Origin: Betaproteobacteria bacterium
Lineage (GTDB): Bacteria > Pseudomonadota > Gammaproteobacteria > Burkholderiales > JAYUZG01
Direction of reading: 5' to 3'
Assembly: GCA_043751985.1 (NCBI GenBank)
Contig: JAYUZG010000010.1
Location: forward strand, 1 to 56,314
Length of the DNA stretch: 56,314 nt
Shown here: one piece after another, positions 1 to 56,314 of the stretch
How positions within the stretch are numbered: position 1 is the stretch's first letter
Layout: each line of letters starts with the position of its first letter
Position numbers and translations under genes: made by a program
The notes under the pieces: model-generated
Database searches by the model: none
Told to the model about the DNA's origin: nothing
The model's input: the letters and a program-made list of their open reading frames with translations, nothing else

Positions 1-1992
1 CGGGCTGATTTTGCCGAGGCTCACAACAACCTGGGCGTGCTGTTACTGGGAATGGAGGCCCCCGATCAGCAACAGGCGATGATTTGTTTCGAACGCGCCG
101 TTGCCAGCCGTGACGATTATCCTGAGGCGCACGTCAATCTCGGCGCCACGCTGGTGGGGTTGGGCCGTATCGATGAAGGGCTGCCGCATTACGAGCGCGC
201 GCTGCAACTGAAGCCTGATTACGCCTATGCCTGGAACAATTTGGGCGCGGTGTACTACCAGTCCGGCCTGACCGAAGAAGCGTGGGTGTGTTTCAACCGT
301 GCCGTCGAGGCCGATCCCGAACTGCCAGAGGGTCATAACAACTTGGGCTTGCTGCACAGTCTGCGCGAGAATCGCGCGGAGGCACGCAAATCGTTTGAGA
401 CGGCGCTGCGCTACCGTGCGGATTTTCCTGAGGCCTACAACGGCCTCGGACTGTGTTTCACCGAAGAAGGTCAGTTTGAACAAGCGGAGCAGGCGTTTCT
501 GAAAGCCTTGGAATTGCACCCCGATTTTGCCGATGCGGCCGCCAATCTGGCAAAAGCCTGCCAGACCGACGGGCAAGTGGATAAAGCGCGTCGCTGGTTC
601 GCGCGCTCGAATGAGTTGTGCCGCAATGACTCTCTGCGGATCAAGCTTGCCGCACTGGTTCCGGCGATCATGGGGACGCAGGCAGAAGTCGAACACTGCC
701 GTGCGGCGGTCGAACGGCAACTGAGAGAGTTGGAACTACAGCCGTTGAGCATTACCGAGCCGGACCTGCTTAAATTCGCCGACACCAATTTCTTCCTCGC
801 CTTCCAGGGCTTCAACGATCGGGACGTTCAAGCCGCAGTCGCAAGACTGTATCTGCGCGCCTGCCCGTCGTTGGGTGCGGTCGCGCCGCATGCGGCGCGT
901 GCGCGCACCGCTGGCGCGCCAGTCAAGCTGGGATTTATTTCGCGGTTTTTCTGGAAACATTCGGTGGGCAACTACATCAGCCCCACCATTGAATGCCTCG
1001 CGCGCGATCCGCGCTTTGATGTCACCTTGATTCACGTGGGGCAGAAACGCGACGAGGTATCGGCGTCACTCGCCGCGGTGGTGCGGCGCGAGCTGACATT
1101 AGGCCCTTTGTCTCTTTCTACTGCGCGCGAACGGGTCGCACAATTGGAGCTGGATGTTCTCGTTTACACCGATATCGGCATGGACCCGTTTACATTCTTC
1201 TTATCTTTCGCACGGCTGGCGCGTCTGCAATGCGTATCCGGCGGGCATCCCGTGACCACCGGCATTCCCAACATGGATGTGTATCTTTCCAGCCGCTATC
1301 TCGAAGGGGAAAACGCGCAAGAACACTACACCGAAAAGCTGTTGCAAATGTCGCACTACAACGCGACCTTGCCGCTTCTCGGCGAACCACGCGTCACCAA
1401 GACACGCGCGCAACTGGGGCTGCCCGAATCGACACCGGCCTATGTTTGCCCAACGAAACTGCAGAAGCTACATCCGGATTTCGATCTCCTGCTGCGTGAT
1501 CTGCTGGCACGCGACCCGCAGGCGACTATCCTGTTGTTCGAAGACGACCGGCACCGCAACTGGCATGCGCAGATTCGGCAGCGATTCCAGCAGACGATTG
1601 GCAAGAACGCCGATCGCGTGCGCTTCCTTCCGTTCGCGGGTGCCGAGGATTTCAGCCAGATACTCGCCGTGGCGGATGTCATCCTCGACCCATTTCATTT
1701 CGGACTCGGCACCACCAGTTTCATGGCCTTTGCCGCCGGTGCGCCGGTGGTTACTTTGCCGTCGCCGTATCTGCGCGGGCGCGCCACGCTCGCGTGCTAT
1801 GGCCAGATGAATTTTCTTGAATGCGTGGCGGAAGATTCCGCGCATTATCTGGAGCTCGCGCTGCGCGTGGCGCAAGACCCAATCTATCGCGCGCATGTCG
1901 TGGCGCAGATTCGAGCGCGCCGCCACGTGCTGTACGACGACGTTCGCTGTGCCGCCGAGATGGGCGATTTCTTCGTGACGGCGCTTGGCTGA
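1..1992 (+). CDS. TPR-repeat / GT41 (SPINDLY, O-GlcNAc-transferase-like) glycosyltransferase, 5'-truncated by window edge; candidate flagellin glycosyltransferase
   Basis: The frame stays open to nt 1; the residues upstream of the listed start (RADFAEAHNNLG) continue the TPR pattern. Several TPR units are visible ('PDYAYAWNNLGAVYYQSG', 'PELPEGHNNLGLLH', 'ADFPEAYNGLGLCF'). The C-terminal ~350 aa resemble the COG3914/GT41 catalytic region ('GFISRFFWKHSVG', 'CVSGGHPVTTGIPNMDVYLSS', 'CPTKLQKLHPDFD'). It lies 2 kb from fliC. Confidence 0.75.
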   Translation, partial: RADFAEAHNNLGVLLLGMEAPDQQQAMICFERAVASRDDYPEAHVNLGATLVGLGRIDEGLPHYERALQLKPDYAYAWNNLGAVYYQSGLTEEAWVCFNRAVEADPELPEGHNNLGLLHSLRENRAEARKSFETALRYRADFPEAYNGLGLCFTEEGQFEQAEQAFLKALELHPDFADAAANLAKACQTDGQVDKARRWFARSNELCRNDSLRIKLAALVPAIMGTQAEVEHCRAAVERQLRELELQPLSITEPDLLKFADTNFFLAFQGFNDRDVQAAVARLYLRACPSLGAVAPHAARARTAGAPVKLGFISRFFWKHSVGNYISPTIECLARDPRFDVTLIHVGQKRDEVSASLAAVVRRELTLGPLSLSTARERVAQLELDVLVYTDIGMDPFTFFLSFARLARLQCVSGGHPVTTGIPNMDVYLSSRYLEGENAQEHYTEKLLQMSHYNATLPLLGEPRVTKTRAQLGLPESTPAYVCPTKLQKLHPDFDLLLRDLLARDPQATILLFEDDRHRNWHAQIRQRFQQTIGKNADRVRFLPFAGAEDFSQILAVADVILDPFHFGLGTTSFMAFAAGAPVVTLPSPYLRGRATLACYGQMNFLECVAEDSAHYLELALRVAQDPIYRAHVVAQIRARRHVLYDDVRCAAEMGDFFVTALG

Positions 1993-2032
1993 GACTCCGC
2001 GCTCGCCGGGGTCCGCGCGCACCCTGGCCATC

Positions 2033-2686
2033 ATGCAGCCGTACTTCATTCCCTACCCCGGATATTTCCGCTTGTTCGCCGCGTGCGATTTGTTCGTGCT
2101 CTACGACTGCGTGCAATTTTCCCGGCGTGGATGGGTGCATCGCAATCAACTGCCGGGCCATGATGCAGTGGTGCGCTGGTTGACATTGCCGGTGGACAGA
2201 GTGGAGCGTGACGCAGCGATTCACCAGTTGCGTTTCCCAGCCGACGCCGAGCAACGTATGGTGACGCAGTTTCCGCGTTTTCCGGCACTGTCAAACGTGG
2301 CGAAACTGTCACCGGCGTTGCGCACCGCCCTGACGGCATTCAGCGCGACTCCGGTGGAGTATCTCGAGCGTCTGTTGCATGTGTTGTGTGCCGATCTGGG
2401 ATTGCCCTGCAAGACCGTGCGTTCCAGCGCATTGCCCATCGATCCGGCGTTGCGCGGAGCAGCCCGCATCATTGCAATCACACAGCACTTGGGTGCCCGC
2501 GTCTACGTGAACTCTCCGGGTGGGCGAACTCTTTATTCCGCGCAAGCCTTCAGCGAGGCCGGATTGGAGCTACGATTTCTGCCTCCGTATCTGGGCGGCA
2601 GCTTGAGTATTTTGCAGAGCATCGCGGAGCACGGCGCGGATGCAGTAGGGGCGCAGATCCGGGCACAGACCAGCCTGGAAGTGTGA
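2033..2686 (+). CDS. WbqC-family protein (sugar-modification cluster protein of unknown biochemical role)
   Basis: The N-terminus 'IMQPYFIPYPGYFRLFAACDLFVLYDCVQFSRRGWVHRNQL' matches the characteristic WbqC-like (PF08889) opening. ATG at 2033 is preferred over the longer ORF from 1985, so the start is uncertain. Confidence 0.7.
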   Translation: MQPYFIPYPGYFRLFAACDLFVLYDCVQFSRRGWVHRNQLPGHDAVVRWLTLPVDRVERDAAIHQLRFPADAEQRMVTQFPRFPALSNVAKLSPALRTALTAFSATPVEYLERLLHVLCADLGLPCKTVRSSALPIDPALRGAARIIAITQHLGARVYVNSPGGRTLYSAQAFSEAGLELRFLPPYLGGSLSILQSIAEHGADAVGAQIRAQTSLEV

Positions 2687-2703
2687 TCGTCGGGTTGACG
2701 TTG

Positions 2704-3846
2704 CTACCAGGCGACCGATTCAAGTCGCGCGCGATCTTTCGACAGCAAATCCGCCACCGTGTGACAGACGGTTTCGATATCGGGCTCGGACAAGTCCAGA
2801 TGAAATGGCAAGCCCAGCATGCGCGCGCTTAACTTGTCCACGTTTGGCAGGGGGCCGCATTGTTTGCAGGTACGGAATGCCGGATGTTCGTATAACGGCG
2901 GACAGTACCAACGTCGGGTTTCGATGCCGGCCGCTTCGAGCTGGACCGAGATTTGAATCGCATTCGCACTTGCCGGTAACAGCGTCGGCAGAATGGGATA
3001 GACCCCTTGCCGCGGGCGCTGTTGCAGAGTTAGCTCGGGGCAGAATCGTTGCAATCCCGCCAGGTAGCGATCGGTGAGCGTCAGATAGCGGCGGCGTTGG
3101 TCCGCCCAGTTGTCCAATGACGCCAGGCCGACTGCCGCGTGATACTCGGATAATTTGGCGTTGGTGCCGACCAGATTCACATCGCCGCCCTCGGGATTGA
3201 TTCCGAAATTGCTGAGTTGGCGAACTGTTTCTACGAGCGCGAGATCATTGGACACCAGACACGCACCTTCGCCGCAACCAAGTGCCTTGGTCGCGTGAAA
3301 GCTAAAGATGACCGGCGTGCGATGACCGATCTCCTGATTGCCGAATGCACCGGCGGCATCGATCAACACCGGTATTCCGTAGTCTTCCTGAAACTGATCC
3401 CATGCACTTACATCCTGCGCGCAGCCGAACGCCGCGACCGGCAACACGGCGTCGAACGTTGCAGTCTTGAGCATGGCACGAGCGATGTCCGGTGTGAGTA
3501 ACCAATTGTGTTCATCGATGTCGGATAGCAGCGGGTGATAGCCGGCGCGCAACACCGCGGTTGCGGTGGCGACGAAGGTGGTCGCCGGCAACAGCACGCG
3601 CGCGTCGCTGGGCAAATTCATCGCCGCCAGCGCCAGCTCGAGCGCCAGGGTCGCATTGCAAGTCGTGACTGTCTGCATGCGGCCGATGCCATTGAGCTCG
3701 CGCAGGATACGCGCCTCGAAGCGCTGCACCAGCGGGCCGAAATTGGTATAGCGGCGATTGCTGTCGATTTCACGCAGATATGGAAGCAACTGCTCGATCC
3801 GCGGCAGGCTCGGTACGAGCAGAGGAATTTTTCTGATGACGCTCAT
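2704..3846 (-). CDS. DegT/DnrJ/EryC1/StrS-family PLP-dependent sugar aminotransferase
   Basis: The N-terminus 'IPLLVPSLP...YTNFGPLVQRFE' is typical of the family, and the PLP-lysine motif 'FSFHATKALGCGEGA' is present. Start placed at the internal ATG (MSVIRK...) at 3846. Convergent with the WbqC gene. Confidence 0.85.
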   Translation of the reverse strand: MSVIRKIPLLVPSLPRIEQLLPYLREIDSNRRYTNFGPLVQRFEARILRELNGIGRMQTVTTCNATLALELALAAMNLPSDARVLLPATTFVATATAVLRAGYHPLLSDIDEHNWLLTPDIARAMLKTATFDAVLPVAAFGCAQDVSAWDQFQEDYGIPVLIDAAGAFGNQEIGHRTPVIFSFHATKALGCGEGACLVSNDLALVETVRQLSNFGINPEGGDVNLVGTNAKLSEYHAAVGLASLDNWADQRRRYLTLTDRYLAGLQRFCPELTLQQRPRQGVYPILPTLLPASANAIQISVQLEAAGIETRRWYCPPLYEHPAFRTCKQCGPLPNVDKLSARMLGLPFHLDLSEPDIETVCHTVADLLSKDRARLESVAW

Positions 3847-4091
3847 TTGAACGACTCCACGTGCGGTGATGCAAGGCGTGCGGCACACTTGCGCTTTCAA
3901 GTGAGATCACTAACGGCACGGTCGCCGAATTCTTCATACGTTTGAAACTACGCAGTGACAGTTCATCCGAGCGTTTGCATTTGCGTGAATGAAAATGCGC
4001 GTTCAAGAAAAGTGAGAGTCACTCCGTTACTAGTCTAGACAAGCGGTACTCCGCGCGCGTTTTCCCCTCTGTAGCGCGACTCCTTCGCGGT

Positions 4092-4119
4092 TAAAGAAAA
4101 CCAGCATCTCTGCCGTTAC
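4092..4119 (+). promoter_or_regulatory. Candidate sigma-28 (FliA) class-3 promoter for fliC
   Basis: TAAAGAAA-N12-GCCGTTAC compared with the consensus TAAAGTTT-N11-GCCGATAA. It ends about 70 nt upstream of the fliC ATG. Confidence 0.45.
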
Positions 4120-4189
4120 ATGGCCTGTGGGTTGTACGCAAACACAGCGCTACTTGGCGGTTCACCATCAAAGCTAAAGGAGTATTGAG

Positions 4190-5671
4190 ATGCAAGTCAT
4201 TAACACAAATATCGCTTCGCTAAACGCGCAGCGAAATCTAGGAACGTCACAAGGCTCGGTGCTGCAAGCGTTGCAGCGCTTGTCTTCTGGCCTGCGCATT
4301 AATTCCGCGAAAGACGATGCGGCCGGTCTGGCGATTGCGGCACGGATGACTTCGCAAATTCGCGGTCTGGATCAGGCGCGTCGCAACGCGAATGACGGTA
4401 TTTCGCTGGCGCAAACGGCGGAAGGGGCGCTGGCACAGTCGACGGAAATCCTGCAGCGTGTGCGCGAACTTTCGGTGCAGTCCGCCAATGCAACTAACAG
4501 CACGACCGACCGGGCCGCGCTGAATTCTGAAGTGAATCAGTTAGTGAGCGAACTTACGCGGATCGCCAATACGACGTCGTTTAACGGTCTGAAAGTTCTG
4601 GATGGAACATATCAAGGACAGCAATTCCAAGTGGGCGCGGAAGCCAATCAAACAATTGGCGTGTCGATCACCGGTGCACGTGCGACCGACTTGAAGAACA
4701 ATACGGTTAGCGGCGTCGGTAACGGTGGCAGCGGTCTGGGCGGCGTATCCGCAGCGGCGAATACCGCGCCCGCCGGTAACACGGTTACGGCACAGACACT
4801 GACGGTGTCGGGTTCCGCCGGTTCGGCCACGGTTGGTGTCGCAGCCAACGACCAGGCATCGGTTATTGCTACCGCGGTCAACGCGGTCACTGGTAGCACT
4901 GGGGTCAGGGCGAAAGCGGAAACCAACGCAACCTTGACCAGCATCGCCAATACCGGAACTATTTCTTTCACCTTAAATGGCGGCGGAACCGCGACGCAAA
5001 TCAACGCAACCATCTCGTCAACGACGGACTTGAGCGCCATCGTCGCGGCGACGAACGACGCTTCGTCCAAGACCGGAGTAACGGCAAAACTAAACGCCGC
5101 GGGCGATACGGTGACGTTTACCAATGCGGAAGGCAAGGACATCACCATCCAAGACTTTACTAACTCGGGAACCGGTACCGCGGCCATTGCCGGCGACGCG
5201 GCGTCGTCCAGTATCACGGTCACCAGTGGTACTACCGATTCCGTGCGCGTTACCGGGAAAGTGACGCTCAGCGCCGATTCCGGCTTCACGGTTTCGTCGA
5301 CCGTGGCCAACGGCGTGGTGGTGGGCGCAGCCAACGCGGTGATCGGATCAACCGCGGCGAATGTGTCGAGCATCGATATTTCGCTGGTGAGCGGCGCCAA
5401 TACGGCCATCGATATCGTGGACGCGGCCTTGTCGCAAGTGAACAAGATTCGCGCGCAACTCGGTGCGGTGCAGAACCGTTTTGGCAACACCATCTCGAGT
5501 CTGCAGACGACGTCGGAGAACCTGAGCGCTGCGCGCAGCCGAATCCAGGACACCGACTTTGCCAGCGAAACAGCGCAGTTGACACGTGGACAGATCTTGC
5601 AACAAGCCGGTGTCGCGATGTTGGCGCAGGCGAATGCATTGCCGAACAACGTGTTGACCCTGCTGAGGTAA
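4190..5671 (+). CDS. fliC: Flagellin
   Basis: Canonical N-terminus '[17 protein letters not shown]...[20 protein letters not shown]' and C-terminus 'LGAVQNRF...[26 protein letters not shown]'. AAAGGAG ribosome-binding site upstream. The central domain is Ala/Thr/Ser/Gly-rich. Confidence 0.96.
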
Positions 5672-5683
5672 TAACCGGTGATA

Positions 5684-5732
5684 CCGCTACCCGCGGTGCC
5701 GATGCAGGTGCATCTGCGCGGCTTGGTAGCGG
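5684..5732 (+). terminator. Stem-loop just after fliC; possible partial terminator or attenuator, no clear U-tract
   Basis: CCGCTACC (5684-5691) pairs with GGTAGCGG (5725-5732). There is further internal pairing (CGCG / GCAG..CTGC). It starts 13 nt after the fliC stop. Confidence 0.3.
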
Positions 5733-5800
5733 ATAGCGGAACAGGATCCGCGGCGGCTTGAAGACCAGTCGCCGCGAGTCCAAACGCGGAAGGTGGAATC

Positions 5801-6166
5801 ATGAATATTCAGTCCGTTGGCAACGCACCGGAGAAAGCCTCCAGTGCAGCGGGACCGGCAGGATCGGCGGTAGCGCGATCGCGTCAAGCTGAGGATGAGG
5901 GGAAGGCAGCAGCGGTGGCGCAAGCCAAGGCAGCTCAGCCCAGCCCGGAGCAGGTGAAACACGTAACCGAGATGCTCAATCGGGAAGTTTCACGGGTATC
6001 TCAGTCACTGCGATTTTCGGTTGACTCCGATACCGGGAAGACCGTGATCAAGGTGATGGATTCCTCGACCGACGAGGTGATCAAGCAGATTCCCTCGGAG
6101 GAAGCCATGGAAATTTCCAAGGCGCTTGACCGCTTGCAGGGCCTGTTGATCAAAGGTAAGGCCTGA
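5801..6166 (+). CDS. flaG: Flagellar protein FlaG
   Basis: The C-terminal block 'LRFSVDSDTGKTVIKVMDSSTDEVIKQIPSEEAMEISKAL' is the FlaG-family signature. Position between fliC and fliD fits. Confidence 0.8.
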   Translation: MNIQSVGNAPEKASSAAGPAGSAVARSRQAEDEGKAAAVAQAKAAQPSPEQVKHVTEMLNREVSRVSQSLRFSVDSDTGKTVIKVMDSSTDEVIKQIPSEEAMEISKALDRLQGLLIKGKA

Positions 6167-6254
6167 CACAGTTCGCGGTTTGAGGGGCGACTCTCAAGCT
6201 GCGCCCTGTCGCACCGTTAAACATTACGCGTAGTTAAAGTCAGGGGACGGTTCA

Positions 6255-8234
6255 ATGGCACTATCGCTACCCGGGGTGGGATCAAACCTCGACGTGAATT
6301 CCATCGTCAGCCAGTTGATGTCGGTGGAACGCCAGCCGATCAGCGCGCTGGACCGCAAAGAAGCGGGCTTCCAGGCCAAACTCTCGGCATATGGCAGTGT
6401 GCAAAGCGCTTTGTCGGCGTTCAAGAGCGCCATCGATGCGCTGAACACCCCGGCCAAATTTCAAGGCTACACGGCGACTGCCTCGGACAGCAGCGTGCTC
6501 ACGGCGACGGCCAGCTCGATAGCCTCGGCCGGCAACGTCTCGGTGCAGATTAGCCGCCTGGCTCAATCGCAGGTATTGTCGAGCGCAGGGCAAAGTAGCA
6601 CTACCGCCGCGATCGGCGCGGGAACCAGCACCACTCTTACCTTTCAGTTTGGGACGATCAGCGGCGGGACTCTGGCGAGCGGGACTTACACCGGGGCGAG
6701 CTTTGCGCAGGACGCCGCGTCCACCTCTGGCACCGTGACTATCGATAGCAAGAACAATTCGCTGACTGGAATTCGCGACGCGATCAATGCCGTCGGCATC
6801 GGCGTGAAGGCCAGCATCGTCAACGACGGTAACGCGGCGACCCCGTACAAGCTCGTGTTACAAGCAAGCGGGAGCGGCGCCAATCGCAGCGTGAAAATCA
6901 CCGCGGCGGGCGACGCTTCGGTCCGCGCGCTGTTAGCGCATGATCCGGCTGCGACGCAGAACTTGACGCAGGCGCAAGAGGCGCAAAACGCCAGCCTCAG
7001 TGTGAACGGGATTTCACTTAGCAGTGCATCGAATAGTGTCACGGGCGCGCTGCAAGGTGTGACACTCAACCTGCTCAAAGTGGGCAGCAGCAATATTTCG
7101 GTGGCGCGCGATTCCGGCGGCATCACCACGCTGGTTCAGTCTTTCGTCAAAGCGTTCAACGAATTGAATCAGACCATCCATCAGCTCGCCGGCTACGATG
7201 CTGGCACCAAGCAGGGCGGCGTGCTGATCGGCGACTCAGCCATACGCACGATTCAGGCAAAATTGCGCGACGCGCTGACGACCAATCTTTCCGGCGGCAA
7301 TTTAAAGAAACTATCCCAGGTCGGCGTAAGCTTGCAGCGCGACGGTTCGCTCGCCTTTGATTCTTCCAAATTGACCGAGGCGTTGAGCTCGGACGCAAAC
7401 GGTGTATTGGGTTTGTTCGCGACGCTGAGCACTGCCACCGACAGCTTGGTGAGTGTCGCCGGTTCAAGCGCCAGCACGCGCTCTGGCGTTTACGCGGTTA
7501 ACGTGAGCGTGCTGGCGACCCACGGTTCGATCACCGGCGCCGGTGCCGCCGGACTGACTGTCACTTCAGGCAGCAACGATCAGATCTCCGTCAGCGTCGA
7601 CGGCGCAAACGCTTCGGTTACGCTCGCCGCGGGTACCTATACCGCTGCCACGCTGGCGACGGCGCTGCAGTCCGCGATCAACGGCGCAGCGGACCTGTCG
7701 AGCAAAGGATTGAGCGTCACCGTAAGCGAAGCGGCGGGCGTGCTGACGATTAAGGGCAACACGTTTGGCGCGAGCTCGAAAGTCAGGCTATCCGGCACCG
7801 CAGCGGCAGGGCTGCTGGGCGGTGTTCCTACGCCAACCGATGGGACCGACGTGGCCGGCACCATCAATGGCGCCGCGGCTACCGGTTCCGGACAATTTTT
7901 GACCGGCGCCAAAGGCAACGCGGCCGAAGGCCTCAAGTTGCTGATCAACGACGGCAATACCGGAGACCGCGGAACGGTTAACTTTTCACGCGGGTACGCG
8001 CATTTCATGAGCGCCATGCTGGAAGATTTCACCGGGGATAAGGGACTGATCAATTCACGCAAGAACGGGGTGAATTCTTCGGTGAAAGATATCGGTCATC
8101 AACGCGACGTACTCAATCAAAGGTTAGTCGACGTGGAGAAGCGTTACCGCGCGCAATTCACCGCGCTGGACGCCACCATCAGTCGCATGACATCGCAAAG
8201 CAACTTCCTCAGCCAGCAGTTGGCACGTCTATAA
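6255..8234 (+). CDS. fliD: Flagellar filament cap protein FliD (long form, 659 aa)
   Basis: N-terminus 'GVGSNLDVNSIVSQLMSVERQPISALDRKEAGFQAKLSAYGSVQSAL' and a C-terminal FliD_C-like region 'RYRAQFTALDATISRMTSQSNFLSQQL'. Confidence 0.92.
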   Translation: MALSLPGVGSNLDVNSIVSQLMSVERQPISALDRKEAGFQAKLSAYGSVQSALSAFKSAIDALNTPAKFQGYTATASDSSVLTATASSIASAGNVSVQISRLAQSQVLSSAGQSSTTAAIGAGTSTTLTFQFGTISGGTLASGTYTGASFAQDAASTSGTVTIDSKNNSLTGIRDAINAVGIGVKASIVNDGNAATPYKLVLQASGSGANRSVKITAAGDASVRALLAHDPAATQNLTQAQEAQNASLSVNGISLSSASNSVTGALQGVTLNLLKVGSSNISVARDSGGITTLVQSFVKAFNELNQTIHQLAGYDAGTKQGGVLIGDSAIRTIQAKLRDALTTNLSGGNLKKLSQVGVSLQRDGSLAFDSSKLTEALSSDANGVLGLFATLSTATDSLVSVAGSSASTRSGVYAVNVSVLATHGSITGAGAAGLTVTSGSNDQISVSVDGANASVTLAAGTYTAATLATALQSAINGAADLSSKGLSVTVSEAAGVLTIKGNTFGASSKVRLSGTAAAGLLGGVPTPTDGTDVAGTINGAAATGSGQFLTGAKGNAAEGLKLLINDGNTGDRGTVNFSRGYAHFMSAMLEDFTGDKGLINSRKNGVNSSVKDIGHQRDVLNQRLVDVEKRYRAQFTALDATISRMTSQSNFLSQQLARL

Positions 8235-8248
8235 ACCAGGAGAAAAAA

Positions 8249-8710
8249 ATGTCCAGCGCAACCCAAAGGGCAGTCAAATCTTACGCAAATCTCGTTGTGG
8301 AAACCGGCGTCGCCTCGGCCAGCCCGCAACAACTGATCATCATGCTCTATGACGGCGCGATTCAATCTTTGCGCGCCGCGAAAATCGGCATCATGAATCG
8401 TCAACCGGCGAACAAGGGCCGTGAAATATCCAAAGCGATTTCGATTATCGATGAAGGCCTGCGCGCGGCTTTAGACGTGGAAGCCGGTGGCGAAATCGCT
8501 CAAAATCTGCTGGACTTGTACGACTATATGAGCGATCGCCTGCTGTTGGCGAACTTGAAAAACGACGTCAAGATGCTGGACGAAGTCGCCAGGCTGCTGC
8601 TGGAGCTGAAGGGCGCGTGGGAAGCGCTGGGCGCGACGCAGCGCCCTGCCACCATTGAGCAAGCGTTGCAACCGGACAGCCGCGAGTCGTTGAGTTACGG
8701 CAAGGTATGA
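8249..8710 (+). CDS. fliS: Flagellin-specific export chaperone FliS
   Basis: 'YANLVVETGVASASPQQLIIMLYDGAIQSLRAAK...AISIIDEGLRAALD...IAQNLLDLYDYM' is the typical FliS four-helix pattern. AGGAG ribosome-binding site upstream. Confidence 0.9.
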   Translation: MSSATQRAVKSYANLVVETGVASASPQQLIIMLYDGAIQSLRAAKIGIMNRQPANKGREISKAISIIDEGLRAALDVEAGGEIAQNLLDLYDYMSDRLLLANLKNDVKMLDEVARLLLELKGAWEALGATQRPATIEQALQPDSRESLSYGKV

Positions 8711-8717
8711 GATCACG

Positions 8718-9056
8718 GTGGATGGGGAACGCATCATTGAATCCTATGAAGCGGTTCTGACCCTCACCCGGCGTATGCTGGATGCGGCGCGGGCGAGCCG
8801 CTGGGACGAGTTGATTGCGACGGAAGACGAGCGTGCCCGGCTCATCGATGAAATCAGCAAAATCGACCTGGGCGGCACGGTCGCGCCGCCACAGCGTGAC
8901 AACAAGCGCGAACTGATCAGCACCATCATGCAGCAGGATGCGGAGATTCGTATTCTGACCCAAGATTGGATGCACGAGCTGCGCGTGGTCATCTCGAGTC
9001 TGAATGCGCAGCAGCGACTGCATCAGACCTACGGGGATTCCGGTTTACCCAATTGA
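8718..9056 (+). CDS. fliT: FliT-like flagellar chaperone (GTG start)
   Basis: 112-aa helical protein directly after fliS. 'LTLTRRMLDAARASRWDELIATEDERARLIDEI' resembles the FliT 'WD.l' motif region. Confidence 0.6.
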   Translation: MDGERIIESYEAVLTLTRRMLDAARASRWDELIATEDERARLIDEISKIDLGGTVAPPQRDNKRELISTIMQQDAEIRILTQDWMHELRVVISSLNAQQRLHQTYGDSGLPN

Positions 9057-9110
9057 CGTTGCGAGTTCAACGGTGCAAACTGGAATCAACCTAGATGCGC
9101 ATCTGTTCTC

Positions 9111-9479
9111 ATGGAATCACTGGTTATCACCTGGCGCGAATTGTTGGTCGGTGTCATCGCCGTACTCGCGGTGTACGCGTTGGAACTGCTGATCTTCCTG
9201 CGCTGGTCCGGACGTGCACGTCCGCAATGGCAGCGAGCGCTGGAACAACAGGAGGAGCACTTCGAAACCTCAAGGTTGGAATCGCAATTGAGCGATATGC
9301 GCGCCCAAGTTTCCAAAATGCAAACCGATCTCGATGCCTTGCGGCTGAGTCAACCTGCCACGCCGTACAACCAAGCGATTCAATTGGCGCGCGAAGGCGC
9401 GGGCGCGGCGCGGCTGGTGAACGATTGCGCCATCTCGCGCGGCGAAGCAGAATTGATCGTTGCCCTGTATCAGAAATAG
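9111..9479 (+). CDS. Small membrane-anchored DUF2802-like flagellar-locus protein
   Basis: N-terminal transmembrane segment 'LLVGVIAVLAVYALELLIFL', a coiled-coil middle, and a C-terminal 'YNQAIQLAREGAGAARLVNDCAISRGEAELIVALY' block like the DUF2802 helix-turn-helix-like tail. Confidence 0.5.
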   Translation: MESLVITWRELLVGVIAVLAVYALELLIFLRWSGRARPQWQRALEQQEEHFETSRLESQLSDMRAQVSKMQTDLDALRLSQPATPYNQAIQLAREGAGAARLVNDCAISRGEAELIVALYQK

Positions 9480-9494
9480 TCTTGCGCGAGGTGA

Positions 9495-10595
9495 GTGCCG
9501 CAGTCGGGCCGCGACATGATCCCCAATGATCTGTTAACACGGATGGCCAACGCGCTGCGGCTTGATCCGGCACGCTTGCTGACGGCGGAGCCGTCATCCC
9601 GCACGCTGCAACTGCCGTGGGCAGTCGGCGAAAAGGTTACTGCCATCGTGCACGAAAATATTGGCGCCGGGCGCACTCTGGCACTGGTTGGTGACTTACC
9701 GCTGAATTTGAAACTTCCCTTTCCGGTGAAGCCCGGTGAGCGATTCGAGCTGACCTTGATGGCGAAGCAGCCGAGCCCGCTATTTTCCCTCGCGGATTCG
9801 TCCGCGGGCGCTGCGACCAAAGTGCAGTCAGTACAGCTGTCGCGCGCCGCGCAGTTGGTCGGGCAACTGGTCCCCAATGCCAGGCAAGCGCCGGTCGAAA
9901 GCGAGCTGATGAAGCGCACACAACAGGCTGGCGCGCCGCCACTGCTGACGGCGCCGACTGCGGACATTGCAAAAATTGCGCAGGCGCTGAAGCAAGGCGT
10001 ATCCGAAAGCGGTCTGTTCTACGAGTCGCATCAAGCGCAATGGGTACAAGGTGATCGTCCACGTGATGCACTGCTGCGCGAACCGCAAGGAAAATTGCCG
10101 CCGCTACAATTTCCAACACAGTCCATGCGCGCGGACCCTGTCAACGACCATCCGCTGACACGAGACTCCATCGCGGCGAGCAGCGTGAACGCCGAGGTTG
10201 CTTCGACGAAACCGGCGCCCGACATGGTGCATTCGCAAGCCATCCCGCAAATTCAGCAGCAGTTGCAAACTCTCGATTCGCATCGAATTATCTGGCTGGG
10301 TCAGCCGTGGCCGGGGCTCGCATTGGAATGGCGCATTGAGGATCCGCCGCAGCGCGAAGGTAGCGAGACGCAGGCTCTCACTTGGAATACCCGGCTCAAT
10401 CTTTCCTTGCCCGATCTCGGCGCAGTCGAGGCGCGGCTGGCGCTGTCCGGCACGCAAATTCGTCTGCAATTGTCAGTCGAGAACACGGCGACGCGCCAAC
10501 GTTTGCTCGGAGATCAGGGTTACCTGACTCAGTCGCTGGCCGGCGCCGGTCTGCAGCTCGGACAGTTTGCGGTGGACGCAGATGGCCAAGGCTGA
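9495..10595 (+). CDS. fliK: Flagellar hook-length control protein FliK
   Basis: Pro/Gln/Ala-rich central region and a C-terminal Flg_hook-like domain ('LGQPWPGLALEWRIE...LNLSLPDLGAVEARLALSGTQIRLQLSVENTATRQRL'). Start is ambiguous (GTG 9495 or ATG 9516). Confidence 0.75.
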   Translation: MPQSGRDMIPNDLLTRMANALRLDPARLLTAEPSSRTLQLPWAVGEKVTAIVHENIGAGRTLALVGDLPLNLKLPFPVKPGERFELTLMAKQPSPLFSLADSSAGAATKVQSVQLSRAAQLVGQLVPNARQAPVESELMKRTQQAGAPPLLTAPTADIAKIAQALKQGVSESGLFYESHQAQWVQGDRPRDALLREPQGKLPPLQFPTQSMRADPVNDHPLTRDSIAASSVNAEVASTKPAPDMVHSQAIPQIQQQLQTLDSHRIIWLGQPWPGLALEWRIEDPPQREGSETQALTWNTRLNLSLPDLGAVEARLALSGTQIRLQLSVENTATRQRLLGDQGYLTQSLAGAGLQLGQFAVDADGQG

Positions 10596-10857
10596 GCGGC
10601 AGCGCGCCGCGGTTGCCCTAGCGTATCAACAAGGCGAAGGCGCGCCACACGTGGTGGCCAAAGGACGCGGTCTGATGGCCCAGTCCATCATCGAGCGGGC
10701 GCATGCCGCCGGCGTGTACGTGCACGAGTCGCCCGAATTGGTGTCGCTGCTGATGCAAGTTGATCTGGATCAGCACATTCCCGCGCAGCTCTATGTGGCG
10801 GTAGCCGAACTGCTGGCCTGGCTGTATCGCGTCGAGCAGGCAGCGCCTCAGGCTTGA
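10582..10857 (+). CDS. Stand-alone FlhB C-terminal (EscU/YscU-family, YlqH/FlhX-like) protein
   Basis: 'AVALAYQQGEGAPHVVAKGRGLMAQSIIERAHAAGVYVHESPELVSLL...IPAQLYVAVAELLAWLY' matches the FlhB cytoplasmic CC subdomain. The ATG at 10582 overlaps the fliK 3' end. Confidence 0.8.
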   Translation: MAKAERQRAAVALAYQQGEGAPHVVAKGRGLMAQSIIERAHAAGVYVHESPELVSLLMQVDLDQHIPAQLYVAVAELLAWLYRVEQAAPQA

Positions 10858-13427
10858 AGCGTGCGCACCAGTTCGCTCTCCAGCCGGATCACCGCCTTGG
10901 TATCGGCGAGCGAGCCGCCGGTCACCAGAAACGTGTCTTCCGCGCGCTCGCCCAAGGTATTGATTTTCGCGTTGTGCAGGTTGATACCGTAGTCCACAAG
11001 AACCCGCGCCACCCGTGACAGCAAACCGGGGCGGTCTCCCGCGACAATGTTGAGGTAGTAGAGATTGCCGCGCTCGTCCGCATGTACCGCGACCGTCGGC
11101 GTAATAGGGAAGCTGCGCAGTTGGCGAGATAAGCGGCCCTGCGCGAGCGCTGGCAACGGCCCTTTGTTCTGGATCATTTGCGCCAGTTCATGCTCCACGA
11201 AGTTCATCACGTCACGGTAATTTTCAGTCTCGCCGAGCGGGTCCATCACCAAAAAGCTGTCCAGCGCGTAGCCATGCCGAGTGGTGTAAATTTTCGCATC
11301 GACAATGGAAAATCGCATCGATTCAAAGAAGCTGCAAATGCGCGCGAACAGCATTTTTTCGTCTGGCGTGTACACCAGCACCTGAATGCCTTGATCGACT
11401 GAGCTCAAGCGAGCTTTCACGATGCACGCACCACTGGCAAAGCGGTAATTGAGAAGGCGCGTGTGCCAGGCGACTTCTTCGCCGTCGTGGCGCAAGAAGT
11501 AGGCGTCGTCGAGTTTGCTCCAGAATTTCTCCTGCACGCCCGCAGGAATGGCCTGCGCGCGTAGCGCCGCAAGCGCCTCCTCCTGACAGACTTGAACTCC
11601 ATCGCGCACCGGCGTGCCGTCAGCGAGCAACACGCGCCGGGTTTCGCGGAATAAGGTCTCCAGCAATCGTGCTTTCCAGGCGTTCCACACTTTGGGGCTG
11701 GTGCCGCGAATATCCGCTACCGTTAGCAAGTACAACGCCACCAAGTAGCGATCATTGGCAATTTGCCGGGCAAACGACTGGATCACCGCCGGGTCAGACA
11801 AGTCTTGCTTTTGCGCCGTCGCGGACATGAATAAATGCTTTTCTACCAGCCATACCACCAGTCCCGTATCTTCGATCGACAGAGCGTGATTGCGGCAAAA
11901 ACGCAGCGCATCGACGCGGCCGAGTTGCGAATGGTCGCCGCCGCGGCCTTTGGCGATATCGTGGAACACGCCAGCGAGATAGAGCACTTCCGGGCGCGCG
12001 AATTCGGCCATCAGGCGACTGCACAGCGGATACTCATGCGCCATTTCGGCTAACGCAAAACGACGCAGATTTCGAACCACGGTGAGGATGTGGTGATCCA
12101 CGGTGTAGACGTGAAACAGATCGTGCTGCATTCTTCCGACGATGCGCCCAAACGCCGGAATGTAGCGGCCCAACACGCCGTATTGGTTCATCCTGCGCAG
12201 CGCATGGGTGATGCCGGCGGGTTCGCGCAGGATTTGCATGAACAGCGCTCGATTAGATGCGCTGGCGCGGAACCGCGCATCGATCCGCGGCAGCGCATGC
12301 CAGATGGCGCGCGCAGTGGCCGTGGTAAAGCCCTTCAATTCCGGATGCCGTTGCATCACCAGAAATACTTCCAGCAGGGCTGCCGGTTCCTGCTCAAACA
12401 AGCGTGCCGCACGCAATTCCAGCAATTCGCCGTGCGCGGCGAAGCGGTCCGACAAGGCGCGCGGCGGCGTGTCGGCCGCGGGCGTGAGACGCAGTGCAAG
12501 GCTTTGCAAGGCAAGCGTATTGAACAACGTGACGGCCTTCGCGCTCTGATAAAACAATTGCATCAGTTGTTCGCTGGCACGGCGCGCGGACGAGTCGCGC
12601 AAGCCCAATTGGGCGGCCAATGCAACTTGCGCGTCGAACACCAGCCGGTCTTCGCGCCGGCCCGCCCAATAGTGCAGGCGCACGCGCAAGTCCTCCAGCA
12701 GCTTCTCGTGGCGTTTGGCCTGCCGCACTTCTTCACGGGTAAGAATGCCGCTGCGGTTTATTGCGTCCCAACTGTTTCCCAGTCCGGCCGCGCCGCTGAC
12801 CCACAGAATCATTTGCAGATCGCGCAACCCGCCCGGCCCTTCCTTGATGTTGGGTTCAAGATTGGACGCCGTGTCGTTGTGCCGGCCGTGCCGTTGCTGC
12901 TGCTCGATCAGCTTGCTCTCGAGGAAACGACGCGCGTCCAGGCCCGAGTTGAGCGTCTGACGCAAGTTGTCGAACGACGCGGCACTTCCGCTGATCAGCC
13001 GCGCTTCCAGCAGCGCGGTCTGAATGGTGACATCACGCTGTGATTCCGCCACGCACTCAGGCACCGTGCGCACGCTGTGGCCGATTTCCAGGCCGATATC
13101 CCACAGCGTGCTGACCAAACTCTCGATGCGGGCGGAATCGTCGCTGGCGGGAGTCGCCGGCGCCAGTATCAGGACGTCAACGTCGGAGTAGGGGAACAGT
13201 TTTCCGCGGCCGTAACCGCCGGCCGCGATCAGTGCCATGGCGGGCGATAAATTCAATTGTGTCCACACGTCGCGCAACAACTGATCGGTGTGCCGCGCGG
13301 TCTGCTTCAACGCGGTCGACGCGCGGCCAACCGCGAGAAAGCGGTCGCGCAGTCGAGCGCGGCTCGCACCGACCGCGTCTCTCCAGTGGCGGATGCCCTG
13401 GGCTTGTGCGCCGCTGGGTTCCAACAT
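10848..13427 (-). CDS. glnD: [Protein-PII] uridylyltransferase / uridylyl-removing enzyme GlnD
   Basis: Nucleotidyltransferase motif 'AAGGYGRGKLFPYSDVDVLIL', HD domain 'FHDIAKGRGGDHS', and two C-terminal ACT-like domains. ATG at 13427 is preferred; a TTG at 13439 is also open. Confidence 0.9.
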   Translation of the reverse strand: MLEPSGAQAQGIRHWRDAVGASRARLRDRFLAVGRASTALKQTARHTDQLLRDVWTQLNLSPAMALIAAGGYGRGKLFPYSDVDVLILAPATPASDDSARIESLVSTLWDIGLEIGHSVRTVPECVAESQRDVTIQTALLEARLISGSAASFDNLRQTLNSGLDARRFLESKLIEQQQRHGRHNDTASNLEPNIKEGPGGLRDLQMILWVSGAAGLGNSWDAINRSGILTREEVRQAKRHEKLLEDLRVRLHYWAGRREDRLVFDAQVALAAQLGLRDSSARRASEQLMQLFYQSAKAVTLFNTLALQSLALRLTPAADTPPRALSDRFAAHGELLELRAARLFEQEPAALLEVFLVMQRHPELKGFTTATARAIWHALPRIDARFRASASNRALFMQILREPAGITHALRRMNQYGVLGRYIPAFGRIVGRMQHDLFHVYTVDHHILTVVRNLRRFALAEMAHEYPLCSRLMAEFARPEVLYLAGVFHDIAKGRGGDHSQLGRVDALRFCRNHALSIEDTGLVVWLVEKHLFMSATAQKQDLSDPAVIQSFARQIANDRYLVALYLLTVADIRGTSPKVWNAWKARLLETLFRETRRVLLADGTPVRDGVQVCQEEALAALRAQAIPAGVQEKFWSKLDDAYFLRHDGEEVAWHTRLLNYRFASGACIVKARLSSVDQGIQVLVYTPDEKMLFARICSFFESMRFSIVDAKIYTTRHGYALDSFLVMDPLGETENYRDVMNFVEHELAQMIQNKGPLPALAQGRLSRQLRSFPITPTVAVHADERGNLYYLNIVAGDRPGLLSRVARVLVDYGINLHNAKINTLGERAEDTFLVTGGSLADTKAVIRLESELVRTLQA

Positions 13428-13428
13428 A

Positions 13429-14229
13429 TCAGGCAGCAAGCGTGGGTGGCGGAGGCGCGTTGGCCGACACCGTCAATACGTCGTAGCCGTCATCCGTCAC
13501 CAGGACCGTGTGCTCCCATTGCGCGGACAGACTGTGATCCTTGGTCACCACGGTCCAGCCGTCACCCAGTTGGCGAATGCCCGGCTTGCCCGCATTGATC
13601 ATGGGTTCGATGGTGAAGGTCATGCCCGCCTGCAGACGCAAGCCGGCGCCGCGGCGACCATAGTGCAACACCTGCGGCTCTTCATGGAAGCGGCGCCCGA
13701 TTCCGTGGCCGCAGAATTCGCGCACCACGCTGTAACCATGGTCCTCGGCATACCGTTGGATCACTTCGCCAATGTCGCCCAGGTGCGCGCCGGGTCGAAC
13801 CGCCGCGATGCCACGCCACATGCATTCAAAGGTAACGTCGCACAGGCGCTGCGCTTGAATGGAAGGTGCGCCGACGTAGAACATGCGGCTGGTGTCGCCG
13901 TGGAATTCGTCTTTGATGACGGTGACATCAATGTTCACGACATCGCCCGGTTTCAACACCTTGCCTCCGGGAATTCCGTGACACACGACGTGATTCACCG
14001 AGGTGCAAATGGAGCGCGGGTAGGGCGTGTAGCCGGGCGGCGCGTAGTTCAGTGGCGCGGGGATGGACTGCTGAACATTGAGCATGAAGTCGTGGCACAG
14101 ACGATCCAGCTCATCCGTGGTGACGCCCGGTTTGACTTGGGGCGCGATGAAATCCAGCACTTCGGAAGCGAGGCGCCCGGCGATTCGCATTTTCGCGATC
14201 TCATCCGGGGTCTTGATGGTCACTGACAT
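13429..14229 (-). CDS. map: Type I methionine aminopeptidase
   Basis: 'IKTPDEIAKMRIAGRLASEVLD', 'VCHGIPG', 'GDVVNIDVTV..DEFHGDTS', 'FCGHGIG' and 'FTIEPM' are all classic Map motifs. Start set at the internal ATG (MSVTIK). Confidence 0.95.
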   Translation of the reverse strand: MSVTIKTPDEIAKMRIAGRLASEVLDFIAPQVKPGVTTDELDRLCHDFMLNVQQSIPAPLNYAPPGYTPYPRSICTSVNHVVCHGIPGGKVLKPGDVVNIDVTVIKDEFHGDTSRMFYVGAPSIQAQRLCDVTFECMWRGIAAVRPGAHLGDIGEVIQRYAEDHGYSVVREFCGHGIGRRFHEEPQVLHYGRRGAGLRLQAGMTFTIEPMINAGKPGIRQLGDGWTVVTKDHSLSAQWEHTVLVTDDGYDVLTVSANAPPPPTLAA

Positions 14230-14385
14230 GAGACAAAGTTGGGGGAAAAGGCGCGCAATCATAGCACCCGGCTTGCGGGCCGCCGGTCTACATCCGAGAG
14301 AAAAGTTACCGATAGTAGGGATGGGGAGCGCCTCCCGCTGATTAGATCGAGGCGGCTTCGCCGGAATACCGGAGTTCAGGGAGAT

Positions 14386-15240
14386 ATGAAATTGGCGCAG
14401 ATCGCAGCGATTCGAGACCCGTTACTCAATGCCGCTACCGAATATAAAACGCAAGGATTTTTCATCGCGCGTGGGATTCTTCCCAAAGCGCGCGTCGAAG
14501 CCGTTTTCGCTGACATGCACGGATTGGTCGCGCAGCAATTGCAACACCGCGGATTGCCGATCAGTCGCGCGGAATCCGTCGAGTCGGTGCACCAGGATTT
14601 GCAAGCCTTGTTCAATTGCGATCTCACGGCTTACATTGCGACTTTGACTTTGTGTGCCAAGCTGACTTCTTTGTGGGAGTTGTACCTGCACCCGCAGGTG
14701 CGCGCACAGATCGCGGCAATCGGCATTGTTACCCCAGTCTTTCAGACTGCGCCGGTTTTGCACTTGATGTCACGCGCACTACAGATTCCCAACGGCTATC
14801 ACGGGGTTGGCGTACATCAGGACTGGCCTACTTTGCAGGGCGGTCTAGATACAGTCACGTTGTGGATGCCTTTCGTGGATGTCGATCGAAATCGGTTCAC
14901 TATGGAGGTGATACCGCGCAGCCACCTCGGCGGACTGTACCCTTATGCTCGACGCGAGCATATTTTCGAAGTCGATCCGAACTACTACCGCGAAGATGAT
15001 TTCGTCCCGATCGAGGCATGTTGCGGCGACGTCGTCTTCATGTCCAGTTTTACGCTGCATCGTAGCGGCAACCAAGGTGATGAGCGGTTGCGTCTGGCAA
15101 CCAGCATGCGCTACGAAAACGCCGTGGAACCGCATTTCATTGCGCGCGCCTATCCGTTTGCGCAAAAGCGCAGCGTGATTCCTGACTTGATCACCGCGAA
15201 TTTTCCCTCGCCCGAGCAAGTGCGAGCGGTTTTCGCATAA
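14386..15240 (+). CDS. Fe(II)/2-oxoglutarate dioxygenase, phytanoyl-CoA dioxygenase (PhyH) family
   Basis: H-x-D 'GVHQDWP' and distal His 'FTLHRSG' form a facial triad. PhyH-like N-terminus 'YKTQGFFIARGILP'. ATG at 14386 has GGGAG upstream. Confidence 0.78.
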   Translation: MKLAQIAAIRDPLLNAATEYKTQGFFIARGILPKARVEAVFADMHGLVAQQLQHRGLPISRAESVESVHQDLQALFNCDLTAYIATLTLCAKLTSLWELYLHPQVRAQIAAIGIVTPVFQTAPVLHLMSRALQIPNGYHGVGVHQDWPTLQGGLDTVTLWMPFVDVDRNRFTMEVIPRSHLGGLYPYARREHIFEVDPNYYREDDFVPIEACCGDVVFMSSFTLHRSGNQGDERLRLATSMRYENAVEPHFIARAYPFAQKRSVIPDLITANFPSPEQVRAVFA

Positions 15241-15249
15241 GCGCAGCCG

Positions 15250-16182
15250 ATGGCACGTTGGCGCAAACTGGGCAGAGCGTTTTGCTTACCCACATCCGAT
15301 GAGCGATCTACCACGCACGCGCAGGTACCGACTGTTTTGCTCAAGCCCGACGTAGTGCGGATCTACTTTGCCGCACGCAACCTGCAAGGCAGGAGCTATC
15401 CAGCCTATGTGGACGTGGCACGTGCCGACTTGACTCGGGTGGTTGCGGTCCAGGATCAGCCGGTCATGCCATACGGCAAGCCGGGAGCCTTTGATGACGA
15501 GGGGATCATGCCGGCCTGCATCGTCGAGCGCAACGAAGGCATCTGGATGTACTACAGTGGCTGGAATCGCCGCGTTAGCGTGCCGTATCACAATTCCACG
15601 GGACTGGCGTTAAGTGTCGACGGGGGCAATTCCTTTCAACGAAAGTTTGACGGCCCTTTGTTCGACCGAACACCAGAAGAACCCTATCTCGCAGTGACGC
15701 CCTCGGTCATGTGCGAGAACGATGCGTGGCGCGCCTGGTATATCTCCGGCTTGGGTTGGGAAAAAATTGCAGGCAAGTTCGAACCAGTCTACGTGATCAA
15801 GGCTGCGCACTCGGCAGACGGAATTCATTGGATGCGGCCGAACATTCAATGCATCGAGCAGCGTCACCCCTTGGAAGCGTTCTCTCACCCCACAGTGATC
15901 AAGCACGAGAAAACATATCACATGTGGTATTGCCATCGGCATAGCGAAGACTACCGCGACGGCGGAGGTAGCTACCGCATCGGTTACGCGCGCTCAGACA
16001 ATGGAATCAATTGGCAACGGCATGACGAGGCGGCTGGCATTGCGCCGTCCAGTGACGGGTGGGATTCGACCATGCAATGCTATCCCTACGTCATCCATAT
16101 CGATGGCCAGACTTACATGTTTTACAACGGCAACGGATTCGGCCAGTCAGGAATTGGCGTGGCCATCCTAGATCAATGGTAA
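15250..16182 (+). CDS. Predicted five-bladed beta-propeller protein (GH43/GH32/GH130-superfamily-like), function unknown
   Basis: Repeated blade-like segments with Trp/Tyr-rich strands ('GIWMYYSGWN', 'DAWRAWYISGLGW', 'KTYHMWYCHR', 'YRIGYARSDNGINW', 'GQTYMFYNGNGFGQSGIGVA'). Assignment is by pattern only. Confidence 0.45.
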   Translation: MARWRKLGRAFCLPTSDERSTTHAQVPTVLLKPDVVRIYFAARNLQGRSYPAYVDVARADLTRVVAVQDQPVMPYGKPGAFDDEGIMPACIVERNEGIWMYYSGWNRRVSVPYHNSTGLALSVDGGNSFQRKFDGPLFDRTPEEPYLAVTPSVMCENDAWRAWYISGLGWEKIAGKFEPVYVIKAAHSADGIHWMRPNIQCIEQRHPLEAFSHPTVIKHEKTYHMWYCHRHSEDYRDGGGSYRIGYARSDNGINWQRHDEAAGIAPSSDGWDSTMQCYPYVIHIDGQTYMFYNGNGFGQSGIGVAILDQW

Positions 16183-16216
16183 GCAGTGTAATGGGAATCA
16201 AAGACCTCCACCTATC

Positions 16217-17011
16217 ATGAAAGTCACGCCGATGAAACGTAGTTCAACGCGACAGATCGCGTCGTTCCAGACCGAGACCAGCGCCACGTCGAGTCAACTG
16301 AATGCGCGCGAACAACTGGAGCAGATGTTCCGGGCGTCCCCGTTGCCGTTAGAGGACCTGCTGTTCAACCTGGGAATGTACACGCGCAGCTCCTTGCTGG
16401 TGAAGTTCATCGTGATGCATCAACTCTATGAACGGATTCAAAATATTCCTGGGGCGTTGTTGGAATTTGGTACCTGGTGGGGACAGAACCTAGTCTTGCT
16501 GGAGAACCTGCGCGCGATTCATGAGCCCTTTAACAAGCAGCGCAAGATCATCGGCTTCGATACCTTTTCGGGTTACACCAAAGCATCGGACAAAGACAAG
16601 GCAAGCGAAGTCTGGGCCGAGAATTCTTATTCCACGGCCAAAGGCTATAAAGCTTATCTGGCCGAGTTGCTCCAGGTGCACGAGGGCAACAACGCGTTAG
16701 GGCATATCACCGGTAATCACGGATTGGTGGAAGGGGACGTGGAAAAAACCGCCTCGCAGTATTTCGTCGATCATCCGGAAACCATCGTGGCGTTGGCGTA
16801 TTTCGACATGGGACTGTACCAGCCCACCAAAGCTGCTATGGTGGCGATCAAACCGCACCTCGTCGCCGGCAGCGTCTTGCTGATGGATGAACTGACATGG
16901 GCGGAGTCGCCTGGTGAGGCGATCGCCTTCAAGGAAGTTTTTACGCGCGCTGAGTATGTCATCGAAAAATGCCCGCTGTATCCGTCCAAAGCTATTGTCA
17001 CAATCAAATGA
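16217..17011 (+). CDS. TylF/MycF-like class I SAM-dependent (O-)methyltransferase
   Basis: 'LEFGTWWGQN' (glycine-rich SAM loop), 'GFDTFSGY', and 'VALAYFDMGLYQPTKAAMVAIKPHLVAGSVLLMDEL' parallel the TylF-family layout. Confidence 0.65.
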   Translation: MKVTPMKRSSTRQIASFQTETSATSSQLNAREQLEQMFRASPLPLEDLLFNLGMYTRSSLLVKFIVMHQLYERIQNIPGALLEFGTWWGQNLVLLENLRAIHEPFNKQRKIIGFDTFSGYTKASDKDKASEVWAENSYSTAKGYKAYLAELLQVHEGNNALGHITGNHGLVEGDVEKTASQYFVDHPETIVALAYFDMGLYQPTKAAMVAIKPHLVAGSVLLMDELTWAESPGEAIAFKEVFTRAEYVIEKCPLYPSKAIVTIK

Positions 17012-17841
17012 CCGCCACGCCGGTTACGCTTGGAAAACATTCGCCGCGCGCCGAGTTCGCACCGATCAGCATGGCGCAGTTTGATTGTTTGATGGAGGCC
17101 CGCGGCTGGGTCGTCTTCGAAGCCGCGATCGAGCAAACACTCATCGATCGCATGCTTGAAGACATGCGTCAAGCCTACCGAGTTTGCCGCGAAGTGCAGC
17201 TCAAGAACGGAGTCGCGCGGGACACGGAATACACTGTCCATCATCTGATCGGTTTGGGCCAGAGCTTCTTGGATTTTCTCGAGGTGATGCCGATCAAACC
17301 TTTTATCGAACGCTATTTCGGTGGCAAGTACATTCTCAATTCGTTTGGTGGTGCGATCAATTCCGCGCACAGCCGCTCGTACGCGCATAAAATCCATCGA
17401 GATATCCGCTCATTCTCGGGAAACGCACCGCTGTTGCTCAACACATTGGTGATGTTCGATGCCTTCACCCCACAGAACGGCGCGACTTACTTGATGCCTG
17501 GCGGCCATCGAATGCCGAGCAAACCGAGCACTGCAGAATTTTTTTCTACGGCCCAACAAGCCGTGGGTCCAGCCGGTAGCATTCTGATCTTCAACTCGAA
17601 CTTGTGGCACGCTGGCGGAGAAAATAAAACCGATCATCCGCGGCGTTCAGTCACGCCGATGTTTTGCAAACCTTTCGTCAAACCGCAATTCGACTACCCG
17701 CGTGCGCTCGGCTACGACAAGGCTGATCAATTGTCCCCTGAGCTGCGCCAGATGCTCGGCTATAACTCGCGCATTCCGGCAACGCTGGATGAATGGTATC
17801 AACCATCCGAGCAGAGAATGTATCGGTCAGACCAAGGCTAG
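17008..17841 (+). CDS. Fe(II)/2-oxoglutarate dioxygenase, PhyH family (second copy)
   Basis: H-x-D 'KIHRDI', distal His 'NLWHAGGEN', and 'RRSV' as the 2OG-binding Arg. The ATG overlaps the upstream stop (ATGA), indicating translational coupling. Confidence 0.78.
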   Translation: MTATPVTLGKHSPRAEFAPISMAQFDCLMEARGWVVFEAAIEQTLIDRMLEDMRQAYRVCREVQLKNGVARDTEYTVHHLIGLGQSFLDFLEVMPIKPFIERYFGGKYILNSFGGAINSAHSRSYAHKIHRDIRSFSGNAPLLLNTLVMFDAFTPQNGATYLMPGGHRMPSKPSTAEFFSTAQQAVGPAGSILIFNSNLWHAGGENKTDHPRRSVTPMFCKPFVKPQFDYPRALGYDKADQLSPELRQMLGYNSRIPATLDEWYQPSEQRMYRSDQG

Positions 17842-17846
17842 AACCC

Positions 17847-18596
17847 ATGCGCAATCTGAACGCGGAATTTGCTGATACCGACCAACGTAAGTACGCCTAC
17901 GAGTTTGATTACCTTCTGCGCGACTACATGTGGCAGACCTTCTTGCCATTCTTGAGCGACGGTAGGGCACTCGAAATGGGTTGTTACCAAGGCGAATTCA
18001 CGCGCAAGATTTGCGAGCACTTTGATGACGTCACAGTCATTGAAGGTGCCAGCGAACTCATCGAGCAGGCACGCCTTGCTGTGCGAAAACCGCGAGTGCG
18101 TTTCCTACATGGATATTTCGAAGGCGTTGCGCTAGACGAGCAGTTCGATTCGATCTTTCTCATCCATACGCTGGAGCATCTTGATAATCCGGTGCGGGTG
18201 CTCAAGCGAGTTGACGCTTGGCTTGCGCCTGGCGGGAAGCTGTTCCTGGTGGTGCCGAATGCCAATGCGCCCTCACGCCAAATCGCCGTGAAAATGGGAT
18301 TAATCTCACACAACGCTGCGGTGACCGCGGAAGAAGCAGCCCACGGGCATCGCCGCACCTATTCGCTGGATACCCTGGAACGTGATGCTCGCGCGGGGGG
18401 CCTGTCAATCCATAATCGCGGCGGAATTTTCTTTAAACCCTTTGCCAATATTCAGTTCGACAAGCTGGTGGCGGCAAAGATCATCGACAAAGGGTATCTC
18501 GACGGCTGCCACCAACTGGGGATGAGCTACCCAGATCTATGCGCCAGCATTTACCTAATTTGCGGGAAAGGCGGCAGCAGTTCAAATACCGCGTAG
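17847..18596 (+). CDS. Class I SAM-dependent methyltransferase (Methyltransf_11/23-like)
   Basis: 'ALEMGCYQGEFT' motif I, then 'FDSIFLIHTLEHLDNPVRVLKRVDAWLAPGGKLFLVVPN'. Confidence 0.8.
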   Translation: MRNLNAEFADTDQRKYAYEFDYLLRDYMWQTFLPFLSDGRALEMGCYQGEFTRKICEHFDDVTVIEGASELIEQARLAVRKPRVRFLHGYFEGVALDEQFDSIFLIHTLEHLDNPVRVLKRVDAWLAPGGKLFLVVPNANAPSRQIAVKMGLISHNAAVTAEEAAHGHRRTYSLDTLERDARAGGLSIHNRGGIFFKPFANIQFDKLVAAKIIDKGYLDGCHQLGMSYPDLCASIYLICGKGGSSSNTA

Positions 18597-19247
18597 GCGA
18601 TTGCTCGGAACGCGTGACGCTTCCGCGCCTTGTGCCGCAAAGACCTGAAAATCTCGCGTATCGCTGAGAATCACGCAGCCGGCCCCAATCACGTTGGCCT
18701 TGCCGATCTTGATATTGTCGCGCAGCGTTGCGTTGACTCCGATGAAACTAAATTCACCCACCTCGACCGCACCTGAGATGACGACATGCGACGCGATGAA
18801 GCAATTATCGTGAATTCGGCTGTGGTGTCCGAGATGATTGCCACTCCACATGAACACGTTGTTGCCAATGGTAGCGAAGGGTTGAACCGTGTTGTCTTCC
18901 AAGATGAAGCAATTCTCGCCCACTGACAAATCAGGAAATGTGGTCGCGCGCGGCGACACGTAACTGGCCAAGCGATATCCCAGGCTCTTCATGTGCGCGA
19001 CCTTGGCGGCGCGCAGGCGATTGACCTGCGCATAGCTCACCGCGACAAAAGCATCATGCGTTTCGGGTGAGTAACGCGTCGCGGCTTCGTCGACGGGTAT
19101 GACCGGAAGTCCGAGCAACTCGGGGGCCTTGAGATAGTCGCGGTCAACGGTAAACGCGACGGGGGAATGCGAGCCATCGTGCCGGAACATCGAGCAGGCG
19201 ATTTCCGCGAACTGCCCATTACCAAAGATTACCAGGCCCTTTTTCAT
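18582..19247 (-). CDS. NeuD/PglD-family sugar N-/O-acyltransferase (left-handed beta-helix)
   Basis: Rossmann-like N-terminus 'KGLVIFGNGQFAEIA' followed by hexapeptide repeats ('IGNNVFMWSGNHLGHHSRIHDNCFIASHVVISGAVEVGEFSFIGVNATLRDNIKIG'). The 3' end overlaps the convergent methyltransferase gene by 15 nt. Confidence 0.8.
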   Translation of the reverse strand: MKKGLVIFGNGQFAEIACSMFRHDGSHSPVAFTVDRDYLKAPELLGLPVIPVDEAATRYSPETHDAFVAVSYAQVNRLRAAKVAHMKSLGYRLASYVSPRATTFPDLSVGENCFILEDNTVQPFATIGNNVFMWSGNHLGHHSRIHDNCFIASHVVISGAVEVGEFSFIGVNATLRDNIKIGKANVIGAGCVILSDTRDFQVFAAQGAEASRVPSNRLRGI

Positions 19248-19314
19248 CGACCGTCTCCATCATGTGAGGAGGGATTTCACGACAGAGGCCTCTACGCTGC
19301 CGCTGAGAAAGAAC

Positions 19315-19390
19315 TGGCTCCCCGACCTGGACTCGAACCAGGGACCTGCGGATTAACAGTCCGACGCTCTACCGGCTGAGCTATCGGGGA
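19315..19390 (-). tRNA. tRNA-Asn (anticodon GTT), CCA encoded
   Basis: The reverse complement reads UCCCCGA-UA-GCUC-AGCCGGU-AGAGC-G-UCGGA-CUGUUAA-UCCGC-AGGUC-CCUGG-UUCGAGU-CCAGG-UCGGGGA-G-CCA. The cloverleaf folds with one 27:43 mismatch. Length 76 nt. Confidence 0.92.
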
Positions 19391-19490
19391 ATGGGCATTT
19401 GAAGCGGCCACCACCGACGTGGGGCCAAGAACGCGGCGCATTCTAAAGCGCGCCGGGCGGAGGGTCAACTAGCATCTGCACGCGAATCCT

Positions 19491-20708
19491 TCAAACGACT
19501 ACTTCGGCAATCGCGGTAGTCACGTAATCAACATTGTGTGAGTTGAGCGCAGCGACACAAATACGACCACTGTCCACTGCGTAAATGCCGAATTCATCGC
19601 GTAATCGCGCGACTTGCGCCTTGTTCAAGCCGGAATAGGAAAACATTCCACGCTGATGCTTCACGAACTCGAAGTTGGCCGCGGGCGCGCGCAACTTCAA
19701 CCCGTCCACAAATCGATTGCGCATGGCCTTGATGCGATCGCGCATTTGCGCCAGTTCCTGCTCCCACAATTGTCTTAGTTCAGCCGAATTCAGAACTTTG
19801 GCGACCACTTGTCCGCCGTGCGTCGGCGGATTGGAGTAGTTGGTGCGCACGATGCGCTTCAATTGGCTGAGGACGCGTTGCGCTTCTTCCGCGTCGCGCG
19901 CGACGACCGACAACGCACCGACCCGCTCGCCGTAAAGAGAGAACGACTTGGAAAAGGAATTGGATACCAGGAACGACAGACCGGAGTCCGCGAACAAACG
20001 TACCGGCAGCGCGTCCGCATCCAAGCCCTCGCCGAAACCTTGATACGCAAGATCAAGGAAAGGCAGCAGGCGGCGTTTGCTCGCTGTTGCAATGAGTTGA
20101 GTCCATTGTTCCGACGTGAGGTCAACCCCGGTCGGGTTGTGACAGCACACGTGCAGGAGCACCACGCTCCCCTCGGACGCGCGATCGAAGCTGGCCAGCA
20201 TGCCCTCAAAATCAACGCCGCGAGTAGAGGCTTGGTAGTAAGGGTAGCTGCTCACGACCAAGCCGGCGCTCTCAAACAACGCGCGGTGATTTTCCCAACT
20301 GGGGTCGCTGATCAATACTTGCGATTGGGGGAGCAGGCGACGCAGGAAATCGGCGCCGACTTTAAGACCCCCCGTACCGCCGAGAGTCTGCACGGTGACG
20401 ATACGGCCGCTTTGAGTGGCAGCGGATGCGGCGCCAAATACCAGCACCTGCACCGCTTTGTCGTACACGGCGAGGCCATCGATCGGCAGGTAACTGCGCG
20501 GCGCGGCCTGAAACACTAATTCCTGTTCCGCGCGTCGTACGCACTCGAGCAACGGGACTTTGCCCTGATCGTCGTAGTACACGCCGACGCCAAGATTGAC
20601 CTTGCGCGGATTCTTGTCGGCGTGGAAGGTTTCGGTGAGCCCAAGAATTGGGTCACGCGGGGCCATTTCAATGGCGGAGAAGTAAGAAGGGGGCTGAGAT
20701 GAAGTCAT
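19491..20708 (-). CDS. Aromatic / aspartate aminotransferase (class I, AspC/TyrB type)
   Basis: 'APRDPILGL', 'NLGVGVYYDD', 'HNPTG', 'SNSFSKSFSLYGERVG' (PLP lysine) and 'RTNYSNPP' are present. Confidence 0.9.
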   Translation of the reverse strand: MTSSQPPSYFSAIEMAPRDPILGLTETFHADKNPRKVNLGVGVYYDDQGKVPLLECVRRAEQELVFQAAPRSYLPIDGLAVYDKAVQVLVFGAASAATQSGRIVTVQTLGGTGGLKVGADFLRRLLPQSQVLISDPSWENHRALFESAGLVVSSYPYYQASTRGVDFEGMLASFDRASEGSVVLLHVCCHNPTGVDLTSEQWTQLIATASKRRLLPFLDLAYQGFGEGLDADALPVRLFADSGLSFLVSNSFSKSFSLYGERVGALSVVARDAEEAQRVLSQLKRIVRTNYSNPPTHGGQVVAKVLNSAELRQLWEQELAQMRDRIKAMRNRFVDGLKLRAPAANFEFVKHQRGMFSYSGLNKAQVARLRDEFGIYAVDSGRICVAALNSHNVDYVTTAIAEVVV

Positions 20709-20750
20709 CTGCTAAACTGAAACGTTATTCTTCGGCGCGCGCATTTTACC

Positions 20751-22850
20751 TTGATCGTTACTTATCCCAACAGTCCGTTTCGGCTCAATCAGCCATTTCT
20801 GCCTGCGGGTGACCAGCCGGAGGCCATAGACAAGCTGGTGGAGGGTCTCAGCGATGGACTGGCTTTTCAAACGCTGCTGGGGGTCACCGGATCCGGCAAG
20901 ACTTTCACCATGGCCAACGTCATCGCGCGCATCGGCCGACCGGCGTTGATCCTCGCACCGAACAAGACGCTGGCGGCCCAGTTGTATTCGGAGATGCGCG
21001 AGTTCTTGCCGGAAAGCGCGGTGGAGTATTTCGTGTCTTACTACGATTACTACCAGCCGGAAGCCTACGTTCCGTCGCGCGATCTGTTTATCGAGAAAGA
21101 CTCGAGTATCAACGAGCATATCGAGCAAATGCGTCTGTCCGCCACCAAGTCGCTGCTGGAACGCGCCGACTGCGTCATCGTCGCCTCCGTCTCCTGCATC
21201 TATGGCATCGGCGACCCAGTGGATTATCACGGCATGATCTTGCATCTGCGCGAGCACGAACGGATGAATCAGCGCGAGATCATTGGGCGACTGGCGGACA
21301 TGCAATACGAGCGCAACGAGTTGGACTTCCGCCGCGGGGTATTTCGAGTTCGCGGCGATGTGCTGGATGTATTTCCGGCAGAGAGTTCGGAGGTCGCGCT
21401 GCGCATCAGCCTGTTCGACGACGAAATCGAAACGCTGACGCTATTTGATCCGCTGACCGGACACGTCATGCACAAGGTGCCCCGCTATACCGTGTATCCG
21501 TCGAGTCATTACGTGACGCCACGGGCGACGACGCTGCGCGCGATCGAAACGATTAAGTTGGAACTGCGCGAGCGCATCGAAACTTTTCAGACGTCGGGCA
21601 AACTGCTGGAGGCGCAGCGCATCGAGCAGCGCACTCGATTCGATCTGGAGATGCTGAACGAACTGGGGTTTTGCAAAGGCATCGAAAATTACTCCCGGCA
21701 TCTTTCCGGGCGCAAGCCAGGCGAACCGCCGCCGACGCTGCTGGACTACCTTCCGCGTAACGCGCTGCTGATCATCGACGAGAGTCACGTGACGGTACCG
21801 CAAGTCGGCGCCATGTATAAGGGTGATCGCGCGCGTAAGGAAAATTTGGTGGACTATGGCTTTCGCTTGCCTTCGGCGCTTGACAATCGGCCGTTGCGCT
21901 TCGAGGAATTCGAGCAAATTATTCCGCAAACTGTATTTGTATCGGCGACGCCGTCCGAATACGAGAGAACCCATCAAGGCCAAGTGGTCGAACAGTTGGT
22001 GCGCCCCACCGGTTTGATCGATCCGCAGGTTCGCATCGACCCGGCTTCATCTCAAGTGGATCACTTACTGTCCGAGATAACCGAGCGGGTGGGCCGCAAC
22101 GAACGGGTATTGGTGACCACGCTCACCAAGCGCATGGCCGAGGAACTCACTGACTATTTGTCGGATCACGGCGTAAAAGTCCGCTATCTGCATTCCGACA
22201 TCGAGACGGTGGAGCGGGTCGAGATCATCCGCGATTTGCGTCTAGGAATGTTCGATGTGCTGGTCGGAATCAATTTATTGAGAGAAGGGCTGGATATTCC
22301 GGAGGTTTCTCTGGTGGCGATTCTCGACGCCGACAAGGAAGGATTTCTACGCTCCGAGCGCTCGCTGATTCAAACCATCGGCCGCGCGGCGCGGCATATT
22401 CACGGCACGGCGATTTTGTACGCGGACCGCGTTACCGAATCGATGCGCAAAGCCATCTCGGAGACCGATCGGCGCAGGACCAGGCAAATCGCGCATAACT
22501 TGGCGCAGGGCATCGAACCCAAGGGGATCATAAAGCGCATCAAAGATCTGATCGACGGCGCTTATGAGCCGCAAGCGGCACAGTTGCAACTGAAGGCGGC
22601 CCAGGCGTTAGCGCAATACGACTTGATGGATGAGAAAGAGCTCGCCAAGGAGATGAAGCGTCTGGAGAAGGAGATGTTCACCTGCGCGAAGAACCTGGAG
22701 TTCGAGCGCGCCGCACAATTGCGCGATGACCTGAGAAAACTTCGGGACCGCTTGATTGGCGTCCCCGATCTGCCGGATGCCTCACGGCCACCGGCGGGAG
22801 GAAGCGGCGCGGACCTGCAAAAAATTTCCGCGCCTTCAGAATCCTCTTAA
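20751..22850 (+). CDS. uvrB: Excinuclease ABC subunit B
   Basis: 'PAGDQPEAI', Walker A 'GVTGSGKTF', '[10 protein letters not shown]', helicase motifs, and a C-terminal UVR domain '[17 protein letters not shown]'. TTG start. Confidence 0.95.
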
Positions 22851-22864
22851 ATCAGCCCAGCCAA

Positions 22865-25504
22865 TCACTCATTGCGCGTTTCAACTTGCACCAGCGGTTC
22901 ATCGACCGGCGCGCTGGGCGCTGCGGCATGAGGCCGCGTTCTGCGCGGCCTAAAGTGGGCTTCCGTCTCCTCCAGCGAGGTTTCTGCGACACGCTCAGCC
23001 TGCGTTTCGATCTGCTGCAAGTCGGGCGGCAACACGATCGGCTCCGGCAGAACCCGCACCGGCACCGAGTGGCTTGCCGCGGGCACTTGTTCAACCGAGT
23101 CCAAGTGCGCCGGCGCCTCTGCCCGCTGCGGCGGCGAGTCGCTGACACGCGAGACTTCTGCCGAAGCTCCCACTACCATTATCGGGTCATGCAATGGTGG
23201 GTTGCCGGCCGGCAATTCAATATCCGTCGGTAGTACAGGAGAATGCTCCAGGCTTTGCGCCTCCATCGCCGCGGGTTGATGAATCTCAGGCCGTGCGTCG
23301 AGCGGCTCCATCGGCGTCGGATTCAATCGAGTCGGTGAGCTGGCAGATACGTCCTCATTCGCGTTCGGATTCGGCGCCCGTTCAGCGCCGCGATCACGCC
23401 GCCCGCGACGACGACGGCCGCGACCTTCGCCTCGTTCTTCTCGATGCTCCGCAGTGTTCTCGGCGACCAAGGCGGCGCGCTGCGGTCGACTTTGATTCGC
23501 AGGGGCGGCGGGCGCAACGGGCGCGGGAGTCGCTACACGTTCAGACGGTTTGCGATCTTCGGCGAGCGCCGGGCGGGGCGGACGCGGACCGCGCGTCTGC
23601 TCTCCCGCGGGTCGTGCACCACGCTCACCGCGATTTTCCGGCCGGCGCGCATTGCGATCACGCTCCCGGTCTCGATCCCGGCCATGCCTGCGACTATCTC
23701 GCACCGGCATTCTGGGTTTCGGTTTTTCCGCTTGTTCCTTGCGTGTCAGCCAACCGAGAATCTTGCTGAAGATCGACGGCCGAACTTCCACTGGCGCCGG
23801 CGCGGGTTGTCCCGGCGTCACGCCCTGCACGGCAGCTTGCGGCCGTGGCGGTTTTGCCTCGCTCAGACTCGGCAGCGCGATCGCCGTCTGCTCAGGAATA
23901 TCCATCATTCGGTAACTGACGGCACTTGGATCCGCTTGATTCACTTCGTCCTGGCGCAAGCGAGTGACGGTGTAGTTCGGTGTTTCAAGATGCACGTTGG
24001 GAATCAACAGAATGCTCACCTTGAGGCGCGCTTCCATCGAATGGAATTCAGCGCGCTTCTCATTCAGCAGATAGGTTGCGACATCCACCGGCACTTGCGC
24101 GTGAATGGTGGCGGTGTTCTCCTTCATCGCCTCTTCCTGCAAAATTCGCAGAATATGCAAGGCGGATGATTCGACGCCACGAATATGACCGGTGCCGTGA
24201 CAGCGCGGGCACGATATGTGGCTGGTCTCGCCGAGCGATGTCTGCAGACGTTGGCGTGATAACTCCATCAAGCCAAATCTGGATATTTTGCCCATCTGCA
24301 CGCGCGCGCGATCGTACTTGAGCGCGTCACGCAGTCGATTTTCCACGTCGCGCTGATTGCGCGCGCTTTCCATGTCGATAAAATCGATTACCACCAAACC
24401 ACCGAGATCTCGCAAACGGAGCTGGCGCGCGATTTCATCGGACGCTTCCAGATTGGTATTGAACGCAGTCTGCTCGATATCGGCGCCGCGCGTGGAGCGA
24501 GCCGAGTTGACGTCTACCGAAACCAATGCTTCGGTATGATCGATTACGATCGCTCCACCCGAAGGGAGAGGCACCTGACGCGAATAAGCGGTCTCGATTT
24601 GATGTTCGATCTGAAAGCGCGAAAACAGAGGAACGTCGTCGCGGTAAAACTTGACCCGGCTCACGTTGGCCGGCATCACGTGGCTCATGAACTGTCGGGC
24701 CTGCTCATAGATGGCTTCGGTGTCGATCAGAATTTCGCCGATTTCCTGATGAAAATAATCGCGAATCGCGCGAATCACCAAACTGCCTTCTTCGAAGATG
24801 AGAAAGGGAGCAGGATTGGCGCGTTTATTCGCCGCGCCGGTTTCAGATCTAGGTGAAGAGGTGAACTCGGGCTGCTCGCTTGCGGACCGGTTTTTTTCAA
24901 ATTTGGCTTCGGCCGCCGAATCGATCGCTTCCCACAGTTTTAGCAGGTAGCTCAGATCCCAGTTGAGCTCCTCCGCGGAACGGCCAATACCGGCGGTGCG
25001 CGCGATGATGCTCATGCAAGCCGGAATCTCAAGTTGCGAGATGGTGTCGCGCAACTCGTTGCGCTCCTCGCCCTCGACGCGACGCGATACTCCGCCGCCG
25101 CGCGGGTTGTTGGGCATGAGAACGAGATAGCGTCCTGCAAGACTGACGAAGGTGGTGAGCGCGGCGCCTTTGTTGCCGCGTTCGTCTTTCTCCACCTGAA
25201 CCACTAACTCTTGCCCCTCGCGCAACGCGTCTTGAATTCGCGCTCTCGCGGGATCGGCGTCCGGATTCTGAAAATACGAACGGCTTACTTCTTTGAACGA
25301 CAGAAAACCATGCCGTTCGCTGCCGTAATCTACAAACGCCGCTTCCAGACTCGGTTCGATTCGGGTAATGACACCTTTGTATATATTGCTCTTGCGTTGT
25401 TCCTTGCCTGCAGTTTCGATGTCGAGGTCGATGAGTTTTTGCCCATCGACGATTGCAACTCGCAGTTCCTCTGCGTGGGTCGCATTGAATAGCATTCGCT
25501 TCAT
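22865..25504 (-). CDS. rne: Ribonuclease E
   Basis: N-terminus 'MKRMLFNATHAEELRVAIVDGQKL..DLDIE', S1 domain 'NIYKGVITRIEPSLEAAFVDYG', and Zn-link 'CPRCHGTGHIR'. The long Arg/Pro/Glu-rich C-terminal scaffold is typical. Start set at the internal ATG. Confidence 0.93.
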   Translation of the reverse strand: MKRMLFNATHAEELRVAIVDGQKLIDLDIETAGKEQRKSNIYKGVITRIEPSLEAAFVDYGSERHGFLSFKEVSRSYFQNPDADPARARIQDALREGQELVVQVEKDERGNKGAALTTFVSLAGRYLVLMPNNPRGGGVSRRVEGEERNELRDTISQLEIPACMSIIARTAGIGRSAEELNWDLSYLLKLWEAIDSAAEAKFEKNRSASEQPEFTSSPRSETGAANKRANPAPFLIFEEGSLVIRAIRDYFHQEIGEILIDTEAIYEQARQFMSHVMPANVSRVKFYRDDVPLFSRFQIEHQIETAYSRQVPLPSGGAIVIDHTEALVSVDVNSARSTRGADIEQTAFNTNLEASDEIARQLRLRDLGGLVVIDFIDMESARNQRDVENRLRDALKYDRARVQMGKISRFGLMELSRQRLQTSLGETSHISCPRCHGTGHIRGVESSALHILRILQEEAMKENTATIHAQVPVDVATYLLNEKRAEFHSMEARLKVSILLIPNVHLETPNYTVTRLRQDEVNQADPSAVSYRMMDIPEQTAIALPSLSEAKPPRPQAAVQGVTPGQPAPAPVEVRPSIFSKILGWLTRKEQAEKPKPRMPVRDSRRHGRDRDRERDRNARRPENRGERGARPAGEQTRGPRPPRPALAEDRKPSERVATPAPVAPAAPANQSRPQRAALVAENTAEHREERGEGRGRRRRGRRDRGAERAPNPNANEDVSASSPTRLNPTPMEPLDARPEIHQPAAMEAQSLEHSPVLPTDIELPAGNPPLHDPIMVVGASAEVSRVSDSPPQRAEAPAHLDSVEQVPAASHSVPVRVLPEPIVLPPDLQQIETQAERVAETSLEETEAHFRPRRTRPHAAAPSAPVDEPLVQVETRNE

Positions 25505-25888
25505 TTTTGTTCTCCCGCGCTCGCTTCGCCTGACGGGAGGACAAACCACGGTACCTTACCTAAGGTGCCTTTGGGAATTCAGCTTTCCATAACGGTTTCG
25601 GTATTGTTCGCATGGTTCGAAAGAAAAGTGATTCTAGGGTTTGTCATTATCGATTATGGCGCCTGCGCGCCGAACCGGTTGCATCCAACAGTGTGCGTGG
25701 AGCGCGTAATACCTTTACCATCGCTACTTAGGCGGGTGAGCGAAGTTAACCCGTGTCTCAGTCGGCACATCTCGTGTCGACTTGAATATTGTTGCTAAGT
25801 TCGGCGCCCGATGACGAGCATCGGTGCGTCCCGCTTGTCGGCTGAATGTTCTGATTCCAAACTGACCGCTCCCAATAGTATAAGCAAA
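25505..25888 (-). promoter_or_regulatory. Long rne 5' leader and divergent rne/rluC promoter region with stem-loops
   Basis: 384-nt non-coding gap. CTCCCG (25512-25517) pairs with CGGGAG (25534-25539), and the arm at 25512-25517 carries the rne Shine-Dalgarno sequence on the minus strand. A second hairpin lies at 25550-25569. Confidence 0.4.
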
Positions 25889-26881
25889 ATGAACACCTTA
25901 AGCAAAGTTGCGGCGATCTGGAACGAAATCGACGAGGCGAGCGAGGATCAACGCATCGATAACTACCTGCTGAAGACATTGAAAGGAGTGCCGAAGAGCC
26001 ATGTCTATCGCGTGCTGCGCAGTGGCGAGGTGCGAGTGAACAGCGGCCGGGTGCAGGCGGACTACCGGTTACGCCGGGGCGATAAGGTGCGCATCCCACC
26101 CATGCGCATCGGCGCTACCTTGAGCAACGCTCTGCCGCAGGCCAGTTCAAAGGCAGTACTGCAAGCCAATGTGTTGTACGAGGACGAGCATCTCCTCGCG
26201 TTGGACAAACCTGCGGGCATGGCGGTGCATGGTGGCAGCGGGATTTGTCTCGGAGTAATCGAGCAGTTGCGAGCGGAGCGGCCTGACGCCAAGTTTCTCG
26301 AGTTGGTGCATAGGTTGGATCGCGACACCTCCGGTTGTTTGCTGATTGCCAAAAAGCGACGTGCGTTGATTGCGATGCACGCGGCACTTCGAGACGGCAG
26401 GATGGAAAAGCGCTATTTGGCGCTGGTTAAAGGTGAGTGGAGCAAGAAAAAACTGAAAATCGAGTTGGCGTTGCATAAGTTCGTTAACTCAGAAGGGGAG
26501 CGGCGGGTGGTGGTGCACGATGATGGGCAAGCGGCAATCACGCTGATTACCTTGCGTCAGTCGTGGCAGGAATGCAGTCTGCTCGGTGTGCAACTTAAGA
26601 CTGGCCGCACGCACCAGATTCGAGTGCATCTCGCGCATCTTGGTCACCCCATCGCCGGCGACGACAAGTATGGCGATTTTTCCTGGAATCGAGAGCTGGC
26701 ACGAAACGGTGCGAAGCGGATGTTTCTGCACGCCGAGTCGCTCACCCTGATGCACCCCGAGTCCGGCGCCAAACTGAACTTGGTGTCGCAAATGCCGGCC
26801 CCCATGCAGGTCTTCGTCAGCGCGCTGGGGGGTCCCTTGCAGGGTAACTTCGACAGCCCGCAGAAAATATCCGAACCGTGA
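25889..26881 (+). CDS. rluC: 23S rRNA pseudouridine synthase RluC
   Basis: S4 domain 'QRIDNYLLKTLKGVPKSHVYRVLRSGEVRVN' and the RluA-family catalytic motif 'HRLDRDTSGCLLIAK'. Divergent from rne, as in E. coli. Confidence 0.85.
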   Translation: MNTLSKVAAIWNEIDEASEDQRIDNYLLKTLKGVPKSHVYRVLRSGEVRVNSGRVQADYRLRRGDKVRIPPMRIGATLSNALPQASSKAVLQANVLYEDEHLLALDKPAGMAVHGGSGICLGVIEQLRAERPDAKFLELVHRLDRDTSGCLLIAKKRRALIAMHAALRDGRMEKRYLALVKGEWSKKKLKIELALHKFVNSEGERRVVVHDDGQAAITLITLRQSWQECSLLGVQLKTGRTHQIRVHLAHLGHPIAGDDKYGDFSWNRELARNGAKRMFLHAESLTLMHPESGAKLNLVSQMPAPMQVFVSALGGPLQGNFDSPQKISEP

Positions 26882-27534
26882 AGCGCGCTTTCGATCTGAT
26901 CGTGTTTGACTGGGATGGCACCTTGGTCGATTCCACCGCGCACATCGCCGTCAGTTTGCAGCGGTCCTGTGTAGACCTGGGAATCGCGGCCCCAAGCGAT
27001 AGCAGCGCACGCTACGTAATCGGATTGGGGTTCGAGGATGCGATCCGGCATGTAGCACCGGACTTACCCGCAAGCCGCTACCCGGAACTGGTGAACCGCT
27101 ACCGCGTTCACTATGTTTCGGGCGAGGAGACCGTGGTGATGTTTCCTGGCGTGACGCGAGGACTGCGGGAGTTACGAGCAGGCGGCCACTTAATTGCGAT
27201 TGCCACGGGTAAAAGCAGGCGCGGTTTGGATCGAGCATTGGCCCTGACCAGTCTCGATCAATATACAGATGCCAGTCGCTGTGCCGATGAGGGCTTTGCC
27301 AAGCCACATCCCGGCATGCTGCTTTGGCTCATGCAGGAATTGGCCGTTGCGCCGGCGCGCACCCTGATGGTCGGCGATACCACTCACGACCTGCAGATGG
27401 CGCGCAGTGCAGGCGTGAGTGCAGTCGCTGCCACCTATGGTGCGCATTCGAGAGATATGTTGGAGGAGCACGAACCCGTCGCGTGCCTCGCAAGCTTTAA
27501 GGAATTTTTGCAATGGATGAGAAGCGCCGCCTGA
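26878..27534 (+). CDS. HAD-superfamily hydrolase (phosphoglycolate phosphatase-like)
   Basis: Motif I 'VFDWDGTLVDS', 'ATGKSR', 'MVGDTTHDLQMA'. The GTG start overlaps the rluC stop. Confidence 0.8.
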   Translation: MKRAFDLIVFDWDGTLVDSTAHIAVSLQRSCVDLGIAAPSDSSARYVIGLGFEDAIRHVAPDLPASRYPELVNRYRVHYVSGEETVVMFPGVTRGLRELRAGGHLIAIATGKSRRGLDRALALTSLDQYTDASRCADEGFAKPHPGMLLWLMQELAVAPARTLMVGDTTHDLQMARSAGVSAVAATYGAHSRDMLEEHEPVACLASFKEFLQWMRSAA

Positions 27535-27875
27535 TCTGCGCCTCACGTGATCTCGAAGAGCGCGGGAAGGGCGTGCGCTTCGAAATAGCAGCAGAGCACA
27601 GTGCCTTCGCCGTCCGTTACCGGGGTCGCGTTTACGCGTATTTGAATCGGTGCGCGCACATTTCAGTCGAACTTGATTGGGCCGCCGGAGAGTTTTTTGA
27701 TTTCACCGGCTCCCATTTGATTTGCGCGACCCACGGCGCGCTGTATGCCCCCGATTCTGGAAAATGTCTCGGCGGTCCGTGCCATGGCGGCGGGCTGACG
27801 CGGCTGGAGGTCGAGGAAATCGACGGCAATCTTTATCTAATTTACGGGCCAGAAAATGGAAATCAATCCGAGTAA
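27513..27875 (+). CDS. Small Rieske (2Fe-2S) domain protein
   Basis: 'CAH' (in NRCAHISVELD) and 'CATHGALY' give C-x-H...C-x-x-H. Confidence 0.8.
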   Translation: MDEKRRLICASRDLEERGKGVRFEIAAEHSAFAVRYRGRVYAYLNRCAHISVELDWAAGEFFDFTGSHLICATHGALYAPDSGKCLGGPCHGGGLTRLEVEEIDGNLYLIYGPENGNQSE

Positions 27876-28797
27876 TGATTCGAACTGGGAACGCACGGCG
27901 ATCGAACGCCTGGCGCAAAATGCGCTCACGGAACAACGCAAGTCCCGCCAATGGGGTATTGTTTTCAAACTGCTCACGTTTCTTTATTTGTTCATCGTGC
28001 TGTTTATTTTTCTGGGTTGGTTGGGACGCAAGGACACTGCCTTCTCCGGAGCGCACACCGCCTTGGTGGAACTCAACGGCGTCATTGCCAGCGACGCTCC
28101 GGCGAACGCCGACGACATCGTTAGCGCACTGCAAGAAGCGTTTAAGGACACGCACACCAAGGGCGTTATCCTGCGTATCAACAGCCCAGGCGGCAGCCCA
28201 GTCCAGGCCGGAATTATCAACGATGAGGTGCGCCGCCAACGCGGGTTGCATCCGGATATTCCTCTGTATTCGGTGGTAGAAGATATTTGTGCCTCCGGTG
28301 GATACTACGTAGCCGTCGCCGCGGACCAGATCTACGTCGACAAGGCCAGTCTGGTCGGCTCCATCGGCGTACTGATGGATGGCTTCGGCTTCACCGGCAC
28401 CATGCAGAAACTGGGAGTCGAACGCCGTTTGCTGACCGCGGGAGAAAACAAGGGATTTCTGGATCCCTTCTCACCGACGACCCCAGCGCACCGCGAATAC
28501 GCCAAGCAGATGTTAGGAGAAATCCATCGGCAATTTATCGACGTAGTGAAACGCGGCCGAGGCGACCGGCTCAAACACACCACGACAATTTTCTCCGGTC
28601 TAATTTGGACGGGTGAACGCAGTATCGAGCTGGGTCTCGCCGATGCACTTGGCAGCGTGGACTACGTCGCGCGCGAAGTGATCAAGGCTGAGCACATCGT
28701 GGATTTCACCCCGAAAGAAAATATCGCGCAAAAGCTGGCGCGGAAATTTGGAGCGAGCCTCGGCAGTAGCGTACTGCAAGGCACCGGCATTAGGTAG
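27856..28797 (+). CDS. sppA: Signal peptide peptidase SppA, 36K type (peptidase S49)
   Basis: N-terminal transmembrane segment, then 'GVILRINSPGGSPVQAG', 'ICASGGYYVAVAADQIY' and 'GSIGV'. Confidence 0.85.
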   Translation: MEINPSNDSNWERTAIERLAQNALTEQRKSRQWGIVFKLLTFLYLFIVLFIFLGWLGRKDTAFSGAHTALVELNGVIASDAPANADDIVSALQEAFKDTHTKGVILRINSPGGSPVQAGIINDEVRRQRGLHPDIPLYSVVEDICASGGYYVAVAADQIYVDKASLVGSIGVLMDGFGFTGTMQKLGVERRLLTAGENKGFLDPFSPTTPAHREYAKQMLGEIHRQFIDVVKRGRGDRLKHTTTIFSGLIWTGERSIELGLADALGSVDYVAREVIKAEHIVDFTPKENIAQKLARKFGASLGSSVLQGTGIR

Positions 28798-29503
28798 CGG
28801 CCAGGAGGAGAAATACCGTCGGACGCCGATCCACTTCCATGCGGTGATGGCGCCAATCGCCGATGGTGCGCGTCAGGGTGAATTCGGTCGCGGCAGTCAA
28901 GTCCGTCGCGAGGCACAATGAAGTAGTGGTAGCGCAGCTCGCCAGGATGCTCTCCAGCATGGCGCTATTCCGGTACGGCGCTTCGATGAAGATTTGCGTC
29001 TCCCGATTTCGTTTGGAGCGTTGCTCCAGTTCCTTGAGCTTGGCTTCGCGCTCTGCCGGGCGTTGCGGGAGATAGCCATGAAAGGCGAAGTGCTGGCCGT
29101 CCAAACCGGATGCCATCAGAGCGAGCACGATCGCGGAGGGACCGATCAGCGGCGCGACCTTGATTCCCGTCTTGTGCGCGAGGGCAACCAAGTCCGCCCC
29201 GGGATCTGCCACGCCGGGACATCCCGCTTCCGACATCAGCCCGATGTCCTGCCCAGCCTCCGCGGGCGCAAGCAACGAGGGTAAATCCTTCGGCAGGGAG
29301 TGTTCGTTCAAAACATGAATAGTTGCGTCCTGCAGCGGAAATGCCGCATCGAGTTGGCGCAACCACACGCGCGCGGACTTGGCATTTTCCGCAACGAAGT
29401 GACGTAGCCTGAGCACAAGTTCCCGGGTTCCCGGTGGTGTTTGGGCGCTCGGTAAGTGCGTCGACAATGCGACCGGGACCAGATATAGCGTTCCCTTTTT
29501 CAT
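28790..29503 (-). CDS. Tetrapyrrole-methylase-fold (TP_methylase, RsmI-like) SAM-dependent methyltransferase
   Basis: 'GTLYLVPVAL' start, 'SEAGCPGVADPGADLV' and 'GPSAIVLALMASGL' resemble the RsmI/YraL-type fold. Conserved position next to maf. Confidence 0.7.
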   Translation of the reverse strand: MKKGTLYLVPVALSTHLPSAQTPPGTRELVLRLRHFVAENAKSARVWLRQLDAAFPLQDATIHVLNEHSLPKDLPSLLAPAEAGQDIGLMSEAGCPGVADPGADLVALAHKTGIKVAPLIGPSAIVLALMASGLDGQHFAFHGYLPQRPAEREAKLKELEQRSKRNRETQIFIEAPYRNSAMLESILASCATTTSLCLATDLTAATEFTLTRTIGDWRHHRMEVDRRPTVFLLLAAT

Positions 29504-29506
29504 CGG

Positions 29507-30109
29507 TCAGTTCTCGCAGTCTACGGTGAGAGGATCAACACCTTCGGCTCGCAGCATCGCGGACAACACGATGAGCGGCAACCCGATCAGTGCCGTCGGG
29601 TCGGTGCTCCTGATCTCTTCCATAAGCGCGATACCGAGACCCTCTGCCCGCGCACTCCCAGCACAATCGTAGGCGGCTTCCTTGCGCAAGTAGGACTCTA
29701 TCTGACGTGCAGACAGCGTTCGAAAGCGCACCTGCGTGGGCGTGAGCGCGCATTGCAAGCTTTCAGTGGCGGAATTCAGCAATGCGACTGCGCTGTGAAA
29801 GGTCACCGCCTTGCCGCTGGCAAACCGCAACTGCGCTACCGCGGCACTGTGTCGCATCGGTTTGTCCAGGCGTTGGCCTTCGCAAACTGCTACTTGATCC
29901 GACCCGATGATAAGAGCATCCGGGAACCTGGGCGCAATCGAGCGGGCTTTCGCTTCCGCCAGTCGCAACGCGGTTGCGATGGGTGTTTCAGCCGGAAGCG
30001 GCGCCTCGTCCACGTCGGGGTTGGCGCATTCGAACAAAATCGTGAGACGGCTGAGCAGCTCTTTTCGGTAACGTGAGGTGGAGGCGAGTACGAGGCGAGA
30101 TGGTTTCAT
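29507..30109 (-). CDS. maf: Maf-family nucleoside triphosphate pyrophosphatase (YceF-like)
   Basis: 'LVLASTSRYRKELL', 'IGSDQV' and 'AYDCAGSARAEGLGIALMEEI' are present. Divergent from yceD-rpmF, as in E. coli. Confidence 0.85.
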   Translation of the reverse strand: MKPSRLVLASTSRYRKELLSRLTILFECANPDVDEAPLPAETPIATALRLAEAKARSIAPRFPDALIIGSDQVAVCEGQRLDKPMRHSAAVAQLRFASGKAVTFHSAVALLNSATESLQCALTPTQVRFRTLSARQIESYLRKEAAYDCAGSARAEGLGIALMEEIRSTDPTALIGLPLIVLSAMLRAEGVDPLTVDCEN

Positions 30110-30115
30110 TTTTCT

Positions 30116-30144
30116 TTGACAAAGACATGTGAAAACAATACTAT
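30116..30144 (+). promoter_or_regulatory. Near-consensus sigma-70 promoter for yceD-rpmF-plsX-fab
   Basis: TTGACA (30116-30121), a 17-nt spacer, then TACTAT (30139-30144). The yceD ATG is at 30154. Confidence 0.5.
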
Positions 30145-30153
30145 GCCGCCCCT

Positions 30154-30642
30154 ATGTTGGAGCGGGTCGTCATCGATTCTTTGTGGTTTGCGCAAGCGCG
30201 CGAAAGCCTTGGTCTCGAGGTTTCTCTTGCCGAGCTTCCCAGGGTCAGCACGATGCTGCGAAGGACGGATGGTGCGGTGGAAATTTCTCTTCGCGGCATC
30301 ATGGTTGCGCGAGGTCAGTTAGGACTCGAATTGGAATTAGCCGCAAGCTTACCCATGGCTTGCCAGCGTTGCCTCGGTGAGATTCTATTTCCGCTGCGGC
30401 ACCAACGTCGATTTTGCCTCGCGGACAATGTTCCCGACAACGTTGCCGACGAGGATGCGGAAGTGGATTGCATCTCGGCCAGTCGGGAGTTGGACGTGCT
30501 GCATCTGGTTGAAGAAGAAATTTTGCTGTGTCTTCCATTGGCACCAACGCATGAAGACAAGGATTGCGCAGCGGCAGTCGACTCACTCCGAACGCGGCAG
30601 GAGCTATCGCCGTTCGCAGGCCTAAATCGGCGACATCAGTAG
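30154..30642 (+). CDS. yceD: YceD (DUF177) large-subunit ribosomal RNA accumulation protein
   Basis: 'CQRCLGEI' is present with an acidic C-terminal half. Conserved position upstream of rpmF. Confidence 0.8.
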
Positions 30643-30674
30643 GCAGTTTAAACTTTTCCAAGGAGTGTTTTGAT

Positions 30675-30854
30675 ATGGCTGTTCAGCAAAATAAGAAATC
30701 ACCTTCCAAGCGCGGGATGCATCGTTCGCATGATTTTTTGACCAATCCGCCATTGGCGGTTGAGCCAACAACCGGTGAGGTGCACTTGCGCCACCACATC
30801 AGCCCAAACGGATTTTATCGCGGCAAAGAAGTGGTCAAAGCGAAGAGCGAGTAG
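30675..30854 (+). CDS. rpmF: 50S ribosomal protein L32
   Basis: '[20 protein letters not shown]' is the canonical L32 N-terminus. AGGAG ribosome-binding site upstream. Confidence 0.96.
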
Positions 30855-30899
30855 TTTTTCGCTCAAACTATCACCGCTCGCGGCGGGCGGTGGATTCAA

Positions 30900-30929
30900 A
30901 GTTCCCCGGCATGGCCGTGGCGGGGAACT
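30900..30929 (+). terminator. Perfect 9-bp hairpin between rpmF and plsX (possible attenuator)
   Basis: AGTTCCCCG (30900-30908), a 12-nt loop, then CGGGGAACT (30921-30929). No strong U-tract follows. Confidence 0.3.
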
Positions 30930-30992
30930 CCTTCAGTTACGGTTGCCGACAGTTGCGTCTGTGCGTTCGGCCACTTTCCCATCGCGTTGGTC

Positions 30993-32009
30993 ATGGAAAC
31001 TACAGTAGCGCTTGATTGTATGGGTGGCGATCACGGTGTACACGTGACGGTTCCGGCTGCGCTGAGATTTCTGGCCGAGAACCGAGACGTCGATGTGATT
31101 TTGGTAGGGCTGCGAGACGCTATCGAAGCCGAACTCAAAGCGCATCGAGCCACCACCGGTCCGCACTTGCGTGTTCACCACGCGAGCCAAGTCGTCGCGA
31201 TGGACGAGCCGCCGGCGGCAGCACTGCGAGGCAAACGCAATTCGTCGATGCGCGTCGCCATCGATTTGGTGCGTTCAGGCGAAGCAGATGCCTGCGTCAG
31301 CGCTGGAAATACTGGGGCGTTGATGGCGATGTCTCGATTTGTGCTAAAAATGCTACCCGGCGTCGAGCGCCCCGCCATCGCATCCGTGCTGCCCACCACG
31401 ACCGGACACACTTTAATGCTCGACCTCGGCGCAAACGTGGACTGCACGCCGGAAAATCTGCTGCAGTTTGGCGTGATGGGCGCGGCCCTGGTGAGCGCAG
31501 TCGATCACATCGAGCGGCCTTCGATTGGATTGCTGAATATCGGGCAAGAAGAAATCAAGGGTAACGAGGTAGCCAAGCGGGCGAGCGAGCTTTTGAAGTC
31601 GAGCGGACTGAACTTCTTCGGGAATGTTGAAGGGGATGACATTTACAAGGGCACGACCGACGTGGTGGTGTGCGACGGATTCGTAGGCAATGTCGCGCTG
31701 AAAACGTCCGAGGGTCTGGCGCGCATGCTGCGTGGCTATTTGCGCAGCGAATTCGAGCGCAATTTCCTCACCAAGCTGTCAGCCTTGTTTGCGTTGCCGG
31801 CAATCAAGGCGTTCCAGCGTCGCGTCGATCCGCGACGCTATAACGGTGCGACGCTGATTGGTCTAAAAGGAATAGTCGTCAAGAGCCATGGCTCGGCTGA
31901 TCAAATGGCGTTTCGATTTGCAGTCGAGCGCGCCTATCAAGAAGCACGCAACGGAGTGCTGCGGCAGATCGAGGAACGGATGGCAACGCTACCGGTAGGA
32001 GGCGTTTGA
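30993..32009 (+). CDS. plsX: Phosphate acyltransferase PlsX
   Basis: '[11 protein letters not shown]', '[10 protein letters not shown]' and '[13 protein letters not shown]' are present. Confidence 0.93.
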
Positions 32010-32965
32010 TGTTCGCGCGGGTCATTGGTTCAGGGAGCTACCTGCCGAGCAACATCGTCCGCAACGTCGATCTGGAGAAGACGGTCGAGACTTCGGACGA
32101 ATGGATCTTTACCCGAACCGGAATTCGCCAACGGCACATCGCGGCGGACCATCAAACTGCGAGCGACTTGGCTCTGGAAGCTTCCCGTGAGGCTCTCGCA
32201 CACGCCGGTATCAGCGCAGAACAACTCGACCTTATCGTGGTGGCGACCACCACCCCTGACATGGTTTTCCCGAGCACCGCGTGCATTTTGCAGTCGAAGC
32301 TCGGTGTCTCCGGTTGCGCCGCGTTCGACGTGCAAGCCGTGTGCAGCGGCTTCGTCTATGCCTTGTCAACCGCGGAATTGTATGTTCGCGCCAGTCGTGC
32401 CAAATATGCTTTGGTAGTCGGCGCCGAAATCTATTCGCGAATCCTCGACTGGGCGGACCGTTCAACCTGCGTCCTGTTCGGCGACGGTGCCGCGGCAGTG
32501 GTGCTGGCGCAAAGCACGGAGCCCGGCATCATCGCGTCCAAGTTGCACGCGGACGGGCGATTCAAAGATACGCTGTCGGTTCCCGGCACGGTTCGCGGTG
32601 GAGGAATAGACGGGCGGCCGTTGTTGCAAATGGATGGCAATACGGTGTTCAAATTTGCGGTAAAAGTTCTGGAAGAAGTCGGTAACGAAGTGTTGGCGGA
32701 CGCGCAGATGGACGCGTCACAGGTAGATTGGTTTATTCCTCATCAGGCCAACGTGCGCATCATCCAGGCATCGGCAAAGAAACTCGGAATCCCGATGGAA
32801 AAGGTGATCGTGACGGTAGGCCAGCACGGGAATACTTCGGCGGCGTCGATTCCGCTCGCGCTGGACCAAGCGATCAAGGATGGACGGATTCAAAGCGGCC
32901 ATCATTTGTTGCTTGAGGGCGTAGGTGGTGGATTTACCTGGGGCGCAATTCTGATGAGGTGGTAA
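32009..32965 (+). CDS. fabH: 3-oxoacyl-ACP synthase III
   Basis: '[16 protein letters not shown]', active-site '[11 protein letters not shown]', 'IPHQANVRI' and '[12 protein letters not shown]' are present. The start overlaps the plsX stop (TGATG). Confidence 0.93.
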
Positions 32966-32969
32966 TCGA

Positions 32970-33920
32970 GTGAGCAAATTTGCGTTTACGTTTCCAGGGC
33001 AGGGTTCCCAATCGGTAGGAATGATGCGAGCCTACGCCGGGCTGCCGGAAATTGAATCGACCTTCCGGCTCGCCTCGCAGGTCTTGGGCGAGGACTTGTG
33101 GGAGTTGGTGGAACAAGGGCCGGCCGACGTCCTCAGCGACACCACGCGCACGCAGCCATTGATGTTGACGGCGGGAATCGCCGTGTATCGCGCGTGGATA
33201 GCGCGCGGTGGGCCAGCGCCGGTGTTGGTCGCCGGCCACAGCCTGGGCGAGTACAGCGCACTGGTTGCGGCTGGCGCGCTGGATTTCGCCGAAGCGGTCG
33301 AGTTGGTACGCTTCCGCGCGCAGTGCATGCAAGCCGCCGTGCCGCCAGGCACCGGCGCGATTGCCGCGATTCTCGGTCTCCGTGACGAGGTAGTTCGTGC
33401 GCTGTGCGCAGAGTCGAGCACCGCGGACGAGGTGGTAGAGGCGGCAAACTACAATTCCCCCGCGCAAGTGGTGGTTGCCGGAAACCGGGGCGCGGTCGAG
33501 CGCGCGATGGCTCTTGCGAAGACTCGAGGCGCCAAGCGCGCGGTGTTGTTACCGATGAGTGTGCCATCTCATTGCAGCTTGATGCGCGACGCGGGAGTGC
33601 AGTTACGCGAACGGCTTACTCAAACCAAACTACGCATGCCATCGATCCCGCTTCTGCACAACGCGGACGTCAAGGTCGCGGAAAACATAGGCGTCCTGAA
33701 AGACGCGCTGGAGCGGCAATTGTCCGCGCCGGTACGCTGGGTGGAGACGGTAAGGCGAATGGTCGATCAAGGCGTGACCGTGACTATTGAATGCGGTCCA
33801 GGCAAAGTGCTGCAAGGTTTGAATAAACGCATCGCCGGTGACGTCACGCATCTTTCCTTGAGCGATGGGGCGGCGTTCGAAGCCGCGCTCGAGCAGATCC
33901 GGCAAGGTGCGCATGCATGA
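32970..33920 (+). CDS. fabD: Malonyl-CoA:ACP transacylase
   Basis: 'FTFPGQGSQSVGM', 'GHSLGEYSALVAAG' and 'VPSHCSLM' are present. GTG start. Confidence 0.93.
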   Translation: MSKFAFTFPGQGSQSVGMMRAYAGLPEIESTFRLASQVLGEDLWELVEQGPADVLSDTTRTQPLMLTAGIAVYRAWIARGGPAPVLVAGHSLGEYSALVAAGALDFAEAVELVRFRAQCMQAAVPPGTGAIAAILGLRDEVVRALCAESSTADEVVEAANYNSPAQVVVAGNRGAVERAMALAKTRGAKRAVLLPMSVPSHCSLMRDAGVQLRERLTQTKLRMPSIPLLHNADVKVAENIGVLKDALERQLSAPVRWVETVRRMVDQGVTVTIECGPGKVLQGLNKRIAGDVTHLSLSDGAAFEAALEQIRQGAHA

Positions 33921-34651
33921 ACGAAAAGCGAGTGGCTTTGATCACCGGAGCGAGCCGCGGCATCGGCAAGGCAATCGCGTTGTCGCTAGCCGAACACGTG
34001 GTGATAGGGACGGCCACCAGCCAGGCCGGGGCGGATGATATCTCCGCGTACTTGCGGCAAGGCGGAGTAAGTGGCGCGGGCATGGTGCTCGACGTGAATC
34101 AAACAACTTCGATTGCCGCGGTGATTTCGGCAATTGAGAGTCAGTTTGGCGCGATTGCCGTGTTGGTCAACAACGCGGGGGTCACGCGAGACAATTTGGT
34201 GCTGCGCATGAAGGAAGAAGAATGGGACAGCATTCTTGAAACCGACTTAAAATCGGTGTTCCGGCTGAGCAAGCAAGTGTTGCGTGGAATGATGAAACTT
34301 CGATTCGGACGTATCGTGAATGTAACTTCGGTCGTTGGATTTATCGGTAATGCCGGACAAGCAAATTATGCATCCGCCAAGGCAGGCATTGTCGGTTTCA
34401 GCAAATCGTTGGCGCGAGAAGTCGCGTCACGCAACATCACGGTGAACTGCGTCGCGCCGGGATTCATTGATACCGACATGACGCGTACTTTGGTGGCCGC
34501 GCAGCGCGACGCGTTGCTTTCGCTGGTGCCGCTCGGTCGCCTGGGTGCGCCAGAGGAGATTGCAGCGGCGGTACGCTTTCTGATATCGGACGGCGCTGCG
34601 TATATCACAGGTAGCACGCTGCATGTGAACGGCGGCATGCTAATGGATTGA
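33917..34651 (+). CDS. fabG: 3-oxoacyl-ACP reductase
   Basis: 'ALITGASRGIGKAIA', 'NNAGVTRD', 'YASAKAG' and 'LHVNGGMLM' are present. ATGA overlap with fabD. Confidence 0.93.
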   Translation: MNEKRVALITGASRGIGKAIALSLAEHVVIGTATSQAGADDISAYLRQGGVSGAGMVLDVNQTTSIAAVISAIESQFGAIAVLVNNAGVTRDNLVLRMKEEEWDSILETDLKSVFRLSKQVLRGMMKLRFGRIVNVTSVVGFIGNAGQANYASAKAGIVGFSKSLAREVASRNITVNCVAPGFIDTDMTRTLVAAQRDALLSLVPLGRLGAPEEIAAAVRFLISDGAAYITGSTLHVNGGMLMD

Positions 34652-34766
34652 AGTTGTGGGCCCGCCAATTTGATAGAATTCGGCCGCCGCTGCATTTGAG
34701 GCTGGTAATCTCGCCACGCCGAATGAGCGACGTAGACCAAGATGCACGCTAGGGAAGGGGAACCTG

Positions 34767-35003
34767 ATGGAATCCGTAGAACAACGCGTTAAGAAGATCG
34801 TTGCCGAACAACTGGGCGTCAACGAGGCTGATGTAAAAATTGAGTCAACCTTTGTGGACGATCTGGGTGCCGATTCGCTTGACACCGTCGAATTGGTCAT
34901 GGCACTGGAGGAAGAATTCGAGTGCGAGATTCCCGATGAAGAAGCAGAAAAAATAACCTCTGTGCAGCAGGCCGTGGACTATATCAAGGCGCATCTCGGA
35001 TAA
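34767..35003 (+). CDS. acpP: Acyl carrier protein
   Basis: '[20 protein letters not shown]' carries the phosphopantetheine serine. Confidence 0.97.
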
Positions 35004-35026
35004 ATCAGGTCCGGTCTGGAGTCGCG

Positions 35027-36265
35027 TTGCAAAAACGCCGAGTTGTCGTTACCGGCTTGGGCATCGTTTGTCCGGTTGGTAATAGCGTAAATGAAGCATG
35101 GTCACGCTTGATCGCCGGTGAATCCGGTATCGCTCTCATCACCCGCTTTGACGCATCTCTGTTTCCGTCAAGAATTGCAGGTGAAGTCAAAAATTTCAAT
35201 ATTGATCAAGTGCTGCCGCCCAAGGATGCGCGGCGCATGGATCGATTTATTCATTTCGGCCTGGCCGCTGGGATCGAGGCGCTAAAAGATTCCGGACTCA
35301 AGGTGACGCCGGAGAACGCTGAGCGAATCGGTACCTTTATCGGGTCGGGAATCGGCGGGCTGCCACTGATTGAGGATACCCACCAGATCTACAGCGACGG
35401 CGGGCCGAGAAAAATTTCTCCGTTCTTTATTCCCGGTTCAATCATCAACATGGTGGCCGGCAATTTGTCGATCATGTTTGGCCTCAAAGGACCAAGCCTG
35501 GCAATGGTAACGGCATGCACTACGGCGACACATTGCATTGGTGATGCCGCGCGCTTGATCGAATATGGCGACGCCGATGTCATGGTCGCGGGCGGAACCG
35601 AGGCGGCCATATCTCCGCTCGGATTGGGTGGCTTCTGCGCGGCGCGCGCGCTGAGCACGCGCAACGACGATCCCGCAAGCGCTAGCCGCCCGTGGGACAA
35701 GGACCGCGATGGATTCGTGTTGGGAGAGGGGGCCGGCGTCATCGTGGTCGAGGAAATGGAGCACGCGAAAGCGCGCGGGGCGAATATTTACTGCGAAATT
35801 TCCGGCTACGGTATGAGCGCGGACGCACATCACATTACCGCCCCGTGCGAAGACGGCGAAGGCGCGGCGCGCTGCATGTTGAACGCGCTCAAGAATGCGC
35901 GAGTGAACAAGGATGAAGTAGATTACATAAACGCGCACGGGACCTCGACTCCGCTAGGCGATCTGGCGGAGACGGTCGCGTTGAAACGATGCTTGGGTGA
36001 CCACGCCAGAAGAATTGCGGTGAGTTCCACCAAATCGAGCGTGGGTCATCTTCTCGGCGCGGCGGGCGGGGTCGAGGCGGTGTTCTCGGCGCTGGCGATC
36101 AAGCACGGCATTGCGCCACCGACGATTAATCTGATCAATGCGGATCCGCAGTGCGATCTTGACTACGTTCCCAATACCGCGCGCGACATGAAAATTCGCG
36201 TTGCGATATCCAACTCTTTTGGCTTTGGGGGAACCAATGGATCCCTCGTGTTCCGCGCGGTCTGA
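35027..36265 (+). CDS. fabF: 3-oxoacyl-ACP synthase II
   Basis: 'RRVVVTGLG', active-site 'ACTTATHCIGDA', 'INAHGTSTPLGD' and 'KSSVGHLLGAAG' are present. TTG start with GGAG 7 nt upstream. Confidence 0.93.
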   Translation: MQKRRVVVTGLGIVCPVGNSVNEAWSRLIAGESGIALITRFDASLFPSRIAGEVKNFNIDQVLPPKDARRMDRFIHFGLAAGIEALKDSGLKVTPENAERIGTFIGSGIGGLPLIEDTHQIYSDGGPRKISPFFIPGSIINMVAGNLSIMFGLKGPSLAMVTACTTATHCIGDAARLIEYGDADVMVAGGTEAAISPLGLGGFCAARALSTRNDDPASASRPWDKDRDGFVLGEGAGVIVVEEMEHAKARGANIYCEISGYGMSADAHHITAPCEDGEGAARCMLNALKNARVNKDEVDYINAHGTSTPLGDLAETVALKRCLGDHARRIAVSSTKSSVGHLLGAAGGVEAVFSALAIKHGIAPPTINLINADPQCDLDYVPNTARDMKIRVAISNSFGFGGTNGSLVFRAV

Positions 36266-36277
36266 GACCCCTACCCG

Positions 36278-37333
36278 TTGCCGGTGAGTTCGCCGATCGA
36301 CCGTAAGCATGGCTCAAGGCAATCGCGCGCGAAGTCGCGTGGTCTGTCGTTCAGACTGAAATCGGTATGGTGGCTAGCGGTCGCGGTGGGCCTGATGGGT
36401 GCAAGTATCCTGAGCTACCTGTGCTTCGTTCCGATTGATATTCCCGGCGAGGCTCGAACTTTCACCATACGGCAGGGCAGTTCACTACACGAGGTCGCGC
36501 GGCAGTTGTCGGCGCGGGGAATCATCCACGACCCGTGGTCGTTCCTGATCCTCGCGCGTATCCGCACCGACGCTGGCAATATCAAGGCTGGCGCCTATTC
36601 AGTCGAGAGCCGGTCGACCAGCGCGGCGATTCTCACCAAGATCACTCGTGGCGATTTCTCGCGCACTGAAATTCGCGTCACCGAAGGCTGGACATTCCGA
36701 CAGATGCGACACGAGCTGGATCAGAATCCGTCTCTGCGACATGACACGCTGGGAATTTCGGACAGGGAGCTCATGGCGCAAATCGACCCCGCAGTAACGC
36801 ACCCGGAAGGGATGTTCTTCCCCGCAACGTATTTTTTTGCCGCGGGGACCAGTGACCTCACGATTCTCAGGCAAGCGTACCAGGCGATGCAAAGCCGACT
36901 AAACACCCTGTGGCGGAAGAGGCGGCCGGGCTTGCCGTTGGCGTCGCCGTATGAGGCGCTGATCTTGGCCTCGATCGTGGAAAAAGAGACCGGCCGCGAG
37001 TCCGATCGTGCAATGATTGCATCAGTTTTGGTGAACCGCCTGAAACGCGGCATGCGGCTGCAATCGGACCCCACCGTCATTTACGGCATGGGGTTGGCTT
37101 TTGACGGAAATTTACGCAAGCAGGACTTGCTCGCCGACCAGAAGTACAACTCGTATACCCGTGCAGGACTGCCACCTACTCCAATTGCGTTGCCGGGAGA
37201 GGCGGCGCTTGCCGCGGCAATGAATCCGGAGTTGAGCAAGGCGTTGTACTTTGTCGCACGCGGCGACGGGAGTTCGGTTTTTTCACAGACCCTTGATGAG
37301 CATAACCACGCGGTCAACAAGTATCAGAAATAG
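36278..37333 (+). CDS. mltG: Endolytic murein transglycosylase MltG (YceG family)
   Basis: N-terminal transmembrane segment, then 'ASIVEKETG', 'LQSDPTVIYG', 'YNSYTRAGLPPTPIALPG'. Start codon uncertain (TTG 36278 or GTG 36284). Confidence 0.85.
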   Translation: MPVSSPIDRKHGSRQSRAKSRGLSFRLKSVWWLAVAVGLMGASILSYLCFVPIDIPGEARTFTIRQGSSLHEVARQLSARGIIHDPWSFLILARIRTDAGNIKAGAYSVESRSTSAAILTKITRGDFSRTEIRVTEGWTFRQMRHELDQNPSLRHDTLGISDRELMAQIDPAVTHPEGMFFPATYFFAAGTSDLTILRQAYQAMQSRLNTLWRKRRPGLPLASPYEALILASIVEKETGRESDRAMIASVLVNRLKRGMRLQSDPTVIYGMGLAFDGNLRKQDLLADQKYNSYTRAGLPPTPIALPGEAALAAAMNPELSKALYFVARGDGSSVFSQTLDEHNHAVNKYQK

Positions 37334-37339
37334 TGCGCG

Positions 37340-37951
37340 ATGCCCGGAAAATTCATCACTTTTGAAGGAATCGACGGCGCAGGCAAGAGCACCCATCTTG
37401 CCACGGCGGCCGACGTTCTGCGCGAGCGCGCCATTCCATGCCGGTTGACCCGTGAACCGGGCGGCACGCCGTGTGGAGAGAAGATTCGTCAGTTGCTGCT
37501 CGACCCGCATTCACAATTGCATCCGGACACCGAGACCTTGTTGATGTTCGCGGCTCGTCAACAGCACTTTGCGGAGGTTGTTATGCCGTCGTTGCAAGCA
37601 GGGACTTGGGTGATCTGTGATCGTTTTACCGATGCGACTTATGCTTATCAGGGCGCGGGCAAAGGCGTCGCGATGGGCAAAATCGCGGCCCTTGAAAATT
37701 GGGTGCACCCAGGGTTCTCCCCCGACCTTACCTTGTGTTTTGATTTGCCCGCAGCCGCCGCAGCATCTCGAATTGATACAACCAGGGTGCGCGATCGGTT
37801 CGAACTGGAGACCGCGGGCTTTCATGAGCGCGTGCGCACGGAATATTTGCGACGAGCGGCCGAATTTCCTGATCGCTTCCGCGTCATTGATGCCGGCATG
37901 TCTCTGGTACAAGTCACCCAAGTCGTTCGTGACTTGATCGCACGCCTGTGA
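37340..37951 (+). CDS. tmk: Thymidylate kinase
   Basis: 'FITFEGIDGAGKST', 'TREPGGT' and 'DRFTDATYAYQG' are present. Confidence 0.93.
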   Translation: MPGKFITFEGIDGAGKSTHLATAADVLRERAIPCRLTREPGGTPCGEKIRQLLLDPHSQLHPDTETLLMFAARQQHFAEVVMPSLQAGTWVICDRFTDATYAYQGAGKGVAMGKIAALENWVHPGFSPDLTLCFDLPAAAAASRIDTTRVRDRFELETAGFHERVRTEYLRRAAEFPDRFRVIDAGMSLVQVTQVVRDLIARL

Positions 37952-38955
37952 CGGAAGTTCGCTTATTTCCTTGGCTGGAAAAGCAATGGCTAGCCTTGCT
38001 CGTCATGCGGGACAGGCTTCCGCAAGCACTGCTGTTTCATGGTGCTCAGGGGCTTGGAAAGCTCGCATTCGCCCAACACTTCGCGCAAGCGATGTTGTGT
38101 GAAGCGCCTTCGCTCAACGCCGACTCAGCTTGTGGTCGCTGTGGCGCCTGCGCGTTGTTTAAGGCCGGCACCCACCCAGACTATCTGTTGGTGCAACCCC
38201 AGGATGAAAGTCAGGAGGAGGGCGAGTCCGCATCTGCACAAGTGAAGGCGTCAGCACTGATCTCGGTCGCTGCGATTCGGGCGCTGACGGATTTTAATCA
38301 GATCAGTTCCAGCCGCGGTCGCAGCAAAATTGTGGTGCTTCACCCGGCAGAAGCGATGAACCGCAACGCAGCGAATGCGCTGCTAAAAACTCTGGAAGAG
38401 CCGATGTCCGGATTGAGGATCGTCCTGGTCAGCCATTTGCCAGGGAGGCTTCCCGCAACCATACGCAGCCGATGCAGCGCTGTCGCGTTTGCTCAGCCCG
38501 ATCGTGATCTCGCAATACAATGGCTGGAGGGGCAGCGGATTTCCGACGCTGCCGCGGCGCTAGATCACGCGGCCGGGGCGCCATTGCTTGCGCGCGATCA
38601 GCAGGCAGATCCGCGACACGCCAGTGCTCGGCAAGCGGCGGTCAAGGCGTTAGTGGGCAATGGCGATCCCGCCTTAATAGTCGATGAGATGATGGGCTGC
38701 GAGCCAGACTTGATGGTGACGCTGTTGCAGAAATACGCATTGGATCAACTGGCACTGAAGCTCGCCGGCCGCGCAATATATCAATCCGCGTTGTCGCCTT
38801 CATCGAACGTGGCTCAGGTCGAGTTGGACGCGCCCTTTTGGGTGCGATGGTACCAAGCGCTCGTATCAGAGGCACGTTGCGTGCATCACCCGCTCAATCC
38901 GCGCTTGCGATGCGAGAGAATTCTCAACTCTGTCCCCCGAGCGGCCGACAACTAG
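37948..38955 (+). CDS. holB: DNA polymerase III delta' subunit
   Basis: 'HALLFHGAQGLGK', Zn module 'CGRCGACALFKAGTHPD' and 'AANALLKTLEEP' are present. GTGA overlap with tmk. Confidence 0.87.
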   Translation: MTEVRLFPWLEKQWLALLVMRDRLPQALLFHGAQGLGKLAFAQHFAQAMLCEAPSLNADSACGRCGACALFKAGTHPDYLLVQPQDESQEEGESASAQVKASALISVAAIRALTDFNQISSSRGRSKIVVLHPAEAMNRNAANALLKTLEEPMSGLRIVLVSHLPGRLPATIRSRCSAVAFAQPDRDLAIQWLEGQRISDAAAALDHAAGAPLLARDQQADPRHASARQAAVKALVGNGDPALIVDEMMGCEPDLMVTLLQKYALDQLALKLAGRAIYQSALSPSSNVAQVELDAPFWVRWYQALVSEARCVHHPLNPRLRCERILNSVPRAADN

Positions 38956-38958
38956 ACT

Positions 38959-39333
38959 ATGGCAGAGCAAGATCGAAATCCGGCGGGCGCAGCAGCAAGA
39001 CCAGGCGCCCTGTCGCTGAGCATCAAAGAGAAAGCCATCCTGTTGGCGGCCTACATGCCATTCCTGAAAGGTGGCGGTCTGTTTATCCCGACCACCAAAA
39101 CCTACAAGCTCGGCGATGAAATCTTCATGCTGATCAGTTTAATGGCGGAACCGACCAAGCACCCGGTCGCCGGCAAAGTAGTGTGGATCACTCCGGCAGG
39201 GGCGCAAGGAAGCCGCGCTCAGGGTGTTGGAGTACAGTTTTCGGGAGACGACGCGGGCACCGCTGTTCGCAACAGTATCGAGGCCCTTGTTGCCGGGCAG
39301 GTCAAATCCGCCAGACCCACGCATACGATGTAG
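38959..39333 (+). CDS. pilZ: PilZ-domain protein (type IV pilus assembly PilZ-like)
   Basis: 'YMPFLKGGGLFIPT...YKLGDEIFMLISL...GKVVWITP...GVGVQF' is the pattern of PilZ proteins found next to holB. Confidence 0.7.
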   Translation: MAEQDRNPAGAAARPGALSLSIKEKAILLAAYMPFLKGGGLFIPTTKTYKLGDEIFMLISLMAEPTKHPVAGKVVWITPAGAQGSRAQGVGVQFSGDDAGTAVRNSIEALVAGQVKSARPTHTM

Positions 39334-39343
39334 TATTTACATG

Positions 39344-39365
39344 CAATATATAAGTTAATATATTG
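39344..39365. repeat. Perfect 8-bp inverted repeat inside an AT-rich island upstream of tatD
   Basis: CAATATAT (39344-39351), AAGTTA, then ATATATTG (39358-39365). It sits 2 nt before the tatD ATG, and no Shine-Dalgarno sequence is present. Confidence 0.6.
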
Positions 39366-39367
39366 AT

Positions 39368-40141
39368 ATGTATGTAGATTCTCACTGTCACATTAACTTC
39401 CCGGCGCTCCTTCCCGAACTCGATAACGTGCTGGCTCTTATGCGCACGAATCAGGTGACGGCGGCACTGTGCGTAAGCGTCGATATGGAGTCCTTTGACG
39501 CGGTGAACTCGATCGCGACACAGCATGCGCATATTTTTGCCAGCGTCGGCGTGCACCCGAATCATCACGAGGGTGCTGAGCCAGATGAGCTAGAACTGGT
39601 TCGCCTGGCGTCACTCCCGAAGGTAGTGGCGATCGGTGAAACCGGACTCGATTATTTTCGCCAAGCAGGAGACGCCTGGCCGCAGCAGCAGCGATTCCGA
39701 ACCCATATTCGCGCGGCAGTAAAAGCCGGGAAGCCACTCATAGTCCACACGCGGCAAGCCGCGGCCGACACGCTCCGGATCATGAAGGAGGAAAACGCGC
39801 GCGACGTCGGCGGCGTCATGCATTGCTTTACCGAAGACTGGGACACCGCACAAAAAGCGATGGATCAGGGTTTTTTCATCTCTTTGTCTGGAATAGTTTC
39901 GTTTAAGAATGCCGTGGAAGTTCGCGTTGTAGCACAGAAAATTCCCTTGAGTAGACTTCTGATCGAGACCGACTCACCGTACCTGGCGCCGGTTCCTTTT
40001 CGTGGCAAAACCAATCAGCCTGGGTATGTCAAATATGTTGCCGAGGCAATCGCCGAGCTTCGTGGCGTATCGCCGGAAGAGATTGGCCAAGCGACTACAG
40101 AGAATTTTCGGTCATTGTTCAAGGTTCACGCTTCACGTTAG
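39368..40141 (+). CDS. TatD-family metal-dependent hydrolase (YcfH-like)
   Basis: 'VDSHCHI', 'VGVHPN', 'AIGETGLDY', 'LIVHTR', 'GVMHCF' and 'LLIETDSPYL' are present. Confidence 0.9.
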   Translation: MYVDSHCHINFPALLPELDNVLALMRTNQVTAALCVSVDMESFDAVNSIATQHAHIFASVGVHPNHHEGAEPDELELVRLASLPKVVAIGETGLDYFRQAGDAWPQQQRFRTHIRAAVKAGKPLIVHTRQAAADTLRIMKEENARDVGGVMHCFTEDWDTAQKAMDQGFFISLSGIVSFKNAVEVRVVAQKIPLSRLLIETDSPYLAPVPFRGKTNQPGYVKYVAEAIAELRGVSPEEIGQATTENFRSLFKVHASR

Positions 40142-40370
40142 CCGAGCTTACTAAGCGCATAATGTATATTATGTTAAATTAAAGTTGCGCTGCACGGCCC
40201 CAATCTGCCCCCCTCTCTTACACAATCCGCGTACGCCCCAGACGCAATGCCGATTTCTTCAAGCGCGCAGTCAGCATAGCGCAAACAAATTTTGCTCCGA
40301 GGTAATAGCAGCAAAATCACGTAGACTCGCGGCGCCGCTGCTTGAGCGCAAATTGAATCCGGGGAGCGTA

Positions 40371-41558
40371 ATGCGAATTCGCGAGTTGAGTAAGTTGTGG
40401 TCTCTGATCTGCGGTTTTGCCGCGATGTTGTTGATCGTCAATGAGGCGCAAGCAGATTCAAACGTAAAAATCGGCTGGCTCACCTCTCTTACCGGCGCGC
40501 TTTCCTCCGCTGCGATCGCGGAGAACCAGGGCGTTCAGTTGGCAGTCGAGGAAATCAACGTGAGCGGCGGCATCCTGGGCCGCAAGATCGAACTGGTCAC
40601 ACGCGACACCGCAGGCGATCCAACCAAAGCCGTCAACTTCGCGCAACAGGTGATTTTCAGCGAGAAGGTCGATGCGATCATCGGTCCGGTTAATTCCGGC
40701 GAAGGTCTGGCGGCCATTCCGATGATTGCACGCAGCGGCATCTTGAATATCGTAATCGGGGCGCTGGACGATCTGGTCAGCCCGGAGAAATTCCCGCGCG
40801 CGTTTCGCGTAATCAATACCAATACACAGTGGATCAACACCGCCAATAACTACGCAGTGAAGACGCTGAAAAAAACCAAAATTGCCTTGATCGGGGACAC
40901 TACCGGTTACGGAACCGCCAGCGCAAAGTCCGCTACGGAGATGCTGGAAAAGCTCGGCGTGAAACCGGTGTACAGCGTTCTGCTCGACCCAAACAAGATC
41001 GATCTTGCGGATGAAATAGCCAAGGCAAAAGCGGCAGGCGCCGACGTTCTCATGCCATGGTCTGCGGCTACGGGTTTGTTAGGTCGCCTGCTCAACGCGC
41101 GTGGCGACATGGGTTGGAAGGTGACGGTGGTCGGCCATCCCGCTCTGATGGCACCGCAAATACGCAAGCTGCTGAATAAACCCGAGTACTGGAATGACAC
41201 CTTTGCGGCCGGCTATTCAAGTACCACCTTCAATGCGGATGGCAAACTGCCACCGAGGACTCAAGCCTTGCTCGACAAGATCCGCCCGAAGCTCGGTGGC
41301 GGCGAAGTCGATGTCATGTTCTGGTGGGTGGCACTTGGCTACGACACAGTGAAGATTATTGAGCACGCGGCCAAGACGGCCGGTTCGTTTGACCAGGCGG
41401 CGATGCAAACAGCGCTCGAAAATACGCGCGAGTACCCAGGCGTCTATGGCACCTACTCCTGGTCCGCCCAACAACGCAATGGCTTTCCCGACATCGGCAT
41501 GACAATGAACGTGGCCAATACCTTCAAGGTCGGCGCGTTCAAAATCGCTCCGCGTTAA
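40371..41558 (+). CDS. ABC transporter periplasmic substrate-binding protein (Leu/Ile/Val-binding-like, Peripla_BP_6)
   Basis: Signal peptide 'LICGFAAMLLIVNEAQA', then 'KIGWLTSLTGALS', 'IIGPVNSG'. ATG at 40371 has GGGGAG upstream. Confidence 0.85.
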   Translation: MRIRELSKLWSLICGFAAMLLIVNEAQADSNVKIGWLTSLTGALSSAAIAENQGVQLAVEEINVSGGILGRKIELVTRDTAGDPTKAVNFAQQVIFSEKVDAIIGPVNSGEGLAAIPMIARSGILNIVIGALDDLVSPEKFPRAFRVINTNTQWINTANNYAVKTLKKTKIALIGDTTGYGTASAKSATEMLEKLGVKPVYSVLLDPNKIDLADEIAKAKAAGADVLMPWSAATGLLGRLLNARGDMGWKVTVVGHPALMAPQIRKLLNKPEYWNDTFAAGYSSTTFNADGKLPPRTQALLDKIRPKLGGGEVDVMFWWVALGYDTVKIIEHAAKTAGSFDQAAMQTALENTREYPGVYGTYSWSAQQRNGFPDIGMTMNVANTFKVGAFKIAPR

Positions 41559-41574
41559 CCGGCCGGCGGTCGAC

Positions 41575-42435
41575 GTGCTCACAGTCCTTATTTCCGGCCT
41601 GGCCGTGGGCGCCCTATTCGCATCGACTGCCCTCGTCTACAACGTCATGTACTCGACGTCTAAGGTGTTGTCGGTCACCACCGGACATATCGCCATGCTG
41701 GGTGGAATCACCGGGGCATGGGCCATCGCCGGCTTGCAAGTTCCCGTCTGGATAGGTCTCGCCTCAGCGATTGCCATAGGTGGCTTGTTCGGTTACCTGA
41801 CTGACGTCATCGCGATACGGCGAGTGGTGACGCGAAGCGATGAGCACCTGTGGTTGTTGAGTACGCTCGCGCTGGCAACCATTGTGCAGCAAGCCGTAGG
41901 TTTGTGGTGGGGAACCGAACCCAAACCTTTTCCGAGACTTTTCGCGCAAGATTTTTCCAGCGGAATTGCCGACCAGAAATTCTGGTTGCCGATGCTGGTG
42001 GCCGCGCTGATGGCTACGGGTTTGGAATTGTTCTATCGCAGAACAATGTTTGGCAAACTGTTTGTCGCTCTCTCGGAAGACGCGTTCGCTGCCCGCGCAC
42101 GCGGCGTGCACACCGATTGTATCCGCGCGGCGTCCTACGCGTTGGCGGGCGCGCTGGGCGGACTCGCGGGCTTTGCCGCCGGTCAGCTTACCTTTGCGTA
42201 TTTCGCGCTCGGACTTACCTTGACATTGAACGGCTTCATCGCGCTCGCGGTCGGAGGACTCGGCAGCAATCTTGGCGCGTTGATCGGCGGCGTTGCGCTG
42301 GGGCTGCTTAATTCCCTGTCCAGCTACTTCTTTGGCGGTGAGTATCAGCAGACTATTGCGGTAGGCCTGCTGATCCTTGTGTTGCTGTTGCGGCCCGAAG
42401 GCTTGTTCGGGTCGAGCAAAGTGCGGCCGGTATAA
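41575..42435 (+). CDS. Branched-chain-amino-acid-type ABC permease (LivH-like)
   Basis: Polytopic membrane protein. 'AFAARARGVHTD', 'GALGGLAG' and 'GGLGSNLGALIGG' are typical of the LivH family. Confidence 0.85.
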   Translation: MLTVLISGLAVGALFASTALVYNVMYSTSKVLSVTTGHIAMLGGITGAWAIAGLQVPVWIGLASAIAIGGLFGYLTDVIAIRRVVTRSDEHLWLLSTLALATIVQQAVGLWWGTEPKPFPRLFAQDFSSGIADQKFWLPMLVAALMATGLELFYRRTMFGKLFVALSEDAFAARARGVHTDCIRAASYALAGALGGLAGFAAGQLTFAYFALGLTLTLNGFIALAVGGLGSNLGALIGGVALGLLNSLSSYFFGGEYQQTIAVGLLILVLLLRPEGLFGSSKVRPV

Positions 42436-42437
42436 AC

Positions 42438-43442
42438 GTGACGGTAACCAAGCAAACGCTGGGCGCCCTCGCCTGCCTGATGGCATTCGCTGCGCTGCCG
42501 ATGTGGGCAAGCGACCAATACATGCTGCATCTCGGCACTTTGATTTGCGCTTACTGGATACTCATCGCCGGGCTCAATCTGGTGGTGGGATTCGGCGGGC
42601 AATTATCCATTGGTCATGTTGGACTGCTCGCAATCGGCGCATACGGGTTCGCTATCGTCGCAGGAAAATTTGGTGTTCATCCGTTTGCCGCGCTGCTTTT
42701 CTCCGGCGCGCTCGGCGCAGCGTGCGGCTTGCTTCTCGGGCTACCATCGCTACGCCTCCCCAGATTTTATTTCGCCATGGCCACCCTCGCGTTCTCGCTC
42801 ATTGTCGGCGAGTTGATCCTTGCACAGGGCAGTCTCACCGGCGGTGGCGTAGGGTTGCCGGTGCCGGCCTTCCCCGCGCCGTTCGATTCACCGCGCGGGT
42901 TTTATTGGCTGGTGCTGGTCATCGCGGCCGTGTGCACCTGGATGTTACGAAACATTGCGCACCGCATGTGGGGGCGCGCGTTGATCTCGATTCGCGACAA
43001 CCCGGTTGCAGCCGCCGCGGCCGGCGTGCCGGTGTTTCGCGCCAAACTGATCGCCTTTATTTTCAGTGGATTCACAGCGGGAATTGCCGGTGCCTTGTTT
43101 GGCTCGTTGCAAAGCTATATCACGCCCGATACGTTTCAGTTTGAATTGGGATTGTTTTTTTTCGTGTGCATCATCATCGGCGGACGCGGCAGCGTGTTCG
43201 GACCTCTCGCCGGGACCATCGTGCTCACGGCCTTGCCGGAACTTGCTTCCCCACTCGCCCGGCTCGGAACATTTTTCTATGGGCTGATGCTGTTGTTCGT
43301 CGTGCTGGTGGTGCCCGAGGGGATCGGCCGCGTGTTCGAAATTATGGTTGCACGCTGGCGGCCGCAAAAACGCGCCAGCACGCTGATCAATCCGGATCTA
43401 CCCAGCCTGACCCGCGCCATTGAGGCGAACGGCCGCCGATGA
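42438..43442 (+). CDS. Branched-chain-amino-acid-type ABC permease (LivM-like)
   Basis: 'GFGGQLSIGHVGLLAIGAY', 'IRDNPVAAAAAGV' and 'IIGGRGSVFGPLAG' are present. Confidence 0.85.
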   Translation: MTVTKQTLGALACLMAFAALPMWASDQYMLHLGTLICAYWILIAGLNLVVGFGGQLSIGHVGLLAIGAYGFAIVAGKFGVHPFAALLFSGALGAACGLLLGLPSLRLPRFYFAMATLAFSLIVGELILAQGSLTGGGVGLPVPAFPAPFDSPRGFYWLVLVIAAVCTWMLRNIAHRMWGRALISIRDNPVAAAAAGVPVFRAKLIAFIFSGFTAGIAGALFGSLQSYITPDTFQFELGLFFFVCIIIGGRGSVFGPLAGTIVLTALPELASPLARLGTFFYGLMLLFVVLVVPEGIGRVFEIMVARWRPQKRASTLINPDLPSLTRAIEANGRR

Positions 43443-44224
43443 GTAGACTCGCGCCTGCCGTCGCTGTTGATTACGAGCTAACCGCAGTCGCGGTCAGCAA
43501 ATCGTTTGACGGAATCCAGGCGTTAACTGATGTTTCCTTGAGTCTGCGTCCTGGCGAAGTGCACGGTCTTATCGGGCCAAACGGCAGTGGCAAGACCACG
43601 CTGTTAAATTTGCTGTCGGGTTATTACCGCCCAAGCGGCGGCGCGATTCTCTATCGCAATGAGAGTCTGGAGACTGCCACGGTTCAGCGCCGCGCCGACA
43701 TCGGCATCGCGCGTACCTTCCAGAAGCCACGTTTGCTCGGCTCGTTGTCGGTCCTCGACAACGCCATGCTCGGCGCATGGGGCGACACAGAATCGGGCTT
43801 TCTCGCTACGGCCCTGGCACTGCCTTCGGCGCGTCGCGAGGAGCACAAGATGCGCGAGCGCGCCAGTGAATTGCTGCACGCAATCGGGTTGGGGCGGGTG
43901 ATTGATCATCAAGCCAAGCTGCTCGAACACGCGGAGAAACGCTTTCTTGAAATCGCACGCGGCCTCGCCGCGCGACCGACTTTCATGCTGCTGGACGAAC
44001 CTGCCGGCGGTCTGACCGAAAACGAGATTGAGTTGCTCGGCAAAGTTATTACCACGCTAAAGAATTCCGGCATCGGCGTCTTACTGGTCGAGCATCACAC
44101 CGATTTCGTGTTTCGCATCAGTGACCGAGTGACTACACTGGATCTTGGCAAGATGATCAAGTACGGCACGCCGGAGGAAGTTCGGCGCGATGCGGAAGTG
44201 ATTCGCGTGTATCTCGGCGCATGA
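43439..44224 (+). CDS. ABC transporter ATP-binding protein (LivG-like)
   Basis: Walker A 'GPNGSGKTT', Walker B 'LLDEPAGGL' and C-terminal 'VIRVYLG'. ATGA overlap with the upstream gene. Confidence 0.9.
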   Translation: MSRLAPAVAVDYELTAVAVSKSFDGIQALTDVSLSLRPGEVHGLIGPNGSGKTTLLNLLSGYYRPSGGAILYRNESLETATVQRRADIGIARTFQKPRLLGSLSVLDNAMLGAWGDTESGFLATALALPSARREEHKMRERASELLHAIGLGRVIDHQAKLLEHAEKRFLEIARGLAARPTFMLLDEPAGGLTENEIELLGKVITTLKNSGIGVLLVEHHTDFVFRISDRVTTLDLGKMIKYGTPEEVRRDAEVIRVYLGA

Positions 44225-45006
44225 CCACGGAATCGGCAGAAAGCATCGTGGCGACGCGTCCTGACACGACTCTGCTCGCTGTGCGCGGATTAAACGTTGC
44301 CTACGGTACCGCGGCGGTGGTGCATGATGTTTCATTCGACGTACGGGCAGGAGAGTTTGTGGTGCTGCTCGGCCGCAATGGCGCGGGCAAGAGCAGCATC
44401 CTGCACGCGCTGTCCGGGTTGATCCCTAAGGTTTCCGGTGAAGTCTTTTTCGACGGCGTCGATTTCACGCACGCGAGCGCGCGCGCGATCGTGCGCGCCG
44501 GCGTGGTGCAAGTCCTCGAAGGGCATCGGGTGTTCGGCGCGCTCACGGTAGAAGACAACTTATTGATCGGGACCTATGCGCGCCATCCGCGCGGAGACCG
44601 TTCAGCATTGGTGCGCATATACGATTTCTTTCCCGAGTTGGCCGGGCGCCGAAATGAAATGGCGTCACGTCTGTCCGGCGGCCAGCAGCAGATTCTCGCC
44701 GTGGCGCAAGGCGTGATCGCGAGACCACGATTGCTGATTCTGGACGAACCCTCCGGCGGCCTCGCCCCATTAGTGATCGACCGCATTCTCGCGGTCGCGA
44801 CGGATCTGTGTCGCTCCGGCCTGGCGATTTTGCTGGTCGAGCAACTGGTCGAGAAAGCGCTGCGCTGCGCGCACTGGTGCTATCTGATTGAAACCGGCCG
44901 TGTGGTGGCGTCCGCGTCGTCGGCCGACATCCGCCATTCCGAGTTGCTGCATCGCGCGTATTTGGGCGGCGGCGTCCACGAACCATCTTCGAGAACCATG
45001 GCATGA
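44221..45006 (+). CDS. ABC transporter ATP-binding protein (LivF-like)
   Basis: Walker A 'GRNGAGKSS', signature 'LSGGQQQ' and Walker B 'LILDEPSGGL'. ATGA overlap with the upstream gene. Confidence 0.9.
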   Translation: MTTESAESIVATRPDTTLLAVRGLNVAYGTAAVVHDVSFDVRAGEFVVLLGRNGAGKSSILHALSGLIPKVSGEVFFDGVDFTHASARAIVRAGVVQVLEGHRVFGALTVEDNLLIGTYARHPRGDRSALVRIYDFFPELAGRRNEMASRLSGGQQQILAVAQGVIARPRLLILDEPSGGLAPLVIDRILAVATDLCRSGLAILLVEQLVEKALRCAHWCYLIETGRVVASASSADIRHSELLHRAYLGGGVHEPSSRTMA

Positions 45007-47117
45007 ATGAAAAATTGCGCGACGGCCTGCGTGCGGCTCTCTATCCTCGCTCGATTGCTTTGATCGGCGCCTCCGACAATCCGAACAAAATCGGCGGCCG
45101 CCCGCTCGCATTCTTGTCACGCTTTGGCTTTCGCGGATCGGTGTATCCGATCAATCCGACGCGTAACGAAGTGCAAGGTATGAAGACTTATTCCGGGCTG
45201 AGCGCGCTGCCCGAAGTTCCGGACATGGCAATCGTCGCGGTGGCCGGCGACATGGCCATGACCGCAGTTGAAGCGTGCGCTGTTGCGGGTGTAAAGGTCG
45301 CGCTCGTCATGGCGTCCGGCTTCGGCGAAACCGACGCAGCCGGTAAAGCCAAAGAGCAGCGCATGAAAGCTGTTGCCGCTGAGCACGGCATGCGCATCGT
45401 CGGTCCGAATTCACAAGGTCTGGCGAACTTTGGCAATGGCGCTGTCGCGAGCTTCTCGACCATGTTTGTCGAAACTCCGCCTGCGGTCGGTCCGGTTGGA
45501 ATCGTCAGCCAGAGCGGCGGCATGAGCGTCGTGCCGTATCACCTGCTGCGCGCGCGTGGCATCGGCGTGCGCCATGTTCACGCGACCGGCAATGATGCAG
45601 ACATTACCGTTTGCGAATTGGCGACACTGGTGGCGGAAGACCCTGAAGTACGCTTGCTCCTTCTATATCTCGAAGGCATTCCCGATCCGTGGAATTTGGC
45701 CGAAGTCGCACGCATCGCGCGCGAACGCAAGGTGCCGGTCATCGTGCTGAAGTCAGGCCGCACGGCGGCCGGCCGGGAGGCGGCACGGTCGCACACCGGC
45801 GCGCTCGCGAGCGAAGATCGCGTGGTTGACGCGTTTCTGGAACAACATGGAATCTGGCGCGCACAAACGGTCAACGAATTGGTCGATGCCGCTGATCTGT
45901 ATTTGAAAGGATGGAAACCACAAGGCCGCAATCTCGTCGCGGTAAGCAATTCCGGCGCAGTGTGTGTATTGAGCGCGGATGCCGCGACCGCCGCGGGCCT
46001 GCCCATGGCAAAGCTGAGCGATACCACGCGCGCGGAGCTCACGCGCATCCTGCCTGGATTCGCCACCACGACCAATCCAATTGATATCACCGCCGCGCTG
46101 CTCAGCAACAGCGGGCTGTTCAGCGAGATTCTGCCGGTGCTCGCGAAGGACTCCTCGGCCGATGCGTTTCTGATCGGCATTCCGGTTGCGGGCGCTGGCT
46201 ATGACGTCGAGCGTTTCGCCGTTGACTCAGCCGCGTTTGCCAAACAAACCGGCAAGCCGATCGTCGTCTCCGCGCCGCAACCCGTGGTGGCAGATCGTTT
46301 TCGCGCGCAGGGCCTGACCGTTTTTGCGACTGAGAGCGATGCGCTGCGCGCGCTGGCGCAATATCTTGGACACATGGAATTGATGGATCGTGTCGTCAAG
46401 CATCCACCGTCCGCGATTGATCGCGCGGCGGCGAGCGGCGAGTCGACCATGCTCAACGAAAGCGAAAGCCTGAAGCTGCTCGCACAGACCGGCGTGCCGG
46501 TCGTCGCACATCAACTATGTCATACGGCAGCGGAGGCGCTCACGGCATTCGAAGCGCTGGGAAGTTCGGTGGCGATGAAAGGCTGCACCGCCGAAGTCGC
46601 GCACAAAACCGAGTTAGGTCTGGTCAAGCTCGGTATTCGCGATCGTGCATCGGCCCAGAAAGCGTATGACCAAGTTCTTCTCGCCGCGCAAGCGGCTGCA
46701 ATCAAACTTGACGGAGTGATCGTCGCCGCAATGGAAGAGGGTCAGCGTGAGCTGATGATCGGCGCACGCCGTGATGCCTTGTTTGGACCGGTCATCCTGG
46801 TCGGCGACGGAGGCAAATACGTCGAGGCCATGCCCGACGCGCAAGTATTACTTGCGCCGTTTCACGCCGGCGACGTGATGCGCGCGCTGTCACGCTTACG
46901 CATCGCGCCCCTGCTCGCCGGCGTGCGCGGCGAGCCGCCGCTCGATATGGAAGCATTTTGTGACTGCGTGGCCGCGGTGGGACGACTGATGCTGGACGCA
47001 AACTGCAGCGTCAGCAATTTGGATTTGAATCCGGTGATGCTGAGGTCGCGCGGTCAGGGCTGCACTGCCGTGGACGCGGTTATTTTCCAACATGCGGCGA
47101 TTGCCGTAGTTGAGTGA
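45003..47117 (+). CDS. ADP-forming acyl-CoA synthetase (acetate--CoA ligase family; CoA-binding, succinyl-CoA-synthetase-like and ATP-grasp domains)
   Basis: 'PRSIALIGASDNPNKIGGRP', 'YPINP', 'GPNSQG', 'GIVSQSGG' and 'RSHTGALAS', plus a C-terminal ATP-grasp region. ATGA overlap with the LivF-like gene. Confidence 0.85.
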   Translation: MNEKLRDGLRAALYPRSIALIGASDNPNKIGGRPLAFLSRFGFRGSVYPINPTRNEVQGMKTYSGLSALPEVPDMAIVAVAGDMAMTAVEACAVAGVKVALVMASGFGETDAAGKAKEQRMKAVAAEHGMRIVGPNSQGLANFGNGAVASFSTMFVETPPAVGPVGIVSQSGGMSVVPYHLLRARGIGVRHVHATGNDADITVCELATLVAEDPEVRLLLLYLEGIPDPWNLAEVARIARERKVPVIVLKSGRTAAGREAARSHTGALASEDRVVDAFLEQHGIWRAQTVNELVDAADLYLKGWKPQGRNLVAVSNSGAVCVLSADAATAAGLPMAKLSDTTRAELTRILPGFATTTNPIDITAALLSNSGLFSEILPVLAKDSSADAFLIGIPVAGAGYDVERFAVDSAAFAKQTGKPIVVSAPQPVVADRFRAQGLTVFATESDALRALAQYLGHMELMDRVVKHPPSAIDRAAASGESTMLNESESLKLLAQTGVPVVAHQLCHTAAEALTAFEALGSSVAMKGCTAEVAHKTELGLVKLGIRDRASAQKAYDQVLLAAQAAAIKLDGVIVAAMEEGQRELMIGARRDALFGPVILVGDGGKYVEAMPDAQVLLAPFHAGDVMRALSRLRIAPLLAGVRGEPPLDMEAFCDCVAAVGRLMLDANCSVSNLDLNPVMLRSRGQGCTAVDAVIFQHAAIAVVE

Positions 47118-47122
47118 GGCTG

Positions 47123-47491
47123 TTACTCCTCACGCCGAAAGCGGATCAAATTCTTGTTTCCCAGTCTGAATACTTCGCTGTTTACGCGCTCGCCGATCTT
47201 CGCATCAATCGGACCGTGGCCCATCAATCGGCCGCCTTCCTCCAGATCGACCAGCACGATTCCATACGGCGTCAGCGCTTTGAACTCGTCAGACGGCGCG
47301 CGCGTGACCACGGTGGCGGCGAACACCGTGCCGCGCCCGCTCGATGTTTGCCAATCGAGCTGCGAGCTGCCACAGTGGGTGCAGGCATAACGCGCGAGCC
47401 GCTGTGCGCGGCCGCATTCACGGCAGCGTTGAAAGCGCAATTCGGATTGCTCCAATCCGCGCGTGAACTCTGACATCGAGGTCGCTGCCAT
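47123..47491 (-). CDS. DUF35 protein (Zn-ribbon plus OB-fold)
   Basis: Zn ribbon 'CRECGRAQRLARYACTHCGS' followed by OB-fold 'GTVFAATVV...YGIVLVDLEEGGRLMG'. Start 2 nt after the upstream stop, with GGGAG upstream. Confidence 0.8.
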   Translation of the reverse strand: MAATSMSEFTRGLEQSELRFQRCRECGRAQRLARYACTHCGSSQLDWQTSSGRGTVFAATVVTRAPSDEFKALTPYGIVLVDLEEGGRLMGHGPIDAKIGERVNSEVFRLGNKNLIRFRREE

Positions 47492-47493
47492 CC

Positions 47494-48642
47494 TTACTCC
47501 CTCGCTCTTTGTAGAATCAGGCTCACGTGTGCCGATAGCACGCCGCCGTCGGCGTGGATGAACGCGCAATGTCTGGGGGCGATCTGCCGCTCACCTGCTT
47601 GCCCCGTCATTTGGCGCCAGGCTTCGGCGATATGACTCATCCCGCCTGCCACACCCGAGTGGCCGAATGAGAGCAGTCCGCCGTGGGTATTGAGAGCTAA
47701 TTTTCCGTCGCGCGCAAACACACCTTGGCGCAATCGCTCGGCCGAGCCGCCGTAGGGCGCGAAACCGGTTTCTTCTAGCAAAATCGCCAAAGTGATGGTG
47801 AACGAATCGTAAATGCCCAAGTAGTCGATCGCCGAACGTTCGATACCCGCATCGGCGAAGGCGCGTGCAGCCGCGTCGCGTGCTCCGAAGTTACGTGTAT
47901 CCGAAACCGCCGACAAGTGCTGGTGCCGGTGCGCCTGACCGGCTCCCGCGACGCGTATCCCAGGGCTGGTGGTTGATGGCTCAGCCGACACCATCATCGC
48001 CACGGCACCATCGGACATCGGGCAGCAATCGAGTAGCTTCAACGGCGCCGCGATTGGCTTGGACTGCATCACTTCGTCGATGCTGACCGGCGTCTTGAAA
48101 TGCGCGTCCGGATGACGCGATGCGTTGTCGTGCATCAGCACCGCGAATTCCGCCAGGTCTCGCTCGGTGAGCCCACTCTCATGCATGTAGCGCGAGGCGA
48201 GCAAGGCGTAGTACGTAGGCACCATTACGCCATTAGGGATTTCGTACTCGGCATCTCCCACCTGGGCTAGGGTTTGAATCGCGTTGTCTCGCTGCTGTCC
48301 GCTGAGGCGATTTTCTCCCGCGACTACCAAAACATGCTTGCAACGTCCGCTCTTGATCAGCTCGGCGGCGAGCATGACCATACCGGCGCCGGTCGCGCCG
48401 CCCATCTGCACGCCGTGTGCATAACTCGGTTCGAGTGCGAAACGCTCGCAAAACAAAGTCGCCAGCATGAGATGCGGCATGGTCGTCGCATAGCCGCACA
48501 ACACACCATCGACGTCACGGCGTTGGATTCCTGCGCTCTCAATCGCGCGGTGCGCGGCGGCAGCCATCAGATCGAGCGCGCTCTGCCCTTCAAGGCGCCC
48601 GAACGGAGTAGAGCCGACTCCACTGATCCAAGCGGATTTCAT
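47494..48642 (-). CDS. Thiolase-superfamily protein, SCP-x/Ltp type; canonical catalytic cysteines not evident
   Basis: 'ISGVGSTPFGR', 'LKLLDCCPMSDGAVAMMV' and 'NTHGGLLSFGHSGVAGG' match SCP2-thiolase-like proteins. The nucleophile position reads 'MGGATGAG', and the HDCF-type motif reads 'YDSF'. Confidence 0.8.
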   Translation of the reverse strand: MKSAWISGVGSTPFGRLEGQSALDLMAAAAHRAIESAGIQRRDVDGVLCGYATTMPHLMLATLFCERFALEPSYAHGVQMGGATGAGMVMLAAELIKSGRCKHVLVVAGENRLSGQQRDNAIQTLAQVGDAEYEIPNGVMVPTYYALLASRYMHESGLTERDLAEFAVLMHDNASRHPDAHFKTPVSIDEVMQSKPIAAPLKLLDCCPMSDGAVAMMVSAEPSTTSPGIRVAGAGQAHRHQHLSAVSDTRNFGARDAAARAFADAGIERSAIDYLGIYDSFTITLAILLEETGFAPYGGSAERLRQGVFARDGKLALNTHGGLLSFGHSGVAGGMSHIAEAWRQMTGQAGERQIAPRHCAFIHADGGVLSAHVSLILQRARE

Positions 48643-48646
48643 TTGT

Positions 48647-49702
48647 TCAGACGGTTCCAACCGGCGTTGCCGGCGAACCCACCGCGCCCGGCAAACGCAG
48701 CGGCGGCGCAGTCAATAGAAAACGATAACGAGCATGCGCGCGCAGCCAATTGGCGAGCGGCGTCAGATGCCAGATCTCACCCAGGTTGACGCCGATCTTG
48801 AACAAACAATGTTCATGTAGCGGCAGCAACGCGCAACGCCCATGTCCCTCGCGCGCGGGATACGCTTCCACCGCGTAGTTATCCGCGATCAGTGACACCA
48901 GCTTGCTGTCGGTGACCCATTGCAACAATTTGTCATCACGGCCGTCCAACCCGGTACAGGAATTTTCCAGCGCATGCGCGTCCGGCTGCTTGTTCATTTC
49001 CAAAATCATTTCGGCGAAACCGGTATGCAAACACACCATGTCGCCGGCCTCGATTTCTACTTTGTCCTTTTCCAGGACGCGCATCAGATCGTCGTAACCA
49101 ATCGCCTTGGGTTCGCGTCCGAAGTGGGCGTGCAGATCGATCATGGCCGCCCTGCCCTGCATGCATTTTTCCGCCATGTTCTCGATGCCGAGCCGCTGCG
49201 CATCGGAAGTCGAACGCGGCTCGATCGGGCCGCTCGCACCTGCGTTTCCCGCTTCACTCGGTCCGTGAATATGCACCCCGGCGCGGAAGCCGTTGTAGAA
49301 CACCGCTTCGGCCACGCCATCGCCATCCGCGTCAAACATCTGCCCGACATGCGCGAGGCTGTCCCACTGTGTCGAATACTGAAGGTGAATCAACGCAAGG
49401 TCGTCATTCATCACGTCGGTCTTGTCCGGAAGGTCTTGCTCCACGCGGTAATTGAAATTCGGTTTCCCCGCACGCAGCGTCGGTCGCAGCACCGGCGGAA
49501 AGCGTCGCGGATTGAGCACATTGCCGCCGGGATAGTCGAGCGGAAGACTGAGACAGAAGGTCAGCCCTTCTCGCACTTCCGCCACGCCCTGACGCACTTT
49601 CTCCGGTGTCAGCAAATTGACACGGCCCAATTCGTCATCAGGTCCATAGTCGCCCCAAGTCGATCCTTTGGGTCGGTGTTTCCAACGTGACGAAGATGAC
49701 AT
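48647..49702 (-). CDS. Cyclase-family protein (PF04199-like, long form)
   Basis: 'GRVNLLTPEKV', 'IHLQYSTQWDSLAHVG' (variant of the HxGTHxDxPxH motif), 'VCLHTG' and 'SLIADNYAVE' are present. Confidence 0.65.
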   Translation of the reverse strand: MSSSSRWKHRPKGSTWGDYGPDDELGRVNLLTPEKVRQGVAEVREGLTFCLSLPLDYPGGNVLNPRRFPPVLRPTLRAGKPNFNYRVEQDLPDKTDVMNDDLALIHLQYSTQWDSLAHVGQMFDADGDGVAEAVFYNGFRAGVHIHGPSEAGNAGASGPIEPRSTSDAQRLGIENMAEKCMQGRAAMIDLHAHFGREPKAIGYDDLMRVLEKDKVEIEAGDMVCLHTGFAEMILEMNKQPDAHALENSCTGLDGRDDKLLQWVTDSKLVSLIADNYAVEAYPAREGHGRCALLPLHEHCLFKIGVNLGEIWHLTPLANWLRAHARYRFLLTAPPLRLPGAVGSPATPVGTV

Positions 49703-49739
49703 GATTTTCTCCTCTCTCTAATCTTAGTCTGTCAAAGTG

Positions 49740-50729
49740 CTAACGAATGAAATCCAGCACGCGTTGCGATTCTGTTGCCAGTAACTCGGCGCCAATTCTA
49801 TGGTTCCAGTACGCCTCCGAACCCGCGCACAATCGCCACTCGTGCAAGCGCCGCGTGAATAACTGCAAGTCGAACTCCTCAGTCACTCCGATCGCGCCGT
49901 GAACTGCGTGCCCCATCGCGCAGATAGAAGCGGCCACCTCGCTGGTCACCGCTTTTGCGATCGACGCTTTGCGCGTGTCCGGCAGAAAACCATTCGCATC
50001 ACTACCGATGCGCGCCGCGCTGTGCGCGAGTGCGGTCTGCTCCGCCATCACCGCAATCTGATGTTGAATCGCCTGAAACTTTCCGATGGCGCGGCCAAAC
50101 TGAGAGCGTTCATTGGCGTAAGTCAAGGTCATGCGCAACACGCTGGCCATAGCGCCGGACATTTGCGCGGCGAGCAGACAGGCTTGCACGACGCGCAACT
50201 CGCTCAGGCACGCAATAGTCTCTTGCTTCGCCGATCCAAGAGACCAAGTCAATAACGCACTCGACGCAAAGGATGCAACGGGATCGCGACGTGCCTCTGC
50301 CAACGGAAGCAAGATGGCTTTATTTCTCACACCCACCAACGCCCAGTGCGCGGTCATCGCTTGCGCAGTCTGTCCGCAACGAATGGATCCGTCCGAAGGA
50401 TCAATCTTGCCGTGCGCCAAAACTATCGCTTCATGCGGAATGCTTTCACCCGCGGCGTGCAAGATCGCCCTCGCGAGCATCGTTTGCGCGAACGGCAGCG
50501 GCAACGCGTATATGCCGCTGAGTTCAATGAGCGGAAACACGTCGCGCAACGCCAACCCTGCCCCGCCGGCATGTACCGGTAACAGCGCGTCGAGAAAACC
50601 CGATTCCTCCAGTTGGCGCCACACAACATTGGTCGCGCCGCCCTGATCGATGGTGCGCACTTGGGCCGGTGCGCTGCACGCGCGCAATAAGCGCTCGAAA
50701 GGATCGACCAGAGAATTCTCCACGCTCAT
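49740..50729 (-). CDS. Acyl-CoA dehydrogenase-like protein, short form (candidate beta subunit)
   Basis: The C-terminal ACAD helical domain is clear ('YANERSQFGRAIGKFQAIQHQIA', 'HGAIGVTEEFDL'). The N-terminal and middle domains are short and divergent. The start overlaps the upstream ACAD stop (TGATG). Confidence 0.75.
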   Translation of the reverse strand: MSVENSLVDPFERLLRACSAPAQVRTIDQGGATNVVWRQLEESGFLDALLPVHAGGAGLALRDVFPLIELSGIYALPLPFAQTMLARAILHAAGESIPHEAIVLAHGKIDPSDGSIRCGQTAQAMTAHWALVGVRNKAILLPLAEARRDPVASFASSALLTWSLGSAKQETIACLSELRVVQACLLAAQMSGAMASVLRMTLTYANERSQFGRAIGKFQAIQHQIAVMAEQTALAHSAARIGSDANGFLPDTRKASIAKAVTSEVAASICAMGHAVHGAIGVTEEFDLQLFTRRLHEWRLCAGSEAYWNHRIGAELLATESQRVLDFIR

Positions 50730-51883
50730 CAGCGCAACCCCAAGCCACGCGCGATCATCCCGCGCAAAATTTCGCGTGTTCCGCCACGCAACGAAAATGT
50801 CGGTGCGATCTGCGACACATAGGACAGCGCGCGCGACAACTCCGCGCTCGTGTCGCCATCGGGATCGGCGCCGAGCGAGCCGGCGATCATCACCGGGATC
50901 GCTTGTTCCAGTTCGGTACCGAGTTCCTTCACCAGCGCGGCTTCGACCACCGGACTTTCACCGCACGCAATTCTTGCGGTGAGAGAAATCGACATTTCGC
51001 GTAACACGGCGAGGCGCGACACGATCTTTCCGGCCAACTCCTGCGCGCGCGGCTGGGCGGCCGGTCGTCGACGCAGCAGTTCGATCCACTCGTCGAGCAA
51101 CACGGCGTCCGAGTACAGTCGTTCCGGCCCGCTGCGCTCATACGCGAGTTCCGTGGTGACTTGGCTCCAGCCATCGCCTTCCTTGCCGATCAGTGGGTCG
51201 GAAGTAAGTTGCACGTCCTGGAAAAAAACTTCATTGAAGTGACGATCACCGGTAAGGTCTTGAATCGGCCGCACGGTTACGCCAGGGAGCGAGAGATCGA
51301 CGATGAACTGAGACAAGCCCGCATGTCGATCCTCACTTGTGCCGGACGTGCGAACCAAAGCAATCATGTAGTGTGAGCACTGTGCATTGGTGGTCCAGAT
51401 TTTCTGTCCGTTCAGCCGCCATCCATCCGTAGTCTTCTCCGCTCGCGTGCGGACGCTGGCGAGATCGGAACCGGAATTGGGTTCGCTCATGCCGATGCAA
51501 AAGAAAGCCTCGGCCCGGCAGATCAAAGGCAAGTAAAACTGCCGCTGTCGCTCCGTGCCGTATTTCAGAATCAGCGGCGCGCTCTGACGATCGGCGATCC
51601 AGTGCGCACCGACCGGCGCGCCCGCGTTGAGAAACTCTTCGACCATCACAAAGCGGGCGAACGCGCTGCGGCCGGCGCCGCCATACTGCTGCGGCAGCGT
51701 CAGACCGATCCAGCCGTTCTTTGCGAGTGCCCGGCTAAACTCCGGGTCGGAGCGCGACCACGAGCGCGCAAGTTGATCCACCGCAACGCCGCGCAGTGCG
51801 TCCGCGAGAAACGTACGCACCGCTTGGCGCAACGCTTCGTCTTCGGGCGGGATGATTGCGGCTTCAAATGAATCGAGAATCAT
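50729..51883 (-). CDS. Acyl-CoA dehydrogenase (candidate alpha subunit)
   Basis: 'CIGMSEPNSGSDLASVRT', 'WRLNGQKIWTTNA' and 'YERSGPERLY', with C-terminal 'RGGTREILRGMIARGLGL'. Start set at the internal ATG (MILDSFEA). Confidence 0.88.
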   Translation of the reverse strand: MILDSFEAAIIPPEDEALRQAVRTFLADALRGVAVDQLARSWSRSDPEFSRALAKNGWIGLTLPQQYGGAGRSAFARFVMVEEFLNAGAPVGAHWIADRQSAPLILKYGTERQRQFYLPLICRAEAFFCIGMSEPNSGSDLASVRTRAEKTTDGWRLNGQKIWTTNAQCSHYMIALVRTSGTSEDRHAGLSQFIVDLSLPGVTVRPIQDLTGDRHFNEVFFQDVQLTSDPLIGKEGDGWSQVTTELAYERSGPERLYSDAVLLDEWIELLRRRPAAQPRAQELAGKIVSRLAVLREMSISLTARIACGESPVVEAALVKELGTELEQAIPVMIAGSLGADPDGDTSAELSRALSYVSQIAPTFSLRGGTREILRGMIARGLGLR

Positions 51884-52007
51884 TGGTCGTGAACGGCTGG
51901 TGTGGAATTCGGAGCGTACCAGAGCGGAGGCCACGCGACGCACAAAAACTCATCTAAGATCGCTGTGTCGTCGCCAACAATTTTTAGAAAAAATCAAGGA
52001 GTCCATT

Positions 52008-52922
52008 TTGTTTGCTCCACCCCAAGTTATCGAAACTCGTGTGTTTGCTCGACTGCCGGAAGAACTTAAGCTAAAGACGGAGACCAACGAATGGGCCGAT
52101 GGCCAGCCGATCGGCATTCCCGGACGCTCGCTGATCGAAGGCCCGTCATTTGATCGCGAAGGCAATCTCTACTGCGTGGACATTCCCGCCGGGCGAATAT
52201 TCAAAGTCACGCGCAACGGCGTGTTCCATTTGCTGGTGGAATACGACGGCTGGCCCAACGGCCTGAAAATACATCGTGACGGGCGCATTTTTATCGCCGA
52301 CTACAAGAACGGCATCATGTTATTCGACCCAGACACACGCAGCGTCAAGCCCTACCTGGTGCGCGCCAATCTGGAGCGATTCAAGGCGGTGAACGATTTG
52401 TTCTTCGCCGCGAACGGCGATCTGTATTTCACTGATCAAGGGCTCACTGGATTGCACGATCCGACCGGGCGCGTGTTTCGTGTGCGTCCGAACGGCCAGG
52501 TAAGTTGTCTGCTGGATAACGTGCCCAGCCCCAACGGCCTGGTGATGAACCGGGACGAGTCCATGCTGTATGTCGCGGTCACGCGCGGCAACTGCATCTG
52601 GCGCGTCCCGTTTACGCGCAGCGGAGAAGCCGTAAAAGTCGGCCTCTACCTTCAGCTATCGGGCGGCGGAGGGCCGGATGGTCTCGCGCTGGACGATGCG
52701 GGCAGGCTCGCCGTCGCGCACGTCGCGATGGGTTCGGTGTGGATCTTCGACGCGACTGGACAGCCGGTGTATCGCATCCAGTCGTGCATGGGCACGCACA
52801 CGACCAATGTTGCTTTCGGCTGGCCCGATCGAAATCAGCTCTACATTACCGAGTCGGAGAGCGCCACCATTCTCGTCGCCGACCTCGATGTGCCGGGGAA
52901 GCTCATGTATTCCCACGCATGA
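52008..52922 (+). CDS. SMP-30/gluconolactonase/LRE-family beta-propeller hydrolase
   Basis: 'EGPSFDREGNLYCVDI', 'PNGLKIHRDGRIFIADY', 'FTDQG', 'PNGLVMNRDESMLYVA' and 'PDGLALDDAGRL' are present. A TTG start at 52008 lies 6 nt after AAGGAG; the long upstream ORF extension was rejected. Confidence 0.8.
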   Translation: MFAPPQVIETRVFARLPEELKLKTETNEWADGQPIGIPGRSLIEGPSFDREGNLYCVDIPAGRIFKVTRNGVFHLLVEYDGWPNGLKIHRDGRIFIADYKNGIMLFDPDTRSVKPYLVRANLERFKAVNDLFFAANGDLYFTDQGLTGLHDPTGRVFRVRPNGQVSCLLDNVPSPNGLVMNRDESMLYVAVTRGNCIWRVPFTRSGEAVKVGLYLQLSGGGGPDGLALDDAGRLAVAHVAMGSVWIFDATGQPVYRIQSCMGTHTTNVAFGWPDRNQLYITESESATILVADLDVPGKLMYSHA

Positions 52923-53012
52923 CAATAAGCGCAGTGACCATCGATTATTGGCAGTCGATCACCGGTGATTGCGCCCGAATTCAAGCGATCAAACGCTTGA
53001 CTACCTTGGTTA

Positions 53013-53059
53013 TGCCGAAATGAACGTTTGTCTGTCTGAGGCAACATGCTATTTCGGCA
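53013..53059. repeat. 9-bp perfect inverted repeat with 29-nt spacer in the SMP-30/HDOD intergenic region
   Basis: TGCCGAAAT (53013-53021) and ATTTCGGCA (53051-53059). Confidence 0.6.
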
Positions 53060-53159
53060 CGGGAATCTGATTCACACTGAATGACAGGCATCTTCTTTGC
53101 GATTACCTGCTCGAACGGATGGTGTCGTACCGCCGGACCCCGAGCAGAGTCAAAGGAGC

Positions 53160-53825
53160 ATGAACATGAATCAGCCAAGCGCAAATCTCGCCTTACAAGA
53201 AGCGGCAACTGCCGTTGACAGAAATTCGCCCGGTCATCGCGCGGAAAAGATCATCGGCATGCTGCGCAACGACGGAAATAGTGAACGCGCGCAGCATGAG
53301 CTGAAGCACGATCCCGTCTTGCTGTATCAGTTCATGACCTACTTGCGTTCCGTTGGAGTGGGTTATCAACACGACGCGGGGCCGTGGCATCCGCCGGTGT
53401 TACGTGGGCAGCCAGAACAATTCAAGAATTGGGTCAGCCAGTTCGCTGACAGCGGGTGCCAAGAGGTCAGCCGCTCCATTGGCAAAAACGCGGTGGTGCG
53501 TGGCCGTTTCCTGGAATTGATCGGGAAGACGATGTTTGGCGATAAAGCCGCCGACGAATTATTCATCGTCGGGATTTTCTCGGTTCTCGATATTTTGCTC
53601 GCCCAGCCAATGCGAAAATTACTCGATGGCCTGACCATCAGCGAAGAGATGCACCAGGCCTTGCTCTATCGCAAAGGCGCCTATGCGCCGTTACTCTTCC
53701 TAGCAAAAGCCATTGAGGACGCCAACGAACAACGCATCGATCAATTACAGGCGACGCTGCAAATCCCGATCGAAGTGATGTATGAGACCTATAACGCCGC
53801 GCTGGAATGGGCGGAGCAACGCTAA
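53160..53825 (+). CDS. Stand-alone HDOD-like signalling domain protein
   Basis: 'HDPVLLYQFMTYLRSVG' and 'DELFIVGIFSVLDILLAQPMRKLLDGLTISEEMHQALLYRKGAYAPLLFLAKAIE' resemble the HDOD part of EAL-HDOD (COG3434-type) proteins. AAAGGAG ribosome-binding site before the ATG at 53160. Confidence 0.55.
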   Translation: MNMNQPSANLALQEAATAVDRNSPGHRAEKIIGMLRNDGNSERAQHELKHDPVLLYQFMTYLRSVGVGYQHDAGPWHPPVLRGQPEQFKNWVSQFADSGCQEVSRSIGKNAVVRGRFLELIGKTMFGDKAADELFIVGIFSVLDILLAQPMRKLLDGLTISEEMHQALLYRKGAYAPLLFLAKAIEDANEQRIDQLQATLQIPIEVMYETYNAALEWAEQR

Positions 53826-54215
53826 GAATTTCGGGTTGAGTTTTTCACTGCCGGTTTCTGGCGGGTTCAATCACCTTCATAGAGCCAAAGCCCTGGCGCG
53901 CTGTTTTTTCCGACACGCGATCAAGTTCACCCACCGGCGCGTGTGGTCTAGTGCGAATTGCCACCAAGCTCTGCTCGCGTAATTAAGCTGCTAACCCGGC
54001 GAACCCGTTGCGCAGGTCGCGCGATTGGTCCCCGGCAATAACATCCGGCGGCCTTCGCCGCTTGGAGCGGCCGCAACCATGCCGGTCTCTGTTGCTTGTG
54101 CCAGCGCAACCGCCCATCGCACGGCTGCGATCCCGATTGGCAAAGTTTTGTTCCGGCCATCGCCTATACTTCCGCCCTGCGTACCTACAGTTCAAATTCT
54201 CGAAGAGGAAATCAA

Positions 54216-55463
54216 ATGGATCGAGCGGACCATTCGACGGCGCGGCAGACCAAGCGCCGCAGACTGCTGCAAGGGGGCCTTGTCACTGCGCTGACTTCAG
54301 TATCCGCGCTGTCGAGTGCCGAAAAACTCGTCGTGCCACCGTGGGTGACCTCGCAGGGTAAGCCAATCGTTGACGGCTCATATGGCAACCCTGCACCGCA
54401 AGAAATATTGGGGCGCACACGCTTTGCGGGCAGCCTGACCGACACGGCCGCCGCCAGCCTCACGCCATTGCATAAGCTGCACGGCATCATCACGCCGAGC
54501 GGCTTGGTGTTCGAACGGCATCACGCCGGAGTACCGCAGATTTCTCCCGACGTCCATCGCCTGGTGATTCACGGACGCGTCAAACGGCCACTGTCTTTCA
54601 GCATGGAAGACTTGATGCGTTTCCCGTCGGTGTCACGCATCCATTTTCTCGAGTGCTCGGGGAATACCTTGCAGGAGTGGAAGGGAACGCCGGGTAAGAC
54701 GGCACAAGAGACGCATGGCCTCTTGTCTTGCTGTGAGTGGACCGGCGTGCCTCTCAATATTCTGTTGGAAGAGGCGGGCGTCGATCCGGACGCCGACTGG
54801 CTGCTCGCCGAAGGTGCCGACGCCGCCGCCATGACGCGCAGCGTGCCGGTGGAAAAGGCGATGGACGACGCGTTGGTGGTGTACGCGCAAAACGGCGAGG
54901 CCTTGCGTCCCGAGCAAGGCTACCCAGTGCGTTTATTCCTGCCCGGTTACGAAGGCAATATGAGCGTGAAGTGGTTGCGCCGGATCAAAGTCGGCCTGCG
55001 CCCCTTCATGACGCGCGAGGAGACGTCCAAATACACCGACTTGATGCCGAACGGAAAGTCACGCATGTTCAGTTTTTTGATGGAAGCCAAGTCGGTGATC
55101 TTGTCACCATCGGGCGGCCAGCATCTCAAAGCAAAAGGCCCACAAGCCATCAACGGCATCGCGTGGAGCGGGCGCGGCAAGATTCGCAAAGTCGAAGTGT
55201 CAACCGATGCAGGCAAGACCTGGCACGACGCGAAACTGGAAACACCGGTGATGAATCGCTGCCTCACCCGATTTCATTACACCTGGAATTGGGACGGCTC
55301 TCCTGCCGTCGTGCAGAGCCGCGCGACCGACGAGTCAGGTTACGTGCAGCCGACGCGCGACGAATTGGTCGCGGTGCGCGGAGTCCATTCCCACTACCAC
55401 TTCAATGGTATTCAAGGCTGGAAAATATCCGAGAGCGGCGAGGTGATCAATGCGCACGCATAA
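54216..55463 (+). CDS. Molybdopterin sulfite/sulfane dehydrogenase, SoxC/SorA family (Tat-exported)
   Basis: Twin-arginine signal 'TKRRRLLQGGL', then 'GIITPSGLVFERHHAGVP', 'HFLECSGN', 'GYPVRLFLPGYEGNMSVKWLRRI', and a C-terminal dimerisation domain. Confidence 0.87.
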   Translation: MDRADHSTARQTKRRRLLQGGLVTALTSVSALSSAEKLVVPPWVTSQGKPIVDGSYGNPAPQEILGRTRFAGSLTDTAAASLTPLHKLHGIITPSGLVFERHHAGVPQISPDVHRLVIHGRVKRPLSFSMEDLMRFPSVSRIHFLECSGNTLQEWKGTPGKTAQETHGLLSCCEWTGVPLNILLEEAGVDPDADWLLAEGADAAAMTRSVPVEKAMDDALVVYAQNGEALRPEQGYPVRLFLPGYEGNMSVKWLRRIKVGLRPFMTREETSKYTDLMPNGKSRMFSFLMEAKSVILSPSGGQHLKAKGPQAINGIAWSGRGKIRKVEVSTDAGKTWHDAKLETPVMNRCLTRFHYTWNWDGSPAVVQSRATDESGYVQPTRDELVAVRGVHSHYHFNGIQGWKISESGEVINAHA

Positions 55464-55986
55464 AGTATTCGCAGTCCTGGCGCTACTTGCCCTGCCACTG
55501 ACGTTGGAGGCGGCTCGTTTCGGCCTCGGGACACCGGTCACCGACGCAGACATTGAGGCGTGGGATATCGACGTCGGCGTGAACGGTTATGGACTTCCTT
55601 CTGGAAAAGGCACAGTCGCGGAAGGCAAGAAAATTTATGACGCACGCTGCGCCGTCTGCCATGGCGCCAATGGCGATGAAGGTCCGATGGACAAGCTCAC
55701 CGGCGGCGTGACTTCAATCGGTGGCTCGAATCCGCTCAAGACGGTGGGCAGTTTCTGGCCTTACGCATCGACCTTGTTCGATTATGTGCGGCGCGCCATG
55801 CCGTTCGACAAACCGCAATCGTTGAGCGACGCCGAAGTTTATTCGGTGACGGCCTATGTGTTATTCCTGAACGGCATCATCAACGAACGCGCGGTCATGG
55901 ATCGCTATTCGTTGTGGCGGGTCAACATGCCAAACGCGTATGGGTTTGTGCCCGATCCGCGACCCGACGTCGGAACCCAGAAATAG
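55450..55986 (+). CDS. Monoheme cytochrome c subunit, SoxD/SorB-like
   Basis: Signal peptide, 'EAWDIDV', heme motif 'CAVCHG', and 'KTVGSFWPYASTLFDYVRRAMPFDKPQSLSDAEVYSVTAYVL'. Overlaps the upstream gene by 14 nt. Confidence 0.82.
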   Translation: MRTHKVFAVLALLALPLTLEAARFGLGTPVTDADIEAWDIDVGVNGYGLPSGKGTVAEGKKIYDARCAVCHGANGDEGPMDKLTGGVTSIGGSNPLKTVGSFWPYASTLFDYVRRAMPFDKPQSLSDAEVYSVTAYVLFLNGIINERAVMDRYSLWRVNMPNAYGFVPDPRPDVGTQK

Positions 55987-56006
55987 AAAATCATCAACGC
56001 AAAAGA

Positions 56007-56040
56007 AAACAGCTCATTGCCGGGTGGCGATGAGCTGTTT
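56007..56040. terminator. Bidirectional rho-independent terminator between convergent genes
   Basis: AAACAGCTCAT (56007-56017), a 12-nt loop, then ATGAGCTGTTT (56030-56040). T-rich on the + strand after the stem. On the - strand it is followed by TCTTTT. Confidence 0.65.
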
Positions 56041-56056
56041 GTCCGTAGCCAGCGCT

Positions 56057-56314
56057 TTAAGCTTTGCCGGCAGCGGCAACCGCGCCCGACTTGATCTGGG
56101 TTCTTGGCAACGCAAGGATGATGACCGCGCCAAGCAGCGCAATCGCCGCCAGCGTATAGAACGCCGCCTCGGTCGCGCCACCGCTCGCAGTGCGGATGCG
56201 CCCAATTAAGTCCGGACCAAAGTGCCCGCCGAGATTACCGACGGAGTTGATCCAGGCGATGCCGGCCGCGGCCGCAGTGCCAGACAAGAAAGCGGTCGGC
56301 AACGACCAGAAGGT
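56057..56314 (-). CDS. MFS transporter, C-terminal fragment (continues beyond window end)
   Basis: The frame is open to nt 56314. 'TFWSLPTAFLSGTAAAAGIAWINSVGNLGGHFGP' is typical of the last helices of anion:cation-symporter-type MFS permeases. Confidence 0.75.
   Translation of the reverse strand, partial: TFWSLPTAFLSGTAAAAGIAWINSVGNLGGHFGPDLIGRIRTASGGATEAAFYTLAAIALLGAVIILALPRTQIKSGAVAAAGKA

Follow-up and report, generated by a model that had tools for sequence, protein, structure and literature searches.

A six-gene hydroxylase and methyltransferase cassette beside tRNA-Asn as the probable detached half of a flagellin O-glycosylation island

The DNA analysed here (the window; 56,314 nucleotides of contig JAYUZG010000010.1 of a Betaproteobacteria bacterium) carries six genes between map and a tRNA-Asn gene, five co-directional and one convergent, and three genes on the opposite side of fliC, encoding a GT41-TPR protein, a WbqC-family protein and a DegT-type aminotransferase. 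The relevant features are:

37–1992, plus strand: GT41-family glycosyltransferase with N-terminal TPR repeats (Pfam Glyco_transf_41 and many TPR families)
2033–2686, plus: WbqC-family protein, core member (Pfam WbqC, E = 3.9e-34)
2704–3900, minus: DegT/DnrJ/EryC1-type sugar aminotransferase, DesI-like (Pfam E = 4e-66)
3911–3936, minus: sigma-28 (FliA)-like promoter motif upstream of DegT, TGAAGAATTCGGCGACCGTGCCGTTA
4092–4118, plus: sigma-28-like promoter motif of fliC (reference site), TAAAGAAAACCAGCATCTCTGCCGTTA, 72 nt before the fliC ATG
4190–5671, plus: flagellin FliC (Pfam Flagellin_N, Flagellin_C, Flagellin_IN)
13429–14262, minus: map, flanking the cassette on the PhyH1 side
14289–14314, plus: weak sigma-28-like motif between map and PhyH1, TACATCCGAGAGAAAAGTTACCGATA, 72 nt before the PhyH1 ATG, spaced as at fliC
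14386–15240, plus: PhyH1, Fe(II)/2-oxoglutarate dioxygenase of the PhyH family (Pfam PhyH, 50.2 bits)
15250–16182, plus: predicted five-bladed beta-propeller of an uncharacterised family, distantly GH130/GH43-like (Pfam, AF2, Foldseek)
16217–17011, plus: TylF-family O-methyltransferase (Pfam TylF, 27.4 bits)
17008–17841, plus: PhyH2, second Fe(II)/2-oxoglutarate dioxygenase (Pfam PhyH, 63.2 bits)
17847–18596, plus: class I SAM methyltransferase (Pfam Methyltransf_23), orthologue of Pectobacterium atrosepticum ECA1738
18582–19247, minus: NeuD/PglB/VioB-family sugar N-acyltransferase, core member (PglD_N domain and hexapeptide repeats)
19315–19390, minus: tRNA-Asn(GUU), the cassette boundary (ARAGORN and Rfam)

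The six genes are tightly packed. Gaps of 9, 34 and 5 nt separate PhyH1 from the propeller gene, the propeller gene from TylF and PhyH2 from the methyltransferase gene, the TylF stop and PhyH2 start share an ATGA overlap (17008–17011), and the 3' ends of the methyltransferase and NeuD genes share 15 nt. Between the cassette and the flagellar genes stand glnD and map; the last flagellar gene, flhB-like, ends at about 10857, some 3.5 kb away. The DegT and WbqC genes flanking fliC are the only ones in the window. No canonical glycosyltransferase was found in the cassette, and the whole window lacks nucleotidyltransferase and dehydratase genes, rmlA and rmlB included, as well as wzx, wzy, wzm, wzt and any polysaccharide glycosyltransferase. 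Since the same arrangement was assembled independently in at least five metagenome samples, it is not a chimera. The original prediction had described this layout, the distance to the last flagellar gene, the DegT, WbqC and GT41 genes across the flagellar block and the lack of a cassette glycosyltransferase and of nucleotide-sugar synthases or dehydratases; these points were confirmed, and its calls of two PhyH proteins, a TylF, a class I methyltransferase and a NeuD-type protein are borne out by Pfam and TIGR03570.

Both dioxygenases retain their iron-binding motifs, as had been anticipated: H144-x-D146...H225...R236 in PhyH1 and H130-x-D132...H201...R212 in PhyH2 are intact and at least 95% conserved among 51 and 34 homologues, respectively. 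The best PDB matches of the PhyH1 profile are PhyH, SnoK, PtlH and SnoN, and that of PhyH2 is DhiD (8zyb, 2.8e-10). The TylF-like enzyme is closely related to CalS11, a TDP-rhamnose 3'-O-methyltransferase (PDB 4gf5/3tos; E = 3.4e-54, 187 bits, residues 29–250), and because of this kinship to an enzyme acting on TDP-sugars, tailoring probably happens on the nucleotide sugar. The class I methyltransferase matches PDB 2p7h/2p7i with E = 5.3e-84; 2P7I is Pectobacterium atrosepticum ECA1738 (PMC7107822). Methyltransferases of the ECA1738 type are also found in Rhizobium and Tateyamaria loci that have no PhyH2 to accompany them, which weakens the "hydroxylate, then methylate" logic.

The remaining proteins would belong to the proposed sugar pathway. 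NeuD scores 170.7 bits against TIGR03570 (cut-off 160.8) and matches PerB, PglB and VioB in the PDB. DegT, whose true start is probably the ATG at 3846, matches 3ju7 (7e-44) and DesI (2po3, 1e-38). WbqC has no sequence or fold relative in the PDB; its reading frame could begin at 1985, and databases hold the 217-residue form (P0121, 100% identical). The propeller protein had been called unassigned, but its fold can be assigned from modelling as five-bladed and GH130/GH43/GH32/GH137-like: the AF2 model (pLDDT 90.7) matches GH137, GH43, GH32 and GH130 structures in Foldseek with TM scores of 0.6–0.72 at no more than 18% identity, and the Pfam GH130 match (27.9 bits) covers just 55 residues. It has no signal peptide, and its family comprises 1,266 clusters at E <= 1e-30. 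As the most conserved protein of the module (45–74% identity across phyla, versus 21–43% for GT41), it may, as a best guess held with low confidence, be an enzyme whose substrate is the invariant intermediate (a nucleotide sugar or sugar phosphate), and not a glycosyltransferase with a variable acceptor.

Comparison of related loci separated these genes into a core and two add-on units. The comparison used 53 propeller loci with 6 kb or more of flanking sequence on each side. DegT accompanies the propeller in 51 of them, NeuD in 50, usually directly upstream of the propeller gene, and WbqC in 45. TylF and PhyH1 are present together in 32 loci, singly in two and absent from 19; for PhyH2 and the class I methyltransferase the counts are 25, zero and 28. 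The second pair was never seen without the first in these loci, making the add-ons strictly nested, and in Proteobacteria TylF with PhyH1 comes first and PhyH2 with the methyltransferase second. Gene order tells the same story: NeuD-propeller (21 loci), NeuD-propeller-TylF-PhyH1 (6) and NeuD-propeller-TylF-PhyH2-methyltransferase-PhyH1 (18) place the second unit within the first. The six genes are not a tailoring cassette alone: NeuD and the propeller are part of a conserved core that is itself split over two sites. Nor is such tailoring unusual, as had been supposed: with tailoring genes in 32 of the 53 loci, the set is unstudied, not rare.

The link to flagellin comes from the same comparison. 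In several Burkholderiales (L014, L015/L094 and L017–L019) all nine orthologues stand together in a single uninterrupted block up to fliC, in the order GT41-DegT-NeuD-propeller-TylF-PhyH-methyltransferase-PhyH-(GT41)-WbqC-fliC-flaG-fliD, and L036 has a one-pair form that lacks PhyH2 and its partner, the class I methyltransferase. Whereas in these relatives the whole set sits just upstream of fliC, in the present genome only GT41, WbqC and DegT remain there and the rest lies between map and tRNA-Asn. The methyltransferase, "glycosylase", WbqC and DegT genes recur in enterobacterial flagellin islands. The FliC of the window is 70–74% identical to that of loci with an island contiguous to fliC, and its GT41-TPR protein is 39–43% identical to those of fliC-adjacent islands. 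In Dickeya dadantii, flagellin glycosylation requires GT41-type genes adjoining fliC (PMC6637903). Of 32 loci with tailoring genes, 20 have a GT41-like gene within 10 kb, compared with 1 of 19 loci without them (p = 7e-5). We presume that the GT41-TPR protein is a flagellin O-glycosyltransferase and FliC the glycan acceptor. Against this reading, nine of 25 loci with both add-on units have neither a GT41 nor a flagellin gene within 10 kb, one of the nine (L039) carrying GT61-TPR genes instead.

Promoter motifs point in the same direction. The GCCGTTA −10 element of the DegT motif recurs upstream of fliC and fliD in relatives, and a relaxed sigma-28-like pattern, partly defined after the fact from the sites themselves, is matched seven times in the window, where 2.0 ± 1.5 matches would be expected, and four of the seven lie at the starts of fliC, fliD, DegT and PhyH1. 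The PhyH1 site is the weakest of these four, and the window shows no enrichment of the canonical consensus (32 matches, 28.6 expected).

The cassette had also been described as low in G+C and, on that ground, as possibly horizontal in origin. It is indeed the window's lowest-G+C 4.86-kb stretch (0.4th percentile; per-gene Mann-Whitney p = 1e-4), and the five 60-nt lines quoted in support were reproduced exactly (0.483, 0.433, 0.45, 0.667 and 0.767). However, these lines are unrepresentative: the region has 55.0% G+C compared with 58.5% for the window, the difference sits mostly at codon positions 1 and 2, and GC3 is 0.653 versus 0.676 (p = 0.08). Base composition is thus a weak argument. A better one is that the two halves have different closest relatives, L012/L013 for the six cassette proteins (60–79% identity) and L014–L019 for GT41, WbqC and DegT. 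Nothing marks tRNA-Asn(GUU) as an integration site: no integrase is present, and no tRNA-derived direct repeat was found.

Taken together, these sequence comparisons suggest, with a probability of roughly 0.68, that the six-gene cassette is one half of a flagellin O-glycosylation island, now detached from the other; this supports the split flagellin or surface glycan pathway of the original prediction. We infer which sugar is used, in what order the enzymes act, where hydroxylation and methylation take place and what the acceptor is, as follows. The DesI-like DegT enzyme beside fliC would aminate a nucleotide-activated 4-keto-6-deoxyhexose, most likely dTDP-4-keto-6-deoxyglucose supplied by rml genes elsewhere in the genome. 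The NeuD/VioB-type enzyme would then N-acylate the amino sugar, and WbqC and the propeller enzyme would process it further; these four proteins constitute the core module, used by many phyla for polysaccharides too. The add-on units would act while the sugar is still nucleotide-bound. With PhyH1 paired to the CalS11-like O-methyltransferase and PhyH2 to the ECA1738-like methyltransferase, they would hydroxylate and methylate the sugar or its N-acyl chain, probably leaving methoxy groups. Finally, the GT41-TPR enzyme would move the finished sugar onto Ser/Thr residues of FliC.

Because the core is also found in ABC-transporter polysaccharide loci of non-flagellated Bacteroidota, the cassette could in principle serve LPS O-antigen, capsule or another surface polysaccharide, its nearness to flagellar genes being coincidental. 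In Flavobacterium the DegT, WbqC, NeuD and propeller genes of the core are part of a polysaccharide locus that depends on an ABC transporter (Wzm/Wzt-like genes, FkbM and three GT2 genes), all 14 Bacteroidota loci have the core, wbqC carries an O-antigen annotation in Shewanella, and even the nearest flagellar gene is 3.5 kb away. We nevertheless consider this unlikely, as the four hydroxylase and methyltransferase genes are missing from every Bacteroidota locus and instead track GT41 protein glycosyltransferases, and the window combines an absence of polysaccharide export and assembly genes with DegT and WbqC partners found only at fliC. It is decidedly unlikely that the sugar is made as proposed and loaded by GT41-TPR onto a non-flagellin protein such as an adhesin or pilin, in the manner of HMW1C-like general protein glycosylation. 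Related loci do have up to four GT41/HMW1C_N paralogues, and many of those that carry both add-on units show a GT41 gene but no flagellin gene within 10 kb. In the window, however, there is a single GT41 gene, 2.2 kb away from fliC and placed as in contiguous fliC islands, and sigma-28-like motifs are present.

That the dioxygenases, the methyltransferases or both modify the flagellin polypeptide (for example, as hydroxylated residues or methyl-lysines) would fit the confinement of tailoring genes to protein-glycosylation contexts and the known lysine methylation of enterobacterial flagellin by FliB. The closeness of the TylF-like enzyme to a TDP-sugar methylating enzyme and the interleaving of these genes with sugar-pathway genes in one operon make it very improbable. 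A fragment of a tailoring pathway for a glycosylated natural product is hardly credible: the best solved relatives of three proteins (CalS11, DesI and SnoK/SnoN) do come from natural-product pathways, but neither the window nor the neighbourhoods examined in about 90 related loci contain PKS, NRPS, terpene or aglycone genes, those neighbourhoods being flagellar, GT41 or polysaccharide in character.

If the cassette is indeed the displaced part of a flagellin glycosylation island, it would bring two widespread enzyme families into flagellar sugar decoration, together with two iron-dependent PhyH hydroxylases previously unstudied in that role.

The six genes lie between map and tRNA-Asn as the original prediction had read them, five co-directional and one convergent, and the gene calls bear this layout out:

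13429-14262, minus strand: map, the left boundary of the cassette
14386-15240, plus strand: PhyH1, a PhyH-type dioxygenase
15250-16182, plus strand: propeller protein
16217-17011, plus strand: TylF-like methyltransferase
17008-17841, plus strand: PhyH2, a second PhyH-type dioxygenase
17847-18596, plus strand: class I methyltransferase
18582-19247, minus strand: NeuD-type acyltransferase, convergent with the five plus-strand genes
19315-19390, minus strand: tRNA-Asn, the right boundary of the cassette

The intergenic gaps are, in order, 9, 34, −4 (an ATGA overlap), 5 and −15 nt. Since independent gene calls in five metagenome assemblies give the identical six genes in the identical position, the arrangement is not an assembly artefact. 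The domain assignments made by eye agree with Pfam and NCBIfam, and the H-x-D...H triads said to be intact in both dioxygenases are indeed present, together with the 2-oxoglutarate-binding Arg, all at least 95% conserved (51 and 34 homologues). The cassette begins 3.5 kb past the last flagellar gene, with glnD and map in between, and its putative partners, encoding a GT41-TPR glycosyltransferase, WbqC and a DegT-type aminotransferase, flank fliC. The remainder of the window is housekeeping (glnD, map, an aspC-like gene, uvrB, rne, rluC, plsX-fabHDG-fabF, mltG, tmk, holB and tatD), along with a liv-type ABC transporter and acyl-CoA metabolism; no nucleotidyltransferase, dehydratase or second glycosyltransferase was found in it, and the tRNA is the sole match of an Rfam scan. 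Two ORFs have no Pfam match at E <= 0.001, one of 237 aa at 28790-29503 (minus strand), between a peptidase S49 gene and maf, and one of 242 aa at 53097-53825 (plus strand). A strongly negative AT skew (−0.19 to −0.29) at 41500-43500 spans two branched-chain amino-acid permease genes and presumably stems from the T-rich codon bias of membrane proteins.

The cassette had also been called low in G+C on the strength of five 60-nt lines. These lines reproduce exactly, and among 4.86-kb stretches of the window the cassette ranks lowest (per-gene p = 1e-4), but 43-48% is unrepresentative of a cassette whose overall value is 55.0% vs 58.5% for the window, so the claim was overstated. GC3 is not significantly different (0.653 in the cassette vs 0.676; p = 0.08), and most of the dip is therefore owed to the amino-acid make-up of the proteins and not to foreign codon usage. 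A strongly deviant composition can be rejected, G+C being only 3.5 points lower. We also considered the tRNA-Asn gene as an integration site and found neither an integrase ORF nor a tRNA-derived repeat, only short repeats at chance level; by integrase, repeats and composition alike, the cassette does not qualify as a tRNA-targeted integrative island. A cassette between map and tRNA-Asn occurs in no other related locus, and a search for an empty site through the synteny of map, glnD, aspC and uvrB found these flanks in 0 of 90 loci.

The relatedness of the individual proteins is more informative. All six cassette proteins are 60-79% identical to those of two related loci, L012 and L013, which are the closest loci for five of the six (PhyH1 is slightly closer to locus L045, at 66%), and are 10-23 points less similar to the islands adjoining fliC in other genomes (L014-L019 and L036). 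The GT41, WbqC and DegT proteins show the opposite preference, with 30-34% identity to L012/L013 vs 40-48% to the fliC-adjacent islands. In L012 the order is PhyH1 and propeller and NeuD on the plus strand, followed by the class I methyltransferase, PhyH2, TylF, WbqC and DegT on the minus strand; inverting the NeuD-to-TylF block of this arrangement, and removing the WbqC and DegT genes of the L012 lineage itself, would give the order in our cassette. The horizontal origin at which the G+C content had hinted gains little from GC3, whereas a separate ancestry of the cassette is backed by the differing nearest relatives of the two halves, and this mosaic pattern is better evidence for it than G+C.

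A modular organization emerged when 80 genomic loci fetched around propeller homologues were searched with all window proteins. Co-occurrence was counted in 53 non-redundant loci whose flanks extend for 6 kb or more in either direction. The propeller is accompanied by DegT in 51, by NeuD in 50 and by WbqC in 45 of them. TylF and PhyH1 are both present in 32 loci, both absent from 19 and found singly in only 2, while PhyH2 and the class I methyltransferase occur together in 25 loci and singly in none (neither in 28). Moreover, the second pair is never seen without the first. Three gene orders recur, NeuD-propeller (21 loci), NeuD-propeller-TylF-PhyH1 (6) and NeuD-propeller-TylF-PhyH2-methyltransferase-PhyH1 (18), so that the PhyH2-methyltransferase unit sits like an insert between TylF and PhyH1. 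Together, co-occurrence and gene order indicate a system made of a four-gene core (DegT, WbqC, NeuD and propeller) and two nested hydroxylase-methyltransferase units. Two of the four core genes (NeuD and propeller) and both add-on units are found in the cassette.

Within the propeller-anchored set, the nested pairs fit the notion that one hydroxylase feeds one methyltransferase. As a strict rule it fails, since Rhizobium and Tateyamaria loci have a methyltransferase like ECA1738 of Pectobacterium atrosepticum without PhyH2; that their plasmids carry the same methyltransferase without any PhyH weakens the hydroxylate-then-methylate idea.

Several loci depart from the common plan. A more distant variant on plasmids of Rhizobium leguminosarum (L092), Tateyamaria omphalii (L093) and Rhizobium sp. 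CIAT894 (L097) has the order DegT-WbqC-propeller-propeller-GNAT acetyltransferase-ECA1738-like methyltransferase-glycosyltransferase and lacks NeuD, TylF and PhyH; its tandem propeller paralogues, about 40% identical to ours, are annotated as 'exo-alpha-sialidase' (one copy), 'glycosylase' or 'hypothetical'. In Methylobacterium bullatum (L096; NZ_LR743510.1, 1542699-1561439) we found GT41-DegT-WbqC-PhyH2-like-methyltransferase and, after a gap, a second methyltransferase, but detected neither propeller nor NeuD, and hence the part made of DegT, WbqC, PhyH2 and methyltransferase can occur apart from NeuD and the propeller. In L006 (with motAB nearby) and in L009/L010 the cassette is surrounded by GT41/HMW1C_N-TPR paralogues, three or four in number, and L009/L010 add a C-methyltransferase-like gene (Methyltransf_13/14), a GT2 and a GFO/IDH/MocA oxidoreductase; such loci suggest that the island also has larger versions with several transferases. 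Finally, Roseobacter sp. EG26 (L039) and L093 have no GT41 but a GT61-family glycosyltransferase with TPR repeats after the cassette (at 14062-15777 in L039), which in Roseobacteraceae may stand in for GT41 in transferring the same sugar to protein.

One link of the split halves to flagellin is their union elsewhere. In Burkholderiales (L014, L015/L094 and L017-L019) the genes GT41-TPR(s)-DegT-NeuD-propeller-TylF-PhyH-methyltransferase-PhyH-(GT41)-WbqC are contiguous with fliC-flaG-fliD, and L036 has the same arrangement in its one-pair form; FliC of these islands is 70-74% identical to that of the window. The window itself has a GT41-TPR gene at 37-1992, a candidate dedicated flagellin glycosyltransferase, and in Dickeya dadantii GT41-type genes adjoining fliC are required for flagellin glycosylation (PMC6637903), with related flagellin systems in Acidovorax avenae and Burkholderia cenocepacia. 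Of the 32 loci with tailoring genes, 20 have GT41-like genes by an iterative HMM search, vs 1 of 19 without (Fisher p = 7e-5), from which it follows that the tailoring units belong to protein glycosylation and not to polysaccharides. Both the fliC-contiguous islands of relatives and this co-occurrence support the initial reading of the genes as a split flagellin (or surface) glycan pathway.

Promoter motifs are suggestive of the same connection. The canonical sigma-28 consensus is not enriched in the window (32 matches with 3 mismatches vs 28.6 expected), but a sigma-28-like motif (T-N-N-A, 15-16 nt, RCCGWTA) has 7 matches where 2.0 +/- 1.5 would be expected, with four copies 11-72 nt upstream of fliC, fliD, DegT and PhyH1; those of fliC and PhyH1 both lie 72 nt from the ATG. 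TAAAG...GCCGTTA likewise precedes fliC and fliD of relatives. The PhyH1 site is the weakest, and the lineage-adapted pattern is partly circular. Ahead of DegT, TGAA-N15-GCCGTTA at 3911-3936 (minus strand) leaves just 11 nt to the initial TTG of the ORF; the ATG at 3846, to which the distance is 65 nt, is a more plausible start. Given this motif, DegT may be a late flagellar gene.

Several of the enzymes would suit a nucleotide sugar of the dTDP-viosamine type. The DegT protein encoded beside fliC has 3ju7 and DesI (1e-38), the dTDP-4-keto-6-deoxyglucose 4-aminotransferase, as its closest solved relatives. The NeuD-type protein passes TIGR03570 (170.7 bits vs a cut-off of 160.8), PglD_N (23.7 vs 23.4) and Hexapep (63.9), its best solved relatives being PerB (perosamine N-acetyltransferase), PglB and VioB. 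The TylF-like protein matches Pfam TylF at family level (27.4 bits, cut-off 23) and CalS11 over residues 29-250 (E = 3.4e-54). The window combines a DesI-like aminotransferase, a PerB/PglB/VioB-like acyltransferase and an enzyme resembling TDP-sugar methyltransferases, without rmlA or rmlB. Both dioxygenases belong to PF05721 (PhyH; 50.2 bits for PhyH1 and 63.2 for PhyH2, cut-off 22) and have the iron motif H-x-D, not the halogenase-type H-x-A/G; a profile search of the PDB for the sub-family of PhyH1 returned generic PhyH-family matches only. The class I methyltransferase matches PDB 2P7H/2P7I with E = 5e-84, 2P7I being the structural-genomics protein ECA1738 of P. atrosepticum (PMC7107822).

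The two other core proteins are more enigmatic. The propeller has no signal peptide, and its AlphaFold model (pLDDT 90.7) retrieves GH137, GH43, GH32 and GH130 in Foldseek at TM 0.6-0.72 and at most 18% identity; weak local sequence similarity extends to 1,2-beta-oligomannan and mannobiose phosphorylases. Its fold is thus common to the GH130 beta-mannoside phosphorylases and the GH43, GH32, GH117 and GH137 five-bladed propeller glycosidases, but its own genomic setting is biosynthetic and cytoplasmic rather than catabolic. Its invariant residues include D82, D83, E144, E178 and D272, and it has a cluster of Arg residues. We rejected an identity as a GH130 phosphorylase: the Pfam match covers only residues 241-297 (55 residues; 27.9 bits vs a cut-off of 26), and the NCBIfam score is 39 bits vs a cut-off of 450. 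In profile alignments, 9fj8 and 7fip are covered only in part and with a blade shift, which places the 'EDP' catalytic position opposite C-Y-P, and because of this shift the GH130 catalytic residues cannot be mapped onto the propeller. Judging from the model, it shares with GH130 no more than the fold. The family is large, with over 1,600 close homologues and 1,266 clusters (50% identity) at E <= 1e-30. Between Burkholderiales and Bacteroidota the propeller retains 45-51% identity vs 25-34% for DegT and WbqC, and because of this position as the most conserved protein of the set we tentatively favour a small-molecule substrate. A phosphorylase-like role in glycosyl transfer is also conceivable; the GH130-type mannosyltransferase-phosphorylases of Leishmania provide a precedent. 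The propeller profile also matches four giant proteins of 5,844, 1,935, 2,300 and 901 aa (P0243, P0268, P0299 and P0288), with 38, 12, 15 and 11 matched stretches, respectively; these seem to consist of many repeats resembling blades or propellers.

For WbqC (2033-2686; PF08889; AlphaFold pLDDT 89.5) the PDB offered neither a structural match (best Foldseek E = 0.12, TM < 0.3) nor a sequence match, and no member of this fold and enzyme family appears to have been solved or characterised. In the O-antigen cluster of Shewanella oneidensis MR-1, where it lies beside a dTDP-Qui4N enzyme and rfbB, wbqC is annotated as a 'putative glycine transferase', an annotation rather than an assay; the literature searched contained annotation only and no assay of this role.

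These observations can be assembled into a tentative pathway. Rml-type enzymes encoded elsewhere would make dTDP-4-keto-6-deoxyglucose, from which the DesI-like DegT would form a 4-amino sugar, to be N-acylated by NeuD; WbqC and the propeller would perform two additional core steps. Still at the nucleotide-sugar stage, hydroxyl and methyl groups would be added by two pairs, PhyH1 and the CalS11-like methyltransferase on the one hand, PhyH2 and the ECA1738-like one on the other, and GT41-TPR would move the finished sugar onto FliC. We put at roughly one in three the probability that DegT, WbqC, the N-acyltransferase and the propeller constitute an undescribed nucleotide-sugar pathway in which both PhyH enzymes hydroxylate a C-H of the nucleotide sugar or its N-acyl chain ahead of O-methylation, the products being methoxylated amino-deoxy sugars that form a new family and decorate the flagella of many Proteobacteria.

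Other destinations for the cassette are less probable. For the core, a polysaccharide setting is real: all four genes are present in 14 of 14 Bacteroidota loci, none of which has any of the four tailoring genes, and in one Flavobacterium the core lies inside an ABC-transporter polysaccharide locus. O-antigen clusters containing WbqC are also found in Escherichia coli O121 and Shigella dysenteriae 7, where the O unit has 4-(N-acetylglycyl)amino-4,6-dideoxyglucose, and a trio of aminotransferase, WbqC and acetyltransferase would parallel DegT-WbqC-NeuD; a nucleotide-level search of E. coli genomes for homologues, aimed at the O121 wbqC cluster, gave no DNA match. Those clusters represent a polysaccharide context, whereas that of the window would be one of protein glycans, and with the tailoring units tracking GT41 genes we regard it as unlikely that the cassette serves a surface polysaccharide. 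Slightly less likely still is an acceptor protein other than flagellin; the contiguity with fliC in relatives favours flagellin.

That the PhyH and methyltransferase enzymes modify the flagellin polypeptide itself would agree with the GT41 association, but we find it quite improbable, the relative of the TylF-like protein, CalS11 (calicheamicin TDP-rhamnose 3'-O-methyltransferase), methylating a sugar nucleotide ahead of glycosyl transfer. CalS11 belongs to an actinomycete natural-product pathway, and here the substrate is unlikely to be rhamnose itself; the nearest solved relatives of PhyH1 and PhyH2 are human PhyH, SnoK/SnoN, PtlH, DhiD and fungal meroterpenoid oxygenases. Such kinships might suggest secondary metabolism, an assignment that, next to the islands contiguous with fliC, we hold to be very improbable indeed. 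We favour a modified sugar on flagellin.

The locus would belong to a known kind, flagellin glycosylation islands that combine a GT41 transferase with a sugar aminotransferase, an acyltransferase and methyltransferases. One close parallel is Pseudomonas syringae pv. tabaci, with the flagellin glycosylation genes fgt1 and fgt2 and a separate 'viosamine island' (vioA, vioB, vioT, vioR, vioS and vioM), likewise named as distinct. There, vioA (DegT-type), vioB (NeuD/VioB-type) and vioM (methyltransferase), gene types that the window also has, give a methylated N-acylated 4-amino-4,6-dideoxyhexose on flagellin. The acyl chain in P. syringae comes from FabG/FabH-like vioR and vioS with an acyl carrier protein, and PhyH, WbqC and the propeller are not described; the acyl or tailoring chemistry of the window would instead use two Fe/2-oxoglutarate dioxygenases, with transfer by GT41-TPR. 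Mutants in the islands of D. dadantii 3937, A. avenae K1 (Fgt, Fmt, Fcs, Fst) and B. cenocepacia (FlmQ) lose flagellin mass or virulence. These islands share with the window a GT41 or predicted flagellin glycosyltransferase beside fliC, a sugar transaminase and a methyltransferase, but they are contiguous with fliC, contain a carbamoyl-phosphate-synthase-like (ATP-grasp) protein and an oxidoreductase, and lack WbqC, the propeller, NeuD and both PhyH. Seven-gene islands lie between fliA and fliC in Dickeya zeae WH1 and in P. atrosepticum SCRI1043 (Pba1043), where a flagellin island of this size is reported and where we take ECA1738 to lie within it; they share a class I methyltransferase, WbqC and DegT with the window, contain a 'glycosylase' as well, and have no annotated PhyH or TylF. 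In the literature searched we found no description of the DegT-WbqC-acyltransferase-propeller core, of the nested modular architecture or of a split, mosaic island, and no use of a PhyH-type dioxygenase in such a pathway, nor any report combining flagellin glycosylation or DegT with phytanoyl-CoA dioxygenase.

No principle is overturned by this locus. For annotation, it means that a glycosylation island can be split by housekeeping genes and assembled from differing ancestries. Flagellin glycans influence motility, virulence and immune recognition by plants and animals, and to our knowledge their biosynthesis is largely unknown beyond the nonulosonic-acid and viosamine systems. The locus indicates a modular and very widespread sugar pathway in which no function is known for two of the four core enzymes, and in which the hydroxylase/methyltransferase units are optional and confined to settings of protein glycosylation. 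The nested series of core, core with one unit and core with two units is a ready experimental set for assigning each enzyme, with carriers that are cultured or have complete genomes, including P. atrosepticum SCRI1043, which has the core and the methyltransferase, Roseobacter sp. EG26, which has both add-on units, R. leguminosarum and Betaproteobacteria bacterium UKL13-2 (complete genome). Should the proposed pathway prove true, two enzyme families would acquire new chemistry, WbqC and a biosynthetic, cytoplasmic GH130/GH43-like propeller, and hydroxylation and O-methylation familiar from antibiotic sugars (SnoK/SnoN and, comparably, the orthosomycin oxygenases) would extend to protein-glycan precursors, from which they are not yet known.

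Follow-up and report, generated by a model that had tools for sequence, protein, structure and literature searches.

A five-gene operon combining an acyl-CoA dehydrogenase pair, a cyclase-family protein, a Cys-less thiolase-fold protein and a DUF35 protein in a betaproteobacterium

Introduction

Which pathway is encoded by an operon that carries a cyclase-family protein where a hydratase would be expected? The operon occupies positions 47123-51883 on the minus strand of a 56,314-nt stretch of betaproteobacterial DNA (the window). An earlier note had read it as a module resembling actinobacterial steroid side-chain cleavage, with the cyclase-family protein in the hydratase position. In our analysis, the steroid-like relatives of the acyl-CoA dehydrogenase (ACAD), aldolase and DUF35 components hold up, but the cyclase as a hydratase substitute is not supported. 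The pathway of the five-gene set is uncharacterised, though the 'cyclase' falls in a known hydrolase subfamily.

Results and discussion

Organization of the operon and its neighborhood

Checking of the open reading frames and junctions confirmed the five genes, which are also present in the public gene calls of the source contig; the gene set is real (Table 1). The large ACAD gene (ACAD_L) overlaps the small one (ACAD_S) by 1 nt at a TGATG junction, followed by gaps of 37 nt to the cyclase gene, 4 nt to the thiolase-like gene and 2 nt to the DUF35 gene, exactly the packing described before. Pfam profile searches bear out the assigned identities: a full-length ACAD, a short ACAD-like protein, a cyclase-family protein, a thiolase-superfamily protein and a DUF35 protein.

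Table 1. Genes of the operon and its flanks, with positions in the window.
Feature	Length (aa)	Position	Strand	Assignment
LIV/HAAT-type ABC importer, five genes		40371..45006	+	Pfam
ABC binding protein		40371-41558	+	Peripla_BP_6
ABC permeases, two genes		41575-42435, 42438-43442	+	BPD_transp_2
ABC ATPases, two genes		43439-44224, 44221-45006	+	ABC_tran
ADP-forming acyl-CoA synthetase, fused alpha and beta domains	704	45003..47117	+	Pfam, PDB
Stand-alone DUF35 protein	122	47123..47491	-	Four-Cys zinc ribbon and OB fold
Thiolase-fold protein without nucleophilic Cys	382	47494..48642	-	Motifs GGATG, YDSF, FGHSG
Cyclase-family (PF04199) protein	351	48647..49702	-	MGS0169/trans-dienelactone-hydrolase subfamily
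ACAD small (beta-type) subunit, ACAD_S	329	49740..50729	-	Start codon overlaps ACAD_L stop by 1 nt
ACAD large (alpha-type) subunit, ACAD_L	384	50729..51883	-	Pfam and PDB matches
SMP-30/gluconolactonase/LRE-family beta-propeller	304	52008..52922	+	Pfam SGL, 138.5 bits

The conserved neighborhood also takes in convergent genes for an ABC transporter and an ADP-forming CoA ligase (40371-47117) and a divergent SMP-30-type lactonase gene, all left out of the earlier note. Only 5 nt separate the stop codons of the ligase and the operon. The ligase matches Pfam CoA_binding_2, Succ_CoA_lig and ATP-grasp_5, and among PDB entries it is closest to 8wzu, an ADP-forming 4-hydroxybutyrate-CoA ligase (E 3e-97). 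Its SHTGALA and HK.E.G histidine motifs are conserved, and both catalytic histidines are kept. Of 80 genome loci, 28 have a ligase gene within 10 kb of the cyclase gene; for the thiolase-like gene, the count is 21 of 23. In the Burkholderiales loci L010, L019, L021, L027 and L167-L172, orthologues of the ABC genes (65-76 % identity) stand ahead of the genes for the cyclase, the thiolase-like protein, DUF35 and the ligase.

The SMP-30 gene is separated from the operon by 124 nt. In Methylobacterium aquaticum, an SMP-30 gene (27 % identity, E 2e-23) and an AtuA pair stand beside thiolase-like, DUF35 and ligase genes, and locus L169 has an NHL propeller after its AtuA pair. The propeller may belong to the system as a second lactonase of the locus.

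The ACAD pair

ACAD_L matches the N-terminal and middle ACAD domains of Pfam and barely the C-terminal one, which is the only domain that scores in ACAD_S. Its best PDB matches are Tcur3483 (6wy9, E 5e-41) and ChsE4 (4x28_A); that of ACAD_S is Tcur3481 (6wy8_A, E 9e-17), and ChsE5 (4x28_D) also matches. The best solved relatives of both subunits are therefore the alpha and beta chains of the same complexes, in line with the heteromeric steroid-type ACAD proposed earlier. ChsE4-ChsE5 (4X28) and the IpdE1-IpdE2-type Tcur3483/Tcur3481 (6WY8/6WY9) likewise combine a full-length with a degenerate subunit encoded by overlapping genes. The catalytic Glu of ACAD_L likely lies in the segment ELAYERSGPER, of which ELA.ERSGPER is kept in 62 relatives.

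In contrast to these heterotetrameric steroid ACADs, the matches here are distant and no NCBIfam model reaches its cut-off: pimC_large, the best for ACAD_L, stays far under it, and IpdE2, the best for ACAD_S, is also below. The true orthologues of the pair (ACAD_L 60-69 %, ACAD_S 43-49 % identity) sit in clusters with family-III CoA-transferases, Bug receptors and crotonase, and the cyclase is never beside them.

The cyclase-family protein

PF04199 scores 38 bits on the cyclase-family protein (cut-off 23.1). Over its full length, it matches MGS0169 (PDB 5IBZ; E 2e-36, 35.8 % identity over 302 aligned residues). The altered metal motif pointed out before is present, with Q108-x3-Q112-x-D114-x3-H118 in place of H-x3-H-x-D-x3-H, yet it is not enigmatic, as it defines a characterised esterase/lactonase subfamily. 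MGS0169 is a Mn2+-stimulated carboxylesterase for which the modified motif is the published signature, and the Zn-dependent trans-dienelactone hydrolase of P. reinekei carries it as well (PMC5341072). Residues R67, Q108, Q112, D114, H118, H296 and E309 align with R87, Q127, Q131, D133, H137, H286 and E299 of MGS0169. All seven have been shown or implicated as catalytic in MGS0169, and they are invariant among relatives of our protein; mutants of Q127, Q131, D133, R87, H286 and E299 lost activity (PMC5341072). The conserved active site, shared in its Gln motif and its Arg, His and Glu with MGS0169 and the P. reinekei MT1 enzyme, predicts a metal-dependent ester or lactone hydrolase.

On the other hand, the substrate-contact residues F84, F117 and F110 of MGS0169, an enzyme characterised on artificial esters only (PMC5341072), are replaced by L63, M98 and P92. 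The cyclase also carries an extra conserved stretch of about 36 residues with FDADGDG..E directly after the catalytic His, and its context of CoA-ester metabolism is not described for the subfamily. A Caballeronia homologue (59.5 % identical) takes the slot of the dienelactone hydrolase in an ortho-cleavage cluster for catechol, lying between genes for an intradiol dioxygenase, an MR/MLE cycloisomerase and maleylacetate reductase. A Variovorax homologue (67.6 %) heads a cluster of altronate dehydratase, FAH and aldehyde dehydrogenase, where a lactonase is expected. Relatives of 62-76 % identity are scattered over many gene neighborhoods that are unrelated to one another (TauD; CoA-transferase with TPP enzyme and hydantoinase; amino-acid ABC transporter), and therefore the physiological substrate class of the clade is uncertain.

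The thiolase-like protein and DUF35

The thiolase-like protein matches Pfam Thiolase_N and Thiolase_C_1. Alignment places Gly at the nucleophile (MGGATG, against AACASG in true thiolases) and finds no retained nucleophilic Cys, so the Cys-less thiolase fold noted before is verified. The motifs GGATG, YDSF and FGHSG are invariant in 23 linked orthologues and the 120 closest relatives. PDB matches are 4u4e, CtSal (9myr_A) and Ltp2 (6ok1_A), the bile-acid aldolase CtSal being the closest solved relative after the uncharacterised 4u4e.

The DUF35 protein matches zf-ChsH2 and OB_ChsH2_C, and its CxxC...CxxC pattern is kept in 24 relatives. Among PDB entries, the CtShy DUF35 domain (9myr_B), which binds CtSal, matches best, ahead of the archaeal DUF35 and that of ChsH2; the proposed pairing logic agrees with this match. 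A DUF35 gene follows the thiolase-like gene in essentially every locus examined. The one exception in the tblastn table, L182, has an annotated Zn-ribbon gene directly downstream. We predict from these features that the thiolase-like protein is a retro-aldolase and DUF35 its partner.

CtSal-CtShy of Comamonas testosteroni (9MYR), the characterised PDB entry to which both proteins match best, also has Gly for the nucleophilic Cys, the kept tyrosine of YD-x-[YF] and a DUF35 partner. Here, in contrast, DUF35 is a free protein instead of forming the C-terminal part of a MaoC hydratase, the position of Gln352 in Sal is taken by His328, and no steroid genes lie near the operon. With TcLtp2-ChsH2 and its companions ChsH1-ChsH2 and ChsE1-ChsE2 (6OK1), the locus shares the logic of a heteromeric ACAD plus a DUF35-bound, Cys-less thiolase-fold aldolase. 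It differs from this actinobacterial steroid C3 side-chain system in having no MaoC hydratase, an ADP-forming instead of a FadD-type ligase and a betaproteobacterial host.

Sal and Ltp2 are thus characterised precedents for the aldolase role, but the active site departs from both. Sal uses Tyr302 and Cys304, and its C304S variant is inactive (PMC12329534); therefore, a protein with YDSF has to rely on another acid, if it is an aldolase at all. Of the two Ltp2 residues Tyr294 and Tyr344, one is represented: Tyr278 is kept, but Tyr344 has no equivalent. The complex could instead catalyse other C-C or acyl-transfer chemistry, for example as a decarboxylase or a PhlABC-kind acyltransferase, or be a scaffold without catalytic function; the locus would then not be a side-chain-cleaving module. 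True thiolases and acylases are also served by DUF35 proteins, the nearest structure 4u4e is uncharacterised, and several relatives have neither hydratase nor ACAD nearby. Nevertheless, the YD-x-F tyrosine and the thiolase His are invariant, and Sal (162 bits) outscores every true thiolase (best 7yvy, 153 bits). More distant relatives are accompanied by pairs of small MaoC hydratases, ACADs and aldehyde dehydrogenase. We consider a non-aldolase role unlikely.

Does the cyclase replace a hydratase?

Neither ECH nor MaoC turned up among the sizeable ORFs of the window, and tblastn with ECH seeds gave none either, so the absence of a MaoC or crotonase hydratase reported for the cluster extends over all 56 kb. 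One might suppose that the cyclase-family protein hydrates the ACAD product, directly or via a lactone, and feeds the aldolase. A single crotonase cluster is present in 45 of 80 metagenome loci with ACAD-pair relatives and, in the longer listed loci, usually directly follows ACAD_S, the slot taken here by the cyclase. The unit of thiolase-like, DUF35 and ligase genes often occurs with an AtuA pair and with one of the cyclase and MaoC hydratases, but never with the two together. In a set of 37 non-redundant loci that carry the thiolase-like gene, MaoC occurs in 3/9 cyclase-less and 0/28 cyclase-containing ones (Fisher p ~0.01, uncorrected for phylogeny and for how loci were fetched). In locus L177, MaoC, ECH and SDR replace the cyclase within the canonical skeleton of IclR, thiolase-like, DUF35, ligase and AtuA genes.

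Against this substitution, every characterised relative is a hydrolase, and the esterase active site is conserved in full. Six of the nine cyclase-less loci also encode no hydratase, so a hydratase gene in cis is dispensable; in Stellaceae loci, the cyclase and a crotonase occur together. The closest thiolase-like/DUF35 relatives lack any cyclase, and the cyclase itself frequently occurs without ACAD or thiolase-like genes. The canonical Burkholderiales locus (ABC, cyclase, IclR, thiolase-like, DUF35 and ligase genes, the AtuA pair being divergent) lacks an ACAD; a hydratase would thus find no enoyl-CoA substrate there, unless the acid is unsaturated when it is taken up. The cyclase is probably not a stand-in hydratase, and we assign little probability to the substitution.

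Distribution of the gene set

We found the five-gene order in the species of the window and in one further lineage, whose cyclase is 84 % identical, and no wider; conservation of the set in other genomes, on which the earlier note was to be judged, is partial. The widespread unit is the thiolase-like protein, DUF35 and the ADP-forming CoA ligase, linked in alpha- and betaproteobacteria. We regard the operon as a fusion of three separately widespread units: the ACAD pair, the cyclase, and thiolase-like/DUF35 with the ligase.

Since each unit stands alone in many genomes and the full order is so restricted, the juxtaposition could be incidental, the units serving different pathways and merely sharing a transcription unit in this lineage. 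This seems improbable, as the spacing is translationally coupled, the order is kept in the second lineage with ACAD_S down to 55 % identity, and carboxylates or CoA esters are the substrates of all partners. Cyclase, thiolase-like, DUF35 and ligase genes are also found linked in at least five cyclase subclades and two proteobacterial classes.

A proposed pathway

We give about even chances to the locus being a mosaic catabolic island for a carboxylic acid that contains a lactone or ester or originates from one. From the observed family membership, active-site residue conservation, gene linkage and distribution, we infer a step order, a substrate class, complex formation and catalytic roles. 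The LIV-type ABC system would import the carboxylate. The cyclase, as a Mn2+/Zn2+-dependent hydrolase, would open a lactone or ester bond, and the divergent SMP-30 propeller may do likewise. The ADP-forming ligase would then make the CoA thioester, although lactone opening before and after ligation are indistinguishable from the present data. An alpha2beta2 ACAD would introduce a 2,3-double bond, whose hydration would probably fall to a hydratase with its gene in another part of the genome; the lack of this required enzyme within 56 kb counts against the pathway. Finally, the thiolase-like/DUF35 complex would split the 3-hydroxyacyl-CoA by a retro-aldol reaction into acetyl-CoA (or propionyl-CoA) and an aldehyde or ketone, with Tyr278 as base and His328 probably in place of the Cys or Tyr acid of Sal or Ltp2.

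The beta-ketoadipate and modified ortho-cleavage pathways hydrolyse a lactone, activate the acid with CoA and cleave it with a thiolase-fold enzyme. By inference from this established pathway knowledge, the proposed route would employ the same three enzyme types in sequence. The thiolase-fold enzyme here is incapable of thiolysis because the nucleophilic Cys is absent, and an ADP-forming ligase takes the place of the CoA-transferase.

Gene organization of the operon and its surroundings

Five genes on the minus strand encode the large (alpha-type) and small (beta-type) acyl-CoA dehydrogenase subunits (ACAD_L and ACAD_S), a PF04199 cyclase-family protein, a thiolase-like protein and a DUF35 protein. 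The layout given in the earlier note was re-derived from the open reading frames, and the gene calls are identical to independent calls on the public source contig, a metagenomic one of 135.9 kb. A Pfam profile-HMM search confirmed the family assignments of all five proteins, and no protein of the locus reached a curated NCBIfam cut-off. Promoter and terminator scans gave no signal above shuffled expectation.

Two units that the earlier note had omitted adjoin the operon directly: a LIV-type ABC importer together with a 704-aa ADP-forming acyl-CoA synthetase (ligase), convergent on the operon with the stop codons of ligase and operon only 5 nt apart, and a divergent SMP-30/gluconolactonase-family gene. 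Comparison with other loci places at least the transporter and the ligase in the same system. The remaining window contains housekeeping genes (flagellar genes, glnD, uvrB, rne, plsX-fabHDG-acpP-fabF and mltG-tmk-holB-pilZ-tatD). UvrB shares about 80% identity with proteins from MAGs of Burkholderiales and Sulfuricellaceae, which makes the host an uncultured betaproteobacterium. Pfam scans of essentially all sizeable open reading frames in the 56 kb found neither crotonase nor MaoC, and tblastn of the window with crotonase, AtuA, CoA-transferase and IclR seeds gave no match, in agreement with the earlier view that no hydratase gene lies near the operon.

Downstream of the SMP-30 gene, a 219–242-aa reading frame matching nothing in Pfam or NCBIfam precedes a sulfite-oxidase-like molybdoenzyme (Oxidored_molyb and Mo-co_dimer) with a c-type cytochrome, a SorAB-like pair. 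Elsewhere, fliC, fliD and fliS adjoin genes for a TPR/GT41 glycosyltransferase, WbqC and a DegT aminotransferase, and a second region holds two PhyH-family dioxygenases, TylF-like and other methyltransferases and a hexapeptide transferase. The two regions look like a flagellin- or sugar-modification island.

Coordinates of features in the window and in comparison loci (L numbers, genome or metagenome loci fetched for comparison)
Feature	Position	Strand	Remarks
Five-gene operon	47123-51883	minus	
ACAD_L gene	50729-51883	minus	ORF call and Pfam
ACAD_S gene	49740-50729	minus	ATG shares one base with ACAD_L TGA (TGATG)
Cyclase-family gene	48647-49702	minus	37-nt gap after ACAD_S
Thiolase-like gene	47494-48642	minus	4-nt gap after cyclase gene
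DUF35 gene	47123-47491	minus	2-nt gap after thiolase-like gene
Cyclase FDADGDG..E stretch	49307-49336		cyclase residues 123-132
Thiolase-like residue 329	about 47656-47658		follows the thiolase His
ABC importer and ligase	40371-47117		convergent on operon
SMP-30/gluconolactonase-family gene	52008-52922	plus	Pfam; divergent from operon
Unmatched ORF and molybdoenzyme	53097-55986	plus	
Flagellin and glycosyltransferase region	37-5671		
Dioxygenase and methyltransferase region	14239-19247		
SMP-30 propeller, Methylobacterium aquaticum	L180 5010-5957		
NHL propeller, Burkholderiales MAG	L169 1461-2423		
APH, ACAD and SDR genes, Comamonas endophytica	L179 14451-17436		
APH gene only	L173 3662-4654		upstream
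Small ORF	L167 12694-12897		between DUF35 and ligase
Small ORF	L171 12567-12704		between DUF35 and ligase
Small ORF	L170 12668-12862		between DUF35 and ligase
Conserved 155-195-aa protein	L094 3005-3517		14 further loci

The active site of the cyclase-family protein

The cyclase-family protein scores 38 bits against PF04199 (cut-off 23.1), and 5IBZ is its sole relative of known structure, matched over the full length with 35.8% identity (E 2e-36). This structure is MGS0169, a metagenomic carboxylesterase that is stimulated by Mn2+ and prefers acetyl esters (PMC5341072). Classical cyclase-like amidohydrolases, such as kynurenine formamidase KynB and isatin hydrolase, bind Zn2 or Mn through the motif H-x-G-T-H-x-D-x-P-x-H. 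In contrast, the window protein has Gln for both leading His residues and Leu for Pro, and reads LQYSTQWDSLAH.

The earlier note drew attention to this altered metal motif. MGS0169 carries Gln127-x3-Gln131-x-Asp133-x3-His137 in place of the classical His-x3-His-x-Asp-x3-His, and its activity is lost in alanine mutants of Q127, Q131, D133, R87, H286 and E299 (PMC5341072). The metal-dependent trans-dienelactone hydrolase of Pseudomonas reinekei MT1 has the same motif (PMC5341072; PMC4108320). Residues Q108, Q112, D114 and H118 of the window protein align with MGS0169 Q127, Q131, D133 and H137, and R67, H296 and E309 align with Arg87, His286 and Glu299; all seven are invariant among relatives in alignments of 22 and 82 sequences. 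Since these residues are present and invariant, the motif is a known signature of the esterase/lactonase branch of PF04199, already accounted for in the literature, and the earlier reading was an over-interpretation. By its sequence, the protein is assigned to the MGS0169/trans-dienelactone-hydrolase branch and is a predicted metal-dependent ester or lactone hydrolase, with which the genomic context agrees.

In Caballeronia sp. SBC2, a homologue (59.5% identity) lies between genes for an intradiol dioxygenase, an MR/MLE-type cycloisomerase and a maleylacetate reductase, in what by gene order is the dienelactone-hydrolase slot. The Variovorax paradoxus homologue (67.6%) heads a cluster of altronate-dehydratase-family, FAH-family and aldehyde-dehydrogenase genes, a place in which one would expect a lactonase. 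Searches of Pfam, NCBIfam and the PDB matched the window protein to PF04199 and 5IBZ alone, with no crotonase or hot-dog fold match, which places it outside the hydratase families as judged by homology; this bears on membership and not on whether the enzyme may catalyze hydration.

The cyclase clade is tight yet abundant, with more than 8000 90% clusters at E ≤ 1e-10 and 289 50% clusters at E ≤ 1e-30. Right after the catalytic His118, its members carry some 36 residues that have no counterpart in MGS0169. Within this segment, the conserved FDADGDG..E stretch (F123, D124, G127, G129 and E132 invariant) resembles a DxDxDG calcium- or metal-binding loop. An AlphaFold2 model built from the 22-sequence alignment was unusable (mean pLDDT 45.8), because all homologues available were at least 70% identical.

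A Cys-less thiolase-like protein and its predicted DUF35 partner

True thiolases (SCP2 or archaeal type, BbsB) possess a nucleophilic Cys and an acid/base Cys (HDCF or CxG), whereas the window protein lacks both. MGGATG stands where true thiolases have AACASG, so that the nucleophilic Cys is Gly, and YDSF is found at the position of HDCF in SCP2 thiolases, YDCY in Sal and YDHF in Ltp2. The thiolase His is kept as FGHSG. The protein is Cys-less and keeps no functional catalytic Cys. Ranked by score, its solved relatives are the uncharacterized 4u4e at 181 bits, in which these motifs recur, CtSal at 162 bits, an archaeal-type thiolase at 153 bits, Ltp2 at 122 bits and BbsB at 121 bits. Among solved structures, the DUF35 protein is matched best by the DUF35 domain of CtShy, which binds CtSal.

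Two catalytic pairs are described for these steroid aldolases: Tyr302 and Cys304 in CtSal, whose C304S variant is dead, and Tyr294 and Tyr344 in Ltp2 (PMC12329534). Compared with CtSal, the window protein keeps the Tyr (Tyr278) but has Ser at the Cys304 position and His328 at the Gln352 position; compared with Ltp2, it has no equivalent of Tyr344. No substitution occurs in GGATG, YDSF or the His among 23 cyclase-linked orthologues and the 120 closest database relatives. Judged by these residues, the protein adds a third type of active site to the Cys-less branch, and we infer that it acts as an aldolase with a Tyr/His pair. At residue 329, 75% of the cyclase-linked orthologues have Cys (GHCG), whereas the window and most of the closest relatives have Ser (GHSG). 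To our knowledge, steroid side chains are the only substrates for which Cys-less thiolase-fold aldolases with DUF35 partners have been characterized to date.

The ACAD pair, the ligase and the likeness to steroid modules

ACAD_L matches Tcur3483 and ChsE4, and ACAD_S matches Tcur3481 and ChsE5 (6wy8/6wy9, 4x28), which are the alpha and beta chains of alpha2beta2 steroid ACADs, respectively. The conserved ACAD_L segment ELA.ERSGPER gives a Glu at the IVD/ChsE-type base position. Together with the overlapping genes, these matches uphold the heteromeric type noted before, and a heteromeric enzyme of one full-length and one degenerate subunit is a well-supported prediction. The ligase contains CoA-binding, CoA-ligase and ATP-grasp domains (Pfam) and conserves both phospho-His motifs, SHTGALA and HK.E.G. 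Its best solved relative, matched over the full length, is an ADP-forming 4-hydroxybutyrate-CoA ligase (8wzu). The best NCBIfam match reaches 371 bits against a cut-off of 1300, from which substrate specificity is not assignable.

The resemblance to the steroid side-chain modules (ChsE/ChsH/Ltp2 or Scd/Shy/Sal) that the earlier note had drawn is thus partial. The window shares the predicted heteromeric ACAD and the Cys-less thiolase-fold putative aldolase, the motif of which is invariant among relatives. In contrast, steroid modules have a MaoC-type hydratase fused to DUF35, whereas the 56 kb contain no MaoC or ECH and the DUF35 protein is free (122 aa). The catalytic Tyr+Tyr (Ltp2, YDHF and Tyr344) or Tyr+Cys (Sal, YDCY) pair is not found with YDSF, and in place of a steroid catabolic cluster the surroundings are housekeeping genes, the ABC transporter, the ligase and the lactonase-like gene.

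Conservation of the gene set

We compared 80 species-level genome loci with a cyclase orthologue at 62–76% identity, counting a gene as linked when it lay within 10 kb of the cyclase; 41 of these loci have at least 5 kb on both sides. Genes were called by codon-usage log-odds, as longest-ORF calling picked antisense reading frames in GC-rich genomes; the codon-usage caller misses short genes such as DUF35, and therefore the linkage counts rest on tblastn. The ligase was linked in 28/80 loci (20/41 in the subset), the thiolase-like gene with DUF35 in 23/80 (16/41), the thiolase-like gene with the ligase in 21/80 (16/41), and neither ligase nor thiolase-like gene in 50/80 (21/41). The ACAD pair was linked in none (0/80, 0/41). 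In a neighbour-joining ordering of 88 sequences, thiolase-linked cyclases form no single group but are scattered over at least five, with differently linked ones between them. Cyclase orthologues of Hyphomicrobiaceae sit with CoA-transferase III, hydantoinase A/B-family genes and a TPP enzyme of the oxalyl-CoA decarboxylase/2-hydroxyacyl-CoA lyase type, with no thiolase-like gene (L033, L052, L058, L067, L078, L079, L023, L024).

The canonical Burkholderiales locus (L167-L172, L010, L019, L021, L027) starts with a divergent AtuA and AtuA-ferredoxin-like gene, followed by a binding protein, two permeases, two ATPases, cyclase, IclR, thiolase-like protein, DUF35, a small ORF and the ligase. The small ORF (45–67 aa, no Pfam match) has no equivalent in the window. 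Relative to this arrangement, the cyclase/thiolase-like/DUF35 block of the window is inverted, IclR and the AtuA pair are missing, and the ACAD pair is an addition. Among the loci examined, the five-gene order occurs in the window's own contigs and one lineage only (cyclase 84%, thiolase-like 84%, ACAD_L 77%, ACAD_S 55% identity). Within this sample, the gene set described in the earlier note is therefore kept in one further lineage only, and the operon of exactly these five genes is a mosaic particular to its lineage.

Relatives of the ACAD pair (ACAD_L 60–69%, ACAD_S 43–49% identity) were found in 80 metagenome loci, none of which holds the cyclase or a close thiolase-like gene. A typical locus reads LysR, CoA-transferase III, Bug receptors, CoA-transferase III, ACAD_L, ACAD_S and crotonase, and one crotonase cluster is present in 45/80, usually immediately 3' of ACAD_S. 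In 15 loci, these clusters also carry a conserved 155–195-aa protein with no Pfam match between CoA-transferase and Bug receptors.

On the thiolase side, the closest relatives (64–75% identity) occur without the cyclase. Diaphorobacter nitroreducens has IclR, thiolase-like protein, DUF35, Bug receptor and ligase; Comamonas endophytica adds to this set an AtuA pair and an adjacent APH-kinase/SDR/ACAD trio; and in two contigs an AMP-forming ligase adjoins leucine-catabolic genes. Locus L177 reads IclR, thiolase-like, DUF35, Bug, MaoC, Bug, crotonase, SDR, ligase, AtuA and AtuA-ferredoxin-like. Methylobacterium aquaticum (thiolase-like 58%), likewise without a cyclase, has thiolase-like protein, DUF35, ligase, AtuA pair and SMP-30 lactonase. 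More distant relatives (48–51%) show the classical logic: crotonase, thiolase-like, DUF35, two MaoC genes, ligase and ACADs in Roseovarius indicus, and ligase, MaoC pair, thiolase-like and DUF35 beside an aldehyde dehydrogenase on a Paracoccaceae plasmid. From these contexts, the core consists of the thiolase-like protein, DUF35 and a CoA ligase, to which exchangeable accessories are added: hydratases, the cyclase, AtuA pairs, ACADs or beta-propeller lactonases. Loci that include MaoC genes speak for an aldolase function of the thiolase-like protein.

Does the cyclase replace a hydratase?

In the earlier note, the cyclase-family protein sits where a hydratase is expected, from which comes the idea that it stands in for the missing enoyl-CoA hydratase. 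Among 37 non-redundant loci with a thiolase-like gene, the cyclase is present in 28, MaoC in three and both in none; cyclase and crotonase co-occur in three (Stellaceae). MaoC is found in 0/28 loci with and 3/9 without the cyclase (Fisher p ~0.01), but the 28 were fetched by cyclase query and the loci are phylogenetically clustered, so the mutual exclusion is a hint and not a test. The usual position of crotonase directly 3' of ACAD_S in relatives of the ACAD pair also favors a substitution. On the other hand, the esterase active site of the cyclase is fully conserved and every characterized relative is a hydrolase. Many cyclase contexts contain no ACAD or aldolase (TauD; amino-acid ABC transporter; CoA-transferase III with TPP enzyme and hydantoinase A/B; a PEP-mutase-family gene), and six of the 37 loci have neither cyclase nor hydratase and do without any cis-encoded hydratase. 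We consider the substitution unlikely.

An equally improbable form of this idea has the cyclase act on a CoA thioester right after the ACAD, either as a new metal-dependent enoyl-CoA hydratase or as an enol-lactone hydrolase. In the latter case, the ACAD would turn a beta-lactonised acyl-CoA into a dienelactone-like enol ester that the cyclase opens, and the two enzymes would jointly replace the hydratase (and dehydrogenase) steps. If the cyclase did act after the ACAD, there would be a MaoC-type and a cyclase-type version of thiolase-like/DUF35/ADP-ligase loci, each able to take the place of the other, and together they would constitute an undescribed, widespread C-C cleavage route for beta-substituted acids in soil and freshwater Proteobacteria.

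A proposed pathway

We favor hydrolysis of an ester or lactone by the cyclase. The substrate would be taken up via the ABC system, and the cyclase-family enzyme would open a lactone or ester, a step in which the SMP-30 propeller may share. The ADP-forming ligase would then make the CoA thioester, the alpha2beta2 ACAD would introduce the alpha,beta-double bond, a hydratase probably encoded elsewhere would hydrate it, and the thiolase-like/DUF35 complex would perform retro-aldol cleavage. We give the six-step scheme as a whole roughly even chances. Thiolase-fold aldolases serve steroid catabolism where the beta-carbon cannot be oxidized to a ketone. This use, together with AtuA (acyclic terpene utilization) and the Liu-type neighbours, suggests that the substrate may be a beta-substituted or hydroxylated acid.

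Three other links were considered. CoA-transferase and TPP-enzyme neighbours of cyclase relatives pointed to oxalate/formyl-CoA, and hydantoinase-family neighbours with the acetyl-ester preference of MGS0169 pointed to acetone/methyl acetate; these contexts are lineage-specific and lack the thiolase-like pair, and neither was adopted. Sarcosine-oxidase genes near two cyclase relatives are too thin as evidence for carnitine or betaine.

The searchable literature yields no description of the cyclase/thiolase/DUF35 or AtuA/DUF35 gene combination, in line with the earlier suggestion of an undescribed module, although all component families are known. What is new is a Cys-less thiolase-fold/DUF35 system of Proteobacteria outside steroid catabolism, in which the active site is a new variant, the DUF35 is free, the ligase is ADP-forming and an accessory enzyme is of the lactonase type. 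Its thiolase-like clade is large and uniform in sequence (GGATG, YDSF, GH[SC]G) and spans many non-steroid contexts in Alpha- and Betaproteobacteria; its members are linked with ADP-forming CoA ligases, AtuA pairs and lactonase-type hydrolases, and in some cases with MaoC hydratases. Very widespread and unannotated, the module is a good lead for function discovery and not a categorical surprise. Were the substrate identified, thousands of annotations that now read 'thiolase family', 'cyclase family', 'OB-fold' or 'AtuA family' would gain a function, and MGS0169-type esterases a first physiological role.

Recurrent accessory genes

The commonest accessory of the thiolase-like/DUF35/ADP-ligase module is AtuA (PF07287) paired with an AtuA-ferredoxin-like protein of about 115 aa (L012, L167-L172, L177, L179, L180); the window has the ACAD pair instead. 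A beta-propeller recurs beside AtuA, thiolase-like, DUF35 or ligase genes in the window, M. aquaticum and a Burkholderiales MAG. The M. aquaticum and window SMP-30 proteins share 27% identity (E 2e-23); the window SMP-30 and the MAG's NHL protein are barely similar, so the recurrence is stated at family level alone. It hints at lactone opening as a general first step.

An APH-family phosphotransferase with a monomeric-type ACAD lies beside the thiolase-like and DUF35 genes in two unrelated lineages, Hyphomicrobium (L043, L048, L073, L074, L082, L083) and C. endophytica, where an SDR gene is added; L173, from a third lineage, has the APH gene only. These pairs recall the ACAD10/11- or Lva-type catabolism of 4-hydroxyacyl-CoA.

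Follow-up and report, generated by a model that had tools for sequence, protein, structure and literature searches.

The locus and its genes

The window, that is, the whole stretch of 56,314 nt analysed here, belongs to a contig of a betaproteobacterial assembly (JAYUZG010000010.1, GCA_043751985.1). It holds a gene for a thiolase-like protein, with the following genes around it:

40185..45006, plus strand: Liv-type ABC importer, with a binding protein, two permeases and two ATPases (Pfam)
45003..47117, plus strand: ADP-forming acyl-CoA synthetase, 704 aa (Pfam CoA_binding_2, Succ_CoA_lig, ATP-grasp_5)
47123..47491, minus strand: stand-alone DUF35 protein, 122 aa, the presumed partner subunit (Pfam)
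47494..48642, minus strand: P0001, the Cys-less SCP2/archaeal-type thiolase-fold protein, 382 aa (Pfam, AF2, Foldseek)
48647..49702, minus strand: cyclase-family (PF04199) protein, 351 aa (Pfam, 2.3e-9)
49740..51943, minus strand: acyl-CoA dehydrogenase pair with overlapping genes at the operon head, large subunit 50729-51943, small subunit 49740-50729 (Pfam, NCBIfam)

The thiolase-like gene runs on the minus strand from an ATG at 48642 to a TAA at 47496-47494 and encodes 382 aa; the plus-strand frame of the same interval (47494..48642) is riddled with stops, and the minus strand is the coding strand. The product matches Thiolase_C_1 (4.4e-48) and Thiolase_N (1.9e-15) in Pfam, and its AF2 model (pLDDT 82.7) aligns in Foldseek with 6et9, 4u4e, 7yvy, 9myr, 5ab7 and 6ok1 at TM 0.81-0.90, a comparison that cannot split thiolases from aldolases, since every DUF35-type thiolase-fold structure gives a TM of 0.8-0.9. 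Five canonical thiolases are encoded elsewhere in the same genome, and the gene should therefore be dispensable for thiolysis.

The initial annotation had placed a stand-alone DUF35 gene 2 nt beyond the stop of the thiolase-like gene, and such a gene is indeed found there, starting with an ATG at 47491 behind a GAGGGAG ribosome-binding site. Its product combines a Cys4 zinc ribbon (C23, C26, C37 and C40; 47372-47425) with an OB fold (Pfam zf-ChsH2, 6e-10, and OB_ChsH2_C, 9e-14), and its closest solved relatives are the CtShy DUF35 in the Sal complex (9myr_B, 8.5e-11), an archaeal DUF35 (6esq_E) and the DUF35 of ChsH2 (6ok1_B). It is the sole DUF35 locus of the assembly (2.47 Mb, 82% complete), and a DUF35 gene lies directly downstream of the thiolase-like gene in 56/59 orthologous loci. 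From this genetic coupling we infer that the two proteins form a complex.

Upstream, the stop of the cyclase-family gene lies 4 nt ahead of the thiolase-like ATG; the only solved relative of this protein is the uncharacterised 5ibz. The acyl-CoA dehydrogenase pair consists of a PimC-like large and an IpdE2/PimD-like small subunit, with all NCBIfam matches under the curated cut-offs. The synthetase gene is convergent with the DUF35 gene across a gap of 5 nt, and the Liv-type importer cluster runs into it. There is no MaoC gene in the operon (the genome's only MaoC match sits on another contig) and no second thiolase-fold gene, and the window contains no steroid genes, a MaoC-DUF35 fusion included, but instead fab, housekeeping, ABC importer and SoxCD genes.

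Loss of the catalytic cysteines

The following motifs of the thiolase-like protein bear on its chemistry:

48388..48408, minus strand: Q79-M-G-G-A-T-G85, the nucleophile turn of thiolases, with the Gly82 codon at 48399-48397 (alignment)
48007..48030, minus strand: D205-C-C-P-M-S-D-G212, a fold-level motif with its cysteines off the catalytic columns (alignment)
47800..47811, minus strand: Y278-D-S280-F, which replaces the HDCF acid/base motif of SCP2-type thiolases (alignment)
47653..47691, minus strand: N318-THGG...G-H328-S-G loop with the thiolase GHP histidine (HMMER alignments to 6ok1 and 9myr, and a multiple alignment)

The protein was aligned to the true thiolases 7yvy and 6esq, pairwise with HMMER and also with MAFFT, and the alignments are concordant on three catalytic points. 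Gly82 in QMGGATG (within the string VQMGGATGAG at residue 78) occupies the column of the nucleophilic Cys in EAACASG; IYDSF, at residue 277, lies opposite VHDCF, with His replaced by Tyr278 and Cys by Ser280; and the GHP histidine of thiolases, which is present along with their fold (Pfam, Foldseek, alignment), is retained as His328, in a loop (residues 324-330) with pLDDT below 50 in the AF2 model. The initial claim that both catalytic cysteines are absent, with IYDSF as the acid/base motif, thus holds: the nucleophilic Cys of the C-x-S-G turn at the N-terminus of helix N-alpha-3 is a Gly in 60/60 orthologues, and the acid/base Cys of HDCF is Ser280. Ala364 sits at what we take to be the cysteine position of the classical CxG/CxGGG motif.

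Among the 60 orthologues (52-100% identity), Gly81, Gly82, Y-D-S-F, N318 and His328 are conserved in 60/60, and Gly82, Tyr278 and Ser280 are also invariant across 120 close homologues. The full conservation of Gly81-Gly82, YDSF and His328 indicates that the loss of Cys is under selection, rather than a product of chance, sequencing error or decay. His238, His240, His242, His363 and Asp365 are likewise invariant in the orthologues. A non-Cys third motif residue tends, but only weakly, to go with retention of His328 (40/53 versus 18/35; Fisher p=0.02, uncorrected for phylogeny).

With all canonical catalytic cysteines gone, the protein might have no catalytic role of its own and act as a pseudo-enzyme or scaffold, as the inert thiolase-fold subunit does in PhlABC/MucABC, and thiolase-fold scaffolds do occur in DUF35-containing complexes (matches 5m3k and 9vbo). 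We consider this very unlikely, as the operon has no second thiolase-fold gene to support, the locus is the genome's only one with DUF35, and Y278, N318, H320, H328, G366 and G367, which line the active-site pocket of relatives, show no variation. Moreover, TcLtp2 and CtSal, relatives that are likewise Cys-less, work as enzymes.

A cysteine elsewhere in the protein might be thought to rescue thiolase activity. The fold motifs named by the initial annotation, LLDCCPMSDGA and NTHGGLLSFGHSGVAGG, were located at residues 203 and 318, and the other two cysteine-bearing strings that it had singled out, GRCKH and RHCAF, at residues 99 and 357; by alignment and conservation, no cysteine of GRCKH, LLDCC or RHCAF falls on a nucleophile or acid-base column. 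C206 is conserved in 60/60 orthologues, C207 in 59/60, C49 in 55/60 and C101 in 48/60, and C359 is variable. LLDCC is common to the aldolase TcLtp2 and to 4u4e, and C206 is matched in the thiolase 6esq (MHCSP), so that C206 and C207 are best read as features of the fold. A thiolase with a relocated Cys (C206/C207, C101 or C49) could draw on the conservation of C206 and C207 and on the automatic naming of homologues as 'acetyl-CoA acetyltransferase', but the first pair is shared with an aldolase and C206 with a thiolase that uses a different Cys, and C101 and C49 vary. We regard it as highly improbable even when it is taken together with the idea of a true Ltp2/Sal orthologue acting on steroid side chains, which is weighed below.

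Placement in the thiolase superfamily

The thiolase-like protein falls within a 107-row radiation with Gly at the nucleophile position (SH-aLRT 99), and true thiolases lie outside it. This radiation includes TcLtp2 and CtSal, its only members with proven activity; both are retro-aldolases, which makes retro-aldol cleavage the best-supported chemistry. The clade of our protein (SH-aLRT 99) is apart from the clade that bears 6ok1 (SH-aLRT 97), and the protein is also outside the Sal clade (6 rows, SH-aLRT 100). It scores 181 bits against 4u4e, 162 against CtSal, 153 and 135 against true archaeal thiolases and 122 against 6ok1. The marks of membership in the Cys-less thiolase-fold/DUF35 lyases, namely Gly at the nucleophile position, the Tyr-Asp start of the motif and the placement in the tree, are all present.

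The initial annotation had suggested an Ltp2-like retro-aldolase. The radiation shared with TcLtp2 and CtSal speaks for the aldolase part of that suggestion, whereas the separate clade, the missing acid catalysts and the non-steroid neighbours speak against a close likeness to Ltp2. A true orthologue of Ltp2 or Sal is further opposed by a window with neither a MaoC-DUF35 fusion nor other steroid genes, and by a small assembly (2.47 Mb at 82% completeness) with a single DUF35.

The annotation had also implied that the feature is unusual, which our survey contradicts: Gly stands at the nucleophile position in 99/108 nearest full-length cluster representatives, so the Cys-less feature is not rare. 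In NCBIfam, the top match, PRK06158, reaches 275 bits against a cut-off of 421, the lipid-transfer models, with cut-offs of 424-469, give 136-185 bits, and every match stays short of the cut-off of its model. On these sequence comparisons, the protein is a member of a large, mis-named sister group distinct from steroid Ltp2, whose homologues are automatically annotated as 'acetyl-CoA acetyltransferase' or 'thiolase family protein'.

Gene neighbourhoods of orthologues

Neighbours were counted in 59 orthologous loci, including a fully flanked subset (n=34) with 5 kb or more of sequence on each side. Conserved around the gene are DUF35, an ADP-forming acyl-CoA synthetase (a homologue in 30/34 fully flanked loci), a carboxylate-binding protein and IclR, often together with a cyclase-like protein or AtuA; TctC-family binding proteins occur in 37/59 loci. 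Diaphorobacter nitroreducens DSM 15985, Comamonas avium, Variovorax boronicumulans and Acidovorax sp. are among the cultured bacteria in which the module occurs. The cyclase-family gene is found in 18/59 loci and never alongside MaoC/ECH, AtuA/AtuA_fd and cyclase-like genes in 18-19/59, and SDR genes in 18/59. Accessory genes vary among the 59 loci, with a MaoC hydratase in 10, a crotonase in 6, ACAD in 14 and LvaA/C/D-like genes in 8, all of them families that yield enoyl- or 3-hydroxyacyl-CoA; no hydratase, ACAD or SDR lies nearby in 15/34 fully flanked loci.

No partner is as constant as the CoA ligase, which fits a ligase-plus-decarboxylase logic equally well. Aldehyde dehydrogenase was rejected as a constant neighbour, being nearby in only 8/59 loci. 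Our literature search on the module (DUF35 with AtuA, ADP-forming ligase or TctC; DUF1446/AtuA; RB-TnSeq), in which keyword matching was partly unspecific, returned nothing relevant.

Proposed function

Since every cysteine needed by a thiolase has been lost, the most likely function of the protein is that of a carbon-carbon lyase (retro-aldolase) acting on CoA esters. More specifically, we propose, at about even confidence, that it is a retro-aldolase with a DUF35 partner, that its substrate is a non-steroid 3-hydroxyacyl-CoA, and that Tyr278 is the base and His328 the likely acid. We infer the following reaction, roles of residues and sequence of steps. A carboxylic acid would be imported via the Liv-type ABC system, its CoA ester would be made by the convergent ADP-forming synthetase, and in this genome the ester would be desaturated by the heteromeric acyl-CoA dehydrogenase. 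Hydration would come next, with the cyclase-like protein as a possible stand-in for a hydratase, and the thiolase-like/DUF35 complex would then cleave the 3-hydroxyacyl-CoA by a retro-aldol reaction to acetyl-CoA (or propionyl-CoA) and an aldehyde or ketone. In the active site, Tyr278 (equivalent to Tyr294 of TcLtp2 and Tyr302 of CtSal) would remove the proton of the beta-hydroxyl, the oxygens would be held by the Gly82 backbone and the G366-G367 loop, and the enolate would be protonated by His328 (or His238/His240) and not by Ser280. The C304S variant of CtSal, which has the same Ser as our protein, is inactive (PMC12329534), so another acid must be assumed. The 15/34 fully flanked loci with neither hydratase, ACAD nor SDR, the scarcity of aldehyde dehydrogenase neighbours and the low model confidence of the His328 loop also weigh against this reading.

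The same genes could also serve an acyl-CoA decarboxylase, in which case an imported malonate-type or beta-carboxy dicarboxylate would be ligated to CoA and decarboxylated with His328 and Tyr278 as oxyanion hole, an arrangement known from ketosynthase-like decarboxylases. Such a function would suit the minimal module of binding protein, CoA ligase and thiolase-like/DUF35 pair (plus IclR), with dehydrogenase and hydratase absent in 15/34, a ligase-plus-decarboxylase logic that MatB/MatA also follow, and it would suit the TctC-family proteins in 37/59 loci, as members of this family often bind di- or tricarboxylates. However, we know of no thiolase-fold/DUF35 pair with decarboxylation as its physiological role, in the aldolases the invariant Tyr has been proven to be the base, and the acyl-CoA dehydrogenase pair that heads the operon in the window points to beta-carbon chemistry. 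The Cys-less relative TbSLP, which was crystallised with malonyl-CoA, is a weak malonyl-CoA decarboxylase, but it works very slowly (kcat 0.005 per s), and CtSal has no such activity (PMC12329534). We therefore judge a decarboxylase unlikely.

Other acyl-CoA chemistry (hydrolytic retro-Claisen, isomerisation or condensation), with the cyclase-like protein and AtuA as the real partners, has in our estimation a minor though real chance. It would account for the SDR genes in 18/59 loci and the cyclase-like and AtuA/AtuA_fd genes in 18-19/59, and the set of YDSF, His328, His238/His240/His242, His363 and Asp365 matches no characterised enzyme; against it, the reaction is unspecified and, to our knowledge, without precedent in the thiolase superfamily.

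Returning to the retro-aldolase, we tentatively suggest a broader possibility, which we hold with less confidence: thiolase-fold aldolases may have a third catalytic solution in this clade, with a Tyr base, a retained His acid and Ser in place of Sal's Cys, within a compact and widespread non-steroid module. This module would comprise a carboxylate-binding protein, the ADP-forming CoA ligase, the aldolase/DUF35 pair and IclR, and in some genomes, this one included, a metal-site-degenerate cyclase-family protein would replace the MaoC or crotonase hydratase.

Having no nucleophile, such proteins cannot be thiolases despite being named so. The defect is common to the nearest ~100 sequence clusters, and pathway reconstructions that count these proteins as thiolases are wrong. 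The only two Cys-less members with known chemistry both belong to steroid catabolism and differ in their acid catalysts, and the YDSF/His clade has neither acid. Furthermore, the tight link to ADP-forming CoA ligases and to proteins that bind carboxylates marks a catabolic module that is widespread and as yet uncharacterised. If the broader possibility is true, the reach of thiolase-derived aldolases would go beyond steroid side chains and take in the catabolism of ordinary small acids, in Burkholderiales and in other groups.

Comparison with known systems

The steroid C3 side-chain aldolase TcLtp2-ChsH2(DUF35) (6ok1) and our protein have in common the thiolase fold, Gly at the nucleophile position, the Tyr of YDxF, the NTHGG and LLDCC motifs, a DUF35 partner and the Gly/Tyr radiation. 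TcLtp2 has YDHF (Y294, His296) where our protein has YDSF (Tyr278, Ser280), and its general acid Tyr344 is replaced by His328, by residue counting in the 6ok1 alignment. Its DUF35 partner is fused to the MaoC hydratase ChsH2, whereas the DUF35 described here stands alone, and the steroid side-chain genes ChsH1/ChsH2 are not among the conserved neighbours. The order of our operon (acyl-CoA dehydrogenase pair, X, thiolase-like, DUF35) parallels ChsE1E2-ChsH1H2-Ltp2.

The bile-acid C5 side-chain aldolase CtSal-CtShy(DUF35) (9myr) is the closest characterised enzyme by sequence (162 bits), and shares Gly at the nucleophile position, the Tyr base, the NTHGG...SFG.SG..GGMS loop and the G-G oxyanion loop. 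It differs in having YDCY (Y302, essential Cys304) in place of Tyr278 and Ser280, and its Gln347, Gln352 and Gln161 correspond to Leu323, His328 and Pro142. The CtShy DUF35 has a Cys3His zinc finger and a hydratase fusion, whereas ours has Cys4 and is stand-alone. In TcLtp2 as in CtSal, the Tyr of YDxF acts as the catalytic base (PMC12329534).

The best solved match is 4u4e, a putative thiolase of Sphaerobacter thermophilus (181 bits, ~34% identity), which belongs to another well-supported clade. It has GG at the nucleophile position, IYDSF, LLDCC and the retained His, as well as two of the three histidines that follow strand C-beta-1 in our protein (the equivalents of H238 and H240). TbSLP (5ab4-5ab7) is also Cys-less at the nucleophile position, with a YDxF motif and a TM of about 0.85; it is eukaryotic, keeps a Cys in its YDCF and has been proposed to be an aldolase, and PMC12329534 reports no DUF35 partner for it.

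True thiolases partnered with DUF35, such as the archaeal acetoacetyl-CoA thiolase/HMGCS/DUF35 complex (6esq/6et9), the Pyrococcus enzyme (7yvy) and the benzoylsuccinyl-CoA thiolase BbsAB (7pxp), resemble our protein in fold subtype (TM up to 0.90), DUF35 partnership and the GHP histidine. Unlike it, they retain a Cys as nucleophile (EAACASG) as well as the His of HDCF/HDAF, and catalyse thiolysis or Claisen condensation.

Finally, IpfD is reportedly, after Murdoch and Hay, an SCPx-thiolase-like protein and IpfE a DUF35 protein. The ring dihydrodiol on which IpfDE acts comes from a dioxygenase, and the locus described here has no genes of that kind. In ibuprofen degraders, the ipfDE product belongs to a non-steroid CoA-ester pathway and is described as a retro-aldolase that releases propionyl-CoA (PMC9195938).

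A thiolase-like gene in a five-gene operon

The minus-strand operon runs from the large and then the small ACAD subunit, through a cyclase-family protein and the thiolase-like protein, to DUF35:

49740-51943, minus strand: ACAD gene pair, overlapping at 50729
48647-49702, minus strand: cyclase-family gene, its stop 4 nt ahead of the thiolase-like ATG
47494-48642, minus strand: thiolase-like gene, 382 aa, ATG 48642, TAA 47496-47494
ATG 47491, minus strand: DUF35 gene, 122 aa, RBS GAGGGAG, Cys4 zinc ribbon (C23, C26, C37, C40)

The plus strand of 47494-48642 is blocked by many stops. ATG 48642 is likely the true start, since the alternative upstream TTG (48660) would run into the preceding gene and homologues begin aligning at residues 1-4 of the protein. 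Pfam assigns Thiolase_N and Thiolase_C_1 to the product, and every sequence string cited in the initial annotation is found in it; the stand-alone DUF35 gene reported 2 nt past its stop is likewise borne out (zf-ChsH2 and OB_ChsH2_C, Pfam), with the DUF35 of the Sal aldolase complex as its closest solved relative. The second ACAD gene (329 aa) matches the C-terminal ACAD domain only and resembles IpdE2/PimD small subunits, which, with the gene overlap, suggests a heteromeric alpha/beta ACAD.

A convergent plus-strand unit carries the genes of a Liv-type ABC importer and of an ADP-forming acyl-CoA synthetase (704 aa). The synthetase and DUF35 stops (47117 and 47123) lie 5 nt apart, which leaves no space for terminators and makes overlapping transcripts probable. 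The 2.47 Mb assembly (82% complete) holds a single DUF35 locus, the one in the window, and elsewhere five canonical thiolases, ten crotonases and one MaoC gene.

Loss of the catalytic cysteines

Catalytic columns were read from HMMER pairwise alignments to solved structures, from a MAFFT alignment that took in 108 cluster representatives, and from alignments to five solved proteins, and the three kinds concur. Where the DUF35-partnered true thiolases 7yvy and 6esq carry EAACASG (Cys) at the nucleophile turn and VHDCF or VHDAF at the HDCF-type motif, the thiolase-like protein has QMGGATG (Gly82) and IYDSF (Tyr278, Ser280); the GHP histidine of both thiolases is retained as His328. The classical CxG cysteine position is presumably Ala364, and in these alignments a catalytic Cys is absent from all three canonical positions. 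Moreover, G81, G82, Y278, D279, S280, F281, N318 and H328 are invariant in 60/60 orthologues (52-100% identity; from Burkholderiales, Herbiconiux, Sphingobium and Pseudomonas), which marks the cysteine loss as ancient and selected; beside such invariance, an inert scaffold seems quite improbable. The earlier reading that both catalytic cysteines are missing thus stands, on the alignments and the orthologues together.

The cysteines of GRCKH, LLDCC and RHCAF had been named as possible rescuers, and none falls on a catalytic column. C101 (kept in 48/60 orthologues) and C359 (variable) both lie off these columns. LLDCC is shared by TcLtp2, a proven aldolase, and by 4u4e, a putative thiolase of Sphaerobacter thermophilus, and its first Cys by the thiolase 6esq ('MHCSP'), whose catalytic Cys is another, so these cysteines are part of the fold.

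Scanned in full with HMMER, 1.84 billion cluster representatives yielded 7741 matches. Among the best 108 full-length ones, the nucleophile column holds Gly (99), Ser (4), Ala (3), Pro (1) or Cys (1), and the second motif reads YDCF (30), YDSF (19), YDAF (15), then YDPF and others; a Cys-less nucleophile column is common among relatives and not very unusual here. Homologues are annotated by their sources as 'acetyl-CoA acetyltransferase' or 'thiolase family protein', and all NCBIfam models fall below cut-off for our protein (best PRK06158, 275 bits vs 421). The protein and its relatives expose a widespread mis-annotation.

Relation to the known aldolases

TcLtp2 (6ok1), a proven aldolase, has a YDHF motif with Tyr294 as base and Tyr344 as acid; CtSal (9myr) has YDCY, with base Tyr302, acid Cys304 and Gly at the nucleophile position (PMC12329534). 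The C304A, C304S and C304H variants of CtSal are all inactive, and Gln347 and Gln352 support Cys304; the motif of the eukaryotic TbSLP is YDCF (PMC12329534). Counting in HMMER alignments, with the 24-residue tag offset of 9myr allowed for, gave these equivalences:

Tyr278: TcLtp2 Tyr294, CtSal Tyr302
Ser280: TcLtp2 His296, CtSal Cys304
His328: TcLtp2 Tyr344, CtSal Gln352
Leu323: CtSal Gln347
Pro142: CtSal Gln161
Tyr145: CtSal Tyr165
Gly367: CtSal Gly391

The residue proven as base in both enzymes is therefore retained, and both their acids are missing.

The protein scores 122 bits against TcLtp2, less than against 4u4e (181) or CtSal (162), and even archaeal thiolases (153 and 135) outscore TcLtp2. 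A maximum-likelihood tree, quickly built (113 rows; LG+G4; SH-aLRT as the sole support measure; PDB rows typed in from HMMER alignments), places the protein in a five-row clade (99) within a 107-row Gly/Tyr radiation (99), outside which the true thiolases fall; the Sal clade (100), the clade with TcLtp2 (97) and the 4u4e clade (99) are separate branches of this radiation. The 'Ltp2-like' label of the initial annotation thus holds in part: the protein shares a radiation with Ltp2 and Sal but is a member of neither family. The third motif residue switches many times on the tree, with at least 7 changes for YDSF.

Against every DUF35-type thiolase-fold structure the AF2 model (pLDDT 82.7, pTM 0.88) has a TM of 0.81-0.90; the fold hence cannot tell thiolase from aldolase. 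Loops 124-139, corresponding to a region described as flexible or disordered in CtSal, and 324-330, which carries His328, are poorly modelled (pLDDT <50). After the first strand of the C-terminal half lies a histidine cluster, A-H238-R-H240-Q-H242 (47917-47931, minus strand), kept in 57, 59 and 60 of 60 orthologues, respectively; H238 and H240 are common to our protein and 4u4e and absent in thiolases, Sal and Ltp2. These histidines are candidate catalytic or substrate-binding residues.

A conserved neighbourhood

Neighbours in 59 orthologous loci were labelled through BLAST hits to proteins whose Pfam content is known.

Neighbouring genes, by number of loci (of 59)
DUF35, directly downstream: 56
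ADP-forming synthetase: 42
TctC-type binding protein: 37
IclR regulator: 33
AtuA: 19; AtuA_fd: 18
Cyclase-like protein: 18
SDR: 18
ACAD: 14
MaoC hydratase: 10
LvaA-like kinase: 8
Aldehyde dehydrogenase: 8
Crotonase: 6

Where at least 5 kb is available on both sides (n=34), DUF35 is present in 32 loci and the synthetase in 30. By these counts the conserved core consists of a binding protein, an ADP-forming CoA ligase and the thiolase-like/DUF35 pair, under IclR regulation, and looks like a small-acid catabolic module rather than a steroid one; a true steroid Ltp2 or Sal, like a cryptic thiolase, is very improbable indeed. The ligase would also suit a coupled decarboxylase of malonyl-type CoA esters, which we consider unlikely; an aldolase fits the variable accessory enzymes, whose products are all enoyl- or 3-hydroxyacyl-CoA.

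The cyclase-like gene accompanies MaoC or crotonase genes in 0/59 loci (Fisher p=0.011, phylogeny ignored), which, with its place after the ACAD pair and before the thiolase-like gene, is compatible with a role as hydratase stand-in. The cyclase-family protein of the window has 'QYSTQWDSLAH' where the metal motif HxGTHxDxPxH is expected, and its only solved relative, the uncharacterised 5ibz, has the same Gln-for-His changes ('LQGSTQWDALSH').

Other loci differ in what adjoins the module. SDR, ACAD and APH-kinase genes do so in eight (L013, L016, L021, L024, L035, L043, L058, L063), and two (L001, L005) have an APH gene with a DUF6285 gene alongside; we take these genes to resemble the Pseudomonas putida LvaA-D levulinate/4-hydroxyvalerate genes, which yield a 3-hydroxyacyl-CoA. 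AtuA (PF07287) and a small ferredoxin-like partner (PF23544), often accompanied by the cyclase-like gene, lie immediately upstream of the TctC-thiolase-like-DUF35 unit in 18-19/59 loci (L008, L010, L012, L014, L022, L039-L041, L044, L048, L052 and others). At L049, the closest context match to the ACAD pair of the window, a second, divergent thiolase-fold gene adjoins the orthologue, together with homologues of both ACAD subunits, a MaoC hydratase and an SDR.

Proposed function

The only assayed members of the radiation are retro-aldolases. Our preferred reading, held with middling confidence, is that the thiolase-like protein and DUF35 would form a heteromeric complex cleaving a 3-hydroxyacyl-CoA by retro-aldol reaction to acetyl- or propionyl-CoA and a carbonyl compound. 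Tyr278 would serve as base and, because Ser cannot replace Cys304 in CtSal, His328 or the conserved His238/His240 as proton donor. The His328 position keeps His in 40/53 sequences without Cys at the third motif residue versus 18/35 with Cys (p=0.02), which points weakly to His328. A different reaction on a CoA ester has a small but appreciable chance. The protein is a concrete, testable lead to a chemistry that we infer.

Aldolases that combine a Cys-less thiolase fold with a DUF35 partner are already known in Ltp2, Sal and, genetically, IpfDE. What appears to be new here is a clade of its own with a YDSF/His active-site set unlike that of any characterised enzyme, together with a stand-alone DUF35 and a conserved non-steroid module that centres on an ADP-forming CoA ligase.
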